DNA of 64,000 nucleotides from Spirochaetia bacterium. GTDB taxonomy: Bacteria > Spirochaetota > Spirochaetia > CADAEX01. How positions within the stretch are numbered: position 1 is the first letter of the stretch; each line of letters starts with the position of its first letter. The notes under the pieces are model-generated. The model did not search any database. It had not been told where the DNA came from and was given only the letters and a program-made list of their open reading frames with translations. Positions 1 to 64,000 of the stretch are shown here, in pieces. A program made the translations under genes and the position numbers. The stretch covers positions 1-64,000 of the forward strand of contig JAZURI010000001.1 of the NCBI GenBank assembly GCA_045606105.1, given 5' to 3'.

Positions 1-858
1 TGATCTAAAGTCCAAGTAATATAACTCATCTTTAAGTCTGTTTATTATAACAGACTCATTAAGATTACACAGTTTTAATTGTACATATTCTCTAGATAAC
101 TTGACACCTTCATCTCTCAAAGAAATAAAGTTTTTTTTACAAAACATATTATAATCTATTTCATAAGTATCAGCGTTAATGCAATTACAAATCTCTTCAG
201 CAATTGCATTTAATTGTAAAAATGAAATAATATAAGGCTTTTTGTTCTGAACTGATTCCAATATAAGAGTGTTTATTTTATCCAAAAAGTTTCTAATTCT
301 TCTTTCATACAATTTTTTATCACCATCATAATGAAAGAGCTTCTTATAATTCTCAAATATTTGTAAATCACAATCATAATTGGAAAGAAGTTTGTATCGT
401 TCTCTAATATAGTTAACCTTTCTTAAAAACAAATCCTTTTTGTTATTTTCTTTATATTCATTGTATACTCTTGTTGATAATGAAAGTCCTTGTGTTTTTT
501 CAATCGAGTTATACAGTTCATCAATATCTTTTTTATTTATAATGGAATCATCACAAGCATACCCGTTAGAAACAATTAAACAATAGTTTTCCGCATCATC
601 AGAAAGAATCCAATTATACAACACTTTTTTTGCGACAGCTTCATCAACATTTGTCTTTTTTACTTGATACAGGTTATTACCACTTTTGTTACTTTCCAGA
701 TAATAATTTGATTCAATATCATCAAGAACAGAAACATCATCAAGATATTCATATCCGATACTTTGACCTTCAGAAATATTTGCAAGTAGCGAAACAAAAG
801 TTTTAATTTGATAATAGAAACCGAACAAAGATTCTATTCCTGGATTATAATCAGTCAT
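1..858 (-). CDS. Cap4-like/LmuA-like dsDNA endonuclease effector (putative ABC-three-component/Lamassu type); 3' end truncated by window edge
   Basis: Absent from the ORF track. Translated by hand from ATG at 858, open to position 1: MTDYNPGIESLFGFYYQIK...GYEYLDD...LYQVKK...SREYVQLKLCNL. GFxYQ, ExxDD and QVK match the Cap4/Mrr-like nuclease pattern. Confidence 0.7.
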   Translation of the reverse strand, partial: MTDYNPGIESLFGFYYQIKTFVSLLANISEGQSIGYEYLDDVSVLDDIESNYYLESNKSGNNLYQVKKTNVDEAVAKKVLYNWILSDDAENYCLIVSNGYACDDSIINKKDIDELYNSIEKTQGLSLSTRVYNEYKENNKKDLFLRKVNYIRERYKLLSNYDCDLQIFENYKKLFHYDGDKKLYERRIRNFLDKINTLILESVQNKKPYIISFLQLNAIAEEICNCINADTYEIDYNMFCKKNFISLRDEGVKLSREYVQLKLCNLNESVIINRLKDELYYLDFRS

Positions 859-891
859 CCTCTACCTTCCTTCCACAATGGCAATTTTTTC
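854..891 (-). repeat. Direct repeat copy 1 (38 bp): gene end EKIAIVEGR* + AGG + ATG AC
   Basis: 32/38 identical to 1520..1557 by hand alignment. Confidence 0.9.
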
Positions 892-1524
892 TTTTGCCAG
901 CTTTTTTAATAAATTATCTACATCAAAAACATTGCTACTTTGAACAGCGTGAATTGATTCATCAAAAATAAGTGATATTTTGTTGCAAAGATCACTCGCA
1001 ACTTGAAGAAGCTTTTTCATATCATTAAATGATAATGGAAAGTCCTTTTGGAGTTTTCCGTTATTGTCTTTATATGCTTCATCCAAATGTGCATAAAACT
1101 TGTTACGCTGGTTTCTTAAGTTATCTCTTTCTTTAGAAACACTTTTTAATAATTGTCGACAATCATTAAGTTCACTAAAAATATCAATCGAAATTGTTTT
1201 TTCTAGTACATATTTGTCTGTATCGCAATCTATATATCCAACATCACGACTTGTTTTAAATAATGAAGTATTTTGTCGAGATATTTCTATCAATTTAAAT
1301 AAACTTGTTGAACTATTTTTATCAAAAAGCTTTGCTGTTTCAATAAAAACAGTATGCAATAAAGATGAATATGTCAGCTGAAAAAATGCTGGGGCAAAAT
1401 TCATTTCTGCTAAGTATTTTGCCTTGGATTCAATAAGATGCTTATACAATTCAAAGCAATCGTTTGTGTAAGTTATGCGAAAAAAATATTGGTCTAACAA
1501 AATCTTAAAAGATTCTTTTGTCAT
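862..1524 (-). CDS. HEPN domain protein (AbiU2-like), predicted RNase
   Basis: Rx4H motif RNKFYAH in an apparently all-helical 220-aa protein; defence-operon context. Confidence 0.8.
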   Translation of the reverse strand: MTKESFKILLDQYFFRITYTNDCFELYKHLIESKAKYLAEMNFAPAFFQLTYSSLLHTVFIETAKLFDKNSSTSLFKLIEISRQNTSLFKTSRDVGYIDCDTDKYVLEKTISIDIFSELNDCRQLLKSVSKERDNLRNQRNKFYAHLDEAYKDNNGKLQKDFPLSFNDMKKLLQVASDLCNKISLIFDESIHAVQSSNVFDVDNLLKKLAKEKIAIVEGR

Positions 1525-1557
1525 CCTCTACCTCCCCTCCACAACAGCAATCTCTTC
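1520..1557 (-). repeat. Direct repeat copy 2 (38 bp): gene end EEIAVVEGR* + AGG + ATG AC
   Basis: 32/38 identical to 854..891; copies are 666 bp apart. Confidence 0.9.
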
Positions 1558-4500
1558 ATCTGTAAGTCCATACAACTGATACACAAGGCGGTCTATTTCT
1601 GCTTCTTCTTTGCTTGTGTCTGCCTGCGGATTGGCTTTTTTTGAGGCGAGGATTTTATCCACCAAAGCGATGATGGGCTTTTGCTGAGCGGATGTGGCAG
1701 ATGGGATTGGAATGTTACGGATATGTTCTGGGTAAATGTGATAATCTCCGCCACGCAAGTTCGTAAGTAAAACGGAAGCATACTTCGAGTTCATCACGCA
1801 GAGCAAATAGCGCAAGTCTACAGTTTCAGAAAGTTTTTCCATTTCATCGCGGCTCATCGTGCTGAACTTCTTAATAGAAGAAGCAATGCTCTTATTTTCA
1901 ACGCCGTGCAAGTCTTTCCAAAGAATTCCACAATAGATTGAATGATTATGCAAAAAATGAACATCAAAATCTACTGTAGAATTTATTGTTCCAAGACAAT
2001 TCATAACAAGTTTTGGAGCATCGTATAATTCTCTAAATGTAGGGCGACGAATCTTATTGGGAACTCTTTTAGTATTATATTCCAAATATCGAATACGATT
2101 GATTTTATATTTTCCAACATCTTTTGCTTCAATGTATTCTCGACAATGGATTTCATCTTTACTTTTACTAATTAAGTCTTCTTTTGAGAATTCTCCTTTT
2201 GCAACTTTTTCATCAGCATTCAAAACCATTCCAACACTTATATAGCAATAATCGCCCAAGACGTGCATATCTGAGTGGCGGTTCGTTTCTCGCTTTTCCT
2301 GCGTTACGTTCCAAACCAGAGATTTTTCATCTTGAATTAAATCAGATATATTTTGTTCAAAAACACGTTGTATTTCCTTATTTTCAAAAATGTTGCTTAT
2401 CCAAGTTTTTTGTGTTCTATCTCCTTTTCTTACGAAAGGAATACAGTTTGAAACAGTTGCATTGTCAAAGATTTTTGTTCCGTTTAAATCTACTAATTCA
2501 TACATATTATTTTCTTCTACCAATATTTTGCGAAGAGATTTTGCATAAAGTTGATTTGTCAAAGGATAAGGTACAATCATTGAACAAATTCCGCTTTGTT
2601 TTAATCGTTGCAGACCAAATTCAATGAACACAATATAAATATCCCATTTTTGATATAAGGATTTGAATTTATTTGAATCAATTAATTTTTGTCTTTGTGC
2701 ATTCATTCCTTTATCTGCAATTTGAGCAGGTGCCGAGATATACGGCGGATTACCAATTACAATATCAAACCCATCCTTTATTCCAAACATCCATTCAGCA
2801 TCAAAGAATTCTGCACTTCGGTTCTTGTCGTAAGGATCCCATGTTGAAATCAGTTTAGCATTTTCTTTTCCGAATCCAAGTTTAAGCAATTCTTGTTCAA
2901 GTTCAGCTCTTATTCGTTTATCTTTCTGGCGAAGTTCGAACTTATGTTTAGGTGTTTTTGCCTTAAACAAATCATGGCGGACCTTTTGTAAAGTAAGCAT
3001 TAATTCATCAATTTCTTTAGAACTTAAATAAGCCTGCTGTTCATCAAGACCAATCAAACTGTTTGCAGTAACAAATCTATTCTCCAAGTTTGGTAACGGA
3101 CGCACGCCAAAGTTAGGTTTAGTTGAATCAACTTTCTGGTCAACAATAAGAGAAATAAAGAATCTAAGGCGGCTGATCTGTGTCGCAATCGGTTGAATAT
3201 CAATACCATGAATACAGTTTTCAATAAGATATAATTTTCTTGCATAATCCAATTCATTATCATCAAAAACTGTTAAAAGTTCTTTTTGAAGCTCATTCTT
3301 TTCTTTTGGAGTAAGCATTGTATCGTTCGAGATTTTTTGTATTTGAATCTGCTTCCAATTATCATTTTGAGGATCTAGTTTATGAATAACATAAACTATT
3401 TTCTGCAAAATACCCATAGGGAATGCACCGGAACCACAGGCAGGATCTAGAATTTTACATTCGTCAATGTAACGCAAAATTTGGAAACATTCTTCTGATG
3501 TAAACTCAGGCTCGGTTTCGTTATAGGCAATGAGATTGTTGAGTTTTGAATCCAGGGTGTTTTCGAGTTCTTCTACAGCTTTTGTTTTTTCTTCTAATGT
3601 TCCCTTAGAAAGTGCAGAATCTTTTATCTTTGTTTTTAAGTAAGCTTTTAAACTTTCATCAACCATGTATTCTACAATTGGTCGCGGAGTATAAAAACTA
3701 CCAGTCTGTTTACGGGCATTAGTTTTGGTTTCAGGGTTATAAGAAGCAAGAAGGTTTTCAAATACACGTCCTAAAAGTTCCGGGTCAAGTGCAATATCTT
3801 CTTCAACAGGAGTGTTTTCTGCAATTGTAAATTTGTATTTTTGAAGGATATTGATAATTCCGTTTACTGTAACATCTTTTTTCTTTTTATCATCGTATTC
3901 TGTACTAAGGTCAACCTTAACGTCTTTTCCAAAGAAAACATAATCAGGAACAAATAGTTCATTATCTTTACGGTCGCTAAAACCATCTTCATAATTTATT
4001 ATTGCTCCGCCTTTTTTACCTTTTTTTTCATCATCCTGATGGTCAAGACATTCAAAAAGACCGCCATTCATAAATGGCACTTTTGATTCTATTAATTCAA
4101 CAAAATTATCTGGATTGTTATGAAACCTCTGATATCTCATAAGACTTGTAGCATTTTGATTTTGACCATCAAGTCTAAAGGCTCGCTTTCCCCGTTCTGC
4201 ATTAAGACTTGCAAAGAAAAGATTTTGAAGAATTGCTTTATAATAAATACTTTTATTCTCTTTATCTATTGCATCGGAAGAATAATATTTATCTGGTTCA
4301 AAAGAAGTAATTAAATTATTTATTACTTTTTCATCAAATAATTCCTCTGGAATTAATTCTTTTTCTTTTATAAACCAAACAAATAAAAGTCGAGTTAAAA
4401 GTCGGATAAGATTTTTTGCATTATGTTCACGAAGTTTATCTTCTTTTGTAAAGAGAGTACCACGGGCAGCTTCCATTTCATAGCCGGGATAAACAACAGT

Positions 4501-5226
4501 TTTAATTGCCCAGAAATACCAGTTAGAAAGTTCAGTGTAAAAGCGTTTATTGAGGGTCTGTGTATCAAGAACTTGGCACCATGCTTTATGAAGTGTTTCA
4601 AAGTTGTAGATTGTATATTCTGCATTCAATTGTGCAAAACTCATATCAAAAAGAATTTCAATATGAGCGCGGTGAGGTTTTTCAAAAAAAATATCTTTAA
4701 TCAAAGTTACTTTTTCTAAAACATCTCTCTCATTGTCTCTTTTATTTACACGGCGATTAATAACTGAAAGAGTTAGTAATTTTGCATATTTAAAAATAAT
4801 TATAATTGGTATCGAGAATAATTTATTTATTTCTCGCGTAATGCCGGCAATTTGTGTCTTTGAGTATTCATTTTTCTTTAATTCAATGGCAAAGCATAGG
4901 TACGATTGAATATCAGTAGGATTTATGCTTTTTTTGAATAAAGATTTTGTTCCATTAAAAGAATCATTTGTAAGTTGAAAAAGAATGTCTATTGATTTCC
5001 AATCAGAAACAAGTGTTTTTTCTTCGCTAAATCTATCGGCAGAAGGAGATGAATCAATATAATTTTCTTTAAACTCCGTATATGTTTTTTTATCTAATGG
5101 AGCTTGTAAACTTGTATCATAACCAAGTACTGAAAAAAGATTTATTCCGGCATTTGTTATATCGTCGTTAGCAAATAACTTGATTGCTTCCTGAATATCT
5201 AATTTTTCAGCAGTATTTTTTGCCAT
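1528..5226 (-). CDS. Large N6-adenine DNA methyltransferase with C-terminal TRD (Eco57I/Type IIG-like)
   Basis: GSFYTP, motif I DPACGSGAF, motif IV GNPPY and a typical IIG C-terminus IDRLVYQLYGLT. Start is probably ATG 5226 (alternative 5235) rather than 5256. Confidence 0.9.
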   Translation of the reverse strand: MAKNTAEKLDIQEAIKLFANDDITNAGINLFSVLGYDTSLQAPLDKKTYTEFKENYIDSSPSADRFSEEKTLVSDWKSIDILFQLTNDSFNGTKSLFKKSINPTDIQSYLCFAIELKKNEYSKTQIAGITREINKLFSIPIIIIFKYAKLLTLSVINRRVNKRDNERDVLEKVTLIKDIFFEKPHRAHIEILFDMSFAQLNAEYTIYNFETLHKAWCQVLDTQTLNKRFYTELSNWYFWAIKTVVYPGYEMEAARGTLFTKEDKLREHNAKNLIRLLTRLLFVWFIKEKELIPEELFDEKVINNLITSFEPDKYYSSDAIDKENKSIYYKAILQNLFFASLNAERGKRAFRLDGQNQNATSLMRYQRFHNNPDNFVELIESKVPFMNGGLFECLDHQDDEKKGKKGGAIINYEDGFSDRKDNELFVPDYVFFGKDVKVDLSTEYDDKKKKDVTVNGIINILQKYKFTIAENTPVEEDIALDPELLGRVFENLLASYNPETKTNARKQTGSFYTPRPIVEYMVDESLKAYLKTKIKDSALSKGTLEEKTKAVEELENTLDSKLNNLIAYNETEPEFTSEECFQILRYIDECKILDPACGSGAFPMGILQKIVYVIHKLDPQNDNWKQIQIQKISNDTMLTPKEKNELQKELLTVFDDNELDYARKLYLIENCIHGIDIQPIATQISRLRFFISLIVDQKVDSTKPNFGVRPLPNLENRFVTANSLIGLDEQQAYLSSKEIDELMLTLQKVRHDLFKAKTPKHKFELRQKDKRIRAELEQELLKLGFGKENAKLISTWDPYDKNRSAEFFDAEWMFGIKDGFDIVIGNPPYISAPAQIADKGMNAQRQKLIDSNKFKSLYQKWDIYIVFIEFGLQRLKQSGICSMIVPYPLTNQLYAKSLRKILVEENNMYELVDLNGTKIFDNATVSNCIPFVRKGDRTQKTWISNIFENKEIQRVFEQNISDLIQDEKSLVWNVTQEKRETNRHSDMHVLGDYCYISVGMVLNADEKVAKGEFSKEDLISKSKDEIHCREYIEAKDVGKYKINRIRYLEYNTKRVPNKIRRPTFRELYDAPKLVMNCLGTINSTVDFDVHFLHNHSIYCGILWKDLHGVENKSIASSIKKFSTMSRDEMEKLSETVDLRYLLCVMNSKYASVLLTNLRGGDYHIYPEHIRNIPIPSATSAQQKPIIALVDKILASKKANPQADTSKEEAEIDRLVYQLYGLTDEEIAVVEGR

Positions 5227-5237
5227 ATTATTCATCC

Positions 5238-8200
5238 TTATTTGATAATTAACCAAGTTACAAGTTCAAAATCATTTACATTTGAAACTTGTTTATTTTT
5301 ATTTATTAGAACTGCGTTTCTACTTGTAGTAAGTTTCATTGCACTTCGTTTCTTAAAGCTTGTCATTATTTCTGCCACAGCCTTTTCCAGTGAATCTGTA
5401 TATTTTGTCATGTCAGAGCCGTTGTTTGTTTCTGTGTTGAAAAGTTCGCAGAGTTTATCATACGGAACATTTTCACCAGAACACAAAAGTCTGTATATTT
5501 CCAAAATAGATTTTGCACTGGTAAAGTTAAAAATCTTTGAGCCATCTTCATAAATGTAAACTAAGAAGTAAGGATTTAACGGATTAATTTTTTCACATTC
5601 TTCGTTTTCATTTTTCTGGCGAAGACAGAAAATAATTCCGGGTTTTATGATTTTTTTTGCAGTTTCATCGATTTGCTTTTTATGTGGCTGTACGATATTC
5701 TCTGGAGAAGGAACTATTGCATAAATTCCGTCTGGAGAATTCTTTACTTTAGCTTCATTCAGTTTAAGGAAGTTAATAAGTTCAATCCTAAAATCATCCA
5801 AAGTAAAATCAGTCAAAGAAATTGAGTCTATCATGTCTTCCAAATCTAGAACTTCATCTTTAAGACGTTTAAGTTGTTGATCACGATATTTTAAGTCTTC
5901 CTCGATTAGTTCTTTTGTTTCAGAATTGGCAAGAATGTTATCTTCATTGGTTGCAGTAAGGTCTACCAACGCCATTCTACTTTCAACACGAGTTTTAAGG
6001 TTTATATAATTATCTAAATCTTGTGTTGGCCAGAAGTTTACAAGCTGAATACATTTATTTGTACTTCCTAAACGGTCAATTCGTCCAAAGCGCTGAATAA
6101 TTCGAACAGGATTCCAGTGAATATCATAGTTAATAAGATAGTCTCCATCCTGTAAGTTCTGACCTTCGGAAATACAATCTGTAGCAATAAGAATATCAAG
6201 TTCTTTTGATTTTTCTTCTACACTAAGATTCAATTCATCGCGATGCTTTGCTTTTGGTGCAAAGTTTGTAAGAATCATACTAAAATCTGTTCTTCCCCAT
6301 GTTGATGTACTTTTTGAACCACAGACAAGGCCGGTCTCTAGATTAAATTCATTTTTTGCCCATTGATGGATTGCTTTATAAAGATATTCCGCAGTATCAG
6401 AAAAAGCTGTAAAAATTACGATTTTCTTGTTGTTTTTATTAATCGGTTTTTCTGTTTTTTCTTTGATGAGATGCTTCAGCTCTTTTAATTTAGAATCCCT
6501 ATCTACGGAAACTTGATTTGCACTGCTGTACAAAATCTTAAAGGCATCTTTATCACTTTTTAGATCTTCAAGCCATCTGTCAAGTTCAAGGTCTTGTAGT
6601 TTAAATTTTAATTTTCTACCAACTTCCAGATTTTGTTCATTTTCCCAATCATCTAAATCATTTTCTATAATTTCGATATTCTCAAAATTTTGTTCAACTT
6701 CGTATGATGAGGTGTTCTCTTTTTTAGCTTCTAATTCTTTGAATACAGCAATTTTCTGTTCAATTTCAGAAATTTTATCTATCGTTCTCTTAATTGAAAG
6801 TGAAAATGAATGAATAGAACTTTCTAGTCTTTTCAGGTAGCCGATTTTCATCATACCAATCAAAGATTTTTCACGGTCTGCCTGAATGAATGCTTCAACC
6901 GAAGAACCTGCTTCTGTTGCATATTCTGCTTTTTTGTCTTCTTTTAAATATAAAGAAGGTGAAAAAAGTGCAAGTTTATATTTTGAAATCTGTTCATCAA
7001 TTGCTGCATAACTTGGGAACATGTCTTCTGTATCAATACTTGAATAAACTGGGATAGGCTTTTTTCTTTCAGGAAATTTTCCCACATCAGCTTCGTTGTA
7101 AAATTTTATGATATGTTTTCTAGAACGTGCAATTGTTAATTCATCAAGTAGTTTGAAGAATGAGGAATCTAGTTTTTCAAGTAATTGTTTTGTTGTTCTA
7201 TCTGGATTTTTTTTAGGGTCTGCCCAATTAGTGAACTGTTTTTGTGCTGTTTCAAGAGTTTTACTTATGTCAGTGATTCCAGTTGTTTCAAGAAGTGCAC
7301 TCTGATTTCCTTCTGTAATAAGATTAATCTGATTACGTAAATCCTTAAGAGTGTTGTTAACGGGAGTTGCAGAAAGCATAAGTACTTTTGTCTTGCTCCC
7401 GGATTTGATGATTTTTTCCATGAGCCATTTTGCACGGTTCATGTATCGTTCCCCTTTATAGTTTTCTTTATCCATAGGGTTGCCTTTAAAGTTATGACTT
7501 TCATCAATAACAACAAGGTCGTATGCACTCCAGTTGAAAGTTGAAAAATCGTGACCATCTGCACCAGATTTACCAGTTTCACGTCCCATATCAGTATGAT
7601 ATAAAATGTTATACTGAAAACGGTCTTTTGCAAGAATATTCAAAGTGCTGTTTTTACTTGCCTGGTATACGGTCCAGTTGTCGCTTAGTTTTTTAGGACA
7701 AAGAACTAGAACGCGATAATTGCGAAGTTCAAAATATTTAATAACAGCGAGAGCTTCAAATGTTTTTCCAAGACCAACAGAATCTGCAATAATACATCCA
7801 TTATGTTTTAATAGTTTATTGATTGCACCTTTTACACCATCTTTCTGGAATTCATAAAGTTTGTTCCAAACAACAGTATCCCTGAAAGCAGTTTCATCAA
7901 AAAGTTTATTATCTTTTTGTTCGTCTAAATAATCCTTAAAAATACTATATAGAGTTTTAAAATATACAAGTTCTGGCTCATTTTCTTTATAGAGAAGTTC
8001 AAGATACTTTAAGACTTCTTCTTTTACATCCTGTACAAGGCCTGTAGTATCATTCCAAATAGAATCAAACCAGCCTTTCATTTCATCTTTTTGCCTATCA
8101 CTGTCTACAATAAGGTTTAGTTCAATATTGTTGGCTTCTTTTTTTAGACCAAGACCACTTGTTGTAAAATTTGAACTTCCTGATATAGCTTTTGGATATC

Positions 8201-8588
8201 CTTTTGCATCCAAATCAGTGTAATACATTTTTCCATGAAGAAAATTGGGTTTTACAATTGATTTAATTTCAACCTTATTTTTAATCCATTCTGCACATTT
8301 TGATGCAATTCTTCTTTGTCCAAATTTTTCTGTTGGAGAAATTATAATAGAATCATCTTCAATTTTATAATTACGAACATTAGAGTTGATTGTATTTACA
8401 AATGTTGGTTCTCCAAAAAGAAACTTCATATTTTTGATAGAATCTAACTGTTCATGAAGCCCATAGTACGCAAAAATAGTAAAGTAAGCTGAAACAAGAG
8501 ATAATTCTGATCCTTCTCTTATTACATCTTTTAAGAATTCTCCTACACTACCATAATTTTTATTATCTTTGATTAATGTATCTGCCAT
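5238..8588 (-). CDS. SNF2-family helicase with N-terminal PLD (HKD) nuclease domain
   Basis: LHGKMYYTD and GSSNFT (PLD); ADSVGLGKT, DESH, SATP, SEGQNLQ, QRFGRIDRLG (SF2/SNF2). ATG at 8588. Confidence 0.9.
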   Translation of the reverse strand: MADTLIKDNKNYGSVGEFLKDVIREGSELSLVSAYFTIFAYYGLHEQLDSIKNMKFLFGEPTFVNTINSNVRNYKIEDDSIIISPTEKFGQRRIASKCAEWIKNKVEIKSIVKPNFLHGKMYYTDLDAKGYPKAISGSSNFTTSGLGLKKEANNIELNLIVDSDRQKDEMKGWFDSIWNDTTGLVQDVKEEVLKYLELLYKENEPELVYFKTLYSIFKDYLDEQKDNKLFDETAFRDTVVWNKLYEFQKDGVKGAINKLLKHNGCIIADSVGLGKTFEALAVIKYFELRNYRVLVLCPKKLSDNWTVYQASKNSTLNILAKDRFQYNILYHTDMGRETGKSGADGHDFSTFNWSAYDLVVIDESHNFKGNPMDKENYKGERYMNRAKWLMEKIIKSGSKTKVLMLSATPVNNTLKDLRNQINLITEGNQSALLETTGITDISKTLETAQKQFTNWADPKKNPDRTTKQLLEKLDSSFFKLLDELTIARSRKHIIKFYNEADVGKFPERKKPIPVYSSIDTEDMFPSYAAIDEQISKYKLALFSPSLYLKEDKKAEYATEAGSSVEAFIQADREKSLIGMMKIGYLKRLESSIHSFSLSIKRTIDKISEIEQKIAVFKELEAKKENTSSYEVEQNFENIEIIENDLDDWENEQNLEVGRKLKFKLQDLELDRWLEDLKSDKDAFKILYSSANQVSVDRDSKLKELKHLIKEKTEKPINKNNKKIVIFTAFSDTAEYLYKAIHQWAKNEFNLETGLVCGSKSTSTWGRTDFSMILTNFAPKAKHRDELNLSVEEKSKELDILIATDCISEGQNLQDGDYLINYDIHWNPVRIIQRFGRIDRLGSTNKCIQLVNFWPTQDLDNYINLKTRVESRMALVDLTATNEDNILANSETKELIEEDLKYRDQQLKRLKDEVLDLEDMIDSISLTDFTLDDFRIELINFLKLNEAKVKNSPDGIYAIVPSPENIVQPHKKQIDETAKKIIKPGIIFCLRQKNENEECEKINPLNPYFLVYIYEDGSKIFNFTSAKSILEIYRLLCSGENVPYDKLCELFNTETNNGSDMTKYTDSLEKAVAEIMTSFKKRSAMKLTTSRNAVLINKNKQVSNVNDFELVTWLIIK

Positions 8589-8645
8589 TATTTTCCCCAA
8601 TTAAATTTATACTCATTCCTATCTTGTCTTAAATAAATTATTAAA

Positions 8646-8900
8646 TTACCATTTTGTAATTTTAACAGTTTTTTTATCTTCACAAATCTCTCTTCTATTC
8701 ACCACGCAAATATCTCCAACATCACAATCCAAAGCTTTACAAACTTTTTGTATGCTTTCCATAGAGACAAACTCTCCTTTGTTCATTTTAGCAAGTATAT
8801 TTGTTGATATTCCTGCAAGTGGTATTAAATCTGTTTTCTTCTTAATATCTTTATCAATAAGAAGTTTCCATAATTTTTTATAATCTACTTGTTCTTCCAT
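8646..8900 (-). CDS. Cro/C1-type (XRE) HTH transcriptional regulator
   Basis: YKKLWKLLID...AGISTNILAKMNKGEFVSMESIQKVCKALDCDVGDI. Likely start ATG 8900. Confidence 0.85.
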   Translation of the reverse strand: MEEQVDYKKLWKLLIDKDIKKKTDLIPLAGISTNILAKMNKGEFVSMESIQKVCKALDCDVGDICVVNRREICEDKKTVKITKW

Positions 8901-9124
8901 GACACAAAAAATTATATCATGAAACTTTTTTTTATATAATAAATATTGATTAAACGTGATATTTTTTCTTACGTGAAAGTATACCACTTAATAATCGGCT
9001 CCCAATAATTGAAAATGATTCTTGTCATTTTAATGGAATGTTTTTTGTGAAAAGACTTACTTTACAGGCGACTTTGACACAACCTGGGAGCAGGTATGTG
9101 CAGGCTGCGGCGGACTGCTGGATT

Positions 9125-9676
9125 TTATAAAGGAAAAAAAGGGCACCGGCTTCTGATACATTGCCTGTTGCTGCCGTAAAAGGTACATTTTACAGGGGCG
9201 GTTTCCAGAGGTATGCCGTACTTTTCATTCATGAAAAGAGCTGCGGTTTCCAGGGCCAGGAAAGCATTGCGCTTGCAGCATCTCGGTCCCCCTATGCCGC
9301 TCATGGCAGCCAGAACCCGGGATGTATATTCCATATGATCCTTATAGAAACTGTTGTCTGAAAGAGGTCCTGTTCCGTGAAGCACCGACATGGCGGCCCC
9401 CACCGAGGCGACAGCACCGCAGATTCCCCAGTTGCCGCAGATGGCTCCCGGGATTTTTTCTGCCTGAAGGGCCAGTTTTTCCAGAGCCTGTTCCAGGTCT
9501 GTTTCCATGCCGCTGTTCCTGCAGGCCGCAAGAAAGGCTGCTCCGTCAAGGAAATGATGTAAAGGGCCGTGGAGAGGGACAGGGTTCTTTTTCATTATGG
9601 CCTCTGCCACGGTTACCGGATTTCTTGAATCAGATTTTAGGATATCTTCGCATATTCCTGCATATTCGGTTTTCAT
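9125..9676 (-). CDS. DUF5714-like cysteine-rich protein
   Basis: HGPLHH, GAICGNWGICGA, GGPRCCKR and C-terminal C..C..CPF. Confidence 0.7.
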   Translation of the reverse strand: MKTEYAGICEDILKSDSRNPVTVAEAIMKKNPVPLHGPLHHFLDGAAFLAACRNSGMETDLEQALEKLALQAEKIPGAICGNWGICGAVASVGAAMSVLHGTGPLSDNSFYKDHMEYTSRVLAAMSGIGGPRCCKRNAFLALETAALFMNEKYGIPLETAPVKCTFYGSNRQCIRSRCPFFPL

Positions 9677-9726
9677 GATATACTATGCTCAGCATATTTT
9701 TTAAAATATGTCAATAAACCGGAATG

Positions 9727-10116
9727 TCAGGAGGGGAGAGGTCCGGTTGCTTCCACATATTTTCCAACCCACATACCGATGCACACACCAAGGAAGCAGC
9801 AGAAGAGAGAAACGGAGATATAAAGGAAAGCAATTACAATCTTCCCCTCCTGGAACAGCATGATATTTTCCATGCTGAAGGTGGAGAAGGCTGTGAGACC
9901 TCCGCAAAGACCGGTTTTAAGAAAGAGAGATATGTTCTTGCTGAGAAGAACCGAACTGAAAAACCCTATTATGAACGCACCCACAAGATTCGCAATAAGC
10001 GTGGAAAACGGGAACGCACTCTTCAAAGGAAGCAGTGTAATAAGGTATCTGACAATGGCACCTACGGCTCCGCCGCAGGCTACTGATACTATGTTAATCA
10101 TCATATTCATTTTCAA
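9727..10116 (-). CDS. crcB: Fluoride channel FluC/CrcB
   Basis: GGAVGAIVRY, TLIANLVGAF, GLCGGLTAFSTF; about 4 TM segments; exact start uncertain. Confidence 0.9.
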   Translation of the reverse strand: MKMNMMINIVSVACGGAVGAIVRYLITLLPLKSAFPFSTLIANLVGAFIIGFFSSVLLSKNISLFLKTGLCGGLTAFSTFSMENIMLFQEGKIVIAFLYISVSLFCCFLGVCIGMWVGKYVEATGPLPS

Positions 10117-10261
10117 TTATAGATTCACACGGTTTTTTCATATTGTCAAGAAAAATTTTCACTTTTTTAAAAATTATACTTTTAAAAAAGGTAGCTTTTA
10201 TTTTAGTGAGTGTAGCATTGTTTGACACAGGTGTATATTATAATAAAAACAGAGGTTAGCT

Positions 10262-11506
10262 ATGATTAATTTGCTTTTATCTATCATTATTATACTTTTG
10301 GTTCTGAATATTGTGCTTGTAATCACGTTAAACGGGAAAAGCAGGGGTGAAAAAAAGCTCTTGCTCATCGGAGAAAAACTGGACATTCTCTCCGCAGTAC
10401 TCCGGGAGGAGCTTGAAAGAAACAGACGCAGCATTTCGGAGTCGGGACGGGAGGCCAGAGCTGAAAACCGGGAGACTCTTCTGGGGTTCATGAATACCCT
10501 TTCGGACCGTTTTGATGCCCTTACCGACCGGATGCAGGAGAGTCTGGCCATGCAGCAGAAAATTGTTCAGGCTTCAATGAAGGAAATTCGTGAAAGCAAC
10601 GAGAAGAAGCTGGAGGAGATGAGGATTACCGTGGATGAAAAGCTTCAGTCCACCCTGGAAAAACGGCTGAACAGCTCATTTGAGCTGGTTGGAAAGCAGC
10701 TGGAGGCAGTTCAGAAAGGGCTTGGTGAAATGCAGACCCTTGCCGGAGATGTGGGCGGTCTCAAGCGGGCTCTTACAAATGTGAAAACTGCAGGGGGTAT
10801 AGGAGAGGTTCAGCTGGAGGCGCTGCTTGCCCATATCCTTTCTCCGGACCAGTATGAAAAGAATGTCCATCCGAATCCGTCAAAAAGCGGAAAGGTGGTG
10901 GAATTTGCTGTTCTGCTTCCGGACAAGGAGACAGAGCGGAAATTCATATATCTTCCTGTAGATTCCAAATATCCGGCCACAGTCTGGGATAACCTGACCC
11001 TTGCATATGAGCAGGGAGACAAGGAGGCCATAGAGCAGTACAGAAAGGCATTGGTACGGGATATAAAGAGCTTTGCCAAGGATATAAAGGAAAAATATAT
11101 AGAAGTTCCGTATACTACCGATTTCGGTGTCATGTTTATCCCTTTTGAGGGACTTTTTTCGGAAATTATCAGGATTCCGGGGCTGGTTCAGCAGATTCAG
11201 GATGAATTCAAGGTGGCTGTTGCAGGGCCGACAACCCTTACCGCCTTCCTCAACAGCCTTCAGATGGGCTTCCGTACCCTGGCCATAAGAAAGGAGTCCT
11301 CCAGGATATGGGAACTGCTGGGTGCAGTACGGTCTGAATTCGGTAAATTCGGTGATATTCTGGCTGCTACCAGGAAGAAGCTTGATGCTGCCTCAGGTGA
11401 AATCGAGAAGGCAGAAAACAGAACCAGGCAGATTGAAAAGAAGCTTGATAAGCTGGACAGCATGGAAGTCCTTGCTGCCCCGCCTGAAAATCACATAAGC
11501 TTCTGA
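10262..11506 (+). CDS. rmuC: DNA recombination protein RmuC
   Basis: N-terminal TM, coiled coil, GEVQLE, LPVDSKYP, TTDFGVMFIPFEGL, GPTTL. Confidence 0.93.
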   Translation: MINLLLSIIIILLVLNIVLVITLNGKSRGEKKLLLIGEKLDILSAVLREELERNRRSISESGREARAENRETLLGFMNTLSDRFDALTDRMQESLAMQQKIVQASMKEIRESNEKKLEEMRITVDEKLQSTLEKRLNSSFELVGKQLEAVQKGLGEMQTLAGDVGGLKRALTNVKTAGGIGEVQLEALLAHILSPDQYEKNVHPNPSKSGKVVEFAVLLPDKETERKFIYLPVDSKYPATVWDNLTLAYEQGDKEAIEQYRKALVRDIKSFAKDIKEKYIEVPYTTDFGVMFIPFEGLFSEIIRIPGLVQQIQDEFKVAVAGPTTLTAFLNSLQMGFRTLAIRKESSRIWELLGAVRSEFGKFGDILAATRKKLDAASGEIEKAENRTRQIEKKLDKLDSMEVLAAPPENHISF

Positions 11507-12048
11507 CCGTCGGAGAAGGCCTTGCCTACAATCTTTCCCAGACCGATATAGGTCTTGTTGACTGTATCGTAGGTTATGGCCTTCAGTTTGGACGGATCTA
11601 TTTTCCCCTCTGTCAGGATACTCTCCTCAGCCAATATATTTACGATACGTCCTACAGCCTGTTCGGTTTCATCGTCATAGCTGACTAATTCGCACTCCAG
11701 TGTCATCGGCAACTGGGAAATTACCGGTGCATCCACAAAGCTGCTTTTTTCGGCAGTAAATCCCGCCCTTTTTACCTTATCAGGCACCTTACGGGCCGAA
11801 ACTATTCCTACATAATCACAGGCTGTCATGTTTGCTTCATCAGCAACAGCTACAGTGAAAGCCTTGTGAAGCTTTATATTTGCCACAGTCTTGTGCCCCT
11901 TGTCCAGGCAGATGCAGACCATGTTTTCGTTGAAGATACCGCCCCAGGCTGCAGTCATAAGGTCAGGCTCGTTGTTTTCATCGTAGGAGCCTACCATCAG
12001 AACAGGCATGGGATAAAGGATGGTTTTCTTTCCGAGATTGATTTTCAT
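11491..12048 (-). CDS. Flavin reductase family protein (flavoredoxin-like)
   Basis: LYPMPVLMVGSYD, MTAAWGG, DYVGIVS, GKAFSDG. Start ATG 12048. Confidence 0.85.
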   Translation of the reverse strand: MKINLGKKTILYPMPVLMVGSYDENNEPDLMTAAWGGIFNENMVCICLDKGHKTVANIKLHKAFTVAVADEANMTACDYVGIVSARKVPDKVKRAGFTAEKSSFVDAPVISQLPMTLECELVSYDDETEQAVGRIVNILAEESILTEGKIDPSKLKAITYDTVNKTYIGLGKIVGKAFSDGQKLM

Positions 12049-12117
12049 TGTTCCTCCTGAAAAAAATATACCATGAAATTTGACTTTGTGAAAAATTTTT
12101 ATTATTTTTCGTGGACA

Positions 12118-12136
12118 TGTGTCATTATTTGACACA
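12118..12136. promoter_or_regulatory. Inverted repeat TGTGTCA-N5-TGACACA, putative TF binding site
   Basis: Perfect 7-bp arms between divergent genes; contains TTGACA. Confidence 0.5.
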
Positions 12137-12209
12137 GGCGTTGCTTTATTATCTATGTAGGATGGGGAGAAATGCCCCTGCAACTGAAACTGAACTGAAA
12201 GGAGAGACT

Positions 12210-12526
12210 ATGAGTTATTACCATGTTGAGGCAAAGATGGGACATGTAGGGAAAGGGCGTTACTTTAAGGGGAATCTCTATATCTGGGCCGAAAACGGCA
12301 GGGAAGCTGCCACCAAAGCCAGAAACTGTCCGAGAGTCAAGCATGACCGTAAGGATGCCATAATCAGTGTCAGGGCAATCAGCGAGGATGAATACATGAA
12401 AGGAAGCCCAGGAAAAAGCATTCCATGAAGCCGGCAGAGGTGGACGACATTATGTTTGATTACGATTCCGAGCTCTTCATGATGCGGAACGTGGATCTGT
12501 CACAGCTGGGATTTGCCGTTGCGTGA
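12210..12526 (+). pseudogene. Small hypothetical protein, probably frameshifted or internally deleted (ORFs 12210-12428 and 12425-12526)
   Basis: RBS GGAG before ATG 12210. MGHVG..PRVKH..AI..V..I..EY is followed by an open second frame (RKPRKKHSMKPAEVDD...FAVA*) and then a terminator-like hairpin. Confidence 0.45.
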
Positions 12527-12754
12527 TTCCGAAGAAGCCTGTTGAAAAACAGGTTGTTTTTATTTGTTATTATTGTGTGTATGTTTGCCGGTTATGGCGG
12601 AAATATTTACAGAATCGGTTTCAGAATTCCTCAAGAAGCAAAAAACTACAAAGATTTCTGTAAAAAAATAATGATATCCGAGGAGAGCCTCCGTAATTCA
12701 CTTTTTCTGCAATAAAAACTTGACTTCCGTTCCTGCCGTTATTATTTTTTAAAT

Positions 12755-12850
12755 AACAAAAGGGGAGTAGTTACTTCCGCAGAATCAACAGCCGATTCGA
12801 AAGAGTCTGGTTCTGCGGCTTCAATTTTGGAGAAACAAGACCTTTTGCCT
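12755..12850 (+). ncRNA. yybP-ykoY (Mn2+-sensing) riboswitch
   Basis: AAAGGGGAGUAG 5' motif, UCAACA...CUGG, 3' AAGACCUUUUG. P1 is CAAAAGG/CCUUUUG. Putative promoter TTGACT-17-TATTTT at 12720-12748. Confidence 0.8.
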
Positions 12851-12894
12851 GATTGTTCCGGTTTTCGGAAGTTTGGGCAAAGGGTCTTTTTTTT
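12837..12894 (+). terminator. Riboswitch expression-platform intrinsic terminator
   Basis: AAGACCTTTTGCC...GGCAAAGGGTCTT followed by a T-tract; shares the 3' strand of aptamer P1. Confidence 0.8.
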
Positions 12895-12913
12895 GATTGA
12901 TCGGGAGGTTTTT

Positions 12914-14026
12914 ATGGAGCATCTGTTAACAATGACCTGGCAGCAGTTTGCCATGTTCGGTATCGGCGGTCTGCTTATTTATCTGGCTATTGCAAAGGAT
13001 TACGAGCCCATGCTTCTTCTTCCCATCGGGTTCGGTACCATTCTGGTAAACCTTCCTCTTTCGGTGGTTCTGGGTTCTGCCGATCATCCCGGTGCCCTTA
13101 AGCTTCTTTTCGACTACGGTATAATGACCGAGCTTTTCCCTCTGCTGATATTTATCGGCGTAGGTGCCATGATTGATTTCCGCCCTTTCCTGAAGCGCCC
13201 CTGGCTTATTGTTTTCGGGTTGGTGGCTCACTGCGGTATTTTCATTGCAGCGGCGGTTGCCTACTTTGTTTTCGGCTTCAATATAAAGGATGCCCTCAGT
13301 ATCGGTACTATCGGAGCTGCCGACGGTCCTACCGCAATTCTCGTTGCCGGCCGGCATGCAAGAGATCTCCTGGGACCTATTACCGTGGTTGCCTACTCCT
13401 ACATGAGCCTTGTTCCCATTATCATGCCTCCCGTTATCAGGATGCTTACAACAAGGAAGGAAAGATTGATGAGAATCGAGGGCGAGGATTCAGATATTCC
13501 CCGTATTGTGGTAATTCTTTTCCCTATATTGGTTACTCTGGCAGTAAGCCTCCTTATTCCTGCGGCCGCGGCTCTTATCGGATTCCTCATGTTCGGAAAC
13601 CTGATACGGGAAAGCGGTGTCATGGAAAAGCTTTCCAGGGCGGCACAGAATGAGCTTTCAAATATTGTTACTCTGCTGCTGGGTATCAGTGTGGCTGCCG
13701 GCATGACTGCTGACAAGTTCCTTACTCTCCAGACTCTTTTAATCATGCTTCTGGGATTGATAGCCTTTATCGGTGATACTGCAGCCGGCGTTCTTTTTGC
13801 CAAGTTCATGAACCTTTTCCTGAAGAAGGGAAAAAAGATAAATCCTATGATAGGTGCCTGCGGTATCTCGGCATTCCCGATGGCCAGCCGTGTGGTTCAG
13901 AAGCTGGCTTTTGAGGAAGATAAGCATAATTATATTCTCATGCATGCAATATGTGCCAATGTATCGGGGCAGATAGGTTCCCTGATAATCGGCGGTCTTA
14001 TACTCGGTTACCTTGCCGGAATCTGA
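12914..14026 (+). CDS. oadB: Sodium ion-translocating decarboxylase beta subunit (OadB/GcdB/MmdB family)
   Basis: EPMLLLPIGFG, FPLLIFIGVGAMIDF, IGAADGPT, AYSYMSLVP, SAFPMASR. RBS GGAGG before ATG 12914. Confidence 0.92.
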   Translation: MEHLLTMTWQQFAMFGIGGLLIYLAIAKDYEPMLLLPIGFGTILVNLPLSVVLGSADHPGALKLLFDYGIMTELFPLLIFIGVGAMIDFRPFLKRPWLIVFGLVAHCGIFIAAAVAYFVFGFNIKDALSIGTIGAADGPTAILVAGRHARDLLGPITVVAYSYMSLVPIIMPPVIRMLTTRKERLMRIEGEDSDIPRIVVILFPILVTLAVSLLIPAAAALIGFLMFGNLIRESGVMEKLSRAAQNELSNIVTLLLGISVAAGMTADKFLTLQTLLIMLLGLIAFIGDTAAGVLFAKFMNLFLKKGKKINPMIGACGISAFPMASRVVQKLAFEEDKHNYILMHAICANVSGQIGSLIIGGLILGYLAGI

Positions 14027-14054
14027 TTTTTTACCTTGCCAAATTTCTCCTTTG

Positions 14055-14084
14055 CCGTCCGGTCTCCCGGACGGTTTTTTATTT
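14055..14084 (+). terminator. Intrinsic terminator
   Basis: CCGTCCGG-TCTC-CCGGACGG followed by a T-tract. Confidence 0.8.
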
Positions 14085-14156
14085 CCTGTCACCAAAAATG
14101 AATTCTTGTCGTAAATATCGGCAGAATATGTTATAATAAACAAATAGGGATTTATA

Positions 14157-16724
14157 ATGCTGCCTGGAAATTGTCGTATATTTCTTGTATCGGACAGAAA
14201 TGAATTTGTAGAAAAAACAGCCTCAATAAAAGATATTCGATTCGATGCAATAAAGAAGAAATATTTAATTACTTTTTATTCTTCTCCTAATAAGATTTAC
14301 ACTTATTCGAAGGAAAAAGTGTCCATTTTATGTGATAAGCAAGAAGAAAAAGAATCAGAAAATCAGATATATAATTATCTTAAATCAATAGCAGACTTCA
14401 GTGAAATAAAAAATGAGTTGGGAGAAAGTCTTCTTTCAAAATTTTTTATGAATTACAATTCTGTTAATGAAAAATCCATACTGATGAATTATATAAATCC
14501 ATCACGACGACCGAGAAAAGAGTTTTGCATAAATGATCCTATTTTTCCATTTGGCTGCAATAACAGCCAGTATCGGGCGGTAAAAACAGCATTATCTGAA
14601 TCTATCAGCATTATTCAGGGACCTCCCGGAACAGGAAAAACTCAAACTATATTAAATATTATAGCAAATATCCTTATCTGTAATAAAAGAGTACTGGTAG
14701 TTTCCAATAATAATTCCGCAACAAAAAATATCATGGAAAAACTTTCATCAGAAAAGTATGGACTTGATTTTCTATGTGCTTTTCTTGGTAAAAAAGAAAA
14801 TAAGGAAGATTTTCTGGGCAGGCAGACCGGAAGATATCCTTCCTATCTGGAGAGTTGGGGTTGTCAAAATGTAAATGTCATTGAGCATCAGCAAAAACTT
14901 GAAAAGTTAAAATCTTTTTTTTATATTACTGAAGAAATATCTGCTCTCAGACAGGAGCTTTCTGATATAGAAACCGAAATTAAACATTATAATCTGACAA
15001 ATAAAACAGATACTTCCAGTCAAAATCTGAAAAATTTTACATCTGAAAATATTATGAATATAAAGCAGAAAATCGGATACAGATTTTCTGATAAAAGAAA
15101 GATTTCCGGATTTTGTAAATTTATTCTTTTGCTTAGGTATGGATTAGGAACATTTAAGTTCTGGAAAACCTCCGATGAAGATATTATGAATATGTTGGAA
15201 TTTGCTTTTTATGAAGCAAAGAAAAAGGAACTGGAAGCAGAAATTGAAAAAAAACTTTATTTTGCAGAAAGTTTTGATCCACAATCGGTATATGACGAAT
15301 CTCTGGCTATTCTGAAAAATCATATTTATAAACGGTATGAAAATAAAAAAGAACGATGCATATTGAAAAAAGTCAGTTCGCAGACTGATTTTGCTGTTCT
15401 GCACAGAGAATATCCTATAATTTTAAGCACAACATTTTCATCCCGAAATTGCATGCCTTTTTTTAACAGAGATTTTCTTTATGATTACCTTATTGTTGAT
15501 GAGGCCTCGCAGGTTGACATAGTAACCGGGGCATTGGCATGTTCTTGTGCAAAAAATGTGGTTATTGTGGGTGATAAAGCCCAGTTGCCGAATGTTGTAG
15601 ATGATTATACCGCCAGGATGACACAGGAAGCTCTTCATAAATTTGGTTTAGGTGATGGATACAGTTTTAAAAATAGTTTTCTGGAATCTGTTGAAAAAGT
15701 ATTAACTTATGTTCCTCAGACTATGCTTCGGGAACATTATCGATGTCATCCGAAGATAATCAATTTCTGTAATCAAAAATTTTATGACAATCAGCTTATT
15801 GTTATGACTGAAGATAAGGGGGAAAAGGATGTTCTTAATGTTCTGAGAACAGTTCCCGGTAATCATTGTTCAGATTCTTATAATCAAAGACAGATTGATG
15901 TTATAAAAGAGGAAATTCTGCCGGATCTGAAGAATACAGAACCTGAAAATATTGGCATTGTGACACCTTATAATAATCAGGAAAACAGATTGAATCAGGC
16001 TTTTAAAGACATAGATTCGTCAACTGTACACAAATTTCAGGGGCGTGAAAAGGATACCATCATTATTTCAACGGTAGATAACGAAATTACCCCTTTTGCT
16101 GATAATGCAAATTTATTTAATGTGGCAGTATCCCGTGCAAAAAAACAACTTTACATTGTTATTTCAGGAAACGATCAGCCCGAAAATACCAATATAATGT
16201 CTTTGGTTTCATATATTGAATACAATAACTGTGTTATAAAGGAAAGTGGTGTAAGATCTGTTTTTGATTATCTGTATAAACAATATTCAGATCAGAAATT
16301 CCATTTCCTAAAGGATAAAAAGAAAATTTCGGAATATGATTCAGAAAACATTATATTCAATGTTCTGGAAGATATTTTCAAAGAAAAAGAATTTTCCCAT
16401 CTTTCTTCCATCTTTGAATTTCCTCTAAAAAATATTTTGGTTTCTGAAAAATTTTGTAATCTTGAAGATAAAGTGAAAAAATATGCTTTAAATATTTTTA
16501 CTCATATTGATTTTGCTGTTTACAGAAAGCTTGATAAGAAACTGCTTGGTGCAATAGAGGTGGATGGATACAGTTATCATAAAGAAGGATCGCAACAGGC
16601 AGAACGGGATAGAATGAAGAATCATATTTTTGAATTACATGAAATACCGTATCTCAGAATCTCTACCAAATCATCCGGAATTCAGGAAAAAATAAAAAGC
16701 TGGTTAAGAGAAATAACGAAATAA
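14157..16724 (+). CDS. UPF1/DNA2-NAM7-like SF1 helicase with C-terminal DUF2726-like nuclease-fold domain
   Basis: IQGPPGTGKT, DEASQ, VGDKAQL, EHYRCHP, TVHKFQGREKD, NVAVSRAK; C-terminal HIDF...AIEVDG..H...RD..K; AT-rich. Confidence 0.88.
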   Translation: MLPGNCRIFLVSDRNEFVEKTASIKDIRFDAIKKKYLITFYSSPNKIYTYSKEKVSILCDKQEEKESENQIYNYLKSIADFSEIKNELGESLLSKFFMNYNSVNEKSILMNYINPSRRPRKEFCINDPIFPFGCNNSQYRAVKTALSESISIIQGPPGTGKTQTILNIIANILICNKRVLVVSNNNSATKNIMEKLSSEKYGLDFLCAFLGKKENKEDFLGRQTGRYPSYLESWGCQNVNVIEHQQKLEKLKSFFYITEEISALRQELSDIETEIKHYNLTNKTDTSSQNLKNFTSENIMNIKQKIGYRFSDKRKISGFCKFILLLRYGLGTFKFWKTSDEDIMNMLEFAFYEAKKKELEAEIEKKLYFAESFDPQSVYDESLAILKNHIYKRYENKKERCILKKVSSQTDFAVLHREYPIILSTTFSSRNCMPFFNRDFLYDYLIVDEASQVDIVTGALACSCAKNVVIVGDKAQLPNVVDDYTARMTQEALHKFGLGDGYSFKNSFLESVEKVLTYVPQTMLREHYRCHPKIINFCNQKFYDNQLIVMTEDKGEKDVLNVLRTVPGNHCSDSYNQRQIDVIKEEILPDLKNTEPENIGIVTPYNNQENRLNQAFKDIDSSTVHKFQGREKDTIIISTVDNEITPFADNANLFNVAVSRAKKQLYIVISGNDQPENTNIMSLVSYIEYNNCVIKESGVRSVFDYLYKQYSDQKFHFLKDKKKISEYDSENIIFNVLEDIFKEKEFSHLSSIFEFPLKNILVSEKFCNLEDKVKKYALNIFTHIDFAVYRKLDKKLLGAIEVDGYSYHKEGSQQAERDRMKNHIFELHEIPYLRISTKSSGIQEKIKSWLREITK

Positions 16725-16816
16725 AAACGCTTTCCGGTATTCAGGCTTCCAAAAGCGTAAAATCATACGATTTTTGTTCTACAGATTAATAGTATATCTG
16801 ATTTGTTCTCAGATTG

Positions 16817-17296
16817 TCAGTAGATTTGCCGGTTGCTTCCGGAATATTCCTCAAAGAGCCTGATGCAATCTTCCCTGTTCAGCTGTGTCAGGTTGAGCAG
16901 GTTCCTGTCTTCACGGCTGTTTCTGAGGTCAACTATAAAATTGTATATAAAGTCGTCACGGAACCCGATGGCATCAGCATCTTCCGGTGTGCATCCGAAA
17001 TATACGGTTTTTATGTTTGCCCAGATTATGGCACTGAGGCACATGGGACAGGGATATCCGGTTGCGTACAGCTCGCAGTCTGAAAGATCGTGGGTGCCCA
17101 GGATTTTTCCCGCCTCCCTTATGGCATTTATCTCGGCATGGGCTGTGGGATCCTTGTCCTGCAGCACGGAATTGGAGGTAACGCATATGATTTTTTCATC
17201 CTTTGTTATTGCGGCGCCGAAAGGGCCCCCTTTTCCCTCTGCTGCGGTTTTCAGGGCCTGCTGAACTGCCATATACATGATTTCTGATTTGTCCAT
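16817..17296 (-). CDS. guaD: Zn-dependent nucleoside/guanine deaminase
   Basis: GGPFGA, DPTAHAE, PCPMC, GFRDDFIY. Confidence 0.8.
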   Translation of the reverse strand: MDKSEIMYMAVQQALKTAAEGKGGPFGAAITKDEKIICVTSNSVLQDKDPTAHAEINAIREAGKILGTHDLSDCELYATGYPCPMCLSAIIWANIKTVYFGCTPEDADAIGFRDDFIYNFIVDLRNSREDRNLLNLTQLNREDCIRLFEEYSGSNRQIY

Positions 17297-17431
17297 ATCT
17301 GTATTATACCGTTAAACTTCCATAAAACCAACAAGAAAATTTTATCGGAAGATGTTTACTTCCATGAATGTTTTTTTTTATATTTTATATGTAAAAATTA
17401 GTTTATACTAATTATCAGACGGAGGTTTTTT

Positions 17432-18109
17432 ATGAAAATGAAGTCAATTTTAACACTACTTATTACATGCTGCATGATTTTTGCATTTGCAGGTTGTGAC
17501 AGCGACAGCAGTTCTGCCGGTGGTCCGGATCTCTCCGGTCAGCATTTAGGTTGGATCATGTACAGTGACGGAACATATACTCAGGAATACGATAGCTCTA
17601 AGACAGCAATCGGTATTATCGTGGAGTGTGATGACGATACAGGTGCTCCTGAAAAGATTCTCTCCCACAAAATGGGTACTGCATGCGCATGGGCTATTGA
17701 CTGGGGAGCAACTCATAACTGCGGTACAAAAACAGATGACGGTGAATATAACCTGGCTATAATTCAGCAACTTATCTTGAATACCAGTGAAAGTATGACT
17801 ATATTCCCTGTTTTCAATACTGCATACAATTGGGCCGATCCTGTTCCGGATGGATGGGAAAAGTGGTATGTTCCTGCATCGGAAGACTTTTTAAAAATTA
17901 CATTGAACTATGAAAAAATAACTGCAGCACTGGATAAATTCGGCTCTATGTCCGGGCTGGTTGATTTCTCCCAGGAATTCTGGACATCATCACAATCTGG
18001 ATCTACTACTGCATATAAAGTGAGCGTTGACGGCGGAGCTTACAACATAAGTTCTTCTGCAAAGACAGAGTCATATAATGCTGTTTTTATGACAGAGATC
18101 TGCGACTGA
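17432..18109 (+). CDS. Lipoprotein with probable C-type-lectin-like (DUF1566-like) domain
   Basis: Lipobox FAFAGC, Ser-rich linker, WYVPA..D, FWTSSQ. Confidence 0.6.
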   Translation: MKMKSILTLLITCCMIFAFAGCDSDSSSAGGPDLSGQHLGWIMYSDGTYTQEYDSSKTAIGIIVECDDDTGAPEKILSHKMGTACAWAIDWGATHNCGTKTDDGEYNLAIIQQLILNTSESMTIFPVFNTAYNWADPVPDGWEKWYVPASEDFLKITLNYEKITAALDKFGSMSGLVDFSQEFWTSSQSGSTTAYKVSVDGGAYNISSSAKTESYNAVFMTEICD

Positions 18110-18127
18110 TTTCTGTTGTTGAGCTTT

Positions 18128-19309
18128 TCAATCCCTGCTTTCGGCAGGGATTTTTTTTGGCTCCTTGAGAAAGAGTCCTATTACAAAGGCGATTCCCGAA
18201 ATGCCGGCACAGATGACAAAAAGCTTTTCTATGCCAAAGGCTGCTGCCGCAATTCCAAGTACCAGCGGAGAAAGGGTCTGTGCCGTACTTGTCACGAAGG
18301 AATAGACCGAATATGCTCCGTCGATATTCATATCCAGCTCCTTGGCTGTATCTGCCAGGAATGTGGTAAGCACAGGTACGGTTCCTTTTGACAGGATTCC
18401 CATTATTACCAGAAGTACTATCATCATCTGCAGATTGTGTGTAACGGAGAGGCTGTATACTGTCAGGGCCAGACAAAGCTCTGCTGTCAGGAAAACCTTT
18501 TTTGCCCCCTTGCACTCGGTTATTCTGCCGCAGACCATTTTCCCCAGATAATTTCCCACAAAGAAGACACCGGTTAGTGAGCCGATAAGTGCGGTATCAA
18601 AGCCTTTTGCCTGGAACAGGAAAGGGAGGAACAGAAAAAGGGATATGACAGAAAAGTTGTCGAAGAAAATAGCTGTAAGGAGCAAGGCCATCCTTTTCGG
18701 CGGTCTGCAGAGTACCTTTTTCTTCTTTTCAGCCTTTTCGGTGCCGGCTGTTTCATTTCGGTATCTTCTGCAGGTCAGGATAATGATTCCTACCACGAAA
18801 GGGAGAACCGAATATACAAGGGCTGTGGTGCTCCAGGTGATATGGGCTATCATGAAGGTCAGCAGAACGGAGAAAGCTATTCTTCCGATATCGCCATTGG
18901 CTGTGAAGTTGCCCATTTCCCGTCCCAGTCTGCTGCCGTTGGTCTTGGCCACTGCCGCAAAGGCCAGAGGATGGAATACGCCGAAGCCTATGCTTCCCAT
19001 GAGGAATGCCAGCAGTACCAGCATATAGCTCTGAGCAAAGAACATGATGAAAAAGGAGATTGCTATAAAAAGTGCCGCAAAGCCCAGGGCATGGAAGCTT
19101 CCCAGGCATGCTCCCAGGTAGGCCGACGGAAAGGCCAGTATTATGCTTGAGAAGTTGAGAATGCTTCCCAGGAATCCGGCCTGAGAAAGGGAGAGCGATA
19201 TATCAACCCTGATAAAAGGGAGAAAAAGGGGAAGGGCGGCCAGGTAGCCGTCATTCATCATATGAAGTCCCGAAAGGACAAACCCGTCTGTAATTCTCAG
19301 CTTTTTCAT
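18128..19309 (-). CDS. MFS transporter (Fsr-like)
   Basis: HMMND, GVFHP, about 12 TM segments. Start ATG 19309 overlaps the ttcA stop (ATGA). Confidence 0.88.
   Translation of the reverse strand: MKKLRITDGFVLSGLHMMNDGYLAALPLFLPFIRVDISLSLSQAGFLGSILNFSSIILAFPSAYLGACLGSFHALGFAALFIAISFFIMFFAQSYMLVLLAFLMGSIGFGVFHPLAFAAVAKTNGSRLGREMGNFTANGDIGRIAFSVLLTFMIAHITWSTTALVYSVLPFVVGIIILTCRRYRNETAGTEKAEKKKKVLCRPPKRMALLLTAIFFDNFSVISLFLFLPFLFQAKGFDTALIGSLTGVFFVGNYLGKMVCGRITECKGAKKVFLTAELCLALTVYSLSVTHNLQMMIVLLVIMGILSKGTVPVLTTFLADTAKELDMNIDGAYSVYSFVTSTAQTLSPLVLGIAAAAFGIEKLFVICAGISGIAFVIGLFLKEPKKIPAESRD
18129..18158 (+). terminator. Intrinsic terminator after the lipoprotein gene (overlaps the MFS 3' end)
   Basis: AATCCCTGC-TTTCG-GCAGGGATT followed by a T-tract. 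Confidence 0.75.
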
Positions 19310-20052
19310 TTCGGCAGATACTCCTCGTTTATGTTCCAGGGTGCCTCGAAAACATGTTCCCTCAGTCGTCGGTTGTCCCGGTTCAGCATATCGATTATAG
19401 GCTTCATTTTCAGCCTCATGTTTGTGTTCTTGAAAGGGCATCCTGTGTTGTAGGTAGGAAATTCCAGCCTTTCAGCCATGAGCCTCAGCTTTGATTCGTG
19501 TACCATGCACATGGGTCTGATCAGGGTCAGCTTTCCTCCGAAGAACTGCTGTACCGGCATCATTGTCGAAAAATTCCCCCTGTAGCAGAGGTTGATGAGT
19601 GTGGTCTCGATAATATCGTCCATGTGGTGACCGGTGGCTATCTTGGTAAAGCCCAGCTCCGTCGCCCTGTCAAAAAGCATTCTTTTCCGGTTCCTGGCAC
19701 ACAGATAGCAGTTGAAGTCCCCTCTGAAGGATTCGGGAAACATGTCAGCCTTCACTACCTCGTAGGGAATTTCCAGAAGCTCGAAGAATTCCTCCATCTT
19801 CCGGGCATCCTCCTCCGGCATGGGATATTGGTTCCAGTCTATTCTCATGGCCCGCAGCTCATAGTTGATGGGAAGCCATCTTTTTCTTACAGCCAGGGCA
19901 AAGGCCAGTGCCAGGGAATCCTTTCCTCCCGATATGGCCAGCAGAACCTTGTCTCCGTCCTCTATCATGTTAAACCGGTTTATTCCCCGTCCTGTTTCCT
20001 TGATTATTCTCTTTAACCAGGGCTGAAGTTCTACGGTATCTTTTTTTGTCAT
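19306..20052 (-). CDS. ttcA: tRNA 2-thiocytidine biosynthesis TtcA family protein
   Basis: PP-loop SGGKDS, CYLC, GHHMDD, LIRPM, GCP. Confidence 0.88.
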   Translation of the reverse strand: MTKKDTVELQPWLKRIIKETGRGINRFNMIEDGDKVLLAISGGKDSLALAFALAVRKRWLPINYELRAMRIDWNQYPMPEEDARKMEEFFELLEIPYEVVKADMFPESFRGDFNCYLCARNRKRMLFDRATELGFTKIATGHHMDDIIETTLINLCYRGNFSTMMPVQQFFGGKLTLIRPMCMVHESKLRLMAERLEFPTYNTGCPFKNTNMRLKMKPIIDMLNRDNRRLREHVFEAPWNINEEYLPK

Positions 20053-21224
20053 GAAAGCACGGACTCCTTCAGCTCCCTTATTTTTTCTGCCGCATCCGGG
20101 GCTGCAAATATGCGTATCTTTCTCAGAGGTGCCGCAAAAATCCGGAATGCCTCGTGGTTGTCAAAATTTATTTTTTCGGGAACATCGATGATCACTTCGG
20201 TTTCATCCAGTCCCAGCTCCAGAGCCAGCTCCCTTTCCCGTCTGCTCCTGGTTTCCAGATCCAGAAGACCGGTATGCCCCGGTGCATTGTCGTCAAAGGT
20301 CTCTTCTGCCGCCATCTTGTAAAGGTTTCTCTCCTGTACCATGGAAATAAGTTCCAGGGCCGGCAGCTTCTTCTCCCTGCTGAAGTCCACTATGGAATAG
20401 TCGTCCAGTCCGTAGAGTTCCTCCGGTCTGACTGCCTCCTCCCGCAGTGCGGTTACTATGGCTTTTTTTATCATTCCGGTGGCGCATCTTACAGTCTTGT
20501 GCCAGTATACGGTCTTGTACATCATGTATTTTGAAAAAAGGATGTTCTCCAGAGCCGGCTTCCCGTGAGGCAGCAGGTTGATTCCCTGCTCAGGGTCCGG
20601 ACAGATGGAGCTGAGTACAAAGTCTATATCCTGGATTCCGTAGGGAACGCCGCAGAACCAGGCATCGCGGGTCAGGTAATCCAGCTTGTCCGGATCCAGT
20701 ATTCCTGAAAGTATATGCCTGAAAAACAGTACCTCTTCCGAATCTGTTGCCAGGTTTTCGTCAACTATGGCGGCCGGAAGATAAGGGTCGGTTTTAAGCT
20801 CTTTTTTTATAAGGGAAAAGAGAGGCTCCGAAAGGATATATTCCGCAGTCAGTGTCTCGTGCTCCTTCAGCGGAAGCTCCTTCAGCGAGTGGGTGTAGGG
20901 AAAGTGTCCCAGGTCGTGAAGCAGACAGGCACATAAAAAGGCCTTTACTCCCTCCTCCGAAACCCTGGGACAGCTGTCAAAGGTTATCAGCTTTCTGATA
21001 ATTTTCTTTCCGATATGGTAAACGCCCAGGCTGTGACAGAATCTTGTGTGCACAGCTCCGGGGTAAACCAGATATGTGGGTCCCAGCTGCTTGATACGGT
21101 TCATTTTCTGAAGCACGGGGGAAGATACAATCTTCTTGAAGCCCTCCGAGAGCATTATGTTGCCCCAGACAGGATCCCTTACCGGCTTGCTGAAAAAGTT
21201 ATCAAGATAGGATGCAGCTGTCAT
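20049..21224 (-). CDS. HD-domain phosphohydrolase (SAMHD1/dNTP triphosphohydrolase-like)
   Basis: RIKQLG...VYPGAVHTRFCHSLG, LLHDLGHFPYTH, DKLDYLTRD, VYWHK. Confidence 0.88.
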   Translation of the reverse strand: MTAASYLDNFFSKPVRDPVWGNIMLSEGFKKIVSSPVLQKMNRIKQLGPTYLVYPGAVHTRFCHSLGVYHIGKKIIRKLITFDSCPRVSEEGVKAFLCACLLHDLGHFPYTHSLKELPLKEHETLTAEYILSEPLFSLIKKELKTDPYLPAAIVDENLATDSEEVLFFRHILSGILDPDKLDYLTRDAWFCGVPYGIQDIDFVLSSICPDPEQGINLLPHGKPALENILFSKYMMYKTVYWHKTVRCATGMIKKAIVTALREEAVRPEELYGLDDYSIVDFSREKKLPALELISMVQERNLYKMAAEETFDDNAPGHTGLLDLETRSRRERELALELGLDETEVIIDVPEKINFDNHEAFRIFAAPLRKIRIFAAPDAAEKIRELKESVLS

Positions 21225-23143
21225 TTCTGTATGAAATTAAGCATTCCGCCGGCTTCGATCAGGTTAAGACCCTTCTGCTCCATGTCATGGAGGAAGAAGA
21301 ATTCTTTTCCGGTTGCTTTGTCCACAGCCTTTACCCTGTTTCCCGACTTGATATCATCAATGAAGGATGGGAAATAAAGTGCTGCCCCTTCGCTGATAAG
21401 GTCATAGTCTGCAGGATTCTCGAAGGTCAGCGGCGCGATTCCGAAATTGATAAGGTTTGCCTTGTGGATTCTGGCAAAGCTCTTGGTGATTACCGCCTTT
21501 ACTCCCAGATACATAGGAGCCAGTGCAGCATGTTCCCTTGAAGAACCCTGTCCGTAGTTCTCTCCTCCGATGATGACACCTGTTCCTGCCTTCTTGGCTC
21601 TGTCGTAGAAGCCCGGACTTACTGCCTCAAATACGAATTTTGAAATTTCAGGAATATTTGAGCGGTATGGGAGAACCCTGGTACCGGCCGGCATGATATG
21701 GTCTGTAGTGATGTTGTCCCCGGTCTTGATGAGAACCTCTGCCTCGAATTCATTCGGTGCAGGTGAAGCCTTAGGACATGGCTTGATGTTAGGTCCTCTG
21801 ATGATTTCCAGTGAATCGAAATCCTTTTCGTCGGCAGGTGGGATGATCATGTTGTCATTGATTTCTGTGCAGGCTGTGTAATCCTTGATTTCCACCTTTA
21901 CCTTTCTTGGGTCTGTGATACAGCCGAAAAGGGCAGATGCCGCAGCTGTCTCAGGTGAAGCCAGATAGATTTCCGCATCTGCTGTACCGCTTCTTCCCTT
22001 GAAGTTTCTGTTGAAGGTTCTTACGCTGGCCCCCTTGGAGGATGGTGCAAAGCCCATTCCGATACAAGGCCCGCAGGCGCTTTCCAGGATTCTGGCACCG
22101 CTCTTGATAAGCTTCTTGATGATTCCTGCTTCCACGGCACTGGTATAGACCTGCTTTGATCCCGGAGAAACACCCAGGGATACATTGTCTGCGATTGTCT
22201 TTCCGTCCAGGATATCTGCTGCGATTCCCAGATCGTTTATTGATGAGTTTGTACAGGAGCCGATAGCTGCCTGAACTATTTCCTTTCCTTCGATTTCCCT
22301 TACCGGTACTACCAGGTCAGGCATGTGAGGCTGGGCGATCATAGGCTCGATTTCGTCAAGGTTCACCTCGATGATGCCATCGTATACGCATCCTTCGTCT
22401 GCCTTCATCTCCTGCCAGCCCTCTTCTCTTTTCTGGAGTCTGAGCCATTCCCTTGTCACTTCGTCGGAAGGGAAAACAGATGTGGTTACTCCCAGCTCGG
22501 CACCCATGTTGGTGATTGTGGCACGCTGAGGCACTGTAAGGGAGGCTACTCCCGGACCGAAATATTCAAATACCTTTCCTACGCCGTTCTTTACTGTTTC
22601 CCGGCGGAGAAGTTCCAGAATCACATCCTTGGAGCTGCACATGGGCTGAAGCTTTCCTGTAAGCCTTACTCCGATAACCTTAGGCATGGTAAGTGTGAAA
22701 GGGGCTCCTGCCATTGCACAGGCGATATCCAGTCCGCCGGCACCGATGGCCAGCATTCCGATACTTCCCCCGGTCGGTGTATGGGAGTCGGAACCCAGAA
22801 GGGTCTTTCCCGGAAGTCCGAATCTTTCAAGATGAACCTGATGACAGATTCCATTGCCCGGCCTTGAGAAATAGAGACCGTATTTCTTTGCAAAGCTCCT
22901 GAGGAAGGTATGGTCGTCAGGGTTCTTGTAGTCAGTCTGTATTGTATTATGGTCGACATAGGAAACTGAGAGCTCTGTCTTCACTCTCTTTATGCCGATG
23001 GACTCAAACTGCAGGTAAACCATTGTACCGGTTGCATCCTGGGTCAGGGTCTGGTCAATTCTTATGCCGATTTCCTTTCCGGTAACCATTTCACCGGAAA
23101 CAAGGTGTTTTTCCAATATTTTATATGTAAGTGTCTTGTTCAT
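21221..23143 (-). CDS. acn: Aconitate hydratase
   Basis: QDATG, DHN, GICHQ, GSDSHT, GSCTN, CGPCIG, NRNFKGR, TTDHI, GSSREHA. Confidence 0.92.
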   Translation of the reverse strand: MNKTLTYKILEKHLVSGEMVTGKEIGIRIDQTLTQDATGTMVYLQFESIGIKRVKTELSVSYVDHNTIQTDYKNPDDHTFLRSFAKKYGLYFSRPGNGICHQVHLERFGLPGKTLLGSDSHTPTGGSIGMLAIGAGGLDIACAMAGAPFTLTMPKVIGVRLTGKLQPMCSSKDVILELLRRETVKNGVGKVFEYFGPGVASLTVPQRATITNMGAELGVTTSVFPSDEVTREWLRLQKREEGWQEMKADEGCVYDGIIEVNLDEIEPMIAQPHMPDLVVPVREIEGKEIVQAAIGSCTNSSINDLGIAADILDGKTIADNVSLGVSPGSKQVYTSAVEAGIIKKLIKSGARILESACGPCIGMGFAPSSKGASVRTFNRNFKGRSGTADAEIYLASPETAAASALFGCITDPRKVKVEIKDYTACTEINDNMIIPPADEKDFDSLEIIRGPNIKPCPKASPAPNEFEAEVLIKTGDNITTDHIMPAGTRVLPYRSNIPEISKFVFEAVSPGFYDRAKKAGTGVIIGGENYGQGSSREHAALAPMYLGVKAVITKSFARIHKANLINFGIAPLTFENPADYDLISEGAALYFPSFIDDIKSGNRVKAVDKATGKEFFFLHDMEQKGLNLIEAGGMLNFIQK

Positions 23144-23218
23144 GTTAACAGAATAAAATAAATAATTTCATTGAGCAAGTCCATTTTAATATGATAAAAT
23201 AAAAATAAGGAGAAAGGT

Positions 23219-23803
23219 ATGCCTAAGAAATCGGGACAGGGAACCAAGGCCAGGATAGTTTCATCAGCCTGGAAGCTTTTTTTTGATCAGGGGTACGAAA
23301 ATACCACCATAGATGATATTGTCTTTGATTCCGAAACCTCAAAGGGCTCCTTCTATCACTATTTCAGGGGAAAGGATGAGCTTCCCGGAACCCTCTCCAT
23401 GCTCTTCGATGAAAAGTACGAGGAACTCAAGCCCCGCCTCAGGGAGGATATGCATGCCGTCGAAAAGCTGATTTTCCTTAATCACGAGCTTTTCACCATG
23501 ATAGACAACTGCATTTCCCTGGACCTTCTGGCCCGTCTTTTTGCCTCTCAGCTTACCACCCGCGGTGAAAAGCATCTTCTGGACAGGAACAGGACCTACT
23601 TCAAGCTGCTCCGTTCAATTATAAAGGAAGGGCAGGAAAAAGGTGAAATCCGTTCCGACATGTCTGTCAACGAGATCGTGAACAGCTATGCCATGTTTGA
23701 GCGAGCCATGATGTACGACTGGTGTCTCTGCAGCGGAGAATATGCCCTGGCCCGGTATGCAGCCCAGATGATGCCCATGTTTCTCGAGGGTTTCAGAAAA
23801 TAA
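23219..23803 (+). CDS. TetR/AcrR family regulator
   Basis: N-terminal HTH: GYENTTIDDI...SKGSFYHYF.GKDEL. Confidence 0.9.
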   Translation: MPKKSGQGTKARIVSSAWKLFFDQGYENTTIDDIVFDSETSKGSFYHYFRGKDELPGTLSMLFDEKYEELKPRLREDMHAVEKLIFLNHELFTMIDNCISLDLLARLFASQLTTRGEKHLLDRNRTYFKLLRSIIKEGQEKGEIRSDMSVNEIVNSYAMFERAMMYDWCLCSGEYALARYAAQMMPMFLEGFRK

Positions 23804-23985
23804 TTTTTAAAGCCGTACTAATTAAAGTTTGTAAATAGTACGGCAGATAAAATATTTAATAGAAATAAAATATATAAAGTACACCTCTGAACAGTCTGTA
23901 AAAATGCCGAAATAAATTCTATATTTACGTACATTGTTAAAAATGTTATAAATTCATAAATTCAGAATTTTACAGGGGTAAATCA

Positions 23986-25434
23986 ATGATAATTTCAGAA
24001 GTAATCGTATTCTGTCTCTACCTTGTATTCATGGTAGGAATCGGAATTTATTTCTTTACCAAGACAAAGCAGGGAAATGACAAGACCTATTTCCTGGGTG
24101 GAAGAAAGATGGGGCCTTGGGTAACAGCCCTCTCCGCAGGTGCATCCGACATGAGTGCATGGGTTCTCATGGGACTTCCTGCTTCCATCTACGCTCTCGG
24201 AACAGGACAGGTCTGGATTGCGGTGGGTCTCGCACTGGGATATGCCATCAGCTGGTTTACAGTGGCTCCTCGCCTCAGGGCTTTCTCCATTGTGGCCAAC
24301 GACTCCATTACCATTCCTCAGTACCTTACAAACCGTTTCCTTTCCAAATCCCATGCGCTCCAGATTCTCTGTGCCATAATCTTCCTGCTTGCATATACCG
24401 TGTATGCAGCATCAAGTATCAAGGCCTGCGGAACTCTTTTCAGCACAGTTATCGGAATCGATGCAAACATAGCAATGTACGTTGCGGCTGCCATCATCAT
24501 CGCATACGTGTTCATGGGCGGATTCAGCGCAGTATGCTGGACCGACTTCTTCCAGGGACTCCTTATGCTGGGTGCCCTTTTCCTGGCTCCTATCTTTGCT
24601 CTCTTCATGCTCCAGGGACAGTCTGTTGCTCCGCTTCCTGAAGGTTATCTCAACCCGGTTGCAAAGTGGCAGGATATCGTTTCAGGCTTCGGATGGGGTC
24701 TCGGATACTTCGGTATGCCTCACATCATCGTAAGATTTATGGCTGTTGACTCACAGGCATCCCTTGCAAGATCAAGAAAAATCGGTATTGCATGGACTGC
24801 ACTCATCCTTCTTTTCGCAGCTCTGGTAGGTATCATCGGAAGACTTTACCTCGGTTATGACGAAAACATCGACAAGAACTCCCTTGTGTTCATCACAATG
24901 GTAAGAAATATCTTCCCTGGCTTTATCTCAGGTATCCTTCTTTCAGCTATTCTCGCCGCTGCCATGTCAACTGCGGACAGCCAGCTCCTCCTTGCTGCTT
25001 CTGCTTTTGCCAGCGATGTTTATAAGCCTGTCATCAAGAAAGGAAAAATTTCCGACAAGGAAACACTCTGGGCAAGCCGTGTGGTTGTACTTATCATCGC
25101 TGTGGTTGCAGTGCTTATCGCAGCCAATCCAAACTCAGGATCCATCATGTCTCTGGTATCCAATGCCTGGGGCGTGTTCGGTGCCGCATTCGGACCGGCA
25201 ATCATTCTCAGCCTTTTCTGGAGAGACTTCACATTCAAGGGTGCCATTGCCGGAATTATAGCCGGTGCCGCAGTGGATATCCTCTGGCTTCTTAAATTTG
25301 CATCTACAGGTGTTTACGAAATCATCCCTGGTTTCATTGCCGGCCTGGTGGTTGCATATCTGGTTGCAAAAACCGGAAAGAACAGCAAGGAAGTGTGCGA
25401 GCTTTTCGATAGGGGTGTCAACTATAAGGACTGA
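23986..25434 (+). CDS. putP: Sodium/proline symporter
   Basis: YFLGGR, LSAGASDMSAW, WTDFFQG, GYFGMPH, AAAMSTADSQ. Confidence 0.92.
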   Translation: MIISEVIVFCLYLVFMVGIGIYFFTKTKQGNDKTYFLGGRKMGPWVTALSAGASDMSAWVLMGLPASIYALGTGQVWIAVGLALGYAISWFTVAPRLRAFSIVANDSITIPQYLTNRFLSKSHALQILCAIIFLLAYTVYAASSIKACGTLFSTVIGIDANIAMYVAAAIIIAYVFMGGFSAVCWTDFFQGLLMLGALFLAPIFALFMLQGQSVAPLPEGYLNPVAKWQDIVSGFGWGLGYFGMPHIIVRFMAVDSQASLARSRKIGIAWTALILLFAALVGIIGRLYLGYDENIDKNSLVFITMVRNIFPGFISGILLSAILAAAMSTADSQLLLAASAFASDVYKPVIKKGKISDKETLWASRVVVLIIAVVAVLIAANPNSGSIMSLVSNAWGVFGAAFGPAIILSLFWRDFTFKGAIAGIIAGAAVDILWLLKFASTGVYEIIPGFIAGLVVAYLVAKTGKNSKEVCELFDRGVNYKD

Positions 25435-25456
25435 TTAACCTCCTGAATATAAAATA

Positions 25457-25487
25457 GGGCCGGTTCGTAAGAATCGGCTTTTTTTTT
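25457..25487 (+). terminator. Intrinsic terminator
   Basis: GGCCGGTTC-GTAA-GAATCGGC followed by a T-tract. Confidence 0.75.
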
Positions 25488-25507
25488 GGCGGAATAGGTG
25501 ATATACT

Positions 25508-27184
25508 ATGATTATGGAGAAAATTATGTCAGAGATTACAGTAAGAGATATCAGCGGAAACGAGATCCGGACCTACTACGGAATTCCGGCGGGAGAGGCT
25601 CTCGAGAATCTGGGTATTACAGATAAAAACAGGATTCTGGCCGGAGTCAGGATCAATAACGAGGTCTATAACCTTAAGCTCAGGCTTACGGTAAGCAGTA
25701 CCCTTGAACCGGTGTATCTGGATTCATATTCCGGCGGAAGAATTTACAGAAGCACCTTCTGCTTCCTGCTCAATATGGTTTCCAAGGAGATTTTCCCGGA
25801 CCGGAGGCTTGTAATCGGCAATTCGGTATCAAATAACTATAATTTTTACTACGAAAACATTTCGGATGTAAGCGTGGAGGATCTTCAGCGCCTTGAGGAG
25901 GGAATCCGTGCCAAGGTGGCGGAAAATCTTCCTATAAATCATTCCATGCTTTCCTACGAGGATGCCGAAAAATTTTTCAGGGAGCAGGGAATGGAGGGTG
26001 CATCCCTTCTTATCAAATATAAAAATGATCCGGTAATCAATATCAATACCTGCGGAAACTATGCCGATCTTGCCCATACTCCCCTTATGCCTTCCACCGG
26101 AGAGCTTAAGCATTTCAGGATGATGTGCTATCATCAGGGCTTTCTGGTTTCCCTGCCTAAGATGGGTACCGTGGACGAGATTCCCATGTTCAAGGATGTG
26201 CCGGTTCTTACCTCCATCTTTCAGGAATCGAGAAAAAAGGGGCAGATCCTCAAGTTCAGCAATGTAGGTGAGCTCAATGCGTATATTGCATCCGGAAAGG
26301 AAAGAGATGCAATCCTTATGTGCGAGATGATGCACAATCTGAAGATTGCCGAAGCTGCCGCCAGAATAAAGGAAAGGCACGGTGTCAAGGTTGTCCTTAT
26401 TGCAGGCCCTTCATCCTCAGGAAAGACCACCTTTATCAAGAAACTCTCGACTCAGCTGCAGCTTCTTGGCTTCAATCCCCTGGCCCTTTCTCTGGACGAC
26501 TACTATGTTCCCCGTCTTCAGACCCCTAAGAACGAAAAGGGAGAGTATGACTACGAATGCCTGGAAGCCATAGATATAGATGTGCTTAACAAGGATCTCC
26601 TGGCTTTCTTTGAAGGAAAGGAGGTGGAGCTTCCGTACTATAACTTCAAGACAGGCCTCAGGGAATACCACGGCAACACAATCAAGGACAGCGAGAATGC
26701 AATTCTTCTTATCGAGGGAATCCACGGTCTCAACGACAGGCTCACATACCAGATTCCTGCGGAAGCCAAGTTCAAGATCTATATCTCTGCCCTTACCCAG
26801 ATGAATCTGGATGACCATAACAGAATTCATACTACAGACAACCGTCTTCTCAGAAGAATGATCCGCGATTTCAAGTACCGGGGCCGCAGCGCCGCAGAGA
26901 CCATAAAGCATTGGCGTGCAGTCCGGGAAGGGGAGGAAAAGTACATATTCCCGTTCCAGAACAATGCCGACTTTGCCTTCAACTCCGCTCTCGATTACGA
27001 GCTTGCGGTTCTCAAGATATTTGCAAGTCCGCTGCTCAAGTCCATCAAGCCTCATCAGAGAGAATACGGCGAGGCCAGAAGACTTCAGAACCTGCTTAAG
27101 AATTTCATGAACATACAGCCGCTCTATGTTTCCTCCAGCTCCCTGCTGAGGGAATTTATCGGAGACAGCATCTACAAATACTGA
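25508..27184 (+). CDS. Nucleoside (uridine) kinase with ThrRS-like N-terminal region
   Basis: IAGPSSSGKTT, LSLDDYY, IEGIHGLN, RLLRRMIRD, FNSALDYE. Confidence 0.88.
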   Translation: MIMEKIMSEITVRDISGNEIRTYYGIPAGEALENLGITDKNRILAGVRINNEVYNLKLRLTVSSTLEPVYLDSYSGGRIYRSTFCFLLNMVSKEIFPDRRLVIGNSVSNNYNFYYENISDVSVEDLQRLEEGIRAKVAENLPINHSMLSYEDAEKFFREQGMEGASLLIKYKNDPVININTCGNYADLAHTPLMPSTGELKHFRMMCYHQGFLVSLPKMGTVDEIPMFKDVPVLTSIFQESRKKGQILKFSNVGELNAYIASGKERDAILMCEMMHNLKIAEAAARIKERHGVKVVLIAGPSSSGKTTFIKKLSTQLQLLGFNPLALSLDDYYVPRLQTPKNEKGEYDYECLEAIDIDVLNKDLLAFFEGKEVELPYYNFKTGLREYHGNTIKDSENAILLIEGIHGLNDRLTYQIPAEAKFKIYISALTQMNLDDHNRIHTTDNRLLRRMIRDFKYRGRSAAETIKHWRAVREGEEKYIFPFQNNADFAFNSALDYELAVLKIFASPLLKSIKPHQREYGEARRLQNLLKNFMNIQPLYVSSSSLLREFIGDSIYKY

Positions 27185-27193
27185 GGAGAGGAT

Positions 27194-27808
27194 ATGGAAG
27201 AGAAAATTGAAAAGCTTATAGGCGAACTTAAAAGAAGAAGGATGGATGCCGCCTTTTTCGAGACAAAGGAGGAGCTTCTGGCCCATCTGAAAGAGCTTGT
27301 GCCTGAGGGGTCAACTGTAACATGGGGCGGCTCCGTGACACTGGGACAGACCGGTGTTATCGATATGTTCAGGAACGGACCTTACAAGGTGCTGGACAGG
27401 GCAGACTGCAGGACCCACGAAGAGGCTCATGAGCTTATGCACAAGGCATTTTTCAGCGATTACTATTTCATGAGCTCCAATGCCGTAACCGAAGACGGCA
27501 AGCTTGTGAACATAGACGGCAACGGCAACAGGGTGGCTGCCCTTATTTATGGCCCTGCAAATGTGGTTGTCATTGTCGGTACAAACAAGATAGTGAAGGA
27601 TGAGGCGGCTGCCATGGATCGGGTCAAGAATCTGGCTTCACCGATGAATTCAAAGCGGCTCAACATGCCGGTACCCTGCGTAAAGACAGGAAAGTGCGAG
27701 CACTGTGTGGGAGAGGGAACCATCTGCTGTCACACAGTCATTTCAAGGGTGTCCAGACAACCGGGCAGAATAAAAGTGTACATTGTTAACGAAGCACTTG
27801 GTTTTTGA
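27194..27808 (+). CDS. LUD-domain (lactate utilization) protein
   Basis: WGGSVTL, SSNAVTEDG.LVNIDGNGNRVAA, PCVKTGKC..C. Confidence 0.85.
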   Translation: MEEKIEKLIGELKRRRMDAAFFETKEELLAHLKELVPEGSTVTWGGSVTLGQTGVIDMFRNGPYKVLDRADCRTHEEAHELMHKAFFSDYYFMSSNAVTEDGKLVNIDGNGNRVAALIYGPANVVVIVGTNKIVKDEAAAMDRVKNLASPMNSKRLNMPVPCVKTGKCEHCVGEGTICCHTVISRVSRQPGRIKVYIVNEALGF

Positions 27809-27849
27809 CAGAAACCGTTATATAATTTTTAAAACCAAAGGAGTAAAAG

Positions 27850-28389
27850 ATGAAAATTGCAAAAGATAAAGTTGTAACATTTGATTATATCCTCAAGGAT
27901 GCAGAAGGAAACATTCTTGAAGATACAGAAGGTCAGGGAGCAAGCTATCTCCACGGCTATGAGAATCTTCTTGCGGCTGTAGAAGCTGCTCTTGAAGGAA
28001 AGGAACCGGGCGACAAGGTACAGGTGGTTGTAGCTCCTGAAAACGGCTTCGGCGAATATGATGACACACTGGTTGTAAAATTCCCTATCGAAGAGTTCGG
28101 CGATGAAAAACCGGAAGAGGGACAGCAGATCATCATGCCTAATGACGATGAAGAGGATATTATTTTCGAAATCGTGGAAATCAAGGACGGAGAGGTTACT
28201 CTGGACGGAAACCACCCATATGCAGGTGAAACACTTGATTTCGATATTACAATCGTTGATGTAAGGGATGCAACTCCTGAAGAAATCGAAGCCGGCGACA
28301 TCGAATGCTGCTGTGAATGTGGCTGCGAGGATGACTGCGACTGTGGCTGTGACTGCGACGACGACCAGGATTGCTGCTGCAAGAAATAA
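27850..28389 (+). CDS. slyD: FKBP-type peptidyl-prolyl isomerase SlyD with Cys/Asp-rich tail
   Basis: YLHG, LDGNHPYAG, VRDATPEEI; tail CCCECGCEDDCDCGCDCDDDQDCCCKK. Confidence 0.92.
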   Translation: MKIAKDKVVTFDYILKDAEGNILEDTEGQGASYLHGYENLLAAVEAALEGKEPGDKVQVVVAPENGFGEYDDTLVVKFPIEEFGDEKPEEGQQIIMPNDDEEDIIFEIVEIKDGEVTLDGNHPYAGETLDFDITIVDVRDATPEEIEAGDIECCCECGCEDDCDCGCDCDDDQDCCCKK

Positions 28390-28398
28390 CCCTGAATA

Positions 28399-28430
28399 AA
28401 AAAACACCTGGCTGAAGTCAGGTGTTTTTT
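28399..28430. terminator. Bidirectional intrinsic terminator
   Basis: A-tract + CACCTG...CAGGTG + T-tract between convergent genes. Confidence 0.75.
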
Positions 28431-28517
28431 CGTATTATAGGGGAAATATAAAAAGTTTATTTGAAAGAATAATAGCTCCGGAGCAGAATAATTTCAATAA
28501 TTAATAAAATTTAGTAA

Positions 28518-28967
28518 TTATTGTTTGTTTTGTTTTATTTTTTTATGAATTTCCTCGGCATAATCCAGAACTTCCCGGCTGTAACGGGCGGTTTTCAGGA
28601 GTTCCCGGTAATATTCACCGTATTCCTTTTCATCGATGGCTGAAATATGGAGAAGCCAGTTCAGGATCATCAGGGTATTGAAATAGCGGAGTCCCTTCCG
28701 TTCTGCCGCCATCAGAAGCTTTTTATCCTCTGAAATTACCGGAATATTCATCTCCTCTCCCAGAAGCACCACCGATTCATCATTGGTGGAGAATCTTCCT
28801 TTAGGCATTATCTGTGTTACAGGCAGCCCGGGCCATCCTGTTTCGGCCGCCACCGGAGGGGAGCAGTAAAGCTTTATGTGGGCGGCGGTTTTACCCAGAA
28901 GCCCGCATTTCAGCATGTATATGATGCTTGAGGCATCCACCGAGGCCTCTTTCAGAGACGGGAACAT
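28518..28967 (-). CDS. Hypothetical protein, PIN-like fold
   Basis: VDASSII, D-E-S-V-V-L, ISEDKKL...G acidic pattern. Confidence 0.5.
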   Translation of the reverse strand: MFPSLKEASVDASSIIYMLKCGLLGKTAAHIKLYCSPPVAAETGWPGLPVTQIMPKGRFSTNDESVVLLGEEMNIPVISEDKKLLMAAERKGLRYFNTLMILNWLLHISAIDEKEYGEYYRELLKTARYSREVLDYAEEIHKKIKQNKQ

Positions 28968-29488
28968 ATTTCCTCTATCTGTCTTGTCACCTCAGGAGAT
29001 TTTCCGTAATCAGGGGCTGCCGCAATGATTGTATCCTCCACTATCAGGTTTGCGGAATCCAGAAGCTTTTTCACCTGGGCTGCCATATCCTTGTAATGAT
29101 CCCTGTCCTCGGCTCCCTGGGAAAGGACCAATATACATCTTTTCGGAGCAAGGCGGGGGTTCCTGTCCTTGTCCTTCAGGGAATAAAGGCGGTCCAGGAA
29201 CATCTTGAGCTGAGCCGAAACATATCCCATGTATACCGGAGAACCCACTATAACCATATCGGCTTCCCTGATATCCTCAAGAAGCTTTGACATGTCATCA
29301 TCAATGGCACAGCGGTCTCCCTCGGTGCGGCAATAACGGCAGGCCTGACATCCGTGGAGCTCCCATCTGTTCAGTACCACAACCTTTCCGAAGTGTCCCT
29401 TGTGGGCCCCTTTTTCAAGAATATCCAATATTACGGAGTTGGTTACCCCTTCCAATTTCGGGCTTCCCGATACTGCTACTATTCTCAT
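28952..29488 (-). CDS. Iron-sulfur flavoprotein / NADPH-dependent FMN reductase family
   Basis: SGSPK..G.T, CQACRYC...C..DDD, GSPVYMG, FLDR. Confidence 0.88.
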   Translation of the reverse strand: MRIVAVSGSPKLEGVTNSVILDILEKGAHKGHFGKVVVLNRWELHGCQACRYCRTEGDRCAIDDDMSKLLEDIREADMVIVGSPVYMGYVSAQLKMFLDRLYSLKDKDRNPRLAPKRCILVLSQGAEDRDHYKDMAAQVKKLLDSANLIVEDTIIAAAPDYGKSPEVTRQIEEICSRL

Positions 29489-29590
29489 TATAAAACCTTC
29501 CGAACATCAAAATAATTTTTTTTTATTATACTATGTACTAAATTTAAAAAAAAGACTATACTGCGTATGATACATTAAAAGGAGTCTACT

Positions 29591-29677
29591 ATGCCTTGCG
29601 GAAGAAAACGGAAAAGACATAAAATTGCAACTCATAAAAGAAAGAAAAAACTGAGAAAGAACAGACATAAGAAATAA
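29591..29677 (+). CDS. 28-aa basic protein, ribosomal protein bS22 / AURKAIP1-COX24 family
   Basis: Translated by hand: MPCGRKRKRHKIATHKRKKKLRKNRHKK. RBS AAGGAG upstream, terminator downstream. Below the ORF-track size cut-off. Confidence 0.85.
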   Translation: MPCGRKRKRHKIATHKRKKKLRKNRHKK

Positions 29678-29688
29678 GTTTGTTCCGA

Positions 29689-29721
29689 TCCCGGGGAGTT
29701 GATTCCCGGGAAATTTTTTTT
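29689..29721 (+). terminator. Intrinsic terminator
   Basis: TCCCGGG...CCCGGGA followed by a T-tract. Confidence 0.7.
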
Positions 29722-29733
29722 TATCTTTTCAGT

Positions 29734-30627
29734 ATGACTGAAGTAAAAGAAAAGAATATAGTCCCGCCTGATATGGATTACCGTTATTTTGAAGATTACG
29801 GTAGTTATAAATTTAAGTATAAATCAAAGAAATTCGAAATAAACAATGCCTGGTTTCTTGCCGAAGCCTCTCTTCTTGCGTACTGCCATCCGCAATTTGT
29901 ACGGCTGGTGTTTGCAGAAGCGGGAATAAGGAATTTCAGGGCCTTTATCGGCAAAAACATTGCTTATGCCTTTGTGGCAGACAACGGAAAGTTTGCCACG
30001 GTGGTATTCCGCGGTACCGAGCTTAAAGGAAAGAATCTTTTTCTCGGAGCCATGGCAGACCTTTCCTTCAGCTTCGAGCCGGAGGGGGCAGGTCTTGTCC
30101 ATTCCGGTTTCAGAAATGCGCTGGATGAGATCTGGAACGGCGAAAACGGTCTTAAAGACTATATGGATGCTCTCCGTATGCTCCGGCCCGGAATGAGGTT
30201 CTGGTTCACGGGGCACAGCCTGGGAGGTGCCATGGCCACCATTGCCGCCTCCAGAGTCGGTTATTGTCAGGGACTGTATACCTTCGGTTCCCCCCGTGTG
30301 GGAGAGGAGTGTTTTGCCGCCTCCGTTACCTGTCCTGTCTACAGGTTCGTGAACAAGAGCGATCCCATTACCATGATGCCACCCAAGAAGCTGGGATTCC
30401 TGGGCTTTGAAGAGACCTATACCCATGTGGGAAAGCTGAAATATATAGACCGGAACAACATGCTTCTGGACGATTTTGACAAGAAAATAGAGGTGCCGGC
30501 CCTGAGGATGGATAATTTCCAGCAGGTGCTGAAGGGGCTTAAGGAGTCGGTGAATGTGGATTTCAGGGATCATGCTCCTGTTTATTATGCCGAATATTTG
30601 AAGCAACTGAGAGCTGTAATACATTGA
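29734..30627 (+). CDS. Class 3 lipase family protein
   Basis: VVFRGT, VHSGF, GHSLGG, YTFGSPRVG, DPIT..P, DH. Confidence 0.9.
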   Translation: MTEVKEKNIVPPDMDYRYFEDYGSYKFKYKSKKFEINNAWFLAEASLLAYCHPQFVRLVFAEAGIRNFRAFIGKNIAYAFVADNGKFATVVFRGTELKGKNLFLGAMADLSFSFEPEGAGLVHSGFRNALDEIWNGENGLKDYMDALRMLRPGMRFWFTGHSLGGAMATIAASRVGYCQGLYTFGSPRVGEECFAASVTCPVYRFVNKSDPITMMPPKKLGFLGFEETYTHVGKLKYIDRNNMLLDDFDKKIEVPALRMDNFQQVLKGLKESVNVDFRDHAPVYYAEYLKQLRAVIH

Positions 30628-30681
30628 CAAAAAAACAGTTTAGTGTAGAATAAAGATAATCTTTTATTGGAGGAGATAAAA

Positions 30682-30852
30682 ATGGCTTATACAATTTCTG
30701 ACGAATGCTTGAACTGCGGCGCTTGCGAAGGTGAATGTCCACAGGGAGCTATCAGCGAAAAAGACGGAAAAAGAGTAATTGCTGCTGATCAGTGTGTATC
30801 CTGCGGTGCTTGTATGGATTCATGCCCAGCTGATGCAATTATCGCTGACTGA
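30682..30852 (+). CDS. fdx: 2[4Fe-4S] ferredoxin (clostridial type)
   Basis: CLNCGACEGECP and CVSCGACMDSCP; RBS GGAGG; TTGACA-17-TAGAAT upstream. Confidence 0.93.
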   Translation: MAYTISDECLNCGACEGECPQGAISEKDGKRVIAADQCVSCGACMDSCPADAIIAD

Positions 30853-30881
30853 TCATAAATTTTATGATTTCTCGGAAAGAG

Positions 30882-30912
30882 AAAAGCCCCTGAGTCTTCA
30901 GGGGCTTTTTTT
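30882..30912. terminator. Bidirectional intrinsic terminator
   Basis: AAAAGCCCCTGA...TCAGGGGCTTTTTT. Confidence 0.85.
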
Positions 30913-30924
30913 ATTGTATCCGGG

Positions 30925-31692
30925 TCAGCGGCCGGAAATATCGGCTGCCTTGACAAGGGGATGTGTGTACCGGCTCCTGTTTTCGGAGCTGCCGCACTGG
31001 GCTGCCTTTTCCGGACACCAGTGAACACAGGCCATGCACATCTGGCATCTTGCTCCCCATACCGGTTTACCGGCCTGTATTGAAATGTTCCCCTCCGGAC
31101 ATACCGAAGCACAGGTTCCGCATCCGGTACAGCTTCCGAGGGTACGGAAGGAGGCCTTGTTTTTTTCCTGTATTTTCCTGAAGCATTTCTTTGCCAGTAG
31201 TGAAACAGGAACCGTTATTCTTCCGCCGTCTATGAATTTATCCCTTCCTTTTATATCAATGGCCGCACTTTCCAGCTCATCATTTATTTCTTCAATGTTT
31301 TCCATGGTTTCGGGATTGTAGAGAAAAACTGCGTTTGCCGGCATTTTCACATAGGCACAGTATGAGAGGATGCAGTTCTTTTTTCTGAATTCTCCTGCAA
31401 AAATCCGTCCCAGACCTGCGGTAAGCCTTCCCATGGTCACCACTGAAAAAATATACGGATTTCCGTTTATCTTCAGCTCCCTGACAAAATCCACCACCAT
31501 GTCCGGAGCCTGGAAGGAGTAGGACGGAAAGACAAAGCCGATACAGTCTCCCTCTGTTTCAGGGGATGCTTCAATCAGCTCCCTTGTTATTCTTATAAGA
31601 CGGACCTCTTTTTCCCCGCCCAGTCTTTCCGCAATGAATCTTGCCGCATAGAGTGAGTTTCCCGAACCGGAAAACCAGTAAATTGTTTTCAT
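30925..31692 (-). CDS. EFR1-family flavodoxin-ferredoxin fusion
   Basis: FSGSGNS, GFVFP.Y, MPAN, CTGCGTCASVCP, CQMCMACVHWCP. Confidence 0.88.
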   Translation of the reverse strand: MKTIYWFSGSGNSLYAARFIAERLGGEKEVRLIRITRELIEASPETEGDCIGFVFPSYSFQAPDMVVDFVRELKINGNPYIFSVVTMGRLTAGLGRIFAGEFRKKNCILSYCAYVKMPANAVFLYNPETMENIEEINDELESAAIDIKGRDKFIDGGRITVPVSLLAKKCFRKIQEKNKASFRTLGSCTGCGTCASVCPEGNISIQAGKPVWGARCQMCMACVHWCPEKAAQCGSSENRSRYTHPLVKAADISGR

Positions 31693-31754
31693 ATCATCAG
31701 TTTAGCACCTATCTTTCACTTGTTAAAGGGAAAATTTTCAAGTATCATATATAT

Positions 31755-32432
31755 ATGAGCGAGCTTTTTATTGTTGCCACCCCAATCGGAAATCTTGATG
31801 ATATCACTCTCAGGGCTGTTGAGACACTGAGAAGCGTGGATGCCATTGCCTGCGAGGATACCCGTCATACCCTCCATCTTCTCAATAAGCTGGAAATACG
31901 GAAGCCTCTTCTCAGCTATTATGCCGCAGACGAGAAACCGGGAATCAGCAAGATCCTGAATCTGCTGGGACAGGGAAAGAAGGTGGCCTATGTAAGCGAT
32001 GCCGGAACACCGGGAATAAGCGATCCGGGCAGTTCCCTTGTAAGGGCTGTCAGGGAGCAGGGGTACAGGATTACACCGATTCCGGGAGTTTCCGCCCTTT
32101 CGGCACTGATCAGCGTAAGCGGTGTCCAGGGGAGAGGAATAACCTTCGAGGGATTTCTTTCACCAAAGCCGGGAAGAAGACTTTCCCGTATCAGGGAGCT
32201 TATGGAAAGGGAAGAGAGCTTTGTCATATACGAATCTCCTTACAGGATAATCAAGGCCATGGCCGATATTGCATCGGTGGATCCCGAAAGACAGGTGGTG
32301 GCCGGCCGGGAGATGACCAAGCTTCACGAGGAATTCATTGCCGGAACAGCTCAGGAGGTACTGGACGATCTTCAGGGCAGGGATAAGATCCAGGGTGAAT
32401 TTGCCGTATGCATATACGGACGAAAAAATTAG
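31755..32432 (+). CDS. rsmI: 16S rRNA C1402 2'-O-methyltransferase
   Basis: ATPIGNLDDITLRA, ACEDTR, SDAGTPGISDPG, YESPYR, REMTKLHEE. Start ATG 31755. Confidence 0.95.
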   Translation: MSELFIVATPIGNLDDITLRAVETLRSVDAIACEDTRHTLHLLNKLEIRKPLLSYYAADEKPGISKILNLLGQGKKVAYVSDAGTPGISDPGSSLVRAVREQGYRITPIPGVSALSALISVSGVQGRGITFEGFLSPKPGRRLSRIRELMEREESFVIYESPYRIIKAMADIASVDPERQVVAGREMTKLHEEFIAGTAQEVLDDLQGRDKIQGEFAVCIYGRKN

Positions 32433-32460
32433 TTTATCTTATTTTTCAATATGCCGATAT
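32433..32460 (+). promoter_or_regulatory. Putative sigma-28 (FliA) promoter
   Basis: -10 GCCGATAT at 32453-32460 directly upstream of flgM; -35 weak. Confidence 0.55.
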
Positions 32461-32481
32461 AGAAAATAAGGAAGGTACACG

Positions 32482-32766
32482 ATGACTATAAACAGTCTGA
32501 ACAGAGTAAGTTCTGTTCAAGGAAGTGCTGCTGTTGAAAGAACTTCACAGACAGTAAGGATTCAGGAGAAGGATTCTGTCGCTGTGTCATCGGAGGCAAA
32601 AACTATGGGAGAAGTTTATGCTGCTGCCGAGGAACTGCGCAATCTTCCCGATGTCAGGACAGATAAGGTTGAAGCTGCAAGGACAGCCCTTAAGGATCCT
32701 GATTACATTAACCGGGCTTCAGTGGAAACTGTGGCCGAAAAAATGCTTAACCTGTTCGGCATCTGA
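32482..32766 (+). CDS. flgM: Anti-sigma-28 factor FlgM
   Basis: 94 aa; DSVAVSSEAK, PDVRTDKV, VAEKML. Confidence 0.8.
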   Translation: MTINSLNRVSSVQGSAAVERTSQTVRIQEKDSVAVSSEAKTMGEVYAAAEELRNLPDVRTDKVEAARTALKDPDYINRASVETVAEKMLNLFGI

Positions 32767-33527
32767 TGTTTACCGAAAAGAAATTCAGATCCCTGGATAA
32801 CAGGCTTCAGTACAGAAAGGCAGCCCTGATACTCAGGGAGGCCGAATCTGCCTCTCTTCGCGGCGAGGATGTGGATTTTGACTACATTACCATGATAGTC
32901 AATACTGCCTTCCGTGAGGAAAAGGTTAATCCCGGTTTTTTCAGTACCGGCGAAATTTCAAGAAAATTAAGCAATCTCAGATTCTGTGCCATGGAAAGAG
33001 GCGGTATTCAGGTTGCCGACTGGGACCTGAACCTTGCTTCGGATGATGCTGCAGGTTCCAGGGAAAAGCTTCCGGTTTCCGTATATCTGGAAGACCTCAG
33101 GTCCCCCTTCAATGTGGGTTCTGTTTTCAGGAGTGCGGAATCCTTCGGCTTTTCGGAGATACTTCTGTCCGAATATACCCCTACACCGGAGCATCCCCGG
33201 GCAAAACGGAGTGCCATGGGAACCGATGCTGTACTGGACTGGCGGGTCTGTTCCCCGGCCGATCTGGAGGGAAAGCCTCTTTTTGCCCTGGAAACCGACG
33301 GCTGTCCCATAGAGGAGTTCCGGTTTCCTGAAAAGGGTATAATGATTCTCGGCTCCGAGGAGACCGGGATAAGCAGGGAGCTGCTGGAAATGGCAGAAAA
33401 AAGCCTGGGTATCGTTTCAATACCCATGGCCGGTATCAAGAAATCTATAAATGTGGGGGTGGCTTTCGGTATAGCCGCCTATTACTGGACCTCTGCAATC
33501 AGGTCCGGACTCTGCTCAGGGCGATAA
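32766..33527 (+). CDS. TrmH/SpoU family RNA methyltransferase
   Basis: LEDLRSPFNVGSVFRS, LGSEETG, IPMAG.K.SINV. Confidence 0.9.
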   Translation: MFTEKKFRSLDNRLQYRKAALILREAESASLRGEDVDFDYITMIVNTAFREEKVNPGFFSTGEISRKLSNLRFCAMERGGIQVADWDLNLASDDAAGSREKLPVSVYLEDLRSPFNVGSVFRSAESFGFSEILLSEYTPTPEHPRAKRSAMGTDAVLDWRVCSPADLEGKPLFALETDGCPIEEFRFPEKGIMILGSEETGISRELLEMAEKSLGIVSIPMAGIKKSINVGVAFGIAAYYWTSAIRSGLCSGR

Positions 33528-34746
33528 CGGCATTGTGACCTCCGAAGCCGAAGGAGTTGGAGATGATGTTGTCCACCTTCCAATCGATTCCCTTGTTCGG
33601 AATATAATCAAGATCACATTCAGGATCAGGTTCCTCATAGTTTATTGTAGGGGGAAGCCACTGATGGTATATGGAAAGGGCCGATGATACTGCCTCGATT
33701 CCTCCTGCCGCCCCAATGCAGTGTCCTAACATCGATTTTATGGATGAGACCTTGAGCTTGTGGGCATGGCTTCCGAAAACCTCCCTGATGGCAATGGTTT
33801 CAGCCCTGTCGTTGAGCTTGGTTGAGGTGCCGTGGGCATTTACATAGTCGATATCCTCCGGCTTCAGACCTGCCGAAGCAAGGGCATTTCTGATGGCCTG
33901 GACTGCACCGATTCCTTCAGGGTGAGGTGCTGTCATATGATAGGCATCGCAGGTGGCGCCGTAGCCTGTCAGCTCACAGTATATCCTGGCTCCCCTTTTT
34001 ACGGCATGTTCATACTCCTCCAGAACCACTATTCCGGCCCCTTCGCCCATGACAAAACCGTCTCTCCCTTTTTCAAAGGGGCGGCTTGCCTTTTCAGGGT
34101 CATGGTTATGGCTGACGGTAAGTGCCTGGAGAACACAGAAGCCGCCGATGGAAAGCCTGGTTATTCCGGCCTCCACGCCGCCGGTAATCATGATGTCAGC
34201 ACTGCCGTTCTCTATCCAGTGGGCTGCGTTTCCTATGGCATCTGTTCCCGAAGCACAGGCTGTAACCACGGAATAACATGGACCGTGTATATCCAGGACC
34301 ACACCCATGGTTCCTGCTGCCATGTTGGATATCATTTTCGGGATGGTCATTACAGGTATCCGTCTGGGCCCGGAGCTGAAAAGCCGGCCGTAGCCCTCCT
34401 CCATGGAGGCAAAACCCCCTATGCCGTTGCCCAGGACAACTCCGGTGCGGTAGGGATTTTCCCAGCCGGTGCTTCCGAAACCGGCATCCTTAATGGCCTC
34501 CATGGCCGCACATACGGCATACTGAGTAAAAGGGTCCATTCTCTGGGCCAGTTTCCTGTCCATGAAGCCGGCAGGATCGAAATCCTTCAGTTCTCCTGCT
34601 ATCTTTGCCGGAAAATCCTCTGTATCGAACTTTGTTATGGGACCGATTCCGCAGAGACCTTTATGCATGTTTTCCCAGAAGTCGGCAACATTGTTACCGA
34701 TGGGATTGACTGTTCCCAGTCCTGTTATCACAACTCTTTTTCTCAT
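33499..34746 (-). CDS. fabF: Beta-ketoacyl-ACP synthase II
   Basis: TACASG, GFVMGEGAG, NAHGTST, KSMLGH, SNSFGFGGHN. Confidence 0.95.
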   Translation of the reverse strand: MRKRVVITGLGTVNPIGNNVADFWENMHKGLCGIGPITKFDTEDFPAKIAGELKDFDPAGFMDRKLAQRMDPFTQYAVCAAMEAIKDAGFGSTGWENPYRTGVVLGNGIGGFASMEEGYGRLFSSGPRRIPVMTIPKMISNMAAGTMGVVLDIHGPCYSVVTACASGTDAIGNAAHWIENGSADIMITGGVEAGITRLSIGGFCVLQALTVSHNHDPEKASRPFEKGRDGFVMGEGAGIVVLEEYEHAVKRGARIYCELTGYGATCDAYHMTAPHPEGIGAVQAIRNALASAGLKPEDIDYVNAHGTSTKLNDRAETIAIREVFGSHAHKLKVSSIKSMLGHCIGAAGGIEAVSSALSIYHQWLPPTINYEEPDPECDLDYIPNKGIDWKVDNIISNSFGFGGHNAVIALSRVRT

Positions 34747-34857
34747 AAATTCAATTTAACACAGAGTGTCATATAATACAATTGTTGCAAAAAATAAACT
34801 TTTACTCTTTAAATATAAGTGAAAAATAATTATAATTATACTCAGAGGTCATAAATT

Positions 34858-35919
34858 ATGAATATTAGAGACAGAATGATTATGGCTGAATACAAGAAGC
34901 AGAGACCGCACTTTATTCAGCTGGGAAATATAGTACATGAAATACTCAGCGACATTGCTGAGGACTCCGGTATCCTTGTTGCAGGAATCGAACATAGGGT
35001 AAAGGCAGAAAAGAGCCTTGAGGGAAAGCTTTTCAGAAATGCCGATTATTACCAGAAGCTTGAGGATCTTACAGATATTCTCGGTGCCAGAATGATCTGT
35101 TATTTCCAGGATGAGGTGGATGTCCTCGGTAAATATGTGGAAGAAAACTTTATCATCGACTGGGAAAACAGCTCCGACAAGCGTGCCCTTCTCAAGGCAG
35201 ACAGCTTCGGTTACCTTTCACTTCACTATATCTGTTCCCTTCCTGAAGATGCAGGATATCCGGCCGAGGTATGCGGAAAGAAGTTCGAGATCCAGATCAG
35301 GACCATTCTCCAGCATGCATGGTCTGCCATCAACCACGACCTGGGATACAAGAGCGAGTTCGGTGCTCCGAGACATGTAATCAGGGAATTTGCCCGTCTT
35401 GCAGGTCTTCTTGAAATTGCCGACGAGGAATTTGCAAGAACCAGGGATCACATGAACACATACACAGAGGAAGTAAGAAGCAAGATCATCAACGACAATG
35501 CCGATGATGTCAATATCGACCTTGTTTCTCTCAACGAGTATGTTCTTCACAACAAGAAGATGAATGTTTTCATGAACAGGCTTGCTGCCATCGAGGGCTC
35601 TGAAATTTCTGAAATCAATCCGGAATCATACATCATACAGCTCAGATGGCTCGGTATCGATACTATCGGAAAGCTTCAGGATATGCTTGAAAGAAACGAA
35701 GAGCTTGCATTCCGTCTTGCAGAAAACACACTCAAGGGAAGCGAGCTTGATATCATCAGCTCCAATGCCGCCCTCAGATTCATCTGCCGTGCGGAACTGG
35801 TAAGCGGAAAATATACCGAAGAGCAGGCAGCCGAGTTCCTGAAGATCACAACAAGAAACGACAATCGTGCCGCCAACCAGGCAAAGCGTCTTTTTTCAAT
35901 GGCGAAGGCTTTAAAATGA
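34858..35919 (+). CDS. Small alarmone synthetase (RelA/SpoT SYNTH domain) with about 150-aa C-terminal extension
   Basis: HRVKAEKSLEGK, DILGAR, GYLSLHY, FEIQIRT.LQHAW...HDLGYK; no HD, TGS or ACT domain. Confidence 0.88.
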   Translation: MNIRDRMIMAEYKKQRPHFIQLGNIVHEILSDIAEDSGILVAGIEHRVKAEKSLEGKLFRNADYYQKLEDLTDILGARMICYFQDEVDVLGKYVEENFIIDWENSSDKRALLKADSFGYLSLHYICSLPEDAGYPAEVCGKKFEIQIRTILQHAWSAINHDLGYKSEFGAPRHVIREFARLAGLLEIADEEFARTRDHMNTYTEEVRSKIINDNADDVNIDLVSLNEYVLHNKKMNVFMNRLAAIEGSEISEINPESYIIQLRWLGIDTIGKLQDMLERNEELAFRLAENTLKGSELDIISSNAALRFICRAELVSGKYTEEQAAEFLKITTRNDNRAANQAKRLFSMAKALK

Positions 35920-36440
35920 GTGAAAGACTCGAGGCAGCTCTTGCTTTTGCAACAGAGAAGCATAAGGGGCAGAAGCGTATCGGCGGTGACGACTACATAA
36001 CTCATCCTATCGCAGTTTCCGAAATCGTAAGGGAGCACGGCGGAGATGAGGACAGCTGTATCGCAGCCCTTTTCCATGATCTTCTGGAGGATACCGATGC
36101 CACAGAGGATGAAATCCGCTCTCTGGGAGGAGATGCCGTTCTTGAGGCGGTAAAGCTTCTGACCAAGCAGGATGGATATGTCATGGAGGATTATGTAGCC
36201 GGAATAAGATCCAATCCCATTGCCTTCATGGTGAAGGGTGCCGACAGACTGCATAACCTGCGCTGCGCCCTCTATACAGATACCGATTTCAAGAGAAGAT
36301 ACATTCTTGAATCCCTTGACTGGTATATCGGCTTCATGCCTGAGATAAAGACAGCGGTAAAGGACCTTGCAAAGTCTCTCGATTCACCGATGACAGAGCT
36401 TTCATTCCTCTACGAACCAATTGATAACTGGAAAATATAA
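35916..36440 (+). CDS. Small alarmone hydrolase (Mesh1-like HD protein)
   Basis: HKGQKR..G..YITHP, AALFHDLLEDT, VKGADRLHNL; ATGA overlap with the synthetase. Confidence 0.88.
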   Translation: MSERLEAALAFATEKHKGQKRIGGDDYITHPIAVSEIVREHGGDEDSCIAALFHDLLEDTDATEDEIRSLGGDAVLEAVKLLTKQDGYVMEDYVAGIRSNPIAFMVKGADRLHNLRCALYTDTDFKRRYILESLDWYIGFMPEIKTAVKDLAKSLDSPMTELSFLYEPIDNWKI

Positions 36441-36458
36441 TCATATAAGGAGAATAAA

Positions 36459-36755
36459 ATGACAATTAACAAAACAAAGGCAGATAATATTATCACACTT
36501 GCACTTGAGGGTCGTCTTGATACAACCACAGCTCCTGAACTTGACAAGGAAATTGATGTTGTTATCGAAGAGACTGCAGACCTGATTTTTGATTTCAAGG
36601 ATCTCGAATATATTTCCTCTGCAGGACTCCGTGTTCTTCTCAAGGCTCAGAAGGCCATGAGCGCAAAGGGAACAATGAAGCTTATCAATGTTAACGATTC
36701 CATCATGGAAGTTTTTGACATCACAGGTTTTGTAGATATTCTTACAATCGAGTAA
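36459..36755 (+). CDS. STAS domain anti-sigma-factor antagonist
   Basis: GRLDTTTAPEL, LEYISSAGLRVLL, VFDITGF. Confidence 0.92.
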   Translation: MTINKTKADNIITLALEGRLDTTTAPELDKEIDVVIEETADLIFDFKDLEYISSAGLRVLLKAQKAMSAKGTMKLINVNDSIMEVFDITGFVDILTIE

Positions 36756-36787
36756 GATTTCCTGAGCAGACAGGAGAGCTTCTGCCC

Positions 36788-37696
36788 TCAGTAGGTTCCG
36801 AAGATCCTGTCTGTTTCTTTTTTATCCCTGCTGACGGTAAGTGCCAGTCTGAGAAGGACTGCCGCCTTGGCAGGAGAAAGCATGCAGCTTCCGCTTATCC
36901 TTGATACCGTAACCACCGGAATCTGACTTTTTTTCACTGTTTCCCCGAATTCCAGACTGTATTCCCTGTTGCCTGCGCCGGCCACCACCACGCCGTCGGA
37001 ATGGTTTAATGCATATTCCAGAAGTCCCGGATCTGCATCTGCATGAAAGCAGATAACCGAAACCTTTGGCAGGGTTTCCAGGTTTTCCGTAGTGAATTCT
37101 GTTTCCGTGGTGTGGGGCCGTGCCGGTCTGTGGTAGAAAATGATTCCGTCATCCTGTACCGTACCTATGGTACCGGCCTCTCCCCCGCTGAAGGCAGTAA
37201 CTGAGAACGGACTCTCCTTCACCGCATCCCTGGCTGAAAATATAAGGCCTGAAAATACCACAAGAACTCCCATTCCGGCTGCTTTTTCCGAAAAGGCTGT
37301 ACGGATTGCCCCTCTGAGATTTTCCGCACCGTCCGGGGAGAGGGCAGAGGCGGGCCGCATGGCTCCGGTAATCACCACCGGCTTCCGGGTCTTTACGGTA
37401 AGGTGAAGAAACAGGGCTGTCTCCTCCAGGGTATCGGTTCCGTGGGTGATGACAAAGCCTGCAATATCCTCCCGGGCCGCCTCCCTGTTTATGATGCCGG
37501 TCAGCTTCAGCCAGTGGGAAGCCTTTATGTCATCGGAATTGATGCTGCAGAGAGGAATGATTTCGATATCGGTACCGGCCGGTATTCCGGGCAGCTTTTC
37601 GGGGGAGAGAATTCCGGGGGTGTAGCCTGTGTTCTTTCCCGGCTCCCCCATTCCGGCTATTGTTCCCCCTGTGGTAATCAGTATTATCTTTTTCAT
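36788..37696 (-). CDS. L-asparaginase (no signal peptide; short C-terminal domain)
   Basis: TTGGTIAG, HGTDTLEET, TGAMRP...DG..N. Confidence 0.88.
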   Translation of the reverse strand: MKKIILITTGGTIAGMGEPGKNTGYTPGILSPEKLPGIPAGTDIEIIPLCSINSDDIKASHWLKLTGIINREAAREDIAGFVITHGTDTLEETALFLHLTVKTRKPVVITGAMRPASALSPDGAENLRGAIRTAFSEKAAGMGVLVVFSGLIFSARDAVKESPFSVTAFSGGEAGTIGTVQDDGIIFYHRPARPHTTETEFTTENLETLPKVSVICFHADADPGLLEYALNHSDGVVVAGAGNREYSLEFGETVKKSQIPVVTVSRISGSCMLSPAKAAVLLRLALTVSRDKKETDRIFGTY

Positions 37697-37700
37697 GGTA

Positions 37701-38921
37701 TCATATCATAAGCCGTGCCATTACCTTGGCATCATTTACAAGATTGTCGATAACGGCATATTCGTTGGGCATGTGCATGGAATCCTCGATGGTGGACCAT
37801 ACTGCCACATTAAGCCCCAGGTTCCTGAGATGGGCGGCCACTGTGGCTCCGCTGCTTCCCACAGCTTTTGCTTCCCGGCCCGAAACCTCCAGAATGGCCT
37901 TTTTCAGCCTGGTGCAGATTTCGCTGTTCATGTCCGAGGCCTTTGAAACGCTGTGCTGTACCGGCTCCACGGTTACCTTTACTCCGTGCTTTTCCTCCAC
38001 GGCCCGGCAGTGTCCTCCGATTTTTGCCATTACCTCGTCAGTATCTATTTCGGGAAGAACCCTGCAGTCCATGTAGAAGATGTCGCTGCCGGGTATGGTA
38101 TTTACATTCGGGACATTTGCCTCCTTCTTGGTAGGGCTGAAAGTGGAGTACGGTGTATCGAACAGCTCGTTCCTGATTCCGGAATATTCGTCCTGCAGGG
38201 AGTGGAGCCTGATTGCCAGGTCGCAGCCTGCCAGGAAGGCATTCTTTCCGGCAGAAGGATAGGCCCCGTGGCACTGTACCCCTTCCGTGGTTATCCTGAA
38301 CCAGAAGACATTCTTTTCCGCAATCTGGATTTCGTCCCCGGTGGCAGTGCCTGAATCCGGAACCAGAACCAGGTCGTCGGCGGAGAAAAGGTCGGGATAT
38401 CTGTCTATGATGTGGATGATGCCGTAATCGGAGCCTACCTCCTCATCGGCCACAAACAGGAGCTTTACATTGTATTCCGGCACAATACCGTTTTCCTTCA
38501 GTGCCAGGGCTGCCATGACGGAGCATACCATTCCCTGCTGGTTGTCCTCTGTTCCCCGGCCGTAGAGACGCCCATCCTTTTCGGTAACGGTGAATGGGTC
38601 TGTTTCCCAAAGGTCGGTGTTTCCGGGCGGAACCACATCCAGGTGGCTCATTATCCACAGGGTTCTGCCGCTGTTCCTGCCCGGAACGGTAAGGATAAGG
38701 TTTGGTCTGATTCCTGAGGGAACCCTTTCATCAGGAGCGTTGATATATGTAAAGTTGTCAAAGCCTCTGCCTCTGAGCCAGTTCTCAAGGGCCCGGGCCT
38801 TTTCTGCTTCTCCCTCTCCGCCCGATACGGGTGAAATTGCGGGAATCGAGGAAAGGAGAGTCTCCAGCTCAATAATGGTTTTTCTGTTCTCTTCAATAAA
38901 TTTGTCGATTGTATTATTCAT
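37701..38921 (-). CDS. M20 family metallohydrolase (DapE/ArgE-like)
   Basis: SHLDVVP, GRGTED, DEE, H.PNEY. Start ATG 38921. Confidence 0.9.
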   Translation of the reverse strand: MNNTIDKFIEENRKTIIELETLLSSIPAISPVSGGEGEAEKARALENWLRGRGFDNFTYINAPDERVPSGIRPNLILTVPGRNSGRTLWIMSHLDVVPPGNTDLWETDPFTVTEKDGRLYGRGTEDNQQGMVCSVMAALALKENGIVPEYNVKLLFVADEEVGSDYGIIHIIDRYPDLFSADDLVLVPDSGTATGDEIQIAEKNVFWFRITTEGVQCHGAYPSAGKNAFLAGCDLAIRLHSLQDEYSGIRNELFDTPYSTFSPTKKEANVPNVNTIPGSDIFYMDCRVLPEIDTDEVMAKIGGHCRAVEEKHGVKVTVEPVQHSVSKASDMNSEICTRLKKAILEVSGREAKAVGSSGATVAAHLRNLGLNVAVWSTIEDSMHMPNEYAVIDNLVNDAKVMARLMI

Positions 38922-38979
38922 TGTTTTATTATAATATTCTCTTTGAAAAAAGTATACTGAATTTTCAAGCGGAGGTAAA

Positions 38980-40260
38980 ATGAGGTTCCTGTGGATTCTT
39001 TTTGTTCTGACCCTTATGTCCTGCTCCAACAAGATGGGGTATTTTCTCGTGGTTTGGCCTGGAGAGGGTGTGGAAATCGAAAATTCCTCCATTCTCCCTA
39101 TCAAATCGGAATCAAATCTCCGCGGAACATACATTCTCAGCCTCGGAAACAAGAAATATGCCGAAATAGACAAGTTCAGAGGCTTCTATTTCAAGAAAGA
39201 GGAGGAGGCGGCAGCTTTCAGGGAGACTCTGGAGCCTTTCAGGAATTCCTATGCCTATGCAAAGAAAAAGACACCGGTAAGGGAGGAGGCCAGCGAGCTG
39301 AGCTCCAGGATCTATATTCTCCGGGAAAGTCAGATAATCAAGGTAATAGGCAGGGGCGAGGAAAAGGTGAAGATAGGGGAGACCCTTGAAGGATACTGGT
39401 ACAGGATCATTACCGATGACGGTGTAACAGGCTACTGCTTTGACCGCAACCTGGCTTTCTTCGAGGATGACGGCTCGGAAAAACAGGGGCCCAAAACCGA
39501 AAAAAAGCAATATCTGGACAAATTCTTTGCAGAAACCTGGTATCCGGAAGCCTACAAGGAAACTGCGGAAAGCCCATATCCTCTTCTCAGCCGTCTCCGC
39601 AGCGGTGAGCATCTGAAGGGGGACAGGGACAAGAAGGAGGTGGTGCTGGTAACCGGGGATTCGGAAATCAGGTTCCGCTATACATCTGTCACTGAGGTGA
39701 ATGACAATACTTTCGTTCTGGGGGGAACCCCTCTGGAGCTTCTTTTCTATCCTGACGGAAAGCTTTTTATCAGGTATTCCCACAAGGGTATCGACTGCTC
39801 CGGCTTCTATGTCCTGCTGGAAAAGCCGCTGGAGGAATACATTGCTGCCGAAACCGAAAAGAAGGAGCAGGAATATGCCGAACTTCTGGGTGGCGATACA
39901 GCCTTCTTCATAAGTGAAAACGGAGGTGTCCTGGGCTTTGATTCCACACGCAGCTTCTACTGGGGCGAGCATTACGGTCTTGAGGAGATAATCCCGCCGG
40001 AATACGGTGTCAGGGGGCTTGTGGGCAACAGCTGCTATGTAAGCCGGAGCCTCAGCAGGAGCAGGGGTTACAAGGGAGTTCTCACCCTGACCTTCACAGA
40101 CAGTGCTGCAGAGCTTGACTTCATTTACAGGAAGCTGAAAAGCGGAATACTGGAGCTGGTATACATTCCTTCGGAATACATTCAGGACGGCGTGGTATCG
40201 GGAATACCGAGCGATGCCAGAAAAATCAATTTCAGACCTATGACAGAGGAAACGGAATAA
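38980..40260 (+). CDS. Lipoprotein with SH3-like domain
   Basis: Lipobox LMSC; VRE...IYILRE.QIIKV...GYWYRIITDDGVTGYCF. Confidence 0.7.
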   Translation: MRFLWILFVLTLMSCSNKMGYFLVVWPGEGVEIENSSILPIKSESNLRGTYILSLGNKKYAEIDKFRGFYFKKEEEAAAFRETLEPFRNSYAYAKKKTPVREEASELSSRIYILRESQIIKVIGRGEEKVKIGETLEGYWYRIITDDGVTGYCFDRNLAFFEDDGSEKQGPKTEKKQYLDKFFAETWYPEAYKETAESPYPLLSRLRSGEHLKGDRDKKEVVLVTGDSEIRFRYTSVTEVNDNTFVLGGTPLELLFYPDGKLFIRYSHKGIDCSGFYVLLEKPLEEYIAAETEKKEQEYAELLGGDTAFFISENGGVLGFDSTRSFYWGEHYGLEEIIPPEYGVRGLVGNSCYVSRSLSRSRGYKGVLTLTFTDSAAELDFIYRKLKSGILELVYIPSEYIQDGVVSGIPSDARKINFRPMTEETE

Positions 40261-42200
40261 TGGCTTTTGTTAATCTTTCCGGGGTTTCCATTGCTTTCGG
40301 CGACAGGGATGTACTGAAGGATGCAAACCTCAACATAAACCAGTCCACCAGGGCTGCCATAGCCGGGGCCAACGGCAGCGGCAAGACCACTTTTCTTAAG
40401 ATAATGGCCGGTGTTACAGCTCCGGACCGGGGAACCATGACGGTTCAGAAGGGGACCAGGATAAGCTATCTTCCTCAGGCAGGGCTCTCCCATTCGGGAC
40501 TTACCCTCATGGAGGAGACCGAAAAGTCCTTTTCATATTTCCATTCCCTGCTGGAAAAGCGGGAAATCATAGGTCGGAGACTGGAAAACTACAGGGAGGA
40601 GACAAAGGAGGAGGCTCAGCGTCTTATCGAGGAGGAGCACGAAATCCAGGAACAGCTTCTGGAAAGCGGCTTCTACGACAGGAATGCGGTGAAGGAGAAG
40701 ATCCTTCTGGGTCTGGGCTTCAGGAGAAGCGATTTTGACAAACGTACCGAAGCCTTTTCCGGAGGATGGCAGATGAGAATCGCCCTGGCAAAGATACTGC
40801 TGGAAAATCCCGATATCCTTCTTCTTGACGAGCCTACCAACTATCTGGACCTGGAGGCCCGTATCTGGCTGGAGGACTTTCTTGCAGCCTTCAAGGGGGG
40901 CGTGGTGGTTGTATCCCACGACAGGTCCTTCCTCGATGTTACGGTCAACGAGATATACGAGCTTTTCAACGGAAAGCTGAACCGGTACAAGGGAAACTAT
41001 TCCGAGTACGAAACCCGGCGGGCGGCGGAACTGGAGGCTCTTGTGGAGCGGTACAAGCAGCAGCAGGAGGAGATAGCCAGAACCGAGTTCTTTATCCGTC
41101 GTTTCAGGTATCAGGCCACCAAGGCCAAGCAGGTACAGAGCCGTGTGAAATATCTTGAAGGGCTGGAGCGCATCGAGATTCCCGAAAGCCTCAAGAAAAT
41201 GCATTTTTCATTTCCGAAGCCGCCCCATTCGGGCAATGATGTCCTTATGATCGAGAACCTCAGCAAGGCCTTCGGGGAGAACCATGTTATCAACAATCTC
41301 GATTTTTATGCCTCCAGGGGAGAAAAGATAGTTTTTGCAGGTCGTAACGGAGCGGGAAAATCAACGCTCATGCGTATAATTGCCGGAGTGGACAGAAACC
41401 ATACCGGAACTGTCAGATATGGCACCGATGTAAAGATCGAATATTTCTCTCAGGATTTCGAGGCTACCCTGGATAACGAAAAGACAGTGGAGGAGGAGAT
41501 AGAAGCCTCCGCGCCCACAGAGCTGATTCCTTCGATACGAAGCCTTCTGGGGGCATTCCTCTTCAGGGGTGATGATATCTACAAGAAAATCTCTGTTCTC
41601 AGCGGCGGAGAGAAAAACAGGATAGCACTTCTCAAGATGCTTCTTCATCCGGCCAACCTCCTTATCCTGGACGAGCCCACAAACCATCTTGACCTCATAT
41701 CCAAGGATATTCTCCTGGAGGCGCTGAAATCCTATACCGGTACCGTTCTTTTCGTATCCCACGACAGGTACTTCATAGAAAATCTGGCCGACAGGGTATT
41801 GGAACTGGGAGACGGCAAGGCTGTCAGCTATCTCGGCAGCTATTCCTATTACCTGGAAAAGAAGGCTCAGGAGGAGGCCGGAGCCGGAGCTGCGGCAGAG
41901 CAGCCTAAAGTCCAGACAAAGACTGCGGTCCGTCCCGACAGGGAGGAGGCCAAGCAGCGCAAGCGGGATATCCGGAAGCTGGAGCGGGAGCTGGAGACAG
42001 TGATGACAGAGCTGGATGAGCTGGACAGCCGTTGCTCCGGACTTAATGAGAAAATGGCAGATCCGGCCAACTATTCGGACGGAGCAAAGATAAAGAAACT
42101 CAAGGAAGAGCTTGAGGAGGCGGAAAGGCTCAGGGATGAGAAAACCCTCCGCTGGGAAGAGATCGAGGAGGCACTGGCACTCCTCAGGGAGCAGCAATGA
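40260..42200 (+). CDS. ABC-F family ATP-binding protein
   Basis: Two NBDs (GANGSGKTT, FSGGW, DEPTN; GRNGAGKST, LSGGE), no TM segments, C-terminal coiled coil. Confidence 0.93.
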   Translation: MAFVNLSGVSIAFGDRDVLKDANLNINQSTRAAIAGANGSGKTTFLKIMAGVTAPDRGTMTVQKGTRISYLPQAGLSHSGLTLMEETEKSFSYFHSLLEKREIIGRRLENYREETKEEAQRLIEEEHEIQEQLLESGFYDRNAVKEKILLGLGFRRSDFDKRTEAFSGGWQMRIALAKILLENPDILLLDEPTNYLDLEARIWLEDFLAAFKGGVVVVSHDRSFLDVTVNEIYELFNGKLNRYKGNYSEYETRRAAELEALVERYKQQQEEIARTEFFIRRFRYQATKAKQVQSRVKYLEGLERIEIPESLKKMHFSFPKPPHSGNDVLMIENLSKAFGENHVINNLDFYASRGEKIVFAGRNGAGKSTLMRIIAGVDRNHTGTVRYGTDVKIEYFSQDFEATLDNEKTVEEEIEASAPTELIPSIRSLLGAFLFRGDDIYKKISVLSGGEKNRIALLKMLLHPANLLILDEPTNHLDLISKDILLEALKSYTGTVLFVSHDRYFIENLADRVLELGDGKAVSYLGSYSYYLEKKAQEEAGAGAAAEQPKVQTKTAVRPDREEAKQRKRDIRKLERELETVMTELDELDSRCSGLNEKMADPANYSDGAKIKKLKEELEEAERLRDEKTLRWEEIEEALALLREQQ

Positions 42201-42787
42201 CAGAACAGGACAGAAGGCTGGTATGGACCGAGACCGCAGCCGGAGAGGAACGGGATTACGGCATATTCAGGACATGTATATCGGAAATGAAGGCCCCTGA
42301 CGGCCGGGAAGGGAATTTCGTAAGGGTAAAGGCTCCTGACTGGATTTATATAGTTGCGGTAGTCAGGGACGACTCCGGCAGGGACTGCTTTCTTATGGTC
42401 CGGCAGTACAGGCACGGTACAGGAAGGATAACCACCGAGTTTCCGGCCGGAACGGTGGAGCCGGGTGAGGATCCCATGGAGACTGCATTCCGGGAGCTGA
42501 AGGAAGAGACCGGCTACGAGGCCGAAAAGATGACCCTGATAGGAAGCGTCAATACCCACTGTGCCATGATGAACAATACCTGTTATACTTTCTTTGCCGA
42601 AGGACTCAGGAAAACCTCAGGCCAGGATTTGGACTACGATGAGACCATAGATGTGGTCCTGGTGCCGGTGGAGGAGGCGGAAAAAGGGTTCGGCAGCGGG
42701 GAACTGACGGAGGCCATGTGCATATCTGCCCATTATTGGTACATTAAGATGAAAAAAATTGGTGCAGAATATGGACAAGAAAAATAA
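42197..42787 (+). CDS. NUDIX hydrolase
   Basis: QYRHG, PAGTVEPGE...AFRELKEETG. Confidence 0.92.
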   Translation: MTEQDRRLVWTETAAGEERDYGIFRTCISEMKAPDGREGNFVRVKAPDWIYIVAVVRDDSGRDCFLMVRQYRHGTGRITTEFPAGTVEPGEDPMETAFRELKEETGYEAEKMTLIGSVNTHCAMMNNTCYTFFAEGLRKTSGQDLDYDETIDVVLVPVEEAEKGFGSGELTEAMCISAHYWYIKMKKIGAEYGQEK

Positions 42788-42800
42788 TTATTGTTATAGT
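42772..42800 (+). promoter_or_regulatory. Sigma-70 promoter for tRNA-Cys
   Basis: TGGACA-17 bp-TATAGT, 10 nt before the tRNA. Confidence 0.6.
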
Positions 42801-42810
42801 TAAACAACAC

Positions 42811-42882
42811 GGCGCCCTACCCAAGCGGTAAGGGAGCGGTCTGCAAAACCGTTATGCAGCGGTTCGAATCCGCTGGGCGCCT
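42811..42882 (+). tRNA. tRNA-Cys(GCA), CCA not encoded
   Basis: Acceptor stem GGCGCCC/GGGCGCC, discriminator U, anticodon loop CTGCAAA, T-arm GCGGTTCGAATCCGC. Confidence 0.96.
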
Positions 42883-42886
42883 CTAT

Positions 42887-42913
42887 GTCTCCCTTTCGGG
42901 AGACTTTTTTTTT
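42887..42913 (+). terminator. Intrinsic terminator after tRNA
   Basis: GTCTCCC-TTTC-GGGAGAC followed by a T-tract. Confidence 0.85.
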
Positions 42914-42932
42914 ACTTGGACGGGGTTCATGT

Positions 42933-43553
42933 ATGAAGTTTTATAGACTGCCTGTAGGTATGCTTCAGACCAACTGCTACATCCTTGCCTGTGAGGAAAC
43001 CGGGAAGGCTGTGATAGTGGATCCGGGAGCAGAGCCGGACAAGATAGAGGCACTTCTTGAAAAAGAGGGGCTTGAGCCTGTAATGATTATCAATACCCAC
43101 GGTCATTTCGACCATATCGGATGTAACGGCTATTTCCACAGACGGGGTATTCCTGTTGCAATCCACAGCGCCGATTCAGGGCTCATGATGGACGGCGGTG
43201 GTGCATCTCTTGCCGGTATTCCCACCGAGCTCAACGAAAAGCCGGACATTCTCCTTGAGGAGGGAGGCTCCGTGGAATTCGGAAACGAGAAGATTGAGGT
43301 TATCTTCACACCGGGACATACACCGGGACACATAGCTCTCTGGCACAGGGAGGGAAAGAAGCTTTTCAGCGGCGATTCCCTTTTCTTCAGAAGCATCGGA
43401 CGGACCGACCTTCCCGGCGGAGACTACGACCTTCTTCTGGAAACACTGAATGAAAAAATCCTTACACTGCCGGCCGATACCGAGGTTTTTCCGGGGCACG
43501 GCCCTTCAACTGACATAATGTCGGAAAAACGGTTCAATCCGTGGTTCCAGTGA
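42933..43553 (+). CDS. MBL-fold metallohydrolase (glyoxalase II-like)
   Basis: THGHFDH, TPGHTPGH, GDSLF, GRTDLPGG, PGHG. Confidence 0.92.
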   Translation: MKFYRLPVGMLQTNCYILACEETGKAVIVDPGAEPDKIEALLEKEGLEPVMIINTHGHFDHIGCNGYFHRRGIPVAIHSADSGLMMDGGGASLAGIPTELNEKPDILLEEGGSVEFGNEKIEVIFTPGHTPGHIALWHREGKKLFSGDSLFFRSIGRTDLPGGDYDLLLETLNEKILTLPADTEVFPGHGPSTDIMSEKRFNPWFQ

Positions 43554-43563
43554 AAAAAGGGGG

Positions 43564-44364
43564 ATGACATTGGAAACAGTACTTAAGCTTGGAATGGTAT
43601 TTCTTGCCGTAGCATCAATATTCTTTCTTTCATACATATATCCTAATATCAAGACACCGAAGTGGGAAAGAAAGATAATTTCCGCAAGATATCTCAGGGA
43701 AAGAAAGCATTTCGACCTGGCAGATGAAATGATTGAGAAGACAATCGGTGAGTTTCCCGACAAGATTCCCCTTTATCTGGTCTATTATCAGTTTTACTCC
43801 ACACCGGAGGACATGAAAAAGATATATGATATCTTTGCCCGCGGGTACGAGCTTACAAAGGATACGGGACTGGGGGTTATCATGGCCCGCTTTCTTATCG
43901 AGGAGGGAGATACCGAAAAGGCTGCTCCGCTGCTTGAGGGAATCAAGGCTGAGGAATTCATGCTTACCCAGAACATGCCTGTATGGGCCGAATATCATTA
44001 CCGCAGAGGCGAGCTGGCCGAAGCTGAAAAGGCATTTGTGGATTTCTACGGAAAGCTTTATCCCGGCATTACCGAAGAGAAGGATCTCCTGTCAAATCTC
44101 CGTACCAATGAGCTGGCATTTCTCCCGCTGGTGAGAAGGCTTCAGGGAAAGAACTGGCGTACCGCCGTGGAATACATTCCTGTAAAATCCATCATGGAGG
44201 AAGAGGACTGGCTTTCATACTACCGTCAGCTGAAGGAAGAAAAAGGTTCCCTTACAGTGACATCCGGTATATACGGTCCTGTAGAAAATCTTTTTGAGTT
44301 CAGAAACGGTGAGCTCGAAAAGAAAACAGATATGCTCCGTGAAATTATGAAGATTTATACCTGA
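43564..44364 (+). CDS. Membrane-anchored hypothetical protein, TPR-like
   Basis: N-terminal TM segment followed by a helical-repeat pattern. Confidence 0.6.
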   Translation: MTLETVLKLGMVFLAVASIFFLSYIYPNIKTPKWERKIISARYLRERKHFDLADEMIEKTIGEFPDKIPLYLVYYQFYSTPEDMKKIYDIFARGYELTKDTGLGVIMARFLIEEGDTEKAAPLLEGIKAEEFMLTQNMPVWAEYHYRRGELAEAEKAFVDFYGKLYPGITEEKDLLSNLRTNELAFLPLVRRLQGKNWRTAVEYIPVKSIMEEEDWLSYYRQLKEEKGSLTVTSGIYGPVENLFEFRNGELEKKTDMLREIMKIYT

Positions 44365-44629
44365 AATCATCTATGATTGCCTGTATATGGGCAATCTGGA
44401 TTTCAGTAAGGCCTTCTGTTATAAGATAATGTTTTTCTGATCTTCCAAGAAGGAAATCGGTGGAAACGTCAAAATAGTCGGCAATTCTAATCAGCATATC
44501 TATTGAAGGCATGATGTTATCATTTTCCCAGTTTGAGATACTCTGTTTTGAGACTCCGAGGGTTTTTGCCAGTGTTGTCTGGCTGATACTTTTCTTGGTT
44601 CTAAGTAATTTTATTCTTTCGTTAAGCAT
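44345..44629 (-). CDS. XRE-family HTH regulator
   Basis: ISQTTLAKTLGVSKQSISNWEND..PS...IADYFDVSTDFLLG. Confidence 0.9.
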   Translation of the reverse strand: MLNERIKLLRTKKSISQTTLAKTLGVSKQSISNWENDNIMPSIDMLIRIADYFDVSTDFLLGRSEKHYLITEGLTEIQIAHIQAIIDDFRYKSS

Positions 44630-44827
44630 AAGTGACCCAATTTGTTTTTTAATAACTAAAAAAGTATATTTTAAAATCTTGCTTCATAATAAATACTAAA
44701 GTATTGAAACAGTTGCTTACAAGTATCTGTATTTTGTATTTTTTTATTTTTTAAGTCTATTGTAAGAAAAATCCGTTTGCTATATATTGATTATACCATA
44801 TTTTTATGTGTTTTCGTGGAGGAAGTT

Positions 44828-45037
44828 TTGATAGGAAAACCTATAATATCCATTCAACGCTGTAAGGGCTGCGGACTTTGTATCGGTTCATGCCCTAAGA
44901 ACATCCTTGAAATGTCAAAAGAGACAAACAGGCAGGGTGTTCACTATCCGGTGTGTATAAATGAAGAGGCATGCATCGCTTGTACATTCTGTGCAACCAT
45001 GTGTCCTGATGTAGCAATTGAAATTATAAAATATTAA
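44828..45037 (+). CDS. 2-oxoacid:ferredoxin oxidoreductase delta subunit (2[4Fe-4S])
   Basis: CKGCGLCIGSCP and CIACTFCATMCP; TTG start after GGAGG. Confidence 0.85.
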   Translation: MIGKPIISIQRCKGCGLCIGSCPKNILEMSKETNRQGVHYPVCINEEACIACTFCATMCPDVAIEIIKY

Positions 45038-45051
45038 AAGAGTGTTTTGAT

Positions 45052-46101
45052 ATGAGTGAAAAAATTCTTATGAAAGGAAATGAAGCGATAGGAGAAGCCG
45101 CAATCCTCGCCGGTTGCCGCCACTATTTTGCTTATCCTATTACTCCTCAGAATGAAATTCCTGCTTATCTGGCAAAGAGAATGCCTGAAATCGGAGGTAC
45201 TTTCCTTCAGGCCGAAAGCGAGCTTGCTGCCGTAAGCATGGTTATGGGTGCTGCTGCCGGCGGTGCCAGAGTAATGACATCATCATCTTCCCCGGGAATC
45301 TCCCTCAAGCAGGAAGGAATTTCATATATGTCAGGAGCTCAGCTCCCTGCAGTTATCGTCAACATGATGAGAGGCGGTCCGGGTCTCGGAAATATCGCAG
45401 GTGCCCAGGGAGACTACTTCCAGGCAACACGCGGAGGCGGAAACGGAGATTATCATGTTCTGGTCATCGCACCGGGAACAGTACAGGAGCTTGCCGACTA
45501 TACAGTAAAGGCTTTCGAGCTTGCAGACAAATACAGGATTGTTGTAATGATCCTGGGAGACGGATATCTGGGACAGATGTCTGAGCCTCTCGTATTCCCT
45601 AAGGCTGTTGAAAAGCTTCCTGAAAAGGACTGGGCTCTCACAGGTGCAAAGGGAAGAGATCCTCACATCATCGCATCCCTCAGACTCAATCCGGACAACT
45701 ATCTGGAGCAGCATGTATACAATCTCATGAAGATCTACGGCGAAATCGAGGAAAACGAGGTTATCTACGATACCCAGTATATGGATGATGCCGATTTCAT
45801 GATCGTTTCCTACGGTACATGTTCAAGAATCTGCAAGAAGGCAATCAGGGCTCTCAGGGCAGAGGGAATCAAGGTAGGACTTTTCAGACCGATCACACTG
45901 TGGCCATTCCCAAAGAAGGAAATTGCAGAATATGCAAAGAAGGTAAAGAAGATCCTTACAGTTGAAATGAGCATGGGACAGATGGTTCAGGATGTTCAGA
46001 TCAATGCCGGAAAATATGCCGATATCGATTTCTACGGCAGACCGGGCGGAATGCTTCCTGAGGTAGACAAAATCATTCAGAGGGTTAAGAGTTATGTCTG
46101 A
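45052..46101 (+). CDS. vorB: 2-oxoacid:ferredoxin oxidoreductase alpha-type subunit (2-ketoisovalerate oxidoreductase VorB-like)
   Basis: KGNEA, YPITPQ, QAESE, SSSPGISLK, RGGPGLG, GGGNGDY. Confidence 0.88.
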   Translation: MSEKILMKGNEAIGEAAILAGCRHYFAYPITPQNEIPAYLAKRMPEIGGTFLQAESELAAVSMVMGAAAGGARVMTSSSSPGISLKQEGISYMSGAQLPAVIVNMMRGGPGLGNIAGAQGDYFQATRGGGNGDYHVLVIAPGTVQELADYTVKAFELADKYRIVVMILGDGYLGQMSEPLVFPKAVEKLPEKDWALTGAKGRDPHIIASLRLNPDNYLEQHVYNLMKIYGEIEENEVIYDTQYMDDADFMIVSYGTCSRICKKAIRALRAEGIKVGLFRPITLWPFPKKEIAEYAKKVKKILTVEMSMGQMVQDVQINAGKYADIDFYGRPGGMLPEVDKIIQRVKSYV

Positions 46102-46849
46102 AGAAAAAATTTATTCATTTCCTAAATCATTGAAGGATGTAAATACACATTACTGTGCAGGCTGCGGACACGGAATCGTGCACAAGCTCATTGCCCAGAT
46201 CATGGATGAGTTCGGAATCCAGGAAAAGACCCTTCTGGTTGCTCCTGTAGGATGTTCCGTTCTTGCATACAACTATATCAAGGCTGACGGACTTGAAGCA
46301 GCTCACGGAAGAGCTCCTGCGGTTTCAACAGGACTCAAGAGAGTTCACAAGGACAAGATCGTTATCTGCTACCAGGGAGACGGAGACCTTCTGGCTATCG
46401 GTACAGGCGAGACAGTTCATGCCGCAAACAGAGGAGAACATATTACCGTTATCTTCATCAACAACGCTATCTACGGTATGACAGGCGGACAGATGGCTCC
46501 TACCACAATGGAAGGACAGGTAACCAAGACCACTCCTTACGGAAGAAATCCTTCTGAAGTGGGCTGGCCTATCAGAGCCTGTGAAATGCTCAATACCCTT
46601 GAGGCTCCTTACTACATCGAGCGCTGCAGTGTTCACGATGTAAAGAGCATCAACAAGACCAAGAAAGCCATCAGAAAGGCTCTCCAGTATCAGATGGAGG
46701 ACAGAGGATACTCCTTCGTTGAGATTCTTTCCATGTGTCCTACAAACTGGGGTATCGCACCTGACAAGGCTGCAGACTGGGTTCGCGATGTAATGGGCGA
46801 GTACTATCCTGTAAAACTGTTCAGGGATAAAGGAGCGGAAACAAAATGA
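46094..46849 (+). CDS. 2-oxoacid:ferredoxin oxidoreductase beta (TPP-binding) subunit
   Basis: YCAGCGH, HGRAPA, GDGD, NNAIYGMTGGQ, CPT. Confidence 0.9.
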   Translation: MSEEKIYSFPKSLKDVNTHYCAGCGHGIVHKLIAQIMDEFGIQEKTLLVAPVGCSVLAYNYIKADGLEAAHGRAPAVSTGLKRVHKDKIVICYQGDGDLLAIGTGETVHAANRGEHITVIFINNAIYGMTGGQMAPTTMEGQVTKTTPYGRNPSEVGWPIRACEMLNTLEAPYYIERCSVHDVKSINKTKKAIRKALQYQMEDRGYSFVEILSMCPTNWGIAPDKAADWVRDVMGEYYPVKLFRDKGAETK

Positions 46850-47391
46850 CAAAAGAGATAATTTTTGCCGGCTTCGGCGGTCAGGGTGTTATTCTGGCCG
46901 GAAAGATTCTTTGTATCGCAGCAATGAAAGAGGATAAGTATGTTTCTCATATCCCATCCTACGGAGCTGAAATGAGAGGGGGAACAGCAAACTGCAGTGT
47001 GGTTATCGCAGACGAGGAAATCGCATCTCCTGTAGTTGAAAACCCGGATATCTGTATTGTTCTCAACAAGCCTTCAATGGACAAGTTCGTACCAAGAATG
47101 AAGAAGGGCGGAGTTCTTATTTACAATACATCACTTATCGAGGATAAACCTTCAAGGGATGATATTACAGTTATCGGAATCGATGCAAACAAGGTAGCTG
47201 CAGAAAACGGAAGCGAAAGAGCTGCAAACATGGTGGCACTGGGTGCTCTCGTTAAGGCTGAGCCATGGCTTTCAAAGGTGGAATCCTTCGAATATGCTCT
47301 TGATCAGGCTATTTCCGCAAGAAACAAGAAATTCAACGAAATTAACCTTAAAGTCATTAAGGCTGGTTTTGACCTAATTACAAAGGCGTAG
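46846..47391 (+). CDS. 2-oxoacid:ferredoxin oxidoreductase gamma subunit
   Basis: AGFGGQG, SYGAEMRGG, NMVALG. Confidence 0.9.
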   Translation: MTKEIIFAGFGGQGVILAGKILCIAAMKEDKYVSHIPSYGAEMRGGTANCSVVIADEEIASPVVENPDICIVLNKPSMDKFVPRMKKGGVLIYNTSLIEDKPSRDDITVIGIDANKVAAENGSERAANMVALGALVKAEPWLSKVESFEYALDQAISARNKKFNEINLKVIKAGFDLITKA

Positions 47392-47418
47392 GCTTTCTGT
47401 AGTAAGCTGTTATTGCAC

Positions 47419-47450
47419 AAAGCCGAGGAAGTAAAGCCTCGGCTTTTTTT
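47419..47450 (+). terminator. Intrinsic terminator
   Basis: AAAGCCGAGG...CCTCGGCTTT followed by a T-tract. Confidence 0.8.
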
Positions 47451-47500
47451 ATCTTAATACGAATATTTTTTAAATTTTTTATATAAATTTGGAGGAAAAA

Positions 47501-48076
47501 ATGAGTCAGAAAAACAAAATCGGAGCCAGAATCAAGCTTTTCAGGGAAAGCAGGAACCTTACTATTGAAGATATTGCAGAAAGATCAGGTCTTGCACTGG
47601 GCGAAGTTAAGGCAATCGAAAACGGAGATCTAATTCCGGGACTCACTCCTCTAATTAAAATTGCACGTGTTCTCTGTGTAAGTCTGGGAACCTTCCTGGA
47701 CGATGTGGAAAATATCGGCCCTGTGGTAAACAGGAAGAACGAGGAAAAGGAAGTGAACAGGTTTTCCGAAAAGGAGAATGCCCAGACTTCCGATCTTAAC
47801 TTCTTCTCTCTTGCACAGAACAAGACCGGACGCCATATGGAGCCGTTTGTTATCGACGTGCTTCCGGGCTCCAGCAAGGATTTCCATCTTTCAACCCATG
47901 AGGGAGAGGAATTTATCTTTGTCCTGAAGGGAAAGATCGAGGTAATCTACGGAAAAGACAAATATGAACTTTCGGCAGGAGACAGTATCTACTACGATTC
48001 AATCGTGCATCATCATCTCCATGCGGCAGAGGATGCCCCTGCAAAAATTCTGGCTGTGGTTTATACACCGGCATAA
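47501..48076 (+). CDS. XRE-HTH + cupin regulator (module 1)
   Basis: N-terminal HTH; HEGEEF...GDSIYYDS..HH. Confidence 0.9.
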   Translation: MSQKNKIGARIKLFRESRNLTIEDIAERSGLALGEVKAIENGDLIPGLTPLIKIARVLCVSLGTFLDDVENIGPVVNRKNEEKEVNRFSEKENAQTSDLNFFSLAQNKTGRHMEPFVIDVLPGSSKDFHLSTHEGEEFIFVLKGKIEVIYGKDKYELSAGDSIYYDSIVHHHLHAAEDAPAKILAVVYTPA

Positions 48077-48085
48077 GGAGCAGAC

Positions 48086-49726
48086 ATGTTTGAAGTAACC
48101 TTGAGCGAAATGCTCAGACAGAAAACCAAGGAAAATCCCGATCAGGAATTCATGGTTTATGCAGACCGTGATCTCCGTTTTACATATGCTGAATTTGACA
48201 AAAGGGTCGATCATCTGGCCAAGGGGCTCCTGGCTATAGGAATAAAGAAGGGAGATAATGTGGGTATCTGGGCCACAAACGTGCCGGACTGGCTTACATT
48301 CCTTTTTGCCACAGCAAGAATCGGTGCCGTTTTCGTAACCGTAAACACAAATTACAAGCTCAGTGAGCTGGAATATCTGGTAAAGCAGTCTGATATTACC
48401 ACACTCTGCCTTTCCAGCGGTTTCAGGGACAACGACTATGTGGAAATGGTAAGACAGCTGGTACCTGAAGTTGATTATTACGAAAGGGGATATCTCAAAT
48501 CCAAGAAATTTCCTTTCCTTAAGAATATCGTATATATCGGACAGAAGAAGCATCACGGAATGTTCTCCACACAGGAGATCATGCTTCTGGGACAGCATGT
48601 GGACGATAAGGTGCTTCAGAAGGCTGAGGCTGCCGTTGATATCCACGATGTGGTGAATATGCAGTATACATCGGGAACCACAGGCTTCCCTAAAGGGGTA
48701 ATGCTTACTCATTACAATATCCTCAACAACGGATACTATATCGGAGAAAGCATGAAGTATACATCCAAGGAAAGGGTGTGTCTGCCGGTACCACTGTTCC
48801 ACTGCTTCGGTATTGTTCTCGGTGTCATGGCTATCTTTACCCACGGCGCCACACATGTAATGCTGGAACAGTTTGATCCGCTTCTGGCCCTGGCTTCCAT
48901 ACACAAGGAAAGGTGTACCGCCATCTACGGGGTGCCTACCATGTTCATAGCGGAACTGAACCATCCTATGTTCAAGATGTTTGACATGTCCTCTCTCAGA
49001 ACAGGAATCATGGCCGGTTCCCAGTGTCCTGTGGAGCTTATGAAGAGAGTAGTCAACGAGATGAACATGCGGGATATAACCAGCGTATACGGTCTTACCG
49101 AGGCATCTCCGGGCATGACCCAGAGTACCACTCTGGACCCGATTGAAAAGAGGGTGACCACAGTAGGAAAGGAGCTTCCGTTCATCGATGTAAAGGTCCT
49201 GAATCCGGAAACCCTGGAGGAGTGTCCGCCTGAAACAGTGGGCGAGCTCTGCTGCAAGGGATACAATATCATGAAGGGCTATTACAAGATGCCTGAGGAG
49301 ACAGCCAAGATCATAGACAGAAACGGCTATCTCCATTCCGGAGACCTGGGTCTGAAAACCAAGGACGGTTACTTCAAGGTTACCGGAAGAATCAAGGATA
49401 TGATTATCCGCGGCGGTGAAAACATCTATCCTATGGAAATAGAGGAATTCCTCCGTCTTATGCCTGAAATCAAGGATGTACAGGTGGCAGCCATTCCGGA
49501 CGAGAGATACGGAGAGGTGGCAGGCGCTTTCATTATTCTTCATGAGGGCAAGAGCCTGACAGAGGAAAAGGTAAAGGACTTCTGCCGTCAGAAGATATCA
49601 AGATACAAGATTCCACAGTATGTATTTTTCCTGGATCACGATTTTCCTATGACAGGAAGCGGAAAGATCCAGAAATTCAAGCTCACCGAGCTGGGAGTGG
49701 AACTGCTTAAAAAAAGGGAGGTTTAA
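48086..49726 (+). CDS. AMP-forming acyl-CoA synthetase (module 1)
   Basis: [32 protein letters not shown]. Confidence 0.92.
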
Positions 49727-50278
49727 ATGAGTGATGAAATGAAAATGGTAGCTGAAAGACTCAAGGGGCTCAGGGAAATCATGGATGTAACACCTGAAGA
49801 AGCAGCAGAAGTATGCCGTCTCGGGGTAGAGGATTACATCAGGCTGGAAACCGGTACAGTGGATATTCCCGTAGGTGTTCTCCAGAGCATGGCCAAGAAA
49901 TACAATTTCGAACTTACCACTCTTATTTCGGGTGATGAGCCTCATATGCGCCATTATTTTGTAACAAGAAAGGGCAAGGGTCTTTCCATCGAAAGACGCC
50001 GCGATTATAAGTATCAGTCTCTGGCTTACGGTTTTGCCGACAGGAAGGCAGATCCGTTCATGGTGGTGGCGTCATCCGAAGACGCCGGTCCCATTCACTT
50101 CAACTCACATCCGGGCCAGGAGTTCAACTACATTATTGAGGGGTCCCTGAAGCTGGTTATCGACAATAAGGAACTTATTCTTGAAGAAGGGGATTCCATA
50201 TATTTTGATGCCACAAAACCTCATGGAATGAAAGCTCTTAATGGCAGAGATGCCAAATTTCTGGCAATTATTTTTTAA
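49727..50278 (+). CDS. XRE-HTH + cupin regulator (module 2)
   Basis: HTH; HPGQEF...GDSIYFD..PH. Confidence 0.9.
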   Translation: MSDEMKMVAERLKGLREIMDVTPEEAAEVCRLGVEDYIRLETGTVDIPVGVLQSMAKKYNFELTTLISGDEPHMRHYFVTRKGKGLSIERRRDYKYQSLAYGFADRKADPFMVVASSEDAGPIHFNSHPGQEFNYIIEGSLKLVIDNKELILEEGDSIYFDATKPHGMKALNGRDAKFLAIIF

Positions 50279-50292
50279 GGATTTTATTTGCA

Positions 50293-51945
50293 ATGTTAGT
50301 TGAAAAATTTGTAAACAGAACTGAATTCTCGTCATATGACGATTTCTATAATAATTTTGAACTTAAGGTGCCTGACAATTTCAACTTCGCCTTCGATGTG
50401 ATAGATGAACTTGCAGAAAAGATACCGGACGGCAGAGCCATGATATGGCTTGACGACAGAGGTGATTACAGGGAATTCACCTTTGCACAGCTCAAGGAAT
50501 GCAGCGACAGGACAGCAGCTTTCTTCAGGAGCATGGGAATAGGAAAAGGGGATATGGTAATGCTTATCCTCCAGAGAAGGTATGAATGGTGGTTCTCCAT
50601 GATTGCACTTCACAGGCTTGGTGCCGTATGTATTCCGGCAACCCACATGCTGACCAAGGAAGACATCGTGTTCCGTAATAACGCCGCTGAGATAAAGATG
50701 ATTCTTGCGGTAAACGACGGCGATATACCATCCCACGTGGAGTCAGCTATGCCCGATTCTCCTACAGTAAAGCATCTGGTTATGGTGGGAGGAAAAAGGG
50801 ATGGCTGGATAAGCTTTGAAGAGGGCTTTGAAAAGGCAGCCCCGGAGAAGTTCGAACGCGTTACCGAAAACAGCGATATCTCACTTATATATTTTACATC
50901 CGGAACCACAAACCACCCGAAAATGGTGGCTCATGATTTCCTTTATCCTCTGGGACATATCGTTACAGGTTTTTTCTGGCATAACGTAAGACCGGGCGGA
51001 ATTCACCTGACCGTGGCCGACACAGGCTGGGGAAAGGCTGTCTGGGGCAAGTTCTACGGACAGTGGATAAGCGAGGGAACAGTATTCGTTTACGATTACC
51101 ATGCAAGATTCAAGGCTGTGGATCTGGTGGACCTGATACAGAAATACAGGATAACATCCTTCTGTGCTCCCCCTACAATCTACCGCTTCCTTATCCAGGA
51201 GGATCTTTCCGGGTACGACCTTTCTTCCCTGCAGCACTGCACCACAGCCGGCGAGCCTCTTTCCGACGAGGTATTCAACCGCTGGAAGCAGATAACAGGG
51301 CTCAGCATCAGGGAGGGCTTCGGACAGACAGAAACCACTCTTTCTCTCCTGAACTTTGCGGGAGATTCCATGATCAAGCCGGGTGCGGTGGGAAAACCGG
51401 CCCCTTATTACAGGACCGTAATCCTTGACAGCGAAAACAAGGAGTGCGAGGACGGAGAAGTGGGAGAAATCGCTTTCCCTATCAAGGATGGGCATTTTCC
51501 GGGACTTTTCAGGGAATATTACAAGGATGAAGCCAAGACCAAAGCTGTAATGAGGGACGGCTTCTACTTTACCGGAGATACCGCCTGGAGGGACGAGGAC
51601 GGATTCTTCTGGTTTACCGGCCGTAACGACGATGTTATAAAATGCTCAGGCTACAGAATCGGAACCTTTGAGGTGGAAAGCGTGCTTATGCAGCATCCGG
51701 CCGTGGTGGAATGTGCCGTTACAGGGGCTCCCGATCCGGTAAGAGGACAGGTGGTCAAGGCTACAATCGTCCTCGCAGCGGCATACAGACCGGGCAATGA
51801 TGAGTTGGTAAAGGATATCCAGACATTTGTAAAGAATGTTACCGCTCCTTACAAATATCCGAGAATAGTTGAGTTTACCGATGAGCTTCCTAAGACAATC
51901 AGCGGAAAGATCAAGAGAAAGGATCTCCGGGAAGCATCAAAATAG
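50293..51945 (+). CDS. AMP-forming short/medium-chain acyl-CoA synthetase (module 2)
   Basis: FTSGTTNHPK, EGFGQTE, TGD, GR.DD, PYKYPR, PKTISGKI. Confidence 0.92.
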   Translation: MLVEKFVNRTEFSSYDDFYNNFELKVPDNFNFAFDVIDELAEKIPDGRAMIWLDDRGDYREFTFAQLKECSDRTAAFFRSMGIGKGDMVMLILQRRYEWWFSMIALHRLGAVCIPATHMLTKEDIVFRNNAAEIKMILAVNDGDIPSHVESAMPDSPTVKHLVMVGGKRDGWISFEEGFEKAAPEKFERVTENSDISLIYFTSGTTNHPKMVAHDFLYPLGHIVTGFFWHNVRPGGIHLTVADTGWGKAVWGKFYGQWISEGTVFVYDYHARFKAVDLVDLIQKYRITSFCAPPTIYRFLIQEDLSGYDLSSLQHCTTAGEPLSDEVFNRWKQITGLSIREGFGQTETTLSLLNFAGDSMIKPGAVGKPAPYYRTVILDSENKECEDGEVGEIAFPIKDGHFPGLFREYYKDEAKTKAVMRDGFYFTGDTAWRDEDGFFWFTGRNDDVIKCSGYRIGTFEVESVLMQHPAVVECAVTGAPDPVRGQVVKATIVLAAAYRPGNDELVKDIQTFVKNVTAPYKYPRIVEFTDELPKTISGKIKRKDLREASK

Positions 51946-51953
51946 GAGGAACC

Positions 51954-52508
51954 ATGAATACACAGGTCAAGGCAGTTGCAGCCCGTCTCAGGGAACTGCG
52001 CGAAATTATGGATGTTACACCGGAAGAAGCGGCAGAGGTATGCGGCGTTTCGGTAGAGCGTTATCTTGAACTCGAATCAGGAAACACCGATATTCCTATC
52101 AGCGTCATGTTCTGCATGGGAAAGAAGTTCAATATGGATATGAATTCATTCCTTTCGGGAGAGGATTCCAGGAAGGTTTCTTATTTTGTCACCCCTAAGG
52201 ACAAGGGAATAGTGGTGGACAGGCTTGCCGATTACCATTTCGAATCCCTGGCCTACGGTTTTGCCAACAGAAAGGCAGATCCGTTTCTGGTAACAATCAA
52301 TCCGGGACAGATTCCGGTGATTCATCCCACAACCCATCCGGGACAGGAGTTCAACTATGTTATCGAGGGCTCCGTAAGGGTACAGATCGGAAACAGCTCC
52401 GTGGTGCTCAACGAGGGGGATTCCATCTATTTCGATTCTTCACTTCCTCACGGACAGCAGAATGCCGATGACAGAAGGTGTAGATTTATTACAATAATTT
52501 TATTATAA
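51954..52508 (+). CDS. XRE-HTH + cupin regulator (module 3)
   Basis: Paralogue of 49727..50278 (shared REIMDVTPEEAAEVC, SLAYGFA.RKADPF, HPGQEFNY). Confidence 0.9.
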   Translation: MNTQVKAVAARLRELREIMDVTPEEAAEVCGVSVERYLELESGNTDIPISVMFCMGKKFNMDMNSFLSGEDSRKVSYFVTPKDKGIVVDRLADYHFESLAYGFANRKADPFLVTINPGQIPVIHPTTHPGQEFNYVIEGSVRVQIGNSSVVLNEGDSIYFDSSLPHGQQNADDRRCRFITIILL

Positions 52509-52538
52509 AATAATAGGACACGATTTAAGGAAATAATA

Positions 52539-54254
52539 ATGGAAGAGTTTTTTTTGCCACGAACGGAGTTTTCTTCCTACAGTGACTTCATGGAAAACTA
52601 TGAGCTGAGAATCCCCGAAAACTTCAATTTCGGATACGATATCATGGATGCAATAGCTGCCAGGACACCCGATGCTCCGGCCATGGTATGGACCAATGAT
52701 GAAGATGAATGCTACAGGATTTCCTTCGGAAAAATGAAGGAGCTTTCCGACAGAGCCGCATCGTTTTTTCTGCAGTGCGGTATAAAAAGAGGGGATTTTG
52801 TCATGCTGATCCTCCAGAGACGATACGAGTTCTGGGTCTCCATGATTGCTCTTCACAAGATCGGTGCAGTAGCCATTCCCGCAACCCATATGCTTACCGT
52901 GGAGGATCTTGTTTTCCGCAACAACTTTGCCGGAATCAAGATGATTGTTGCAGTCAATTCTCCCGACATTATCAGGCATATTTCCGATTCTCTTCCGGAA
53001 TCTCCGACAGTCAGGCTCTGTGCCGCGGTAAACGAGTTCGGAGTAAACAGACCTCTTGACTACGTTCCCGAAGGCTGGGTCGATTTCAACGAAGGGTGCC
53101 GCAAGGCTCCTCCGTTTCCCGTTCTTCCGAGAAGCGAGGTTTCAAGCAACAACGATTACATGCTGGGATATTTCACATCAGGAACCACCAGTCATCCTAA
53201 GCTGGCCATCCATAACTTCCTTTATCCTCTGGGACATATCGTTACAGCCAAGTATTGGCAGAATGTAAGGAAGGGGGGACTTCATCTCACCGTTGCCGAC
53301 AGCGGCTGGGCCAAGACCTCCTGGGGCCGCCTTTACGGACAGTGGATCTGCGAGACCGCCCTTTTCGTTTATGACTATCATTCAAGGTTCCAGCCTACAG
53401 ATCTTCTGGAGCAGGTACAGAAGCATAAGATAACCACCTTCTGTGCTCCTCCTACCATATACCGTTTCCTTATACAGGAGGATCTTTCAGGCTACGACCT
53501 TTCATCCCTCACCCATTGTTCCACAGCGGGAGAGCCTCTTTCCGACGAGGTTTTCAACAAATGGAAGGAGTATACAGGATTTGAAATCACCGAAGGCTTC
53601 GGCCAGACAGAAACCACGGTATCCCTTTTCAATTTCGAGGGGGAGAAAATCAAGCCGGGCTCCGTGGGAAAACCTGCCCCTTACTATGATATCTGCCTTA
53701 TGGATGACAATCTGGAAGAGGTGGGAAATGCAGTTGTGGGGCAGATCTGCTTCAGGCTGAACAAGGAAAAATTCCCGGAAACAGAGGGACGCTTCCCGGG
53801 TCTTGTATGCGAATATTACGGAAGTCCCGAAAAAACCGCCGAGGTATTCAGGGACGGATACTATCTTACAGGCGATACCGCATGGCGCGACGGCGACGGA
53901 CATTACTGGTTCATGGGGCGCTGTGACGACGTAATCAAGTGCTCAGGCTACAGAATCGGTACCTTCGAGGTGGAAAGTGTTCTTGAAGGGCATCCGGCAG
54001 TTCTGGAATGCGCGGTTACGGGAGCTCCCGATCCTATCAGAGGCCAGGTGGTCAAGGCCACCATCGTCCTGACCAAGGAATACAGGCCCGGAAACCACGA
54101 TCTTAAAAAAGAAATACAGAATTATGTAAAAAGTACTACCGCTCCTTACAAATATCCCCGTATAATAGAGTTTGTGGATGAACTTCCTAAAACAATCAGC
54201 GGAAAAATCCGAAGAAATGTTATAAAAAACAAAGACAAGGAGAATGAAAAATGA
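52539..54254 (+). CDS. AMP-forming acyl-CoA synthetase (module 3)
   Basis: Paralogue of 50293..51945 (shared CAPPTIYRFLIQEDLSGYDLSSL, DDVIKCSGYRIGTFEVES). Confidence 0.92.
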   Translation: MEEFFLPRTEFSSYSDFMENYELRIPENFNFGYDIMDAIAARTPDAPAMVWTNDEDECYRISFGKMKELSDRAASFFLQCGIKRGDFVMLILQRRYEFWVSMIALHKIGAVAIPATHMLTVEDLVFRNNFAGIKMIVAVNSPDIIRHISDSLPESPTVRLCAAVNEFGVNRPLDYVPEGWVDFNEGCRKAPPFPVLPRSEVSSNNDYMLGYFTSGTTSHPKLAIHNFLYPLGHIVTAKYWQNVRKGGLHLTVADSGWAKTSWGRLYGQWICETALFVYDYHSRFQPTDLLEQVQKHKITTFCAPPTIYRFLIQEDLSGYDLSSLTHCSTAGEPLSDEVFNKWKEYTGFEITEGFGQTETTVSLFNFEGEKIKPGSVGKPAPYYDICLMDDNLEEVGNAVVGQICFRLNKEKFPETEGRFPGLVCEYYGSPEKTAEVFRDGYYLTGDTAWRDGDGHYWFMGRCDDVIKCSGYRIGTFEVESVLEGHPAVLECAVTGAPDPIRGQVVKATIVLTKEYRPGNHDLKKEIQNYVKSTTAPYKYPRIIEFVDELPKTISGKIRRNVIKNKDKENEK

Positions 54255-54757
54255 AAAAATTATTTTTTGTTGTAATGCTGACAGCAGCAGTTTCTGCATT
54301 TGCGGCACCTGCTTCCACAGTTCAGGATCTTGTTCCTGCTCCGGACAGCAAGGCTCCCAAGAATTTTGTTCTGTACAACCAGGATATCTATGAATATAAT
54401 TCCGAAGGAAAACTTATAAAGGAAACTGCGGCGGCAGACAAGGGTGTGGCAGATTCTGTTACAAAGACCTATGAGTATGACGGTGCGGGAAAGCTTATCA
54501 AGGAAAATATTTACTTCAACGGAAAGCTGGATGATTTCATGACCTATGAGTACAACAAGGACGGTACTCTGGCCAAGGAAACAGAATTCAGTGCCAAGGG
54601 AAACATCAAGAATTTCAAGACTTACACCTATCTCGACGGCGGAAAGAGAGTTGAGCGCAAGCATGTGAAATCCGACGGTGTTTATTACCGCTATGTTGTT
54701 AAACTTTACGATGCATCGGGAAATCTTCTCGAGCACTCAGAATACAGATTAAAATAA
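54251..54757 (+). CDS. Secreted hypothetical protein with YD-like repeats
   Basis: Signal peptide (..VSAFA); YEYNSEGKLIKE, YEYDGAGKLIKE, YEYNKDGTLAKE, LYDASGNLLE. Confidence 0.7.
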   Translation: MKKLFFVVMLTAAVSAFAAPASTVQDLVPAPDSKAPKNFVLYNQDIYEYNSEGKLIKETAAADKGVADSVTKTYEYDGAGKLIKENIYFNGKLDDFMTYEYNKDGTLAKETEFSAKGNIKNFKTYTYLDGGKRVERKHVKSDGVYYRYVVKLYDASGNLLEHSEYRLK

Positions 54758-54770
54758 AAGTCAGGAAAAT

Positions 54771-56039
54771 ATGTTAGACATCAGATTCATCAAAGAAAAT
54801 CTTGCACAGGTAAAAAAGAACATTGCCGACAGGAACATGGTTGCGGATGCAGACCTTGTCGTGGAACTTTATGACAGGAAGAACGCCCTTCAGCAGCAGC
54901 TTGACCAGCTGAGACAGAAGAGAAACGAGAATGCCGCAAAAATGAAAGGAAAGCTGGAGCAGGAAGTGCGCCAGGTTCTCATTGCGGAAGGAAAGGAGCT
55001 CAAGGAGCAGATTGCCGTTCTGGAAAAGGATTTTGAGGAACAGGAAGCTGCCTACAGAAAAGCCATGATGGATATTCCGAACATGGCGCATCCGGATGCA
55101 CCTATCGGAAAAGAGGACAAGGAAAACCTGGAAGTAGCCAGATGGGGAGAGGTTCCTCAGTTCGGTTTTGAACCTAAGGATCATGTGGAACTTACAGAAG
55201 CTCTGGATATGGTGGACTTTGAGACAGCCACAAGAGTTTCCGGAACCAAGTTCTATTACCTCAAGAACGAGGCTGTAATCCTGGAACTTGCTCTTACACG
55301 CTATGTAATGGATATCCTCATGAAAGAGGGCTTTACTCCGTTCATTACCCCTGACGTGGCCAAGGAGGAGGTAGCCGCAGGAATCGGCTTCAATCCAAGA
55401 GGCGACGAAAGCAATATCTACACAGTAGAAGGAACAGGAACATGTCTGGTCGGAACAGCCGAAATCACATTGGGCGGTTACCTGGCAGGAAAGACACTGG
55501 AAGCAGACAAGCTGCCTATCAAGATGGCCGGCCTTTCTCACTGCTTCAGAAGAGAAGCCGGAGCTGCAGGTCAGTTCTCAAGAGGTCTCTACAGGGTTCA
55601 TCAGTTCTCAAAGGTAGAGATGTTCATCTACTGTCTTCCTGAAGATTCTGACAGGATGCATCAGTATATCCGTTCCGTGGAGGAGAAGATTTTCCAGGGT
55701 CTCGGAATTCCGTACCGTGTAGTTGATACCTGTACAGGAGACCTGGGTGCATCAGCATACAGAAAATATGACCTTGAGGCATGGATGCCGGGCCGCGGAG
55801 ACTGGGGCGAAATCACCAGTACCTCCAACTGTACCGATTTCCAGGCCCGCCGTCTCGGAATCAAGTACAAGACAGAAAAGGGAAGCGAATATCTGCACAT
55901 GCTCAACGGAACAGCAATGGCGCTTTCCAGGGCAATGATTGCGGTTATCGAGAACTATCAGCAGGAAGACGGCTCTATCCTTATTCCTGAAAACCTGAAG
56001 CCTTATACCGGCTTTGACAGAATCTGTCCTAAGAAATAA
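54771..56039 (+). CDS. serS: Serine--tRNA ligase
   Basis: MLDIRFI, GTAE, CFRREAG, RVHQF.KVE, SNCTDFQARR, HMLNGT. Confidence 0.97.
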   Translation: MLDIRFIKENLAQVKKNIADRNMVADADLVVELYDRKNALQQQLDQLRQKRNENAAKMKGKLEQEVRQVLIAEGKELKEQIAVLEKDFEEQEAAYRKAMMDIPNMAHPDAPIGKEDKENLEVARWGEVPQFGFEPKDHVELTEALDMVDFETATRVSGTKFYYLKNEAVILELALTRYVMDILMKEGFTPFITPDVAKEEVAAGIGFNPRGDESNIYTVEGTGTCLVGTAEITLGGYLAGKTLEADKLPIKMAGLSHCFRREAGAAGQFSRGLYRVHQFSKVEMFIYCLPEDSDRMHQYIRSVEEKIFQGLGIPYRVVDTCTGDLGASAYRKYDLEAWMPGRGDWGEITSTSNCTDFQARRLGIKYKTEKGSEYLHMLNGTAMALSRAMIAVIENYQQEDGSILIPENLKPYTGFDRICPKK

Positions 56040-56049
56040 AAGGTAGCTG

Positions 56050-57774
56050 ATGGAATTCTTATCCGGGGTTCTGCCTAACTTTATGCATTTCAATGCTGTG
56101 GAAAGTACAAACCTGGTGCTGCTTCTGGGAACAATCATGTTCCTGGGAGCCATCGGGGGAAGACTTTTTCAGAAGCTCAGGATTCCTCAGGTTGTAGGTT
56201 ATATCGTAATCGGTATAATCATCGGTCAGTCGGGTCTCCAGCTTCTTCACATTGATGTCATTACATCACTGACTCCCCTTTCCAACATAGCTCTGACACT
56301 TATCGGCTTCATGATAGGAAGCGAGCTCCGTATTACTGTAATCAGGAAATACGGAAAGCAGTTTGTGGGAATTCTCCTTCTGGAGGCCATCATTCCGTTT
56401 ATTGTTGTAACTATTCTGGTTACTTCAGTTTCCATGCTTATTACGGGGGATATAATCCTGTCCGTATCCATGGGTGCATTGCTGGGTGCTATCTCGTCGG
56501 CCACGGCTCCTGCAGCCACCACCGATGTTCTCCGTGAAAACCGTACCAAAGGACCTCTTACAACCATTGTTTACGGAATAGTTGCCATGGATGATGCCGT
56601 GGCCCTGATCCTCTACGCAATGGCTGCATCCCTTGCTTCAGCACTGCTGGGAAGCCGTACCGGTTCTCTCATGTCCCAGATAATGATGCTGGGATACGAT
56701 GTCATAGTATCGGTTGTCCTGGGTTCCCTTTTCGGCTTTGTACTGGGGCTTCTCATCAGGAACGTAATGAAGGATGAGGGAAGAATCCTGGCATTCTGTC
56801 TCGGTTCCCTGTTCCTTTCCACCGGTATATGCGAATTTCTCCATCTGGACAACATACTGGCAGCCATGTCCATGGGCTTTTTCATGGTAAACTTTGCCCC
56901 TGCAAAGACCAGACCGGTGTTTGCCCTTACCGAAAAGTTCACACCGCCTATATATGTCCTGTTTTTTGTCCTTGTAGGGGCAAAGCTGAATATATGGCAG
57001 GTGAATGCCTATGTGGCTTTCATTGCGGTGCTGTACATACTCTGCCGTACACTGGGCAAGGCCATCGGTGCCAGAATGGGTGCCAGGCTTACAAAAGCTC
57101 CTGAAACGGTGTACAAGTATCTTCCGTACTGTCTCCTTAGCCAGGCCGGAGTTGCCATCGGTCTTTCCATTGCGGCAGGTCAGGATTTTGCCGATAATAT
57201 CGGACCTACCGTCATGCTCATAATTACTGCCACCACCTTTGTGGTTCAGCTGGCAGGTCCTATTTTTGTAAAGTACGGTGTAACCAAGGCCGGCGAATGC
57301 GGTCTTGACGTGTGTGCCGAAGATATAATGAAGAACTGCTATGTGTCCGATGTGGAAAGCGGCGGACAGAAGGTCTGCTCAAGAACCTTCCATACCGTTG
57401 TCCCGGAAACAGAGAAGCTTACAAACCTTCTGGAATCCTTCAGCCGGCATCATAACCGGAGCTTTGTAGTAAAGGACAGCGAGGGAAAGCTGGCCGGGCT
57501 CATTACCCTGCAGAATCTTCAGGATTCCTTCCAGATTCTGGAATTTTCCCAGGCGGTGATTGCTGCCGATATCATGGATGAATGGAAGGGAGTCTGCAGC
57601 CCGGAAATGTCCATTCCTGAGGTTTACAAGCTTTTTGAAAAATACGATACAGATGTTCTTCCGGTGGTGGACAAGGATGGATTTGTCTGCGGTATCATGG
57701 AAAGACACACCATCGAGCGTTATCTGAAGTCTCAGGTTCTTGCCATCAGGCAGAGAATCGCTCAGCTGGGGTAA
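56050..57774 (+). CDS. Cation:proton antiporter with C-terminal CBS pair
   Basis: IPQVVGY, SATAPAAT, AMDDA, SQAGVAIG; CBS-like C-terminus. Confidence 0.88.
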   Translation: MEFLSGVLPNFMHFNAVESTNLVLLLGTIMFLGAIGGRLFQKLRIPQVVGYIVIGIIIGQSGLQLLHIDVITSLTPLSNIALTLIGFMIGSELRITVIRKYGKQFVGILLLEAIIPFIVVTILVTSVSMLITGDIILSVSMGALLGAISSATAPAATTDVLRENRTKGPLTTIVYGIVAMDDAVALILYAMAASLASALLGSRTGSLMSQIMMLGYDVIVSVVLGSLFGFVLGLLIRNVMKDEGRILAFCLGSLFLSTGICEFLHLDNILAAMSMGFFMVNFAPAKTRPVFALTEKFTPPIYVLFFVLVGAKLNIWQVNAYVAFIAVLYILCRTLGKAIGARMGARLTKAPETVYKYLPYCLLSQAGVAIGLSIAAGQDFADNIGPTVMLIITATTFVVQLAGPIFVKYGVTKAGECGLDVCAEDIMKNCYVSDVESGGQKVCSRTFHTVVPETEKLTNLLESFSRHHNRSFVVKDSEGKLAGLITLQNLQDSFQILEFSQAVIAADIMDEWKGVCSPEMSIPEVYKLFEKYDTDVLPVVDKDGFVCGIMERHTIERYLKSQVLAIRQRIAQLG

Positions 57775-57777
57775 GTC

Positions 57778-58572
57778 ATGGAAACAGTAATTGCTGTCAT
57801 CCTGGGCATAGTGGAAGGGCTTACGGAATTCCTTCCCGTATCATCCACAGGGCATCTTATAATTACCGGAAACATCCTTTCTTTTAACAATCCCGAATTC
57901 GAGAACATGTTCAATGTTGTCATCCAGTTCGGTGCCATAAGTGCGGTAATCTTCTATTTCTGGAAAAGGATATTCCCTTTCGGAAAGCCTGAGGAGGAGA
58001 GAAAAAGGACTTTCCGTCTCTGGTTCCGCATAGCGGCCGGTTTTATCCCGGCAGCGGTATTGGGTGTGCTTCTGGACAACCTTATCGATACCTATCTTTT
58101 TAATCCCGTAACCGTAGCTGCAGCCCTTATGGCAGGTGCGGTTCTGATTTTTATCGCAGAGGGGCGGGGACAGAAAAAAATACGGACAGAGCAGCCGGAG
58201 GATATTTCCTATAAGCAAGCATTCATAGTGGGCTGTTTCCAATGTCTGGCCATGTGGCCCGGCATGTCCAGGTCTGCCTCCACCATTATCGGCGGTATCT
58301 TCTGCGGCTTCTCCAGGGCGGCTGCGGCAGAGTTTTCGTTCCTGCTGGGAATACCGACCATCATGGGGGCATCCCTTTTCAAGCTGATGAAAGGGGGACT
58401 GAGCTTCACATCCTCAGAATGGGGTCTTATCGGAATCGGTACCGTGGTATCCTTCCTTACAGCCTTGCTGGTTATCCATTTCTTTATGGGATACCTGAGA
58501 AAATACAGTCTTAAACCATTTGCCATCTACAGGATAGTGCTGGGAGCCGCGGTTCTCATTTTCTGTCTGTAA
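57778..58572 (+). CDS. uppP: Undecaprenyl-diphosphate phosphatase
   Basis: VEGLTEFLPVSSTGH, PGMSRS, AAEFSF. Confidence 0.95.
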   Translation: METVIAVILGIVEGLTEFLPVSSTGHLIITGNILSFNNPEFENMFNVVIQFGAISAVIFYFWKRIFPFGKPEEERKRTFRLWFRIAAGFIPAAVLGVLLDNLIDTYLFNPVTVAAALMAGAVLIFIAEGRGQKKIRTEQPEDISYKQAFIVGCFQCLAMWPGMSRSASTIIGGIFCGFSRAAAAEFSFLLGIPTIMGASLFKLMKGGLSFTSSEWGLIGIGTVVSFLTALLVIHFFMGYLRKYSLKPFAIYRIVLGAAVLIFCL

Positions 58573-58594
58573 GGGTGATATCTAAGGAGATAAC

Positions 58595-59044
58595 ATGAAA
58601 ACAAGAGAAGAATATGTTGAACTGGCCAAAGCCAATTTCAAGAAAGGATATAACTGTTCCCAGGCAGTACTCATGACCTTTGCCGAAGAGCTGGGTATAG
58701 ATCCGGCACAGGCTGAAAAGCTTGCACAGCCCTTCGGAGCCGGAATGGGAGGAATGAGGGAGGTCTGCGGAGCGGTAAGCGGTATGTTCCTCTGTGCCGG
58801 CCTTAAATTCGGCGGCAATCCTGACAAGAAGGCACATTACATGCTTATTCAGGAAATGGCTGAAAAGTTCAGGGAACAGAGCGGCGGCTCCATCATCTGC
58901 CGTGAGCTGCTGGGGCTTTCTCCTGCAGATAAAAGCTGTGCCGCACCAAGGACACCGGAATATTACAAGAAGAGACCATGCGTTGAGCTGGTAGGAGATG
59001 CCGCCGGTATTTTTGCCGATATGTTATTGAAAAGTTCTACTTGA
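58595..59044 (+). CDS. C-GCAxxG-C-C family putative redox protein
   Basis: GYNCSQAV, FGAGMG, VCGAVSG, SIICRELLG, RPC. Confidence 0.88.
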   Translation: MKTREEYVELAKANFKKGYNCSQAVLMTFAEELGIDPAQAEKLAQPFGAGMGGMREVCGAVSGMFLCAGLKFGGNPDKKAHYMLIQEMAEKFREQSGGSIICRELLGLSPADKSCAAPRTPEYYKKRPCVELVGDAAGIFADMLLKSST

Positions 59045-59081
59045 TTTTTTCAATATTTGATTTCTATAATAACATAATATT

Positions 59082-59654
59082 ATGAAAGCACTGGAAGAAA
59101 AGATTCTGCGGGAAGGGGTAGTTCTTCCCGGTAATGTTTTAAAGGTAAATTCATTTCTCAATCATAATCTGGATGTGGAATTTCTGGCGGAAATGGGCAG
59201 GGAGATAGCTTCTGTCTATGCCGGTACCCGAATTGACCGTATCCTTACCATAGAGGCATCGGGAATTGCACTGGCGGTTCTCACTGCAACAGAGCTGAAG
59301 GTTCCCGTAACCTTTGCAAAGAAAAACAAGACCAACAATATTTCAGGAAAAGTTTATACAGCACCTATTCATTCCTACACCCACAATATTGATTACACAG
59401 CTGTGGTGACTGCAGATTTTATCAAGACCGGAGAAAATGTACTTCTTATAGATGATTTTCTTGCAAAAGGGGGCGCCCTGAACGGACTTATAAAGATAGC
59501 TGAGCAGGCCGGAGCCAATGTGGTGGGTGCCGCCATAGCCATAGAAAAAGGGTTCCAGGGGGGCGGAGATGCTCTCAGGGCACAGGGTATAAGGGTAGAA
59601 TCCCTTGCAATAATTGAATCCATGAGCGAGAATTCTCTTGAGTTCCGCCATTGA
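59082..59654 (+). CDS. xpt: Xanthine phosphoribosyltransferase
   Basis: LKVNSFLNH, TIEASGI, LIDDFLA, IEKGFQ.G. Confidence 0.93.
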   Translation: MKALEEKILREGVVLPGNVLKVNSFLNHNLDVEFLAEMGREIASVYAGTRIDRILTIEASGIALAVLTATELKVPVTFAKKNKTNNISGKVYTAPIHSYTHNIDYTAVVTADFIKTGENVLLIDDFLAKGGALNGLIKIAEQAGANVVGAAIAIEKGFQGGGDALRAQGIRVESLAIIESMSENSLEFRH

Positions 59655-59675
59655 TATAAAGAAAAGGATGATAAA

Positions 59676-60941
59676 ATGAAAAAGTTTTTAATGTTTTTGA
59701 CAGCTGCAGCCATAATTTTTTCAATGGTATCATGTGGCGGAAAAAAGGCGGAACCGGCTCCTGCAAAGGCAGCTGCAGCCTCAGCTCCTGCAGTGGAAGC
59801 ACAGAAACCGGCAGGAGATGATTACAGCAATATCAAGATCGGATTTATTTTCCTCCACGATCCTGCATCATCAACCTATGACAACAACTTCTACCAGGCA
59901 GCCCTGGAGGTTCAGAAAAAGCTCGGTCTTTCAAATGACCAGGTTATTTTCAAGTGGAATATCGAAGAGGGCTCCATCTGCTACGATACAGCATGTGATA
60001 TGGCCGACTCAGGATGTAATATTGTATTTGCCGACAGCTTCGGTCACGAAACCTACATGATCCAGGCTGCAAGGGAATATCCAGATGTTCAGTTCTGTCA
60101 TGCCACAGGTACAAAATCCCGTTCCGAGGGAGTTGCAAACTTCCATAACGCCTTTGCTTCCATTTACGAGGGTCGTTATCTGGCAGGTATTGCGGCAGGT
60201 ATGAAAATCAATGAAATGATTGAAAGCGGAAAAATCAAGCCGGAACAGGCTAAGCTGGGTTATGTGGGCGCTTTCCCATATGCAGAGGTTATTTCCGGTT
60301 ATACATCCTTCTTCCTGGGTGCAAGATCCGTATGTCCTACAGCCACAATGGAGGTAACATACACAAACTCATGGTTTGATATTGCCAAGGAAAAGACAGG
60401 TGCCGAAGCTCTTATCAAGAACGGTTGTATCTTTATCAGCCAGCATGCCGACTCAGAGGGTGCACCTAAGGCCTGTGCCGAAAACGGAGTTCCTAATGTA
60501 TCATACAATGTGGATACAATCCATCTCGGACCTGACACAGCCCTTATTTCCTCAAGAATCAACTGGGCTCCTTATTTCGAGCTTATCATCAAGGCCACAG
60601 CAAAGGGCGAAAACTTTGTTACCGATTATATCGGAACCATGGCTACAGGCTCCGTAGAGCTTACAAAGCTTAACGAAAGGGTTGCAGCCAAGGGAACACA
60701 GGAAGCTCTGGACAAGGCAATCAGCGATTTCAAGGCAGGAAAAATCAAGGTATTCGGTACAGACACATTCACCTACAAGGGCGAAAAGCTTACAGAGTAT
60801 ATTGCCGATGTAGTGGATATGGGCGATTTCAAACCTGAAACAAATGTAATCATCAACGGTGAGTTTGTTGAATCGGGAGAGCAGTTCCGTTCAGCACCTT
60901 ACTTTGACATTATGATTGACGGTATCAAGAAATACGAATAA
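59676..60941 (+). CDS. BMP-family ABC substrate-binding lipoprotein (purine/nucleoside)
   Basis: Lipobox MVSC, SFGH, YEGRYLAG.AAG, SQHADS; adjacent to xpt. Confidence 0.88.
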   Translation: MKKFLMFLTAAAIIFSMVSCGGKKAEPAPAKAAAASAPAVEAQKPAGDDYSNIKIGFIFLHDPASSTYDNNFYQAALEVQKKLGLSNDQVIFKWNIEEGSICYDTACDMADSGCNIVFADSFGHETYMIQAAREYPDVQFCHATGTKSRSEGVANFHNAFASIYEGRYLAGIAAGMKINEMIESGKIKPEQAKLGYVGAFPYAEVISGYTSFFLGARSVCPTATMEVTYTNSWFDIAKEKTGAEALIKNGCIFISQHADSEGAPKACAENGVPNVSYNVDTIHLGPDTALISSRINWAPYFELIIKATAKGENFVTDYIGTMATGSVELTKLNERVAAKGTQEALDKAISDFKAGKIKVFGTDTFTYKGEKLTEYIADVVDMGDFKPETNVIINGEFVESGEQFRSAPYFDIMIDGIKKYE

Positions 60942-60952
60942 GGGAGAACAGT

Positions 60953-62488
60953 TTGGCTGTACCTGCAATAGAACTCAGGAACATAACCAAAACCTTTGCC
61001 AGAAAGGTCAATGACAATATTTCATTTACCGTGGAACGGGGTGAGATAGTTGCCCTTCTGGGAGAAAACGGAAGCGGCAAGACCACCCTCATGAACATAA
61101 TTTCCGGAATCTACTATCCCGATTCCGGAGAGATTTTCATAGACGGTAAAAAGGCGGTGATCACATCGCCGAAGGATGCCTTCGGATATAAAATCGGTAT
61201 GATTCATCAGCACTTCAAGCTGGTGGATGTATTTACCGCAGCGGAAAACATTGTGCTGGGGCTGAAGGATTCCGGAAAGTTTGACATGGCCAAGGTCTGT
61301 TCCAGAGTCCGTGAAATCAGTACCAGGTACGGATTTGACATTGATCCCGAAAAGAAGATTTATGAAATGTCGGTATCGGAAAAGCAGGCGGTGGAAATCA
61401 TCAAGGTGATGTACCGCAATGCGGAAATCCTGATACTGGATGAACCTACAGCGGTTCTTACTCCGCAGGAGACCAGAAAGCTTTTCTCCATCCTTAAAAA
61501 GATGAGGGAGGACGGAAAGGCAATCATCATCATTACCCACAAGCTTCATGAGGTAATGGAGCTTTCCAACAGGGTGGTGGTTCTCAGGCGCGGTGAATAT
61601 GCAGGCTTTATCAGAACCTCCGAAACCTCGGAGGCACAGCTTGCCGATATGATGGTAGGTCAGAAGGTAAGGCTGAACATAGAGCGTCCGGAGCCTAAGA
61701 ATGTCCGGAAAAGAATCGAGATAAAGAATCTCAGCTGTCTGGGACCGGAGGGAAACAAGGTTCTGGATGATGTAAGCCTAGATGCCTATTCCGGGGAAAT
61801 TCTCGGTATTGCCGGAATTTCGGGAAGCGGGCAGAAGGAGCTTCTTGAGGCAGTAGTCGGCCTGCAGAAAATAGTCGGCGGAACAATAATGTATACTGAC
61901 CCAAATACAGGAAAGGTCAGCAATCTGGTAAACAAGACACCGCTGCAGATCAGGGCGCTGGGAGTCCGTCTGGCATTTGTTCCTGAGGATCGTCTGGGAA
62001 TGGGACTGGTGGGCAACATGAGCATTACCGATAACATAATGCTCAGAAGCTATACTAAGGGAAACAGCTTTTTCCTGGAAAGAAAGACACCTAAGGATCT
62101 GGCGGAAAAAATCATAAAACAGCTTCAGGTTTCCACACCGGGAGCATCAACTCCGGTCCGCCGTCTTTCGGGCGGTAATGTCCAGAAGGTTCTGGTAGGA
62201 AGGGAAATCGAAGCCACTCCGCCGGTACTCATGGCTGCCTACCCGGTAAGAGGACTGGATATAAATTCTGCATACAATATCTACAAGCTGCTCAACGAAC
62301 AGAAGGAGCAGGGTGTGGCAGTAATATTCGTAGGAGAGGATCTGGATGTTCTTCTTGAGCTCTGCGACAGGATTCTGGTGCTTTCATCAGGCTGTGTGGC
62401 AGGGGTTGTTGACGGTCGTACAGCCTCCAAGGAAGAGATAGGCCTGCTGATGACCAAGGGACAGGGAGGAAAACATGAGACTGCCTGA
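60953..62488 (+). CDS. ABC transporter ATP-binding protein (CUT2/nucleoside type)
   Basis: GENGSGKTT, HQHF.LV, DEPTAVLT, PEDR, LSGGN.QK. Confidence 0.92.
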   Translation: MAVPAIELRNITKTFARKVNDNISFTVERGEIVALLGENGSGKTTLMNIISGIYYPDSGEIFIDGKKAVITSPKDAFGYKIGMIHQHFKLVDVFTAAENIVLGLKDSGKFDMAKVCSRVREISTRYGFDIDPEKKIYEMSVSEKQAVEIIKVMYRNAEILILDEPTAVLTPQETRKLFSILKKMREDGKAIIIITHKLHEVMELSNRVVVLRRGEYAGFIRTSETSEAQLADMMVGQKVRLNIERPEPKNVRKRIEIKNLSCLGPEGNKVLDDVSLDAYSGEILGIAGISGSGQKELLEAVVGLQKIVGGTIMYTDPNTGKVSNLVNKTPLQIRALGVRLAFVPEDRLGMGLVGNMSITDNIMLRSYTKGNSFFLERKTPKDLAEKIIKQLQVSTPGASTPVRRLSGGNVQKVLVGREIEATPPVLMAAYPVRGLDINSAYNIYKLLNEQKEQGVAVIFVGEDLDVLLELCDRILVLSSGCVAGVVDGRTASKEEIGLLMTKGQGGKHETA

Positions 62489-63551
62489 AGTTCATATCAG
62501 CAAACGGAATGCAATACCTATGTACCAGGCCTGGCTCATCAGGGTTGCTGCCATAGTTCTTTCTCTCATAGTCTGCGCCTTTGTGATATATGCCATGACA
62601 AAGCTTAACCCGGCCGAGGTCTACAAGGCCATTTTCGACGGAAGCTTTGCCACCAAGCGCAAGTTCTGGGTTCTGCTCCAGAATACGGCGGTTCTCCTGT
62701 GTATAGCCCTGGCGGTAACACCGGTCTTCAAGATGAAGTTCTGGAATCTCGGTGCGGAAGGACAGGTCCTGGTGGGGGCTCTTGCCAGTGCCGCTCTCAT
62801 GTTCTATGCAAAGGATACACTTCCGGGATGGCTTCTTATAGTACTTATGCTTCTGGCCTCATTGGTTGCCGGCTGTATCTGGGGCGGAGTTCCGGGGTAT
62901 TTCAAGGCCCGTTTCGGAACCAACGAGACCCTTTTTACCCTTATGATGAACTATGTGGCCATACAGTTGGTTTCTTTCAGTATTGCGGTGTGGGTTCCCA
63001 ACGGCTCTGCAGTTTTAGGTATCCTTAACAGAAACACTCAGTGCGGATGGATTCCTCCTATCCTGGGACAGAAATATCTGTTCAATGTACTGGTGGTGGG
63101 GCTTCTTACCATTATCATGTATGTTTATCTGAAGTACAGCAAGCAGGGATACGAAATCTCCGTTGTGGGGGAAAGCGAGAATACTGCCCGATATATCGGT
63201 ATAGATGTAAAGAATGTCATCATCAGGACCTCATGTCTCAGCGGTACCTTGGCCGGTCTGGCAGGATTTATCCTTATGGCAGGGACAAACCATACAGTTT
63301 CCGCTACCATGGCCGGAGGAAACGGCTTTACCGCAGTTCTGGTATCCTGGCTGGCAAAGTTCAATCCCGTCATGATGATATTCACCTCCATGCTTATAGT
63401 TTTCATGCAGCGTGGAAGCGGTGAAATTGCCCAGGTATTCAGGCTCAGCAGCCATATTTCCAGTATAGCCACGGGAATTATCCTGTTTTTCATCATAGGA
63501 AGTGAATTCTTTATAAATTACCGTATTGTTGTGAAAGGAGCTGACAAATGA
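62475..63551 (+). CDS. ABC transporter permease
   Basis: FWNLGAEGQ, NETLFTLMMNY, G.GFTA; multiple TM segments. Confidence 0.9.
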   Translation: MRLPEVHISKRNAIPMYQAWLIRVAAIVLSLIVCAFVIYAMTKLNPAEVYKAIFDGSFATKRKFWVLLQNTAVLLCIALAVTPVFKMKFWNLGAEGQVLVGALASAALMFYAKDTLPGWLLIVLMLLASLVAGCIWGGVPGYFKARFGTNETLFTLMMNYVAIQLVSFSIAVWVPNGSAVLGILNRNTQCGWIPPILGQKYLFNVLVVGLLTIIMYVYLKYSKQGYEISVVGESENTARYIGIDVKNVIIRTSCLSGTLAGLAGFILMAGTNHTVSATMAGGNGFTAVLVSWLAKFNPVMMIFTSMLIVFMQRGSGEIAQVFRLSSHISSIATGIILFFIIGSEFFINYRIVVKGADK

Positions 63552-64000
63552 TAGAAACCATCGGCTTTTTCATTTTTTCTTCCATAAGGCAGGGTGTTCC
63601 TCTTCTGTTCGGTGCCACAGGGGAAATCATTTCCGAAAAGGGCGGCCAGCTTAATCTCGGTATTCCGGGCATCATGTACATGGGCGGTATTTCAGGCATT
63701 ATAGGGGGGTATCTCTACGAGCATTACTGTGCCGATCCGGTACCTCTTCTCTGTATACTTATTCCGTTGGTCTTTACTCTGGTGGGCAGCTGTCTCATGA
63801 CTCTGATCTACAGCTTTCTTACAATCACCCTCCGGGCAAACCAGAATGTAACAGGCCTGGCACTCACCACATTCGGTGTAGGTGTAGGAAACTTCTTCGG
63901 AGGCTCTCTTCTCAGCTTTTTCGGTGAATCGGGTTCCATTTCTCTCATTACCACAGGACAATGGTATCAGGCGCATCTTCCGATAGCAGACAAGCTGGGC
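63548..64000 (+). CDS. ABC transporter permease 2 (partial, runs off window)
   Basis: ATG 63548 overlaps the previous stop; PLLFGATGEIISEKGGQLNLG, ANQNVTGLA. Confidence 0.88.
   Translation, partial: MIETIGFFIFSSIRQGVPLLFGATGEIISEKGGQLNLGIPGIMYMGGISGIIGGYLYEHYCADPVPLLCILIPLVFTLVGSCLMTLIYSFLTITLRANQNVTGLALTTFGVGVGNFFGGSLLSFFGESGSISLITTGQWYQAHLPIADKLG

Follow-up and report, generated by a model that had tools for sequence, protein, structure and literature searches.

A second methyltransferase gene end behind a HEPN_AbiU2 gene in a spirochaete defence locus, a probable recombination scar

How genes enter defence islands and are reshuffled there when no mobility gene is in sight is little understood so far. 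The DNA analysed here (64,000 nucleotides of a Spirochaetia bacterium, referred to in full as the window) opens with a locus that raises this question in a concrete form: an Eco57I-type DNA methyltransferase (MTase) gene and the HEPN_AbiU2 gene behind it end in almost the same peptide, and the similarity of the DNA runs on into the start of the following gene (Table 1). Where does the second gene end come from, and does it turn the HEPN gene into an excisable unit, as proposed in an initial annotation? As argued below, the repeat was probably left behind by recombination, in the manner known as "insertion with long target duplication", and would have been kept because it is useful. The anatomy of the locus is concrete and repeatable, with a short conserved gene end lying between a hypervariable domain and a variable slot; on the scar reading, the gene-end repeat shows how defence genes stack behind this methylase family.

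Table 1. Genes of the low-GC island and the two repeat copies, with positions in the window
Feature	Position	Strand	Basis or content
Cro/C1-type HTH gene, head of the low-GC island	8646..8987	-	Pfam HTH_26, E 5e-16
PLD(HKD)+SNF2 helicase, 1120 aa	5238..8600	-	Pfam PLDc_2, SNF2-rel_dom, Helicase_C
Eco57I-type N6-adenine DNA methyltransferase, DUF4391-like N-terminus	1528..5256	-	longest ORF 1242 aa
Repeat copy 1	1520..1562	-	native MTase tail (...DEEIAVVEGR), TAG, AGG, ATGAC = HEPN gene start
HEPN_AbiU2 gene, 220 aa	862..1524	-	Pfam PF18734, E 1.1e-22
Repeat copy 2	854..896	-	orphan MTase 3' fragment, in-frame fusion to the HEPN gene
Putative LmuA-like (Cap4-type) nuclease, N-terminal 286 aa, truncated at the window edge	1..858	-	relatives, fold match

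The repeat pair and its junctions

On the minus strand, the MTase ORF ends in ...EEIAVVEGR and the HEPN ORF in ...EKIAIVEGR, each followed by TAG, AGG and ATG. The initial annotation had reported a match of 32 of 38 positions at a distance of 666 bp, with a stop codon, a Shine-Dalgarno (SD)-like purine tract and the ATG of the next gene in either copy. Both statements hold: the recount again gives 32/38, the repeat search extends the match to 35 of 43 positions (81% over 43 nt; spacing 666, corresponding to 222 codons), and all three elements are present on the minus strand. Because each junction consists of a stop codon, 3 nt and an ATG, the MTase, HEPN and nuclease ORFs share one frame. Copy 2 thereby provides the HEPN stop codon as well as the SD sequence and the ATG(AC) of the downstream nuclease gene. 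When a 26-nt repeat pattern was searched with up to three mismatches, two sites were found in the 64-kb window, compared to 0.00 expected from 100 shuffles; the scan for additional copies, proposed along with the excision model, yielded none beyond these two within the window.

The similarity is unevenly distributed along the repeat. Copy 2 and the resident MTase tail agree in 11 of 11 bases of the stop/junction part and in 21 of 27 bases of the coding part, which thus holds all six differences; to the allele of a related locus, L001, the coding part of copy 2 matches in 23/27. The exact runs shared by the two copies comprise 14, 7 and at most 5 nt. The V-E-G(R/K) codons at the same time form the purine-rich SD sequence of the next gene, and TTGTGGA is invariant in 8 of 8 aligned junctions, from which it follows that the junction DNA is under selection. 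The left end of the repeat spans ATGAC, which is common to the HEPN gene, the nuclease gene and an unrelated gene at locus L010, where the 26-nt junction of the window occurs in a single copy.

Methyltransferase origin of the HEPN tail and its recurrence

The tail is native to the MTase: among 120 MTase homologues, 98 carry the tail motif LYxL..EE and 32 end in [IV][IV]EG[RK]. HEPN homologues end differently. Twelve of the 21 end in KDGSK, and an IVEG tail is found in only one, P0001 (95% identical). That HEPN homologues elsewhere should be free of the IAIVEGR tail had been named in the initial annotation as a check of its model, and 19 of the 21 indeed have tails unrelated to the MTase end; P0001 and P0002 have MTase-like tails that differ from the one in the window. 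A breakpoint is visible in the DNA: the HEPN gene of the window tracks the HEPN gene of locus L007 up to ...AAAGA and from there on tracks MTase tails, so that its last 8-9 codons are MTase-derived. The tail of the HEPN gene is therefore of MTase origin and foreign to the HEPN_AbiU2 family, which means that the gene ends in an orphan MTase 3' piece. In L007, a HEPN gene of the same family directly follows an MTase tail and has no second tail copy; the MTase-HEPN junction is accordingly ordinary, and only the 3' joint of the HEPN gene is special. On plasmids, only distant (31%) AbiU2 proteins from Enterococcus and Lactococcus were matched by the HEPN protein, which are uninformative on the tail.

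The MTase end from which the piece derives is a conserved island. Across the recognition domain, the DNA of seven Treponema-type loci is identical at a level of 0.15-0.5; the value rises to 0.62-0.69 in the last ~200 nt of the gene and collapses past the stop codon. These ~200 nt are thus a conserved stretch with a variable recognition domain on one side and downstream genes that vary on the other. Different cargo follows the same junction in L001, L003, L005, L007 and L010, and in L001 and L007 the flanks are the same while the cargo between them is another. An MTase-like tail is absent from the ends of all other Treponema-type cargo genes.

Orphan MTase 3' fragments downstream of an MTase gene recur in loci L015, L027, L037, L046 and L020, where they bracket PemK/MazF, YoeB/ParE-like, ParE or HicAB modules or small ORFs. 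By our own sorting of the BLAST hits, and with L037 and L046 both included, which have common cargo and are thus not independent, the fragments are associated with 5 of 59 MTase ORFs and about 1 of 428 other ORFs (Fisher p = 1.2e-4). The bracketed cargo, of the Abi and toxin-antitoxin types, spans four phyla. These orphan copies have diverged, too (86-97% identity), and are non-coding or interrupted by stop codons. The most extended case is L015, in which four consecutive toxin-antitoxin cassettes each overlap a tail copy by ATGA at their start; the repeats measure 86-112 nt at 87-93% identity, and no integrase was found in the 10 ORFs scanned of the 17 that have at least 150 aa. Several of these cassettes have identical flanks, which suggests that the site was used repeatedly and not in single accidents. 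L027 contains three tail copies, every one ahead of the ATG of the next gene.

A scan for second tails by peptide motif, which overlooked the copy in the window (EKI instead of EEI), drew attention to L015 and picked up short remnants in L004, L006, L016 and L076; the repeat search detected no long repeat in L004, L006 and L016. Locus L036 was not counted, since its flagged matches are a short tandem repeat at gene junctions, and two matches of 13-14 nt in L017 (E 0.002-0.006) were taken as chance. Literature searches found no prior work on this MTase family or on gene-end duplication of this kind.

Possible routes to the repeat

According to the scar reading, copy 2 would be the orphan 3' end of a homologous MTase gene, including the stop codon, plus the 3-nt spacer and the ATG behind it. 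Two modules, one with the order MTase-HEPN and one with an MTase 3' end ahead of the LmuA-like nuclease, would have been joined at the conserved MTase 3' island, the joint falling within the last HEPN codons at a short microhomology (about AAGA); homology-anchored recombination on one side and an illegitimate join on the other would be an equivalent description. This route we infer, as we do the side that was resident and the function. To the HEPN gene the scar would contribute the final 8-9 codons and the stop codon, to the nuclease gene the purines for ribosome binding and the start codon. The genes would thus all remain translationally coupled in one operon, and the scar would have persisted owing to this usefulness. 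The 6 differing positions among 38 require that the scar is old or that the second copy stems from a foreign allele. Two observations fit the scar reading less well: the ATGAC shared at the repeat's left end suggests more order than an illegitimate joint made at random would leave, and several L015 cassettes have identical flanks. In naturally transformable bacteria, homology-facilitated illegitimate recombination can add foreign genes by means of a homologous anchor and a microhomology joint, and it can also duplicate part of the anchor. The combination of one anchor with one microhomology joint would be the same here, making this process a candidate route for the present organism.

The closest published anatomy is the insertion with long target duplication, for which the account in Furuta et al. 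2010 (PMC2853133) describes repeats over 30 bp, e.g. 46 bp at 44/46. Common to that account and the window are imperfect direct repeats of more than 30 bp (here 35/43 or 32/38, 666 nt apart), an insert without a mobility gene (for the window, among the five visible genes at 1-8987) and a context of restriction-modification DNA. In the examples of that account, the insert consists of R-M genes, whereas here the MTase 3' end is the target and a single HEPN_AbiU2 gene lies between the repeats; in other loci of the present set the insert consists of toxin-antitoxin genes. The window differs further in that the duplicated piece has been co-opted as coding tail and translation signals. Since no empty allele was seen, it is from anatomy that the target-duplication reading is drawn.

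The model of the initial annotation, in which the HEPN gene and one repeat form a mobile cassette that enters and leaves by recombination between tail copies, with the MTase tail acting as an integrase-free docking site, appears unlikely. If the DNA between the copies were deleted, the MTase-nuclease junction would by construction be whole again, and several loci speak for such traffic: the L015 repeats are long enough for RecA and no integrase accompanies them in the scanned ORFs, the tail copies of L027 each precede a start codon, cargo varies behind the junction in the five loci listed above, and L010 carries the junction singly. The alleles that this model predicts were not encountered, however: by tblastn, nuclease homologues occur in 0 of 78 related loci, no direct MTase-nuclease junction was seen, and no other cargo was found between the same two Treponema-type repeats; against plasmids, the downstream nuclease gave no tblastn match. 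The lack of an MTase-like tail on the remaining Treponema-type cargo genes also counts against it, and the L007 HEPN gene without flanking repeats indicates that this gene does not generally move as a unit of gene plus repeat. With a longest exact run of 14 bases, the window copies would moreover be ill suited to being excised precisely and often. What stands of the docking site is a recurrent boundary with varied, translationally coupled accessory genes, an empty allele being missing; likewise, duplicated MTase ends do bracket other cargo in unrelated bacteria, as the notion of swappable cassettes implies, but none was seen between Treponema-type repeats. If instead the target had been duplicated in place by an unknown enzymatic insertion (e.g. 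staggered break and fill-in), the originally identical copies would have drifted later. The perfect stop/junction part, next to differences confined to coding bases that are now under different selection, is in keeping with drift, and the account of PMC2853133 documents that restriction-modification genes can be flanked by long target duplications with no mobility gene involved. A divergence of 22% in the coding part is high for this scenario, orphan copies at other loci have diverged as well, and the coding part is slightly nearer to the L001 allele than to the resident tail, which together make it improbable. Convergence, by which the HEPN protein would have arrived independently at this C-terminal peptide and junction for a shared partner or for the ribosome-binding site only, could draw on the dual role of the V-E-G(R/K) codons and on the invariant TTGTGGA; with unrelated tails in nearly all HEPN homologues, identity that extends across stop codon, spacer and ATGAC, and similar orphan fragments elsewhere that are non-coding or contain stop codons, it is very hard to credit.

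A broader idea, which goes beyond the scar reading and is put forward tentatively, is that the ~200-nt MTase 3' end may be a portable, integrase-free adapter, with accessory genes travelling together with a copy of it and stacking by homologous recombination. Such an adapter would encode the C-terminal LYGLTxEEIxIVEG helix and contribute a ribosome site plus both a stop and a start codon, so that genes could be stacked in frame and translationally coupled behind any related MTase, giving rise to integron-like arrays as in L015, and the HEPN gene of the window would be one cassette that can be gained and lost. This would explain why HEPN, LmuA-like, YhcG, Schlafen-like and toxin-antitoxin genes collect directly behind these methyltransferases and how accessory genes without promoters of their own are expressed, and new accessory defence genes could be looked for by a simple signature in the sequence. 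Were the repeat only a scar, it would still be a clear case of a recombination by-product put to use both as coding sequence and for the signals of translation. Integron arrays share with L015 and L027 the promoterless genes of one direction behind a fixed site, with repeats in between; the repeats here are fragments of a coding gene, whereas integron cassettes end in attC hairpins, and an integron integrase was found neither among the five island genes nor among the 10 of 17 L015 ORFs (at least 150 aa) that were scanned. Target-recognition domains of restriction-modification genes can move or be exchanged by way of conserved repeats at their flanks (PMC3077401, PMC3467074). Common to both cases would be a short conserved stretch beside a hypervariable recognition domain that serves as homology arm, the variable unit being a domain there and a whole downstream gene here; substitution of Type IIG domains is mentioned in the account of PMC2853133.

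Genes of the island and their likely roles

At about position 9000, GC climbs from about 0.27-0.36 to 0.43-0.50, and among the five visible genes at 1-8987 within the window there is no transposase or integrase. The helicase matches the PADLOC model C3a139 "HKD+Snf2" (E 1e-127). The MTase, whose database form P0022 has 1232 aa, matches PADLOC Type IIG models (E 1e-59) and the Pfam families Eco57I (9e-31), N6_Mtase (3e-17) and, under its cut-off, DUF4391 (7e-6); it has more than 5000 homologues. DISARM class 1, composed of DrmD, DrmMI and DrmA/B/C, was rejected as a classification, since the matches to DrmD (1e-36) and DrmMI (1e-14) are far weaker than those to C3a139 and Type IIG; no DrmA or DrmB (DUF1998) gene was found in the island. 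P0035 was considered as coming from a sister strain and rejected on account of an identity of only 79%.

The HEPN protein belongs to the HEPN_AbiU2 family with 81 bits at a curated cut-off of 26.8. Its R-x5-H motif occupies residues 140-146, and across 22 sequences there is next to no variation at R140, N141 and H146. In PrrC / EcoprrI, as described in PMC3710099, the gene of a HEPN anticodon nuclease lies within a type I restriction locus, and AbiU2 is listed there as occurring in R-M operons. A HEPN RNase gene within a restriction-modification-type operon is thus the common feature; PrrC has an ABC ATPase fused to HEPN, whereas a bare 220-aa AbiU2 HEPN domain is present here, partnered with a PLD-SNF2 helicase and an Eco57I-type methyltransferase. 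Nucleases of the PrrC type are silenced through their binding to the restriction complex until a phage anti-restriction factor sets them free. Based on the PrrC precedent, the HEPN RNase and the LmuA-like nuclease may be back-up effectors of the abortive-infection type behind a helicase-methyltransferase system that resembles restriction.

Neither Pfam nor PADLOC matched the nuclease fragment of the window itself, and its putative identity therefore comes from remote relatives and a fold search, the only sources that name the gene. The 155 relatives are 360-390 aa long, and the family has invariant E37, D41 and Q64-V-K66 (E..D...QxK pattern); the PADLOC LmuA model matches 5 of 40 family members. 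For relative P0142, which is 60% identical to the window fragment, a model of pLDDT 92.6 was used in Foldseek, which returned LmuA (9hr5_C) at E 1.2e-10, Cap4 at 1e-3 and 9nxx with a TM score of 0.52-0.53. The family thus resembles Lamassu LmuA (PDB 9hr5, 9nxx) in predicted fold and E..D...QxK pattern at a sequence identity of 11-14%. In Lamassu, LmuA has an SMC-like LmuB as neighbour, with or without LmuC; the part of the locus covered by the window ends within the nuclease gene. The modelled structure points to the LmuA fold, including a nuclease domain of the Cap4 type, and this match backs the label "nuclease" that the downstream gene had been given initially.

The repeated gene end and its operon

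The methyltransferase gene and the HEPN gene behind it end almost identically (copies 1 and 2 in the table), as the initial annotation had stated. A direct-repeat search returns the copies as a 43-nt pair with 81% identity at a spacing of 666, and recounting gives 35/43 identical positions overall and 32/38 in the stretch originally quoted; the longest exact run common to both is 14 nt. A scan of all 64 kb with a 26-nt pattern that tolerates up to three mismatches finds the two copies and no further site; 100 shuffles give an expectation of 0.00. The spacing amounts to 222 codons, and all three ORFs lie in one frame; because each junction consists of a stop codon, 3 nt and an ATG, this arrangement is an outcome of the junction design and no additional coincidence. 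The operon lies in a low-GC island that was probably acquired horizontally and whose boundary at ~9000 adjoins the genes for a DUF5714 protein and RmuC.

Features of the window and of loci related through the methyltransferase (L handles)
Locus	Feature	Positions	Strand	Remarks
Window	Low-GC island	1 to ~9000		GC 0.26-0.36 vs 0.445 in whole window; GC3 of defence operon 0.20-0.24
Window	Cro/C1-type HTH protein	8987..8646	minus	
Window	PLD(HKD)+SNF2 helicase	8600..5238	minus	PADLOC C3a139, E 1e-127
Window	Eco57I-type N6-adenine methyltransferase, DUF4391-like N-terminus	5256..1528	minus	ends EEIAVVEGR, then TAG, AGG, ATG
Window	Repeat copy 1 (methyltransferase tail)	1520-1562		
Window	HEPN_AbiU2 protein, 220 aa	1524..862	minus	Pfam E 1.1e-22; R-x5-H at residues 140-146; ends EKIAIVEGR, then TAG, AGG, ATG
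Window	Repeat copy 2 (HEPN gene end)	854-896		
Window	LmuA-like nuclease, first 286 residues	858..1	minus	assigned by relatives and modelled fold; continues past window edge
Window	Neighbouring ORFs, 550 and 571 aa	50293-51945; 52539-54254	plus	69-nt stretch near 3' ends, 86% identity; probably tandem paralogues
L001	Slot with common flanks	4008-6595		
L007	Slot with common flanks	13712-15225		
L006	D12-class (Dam-like) methyltransferase	3515-5166		58-nt orphan copy of its 3' end (84% identity) lies ~660 nt downstream
L015	IS200-type Y1 transposase gene	8906-9442		between helicase and methyltransferase
L015	Methyltransferase	9665-13523		two overlapping ORFs; may be a frameshift
L015	Four toxin-antitoxin cassettes	13380-16260		PemK/MazF, YoeB/ParE-like, ParE, ParE; each with small partner ORF
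L027	Three gene-end copies	11435-12680		followed by 166-aa ORF, 112-aa ORF (both without Pfam family), Schlafen/AlbA_2 protein
L020	26-nt element at extreme methyltransferase end	13947-18100		recurs 4 kb downstream (100%), once inverted; looks like a small dispersed repeat
L002	Distal proteins	11194-12690		
L003	Distal proteins	9743-11071		
L005	Distal proteins	19198-20757		
L010	Distal proteins	16369-16593		

Origin of the tail and the slot behind it

Among the best 120 methyltransferase homologues, 98 carry an LYxL..EE motif within their last 45 residues and 32 end exactly in [IV][IV]EG[RK]; the tail is native to the methyltransferase. Had HEPN homologues elsewhere also ended in IAIVEGR, the initial annotation would have been refuted; 12 of 21 end in KDGSK, which favours it here, and seven have other short endings or are truncated. 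The two remaining database proteins are P0001, which is 95% identical to the window protein and ends EEISIVEGK like the methyltransferase P0040, and P0002, which ends KEEFYIEKDKI. In nucleotide sequence, the HEPN gene of the window tracks that of L007 until ...AAAGA and methyltransferase tails beyond this point. It has thus been cut short by about four native codons and closes with an orphan methyltransferase 3' fragment.

The identity profile of seven aligned Treponema-type methyltransferase genes shows that the gene end is a short conserved island flanked by two variable modules: DNA identity starts at 0.7-0.9 for two thirds of the gene length, drops to 0.15-0.5 in the recognition-domain region, stands at 0.62-0.69 in the last ~200 nt and collapses past the stop codon. 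The heptamer TTGTGGA is invariant in 8/8 aligned junctions, and its V-E-G codons also provide the next gene with a purine-rich ribosome site.

A single methyltransferase scan of genome contigs yielded 78 related loci, and the C-terminal end of the enzyme was aligned for 27 of them. The next gene begins 3 nt past the methyltransferase stop codon in the Treponema-type loci (4 nt in L002), and its identity varies from locus to locus: a 572-aa protein (L001, L017), a YhcG/DUF1016 nuclease (L003), a 1498-aa protein (L005), HEPN (L007), a DUF7380/DUF4209 protein (L010), or a DUF2971 protein with a HEPN_LA2681 protein behind it (L002). L001 and L007 both have the methyltransferase tail to the left of the slot and, to its right, a 288-290-aa gene with 58% identity between the two loci; inside, L001 holds the 572-aa unknown protein gene and L007 the HEPN gene, so the slot is a truly variable one. 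Both cargo genes finish AAATGA, overlapping the next start codon; the L007 HEPN gene has the KDGSK ending. The proposal of a docking site for swappable cassettes is thus supported as regards differing cargo behind the gene end, but the Treponema-type cargo genes have no methyltransferase-like tail at their ends. In L010, the 26-nt junction of the window, including ATGAC, occurs as a single copy before an unrelated gene. The HEPN gene is present in one of the 78 loci (L007) and the nuclease gene in none, hence they offer no empty allele, with the methyltransferase directly before the nuclease, to examine.

Orphan methyltransferase ends elsewhere and the origin of copy 2

Each methyltransferase gene's final 123 nt, extended by 12 nt, served as a query against its own locus. 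This uncovered extra copies in L015, L027 and L037; those in L020 and L046 emerged from a wider control run. In L015 (Methylobacter), the cassettes stand behind the true methyltransferase end, each overlapping a tail copy by the ATGA at which it begins; between them lie pieces of the methyltransferase 3' end, 34-107 nt long and 88-97% identical, together with repeated terminator-like hairpins (16-bp stem). Two of the inter-cassette joints are 97% identical across 62 nt. This 24-kb locus has 17 ORFs of at least 150 aa; the 10 that were scanned include no integrase. Each gene-end copy in L027 (Flavobacterium) continues through a stop codon and A-rich spacer to the next ATG. In L037 and L046 (Desulfobacterales), a HicAB module is flanked by the true tail and an orphan tail, the latter directly before the next ATG, and in L020, 250 nt separate the methyltransferase gene end from the orphan fragment downstream.

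The control run covered 488 ORFs of at least 250 aa, of which 16 were flagged. Orphan 3' copies belong to 5/59 ORFs bearing a methyltransferase 3' end; a sixth, in L036, was ruled out as a tandem repeat alone. Flags among the other ORFs numbered 10/428, nine of which we read as paralogues, distant or adjacent, or as junction repeats. A true orphan remains in one case, L006, where the gene itself encodes a D12-class methyltransferase; such copies may also occur outside the Eco57I-type family. The difference (5/59 vs 1/428) gives a Fisher p of 1.2e-4, with matches sorted by the author and with L037 and L046 non-independent owing to their common cargo.

Copy 2 is probably a recombination scar left by the joining of two modules. 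A module of methyltransferase and HEPN gene would have been joined to one consisting of a methyltransferase 3' end and the LmuA-like nuclease gene, at microhomology within the last HEPN codons, and the product would resemble an insertion with long target duplication. The scar would have been retained for its use: the HEPN gene takes its stop codon from it, and the nuclease gene its ribosome site and start codon. In its 27 coding nt, copy 2 matches the resident tail at 21/27 positions and the L001 allele at 23/27; its stop and junction part matches the resident tail at 11/11. The source of copy 2 may be a foreign allele or an old duplication of the resident tail. Homology-facilitated illegitimate recombination is a related idea. 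The initial annotation proposed instead an active cassette, in which recombination between the copies removes or adds the HEPN gene. The L015 and L027 arrays and the common ATGAC speak for repeated and orderly use of the site, but a run of 14 exact bases gives excision little to act on, and such a cassette is rather unlikely. Convergence of the two gene ends is highly improbable, given the KDGSK endings of HEPN homologues, a tail native to the methyltransferase and the recurrence of orphan fragments in other loci.

For restriction-modification genes, PMC2853133 describes insertion with long target duplication, with repeats of >30 bp, for example 46 bp at 44/46 identity, and no mobility genes. 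Compared with those cases, the roles are reversed here, the methyltransferase end being the target; the cargo is of Abi or toxin-antitoxin type; and the duplicated piece now serves as coding tail and translation signals. Recognition-domain swapping via flanking conserved repeats (PMC3077401 and PMC3467074) is related. A non-exhaustive literature search, excluding supplements, returned nothing on point for this methyltransferase family or phenomenon. Since PrrC sets a precedent and AbiU2 genes occur in restriction-modification operons (PMC3710099), the HEPN RNase and the nuclease may act as back-up effectors behind the helicase-methyltransferase system.

The downstream nuclease and distal genes

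The 286-residue nuclease fragment itself has no Pfam or PADLOC match. It has 155 relatives of about 360-390 aa (P0142-P0291), for which there is no Pfam model; the family is predicted to adopt an LmuA/Cap4-type nuclease fold and has invariant E, D and QxK (E37, D41 and Q64-V-K66), and 5/40 members match the PADLOC LmuA model. The predicted model of the closest relative, P0142 (60% identical to the fragment; pLDDT 92.6), matches the Lamassu nuclease LmuA (9hr5_C, E 1.2e-10; 9nxx, TM 0.52-0.53) and, more weakly, Cap4, so that the original label "nuclease" is reasonable. The LmuA-like gene sits behind a restriction-like operon with no visible Lamassu SMC gene, in a window that starts mid-gene.

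A HEPN_LA2681/TPR protein and Schlafen-AlbA_2/HATPase_c_4 proteins recur distally in several of the Treponema-type operons (table), and the Schlafen-AlbA_2/HATPase_c_4 proteins share the N-terminus MSESQLIEYKESW.
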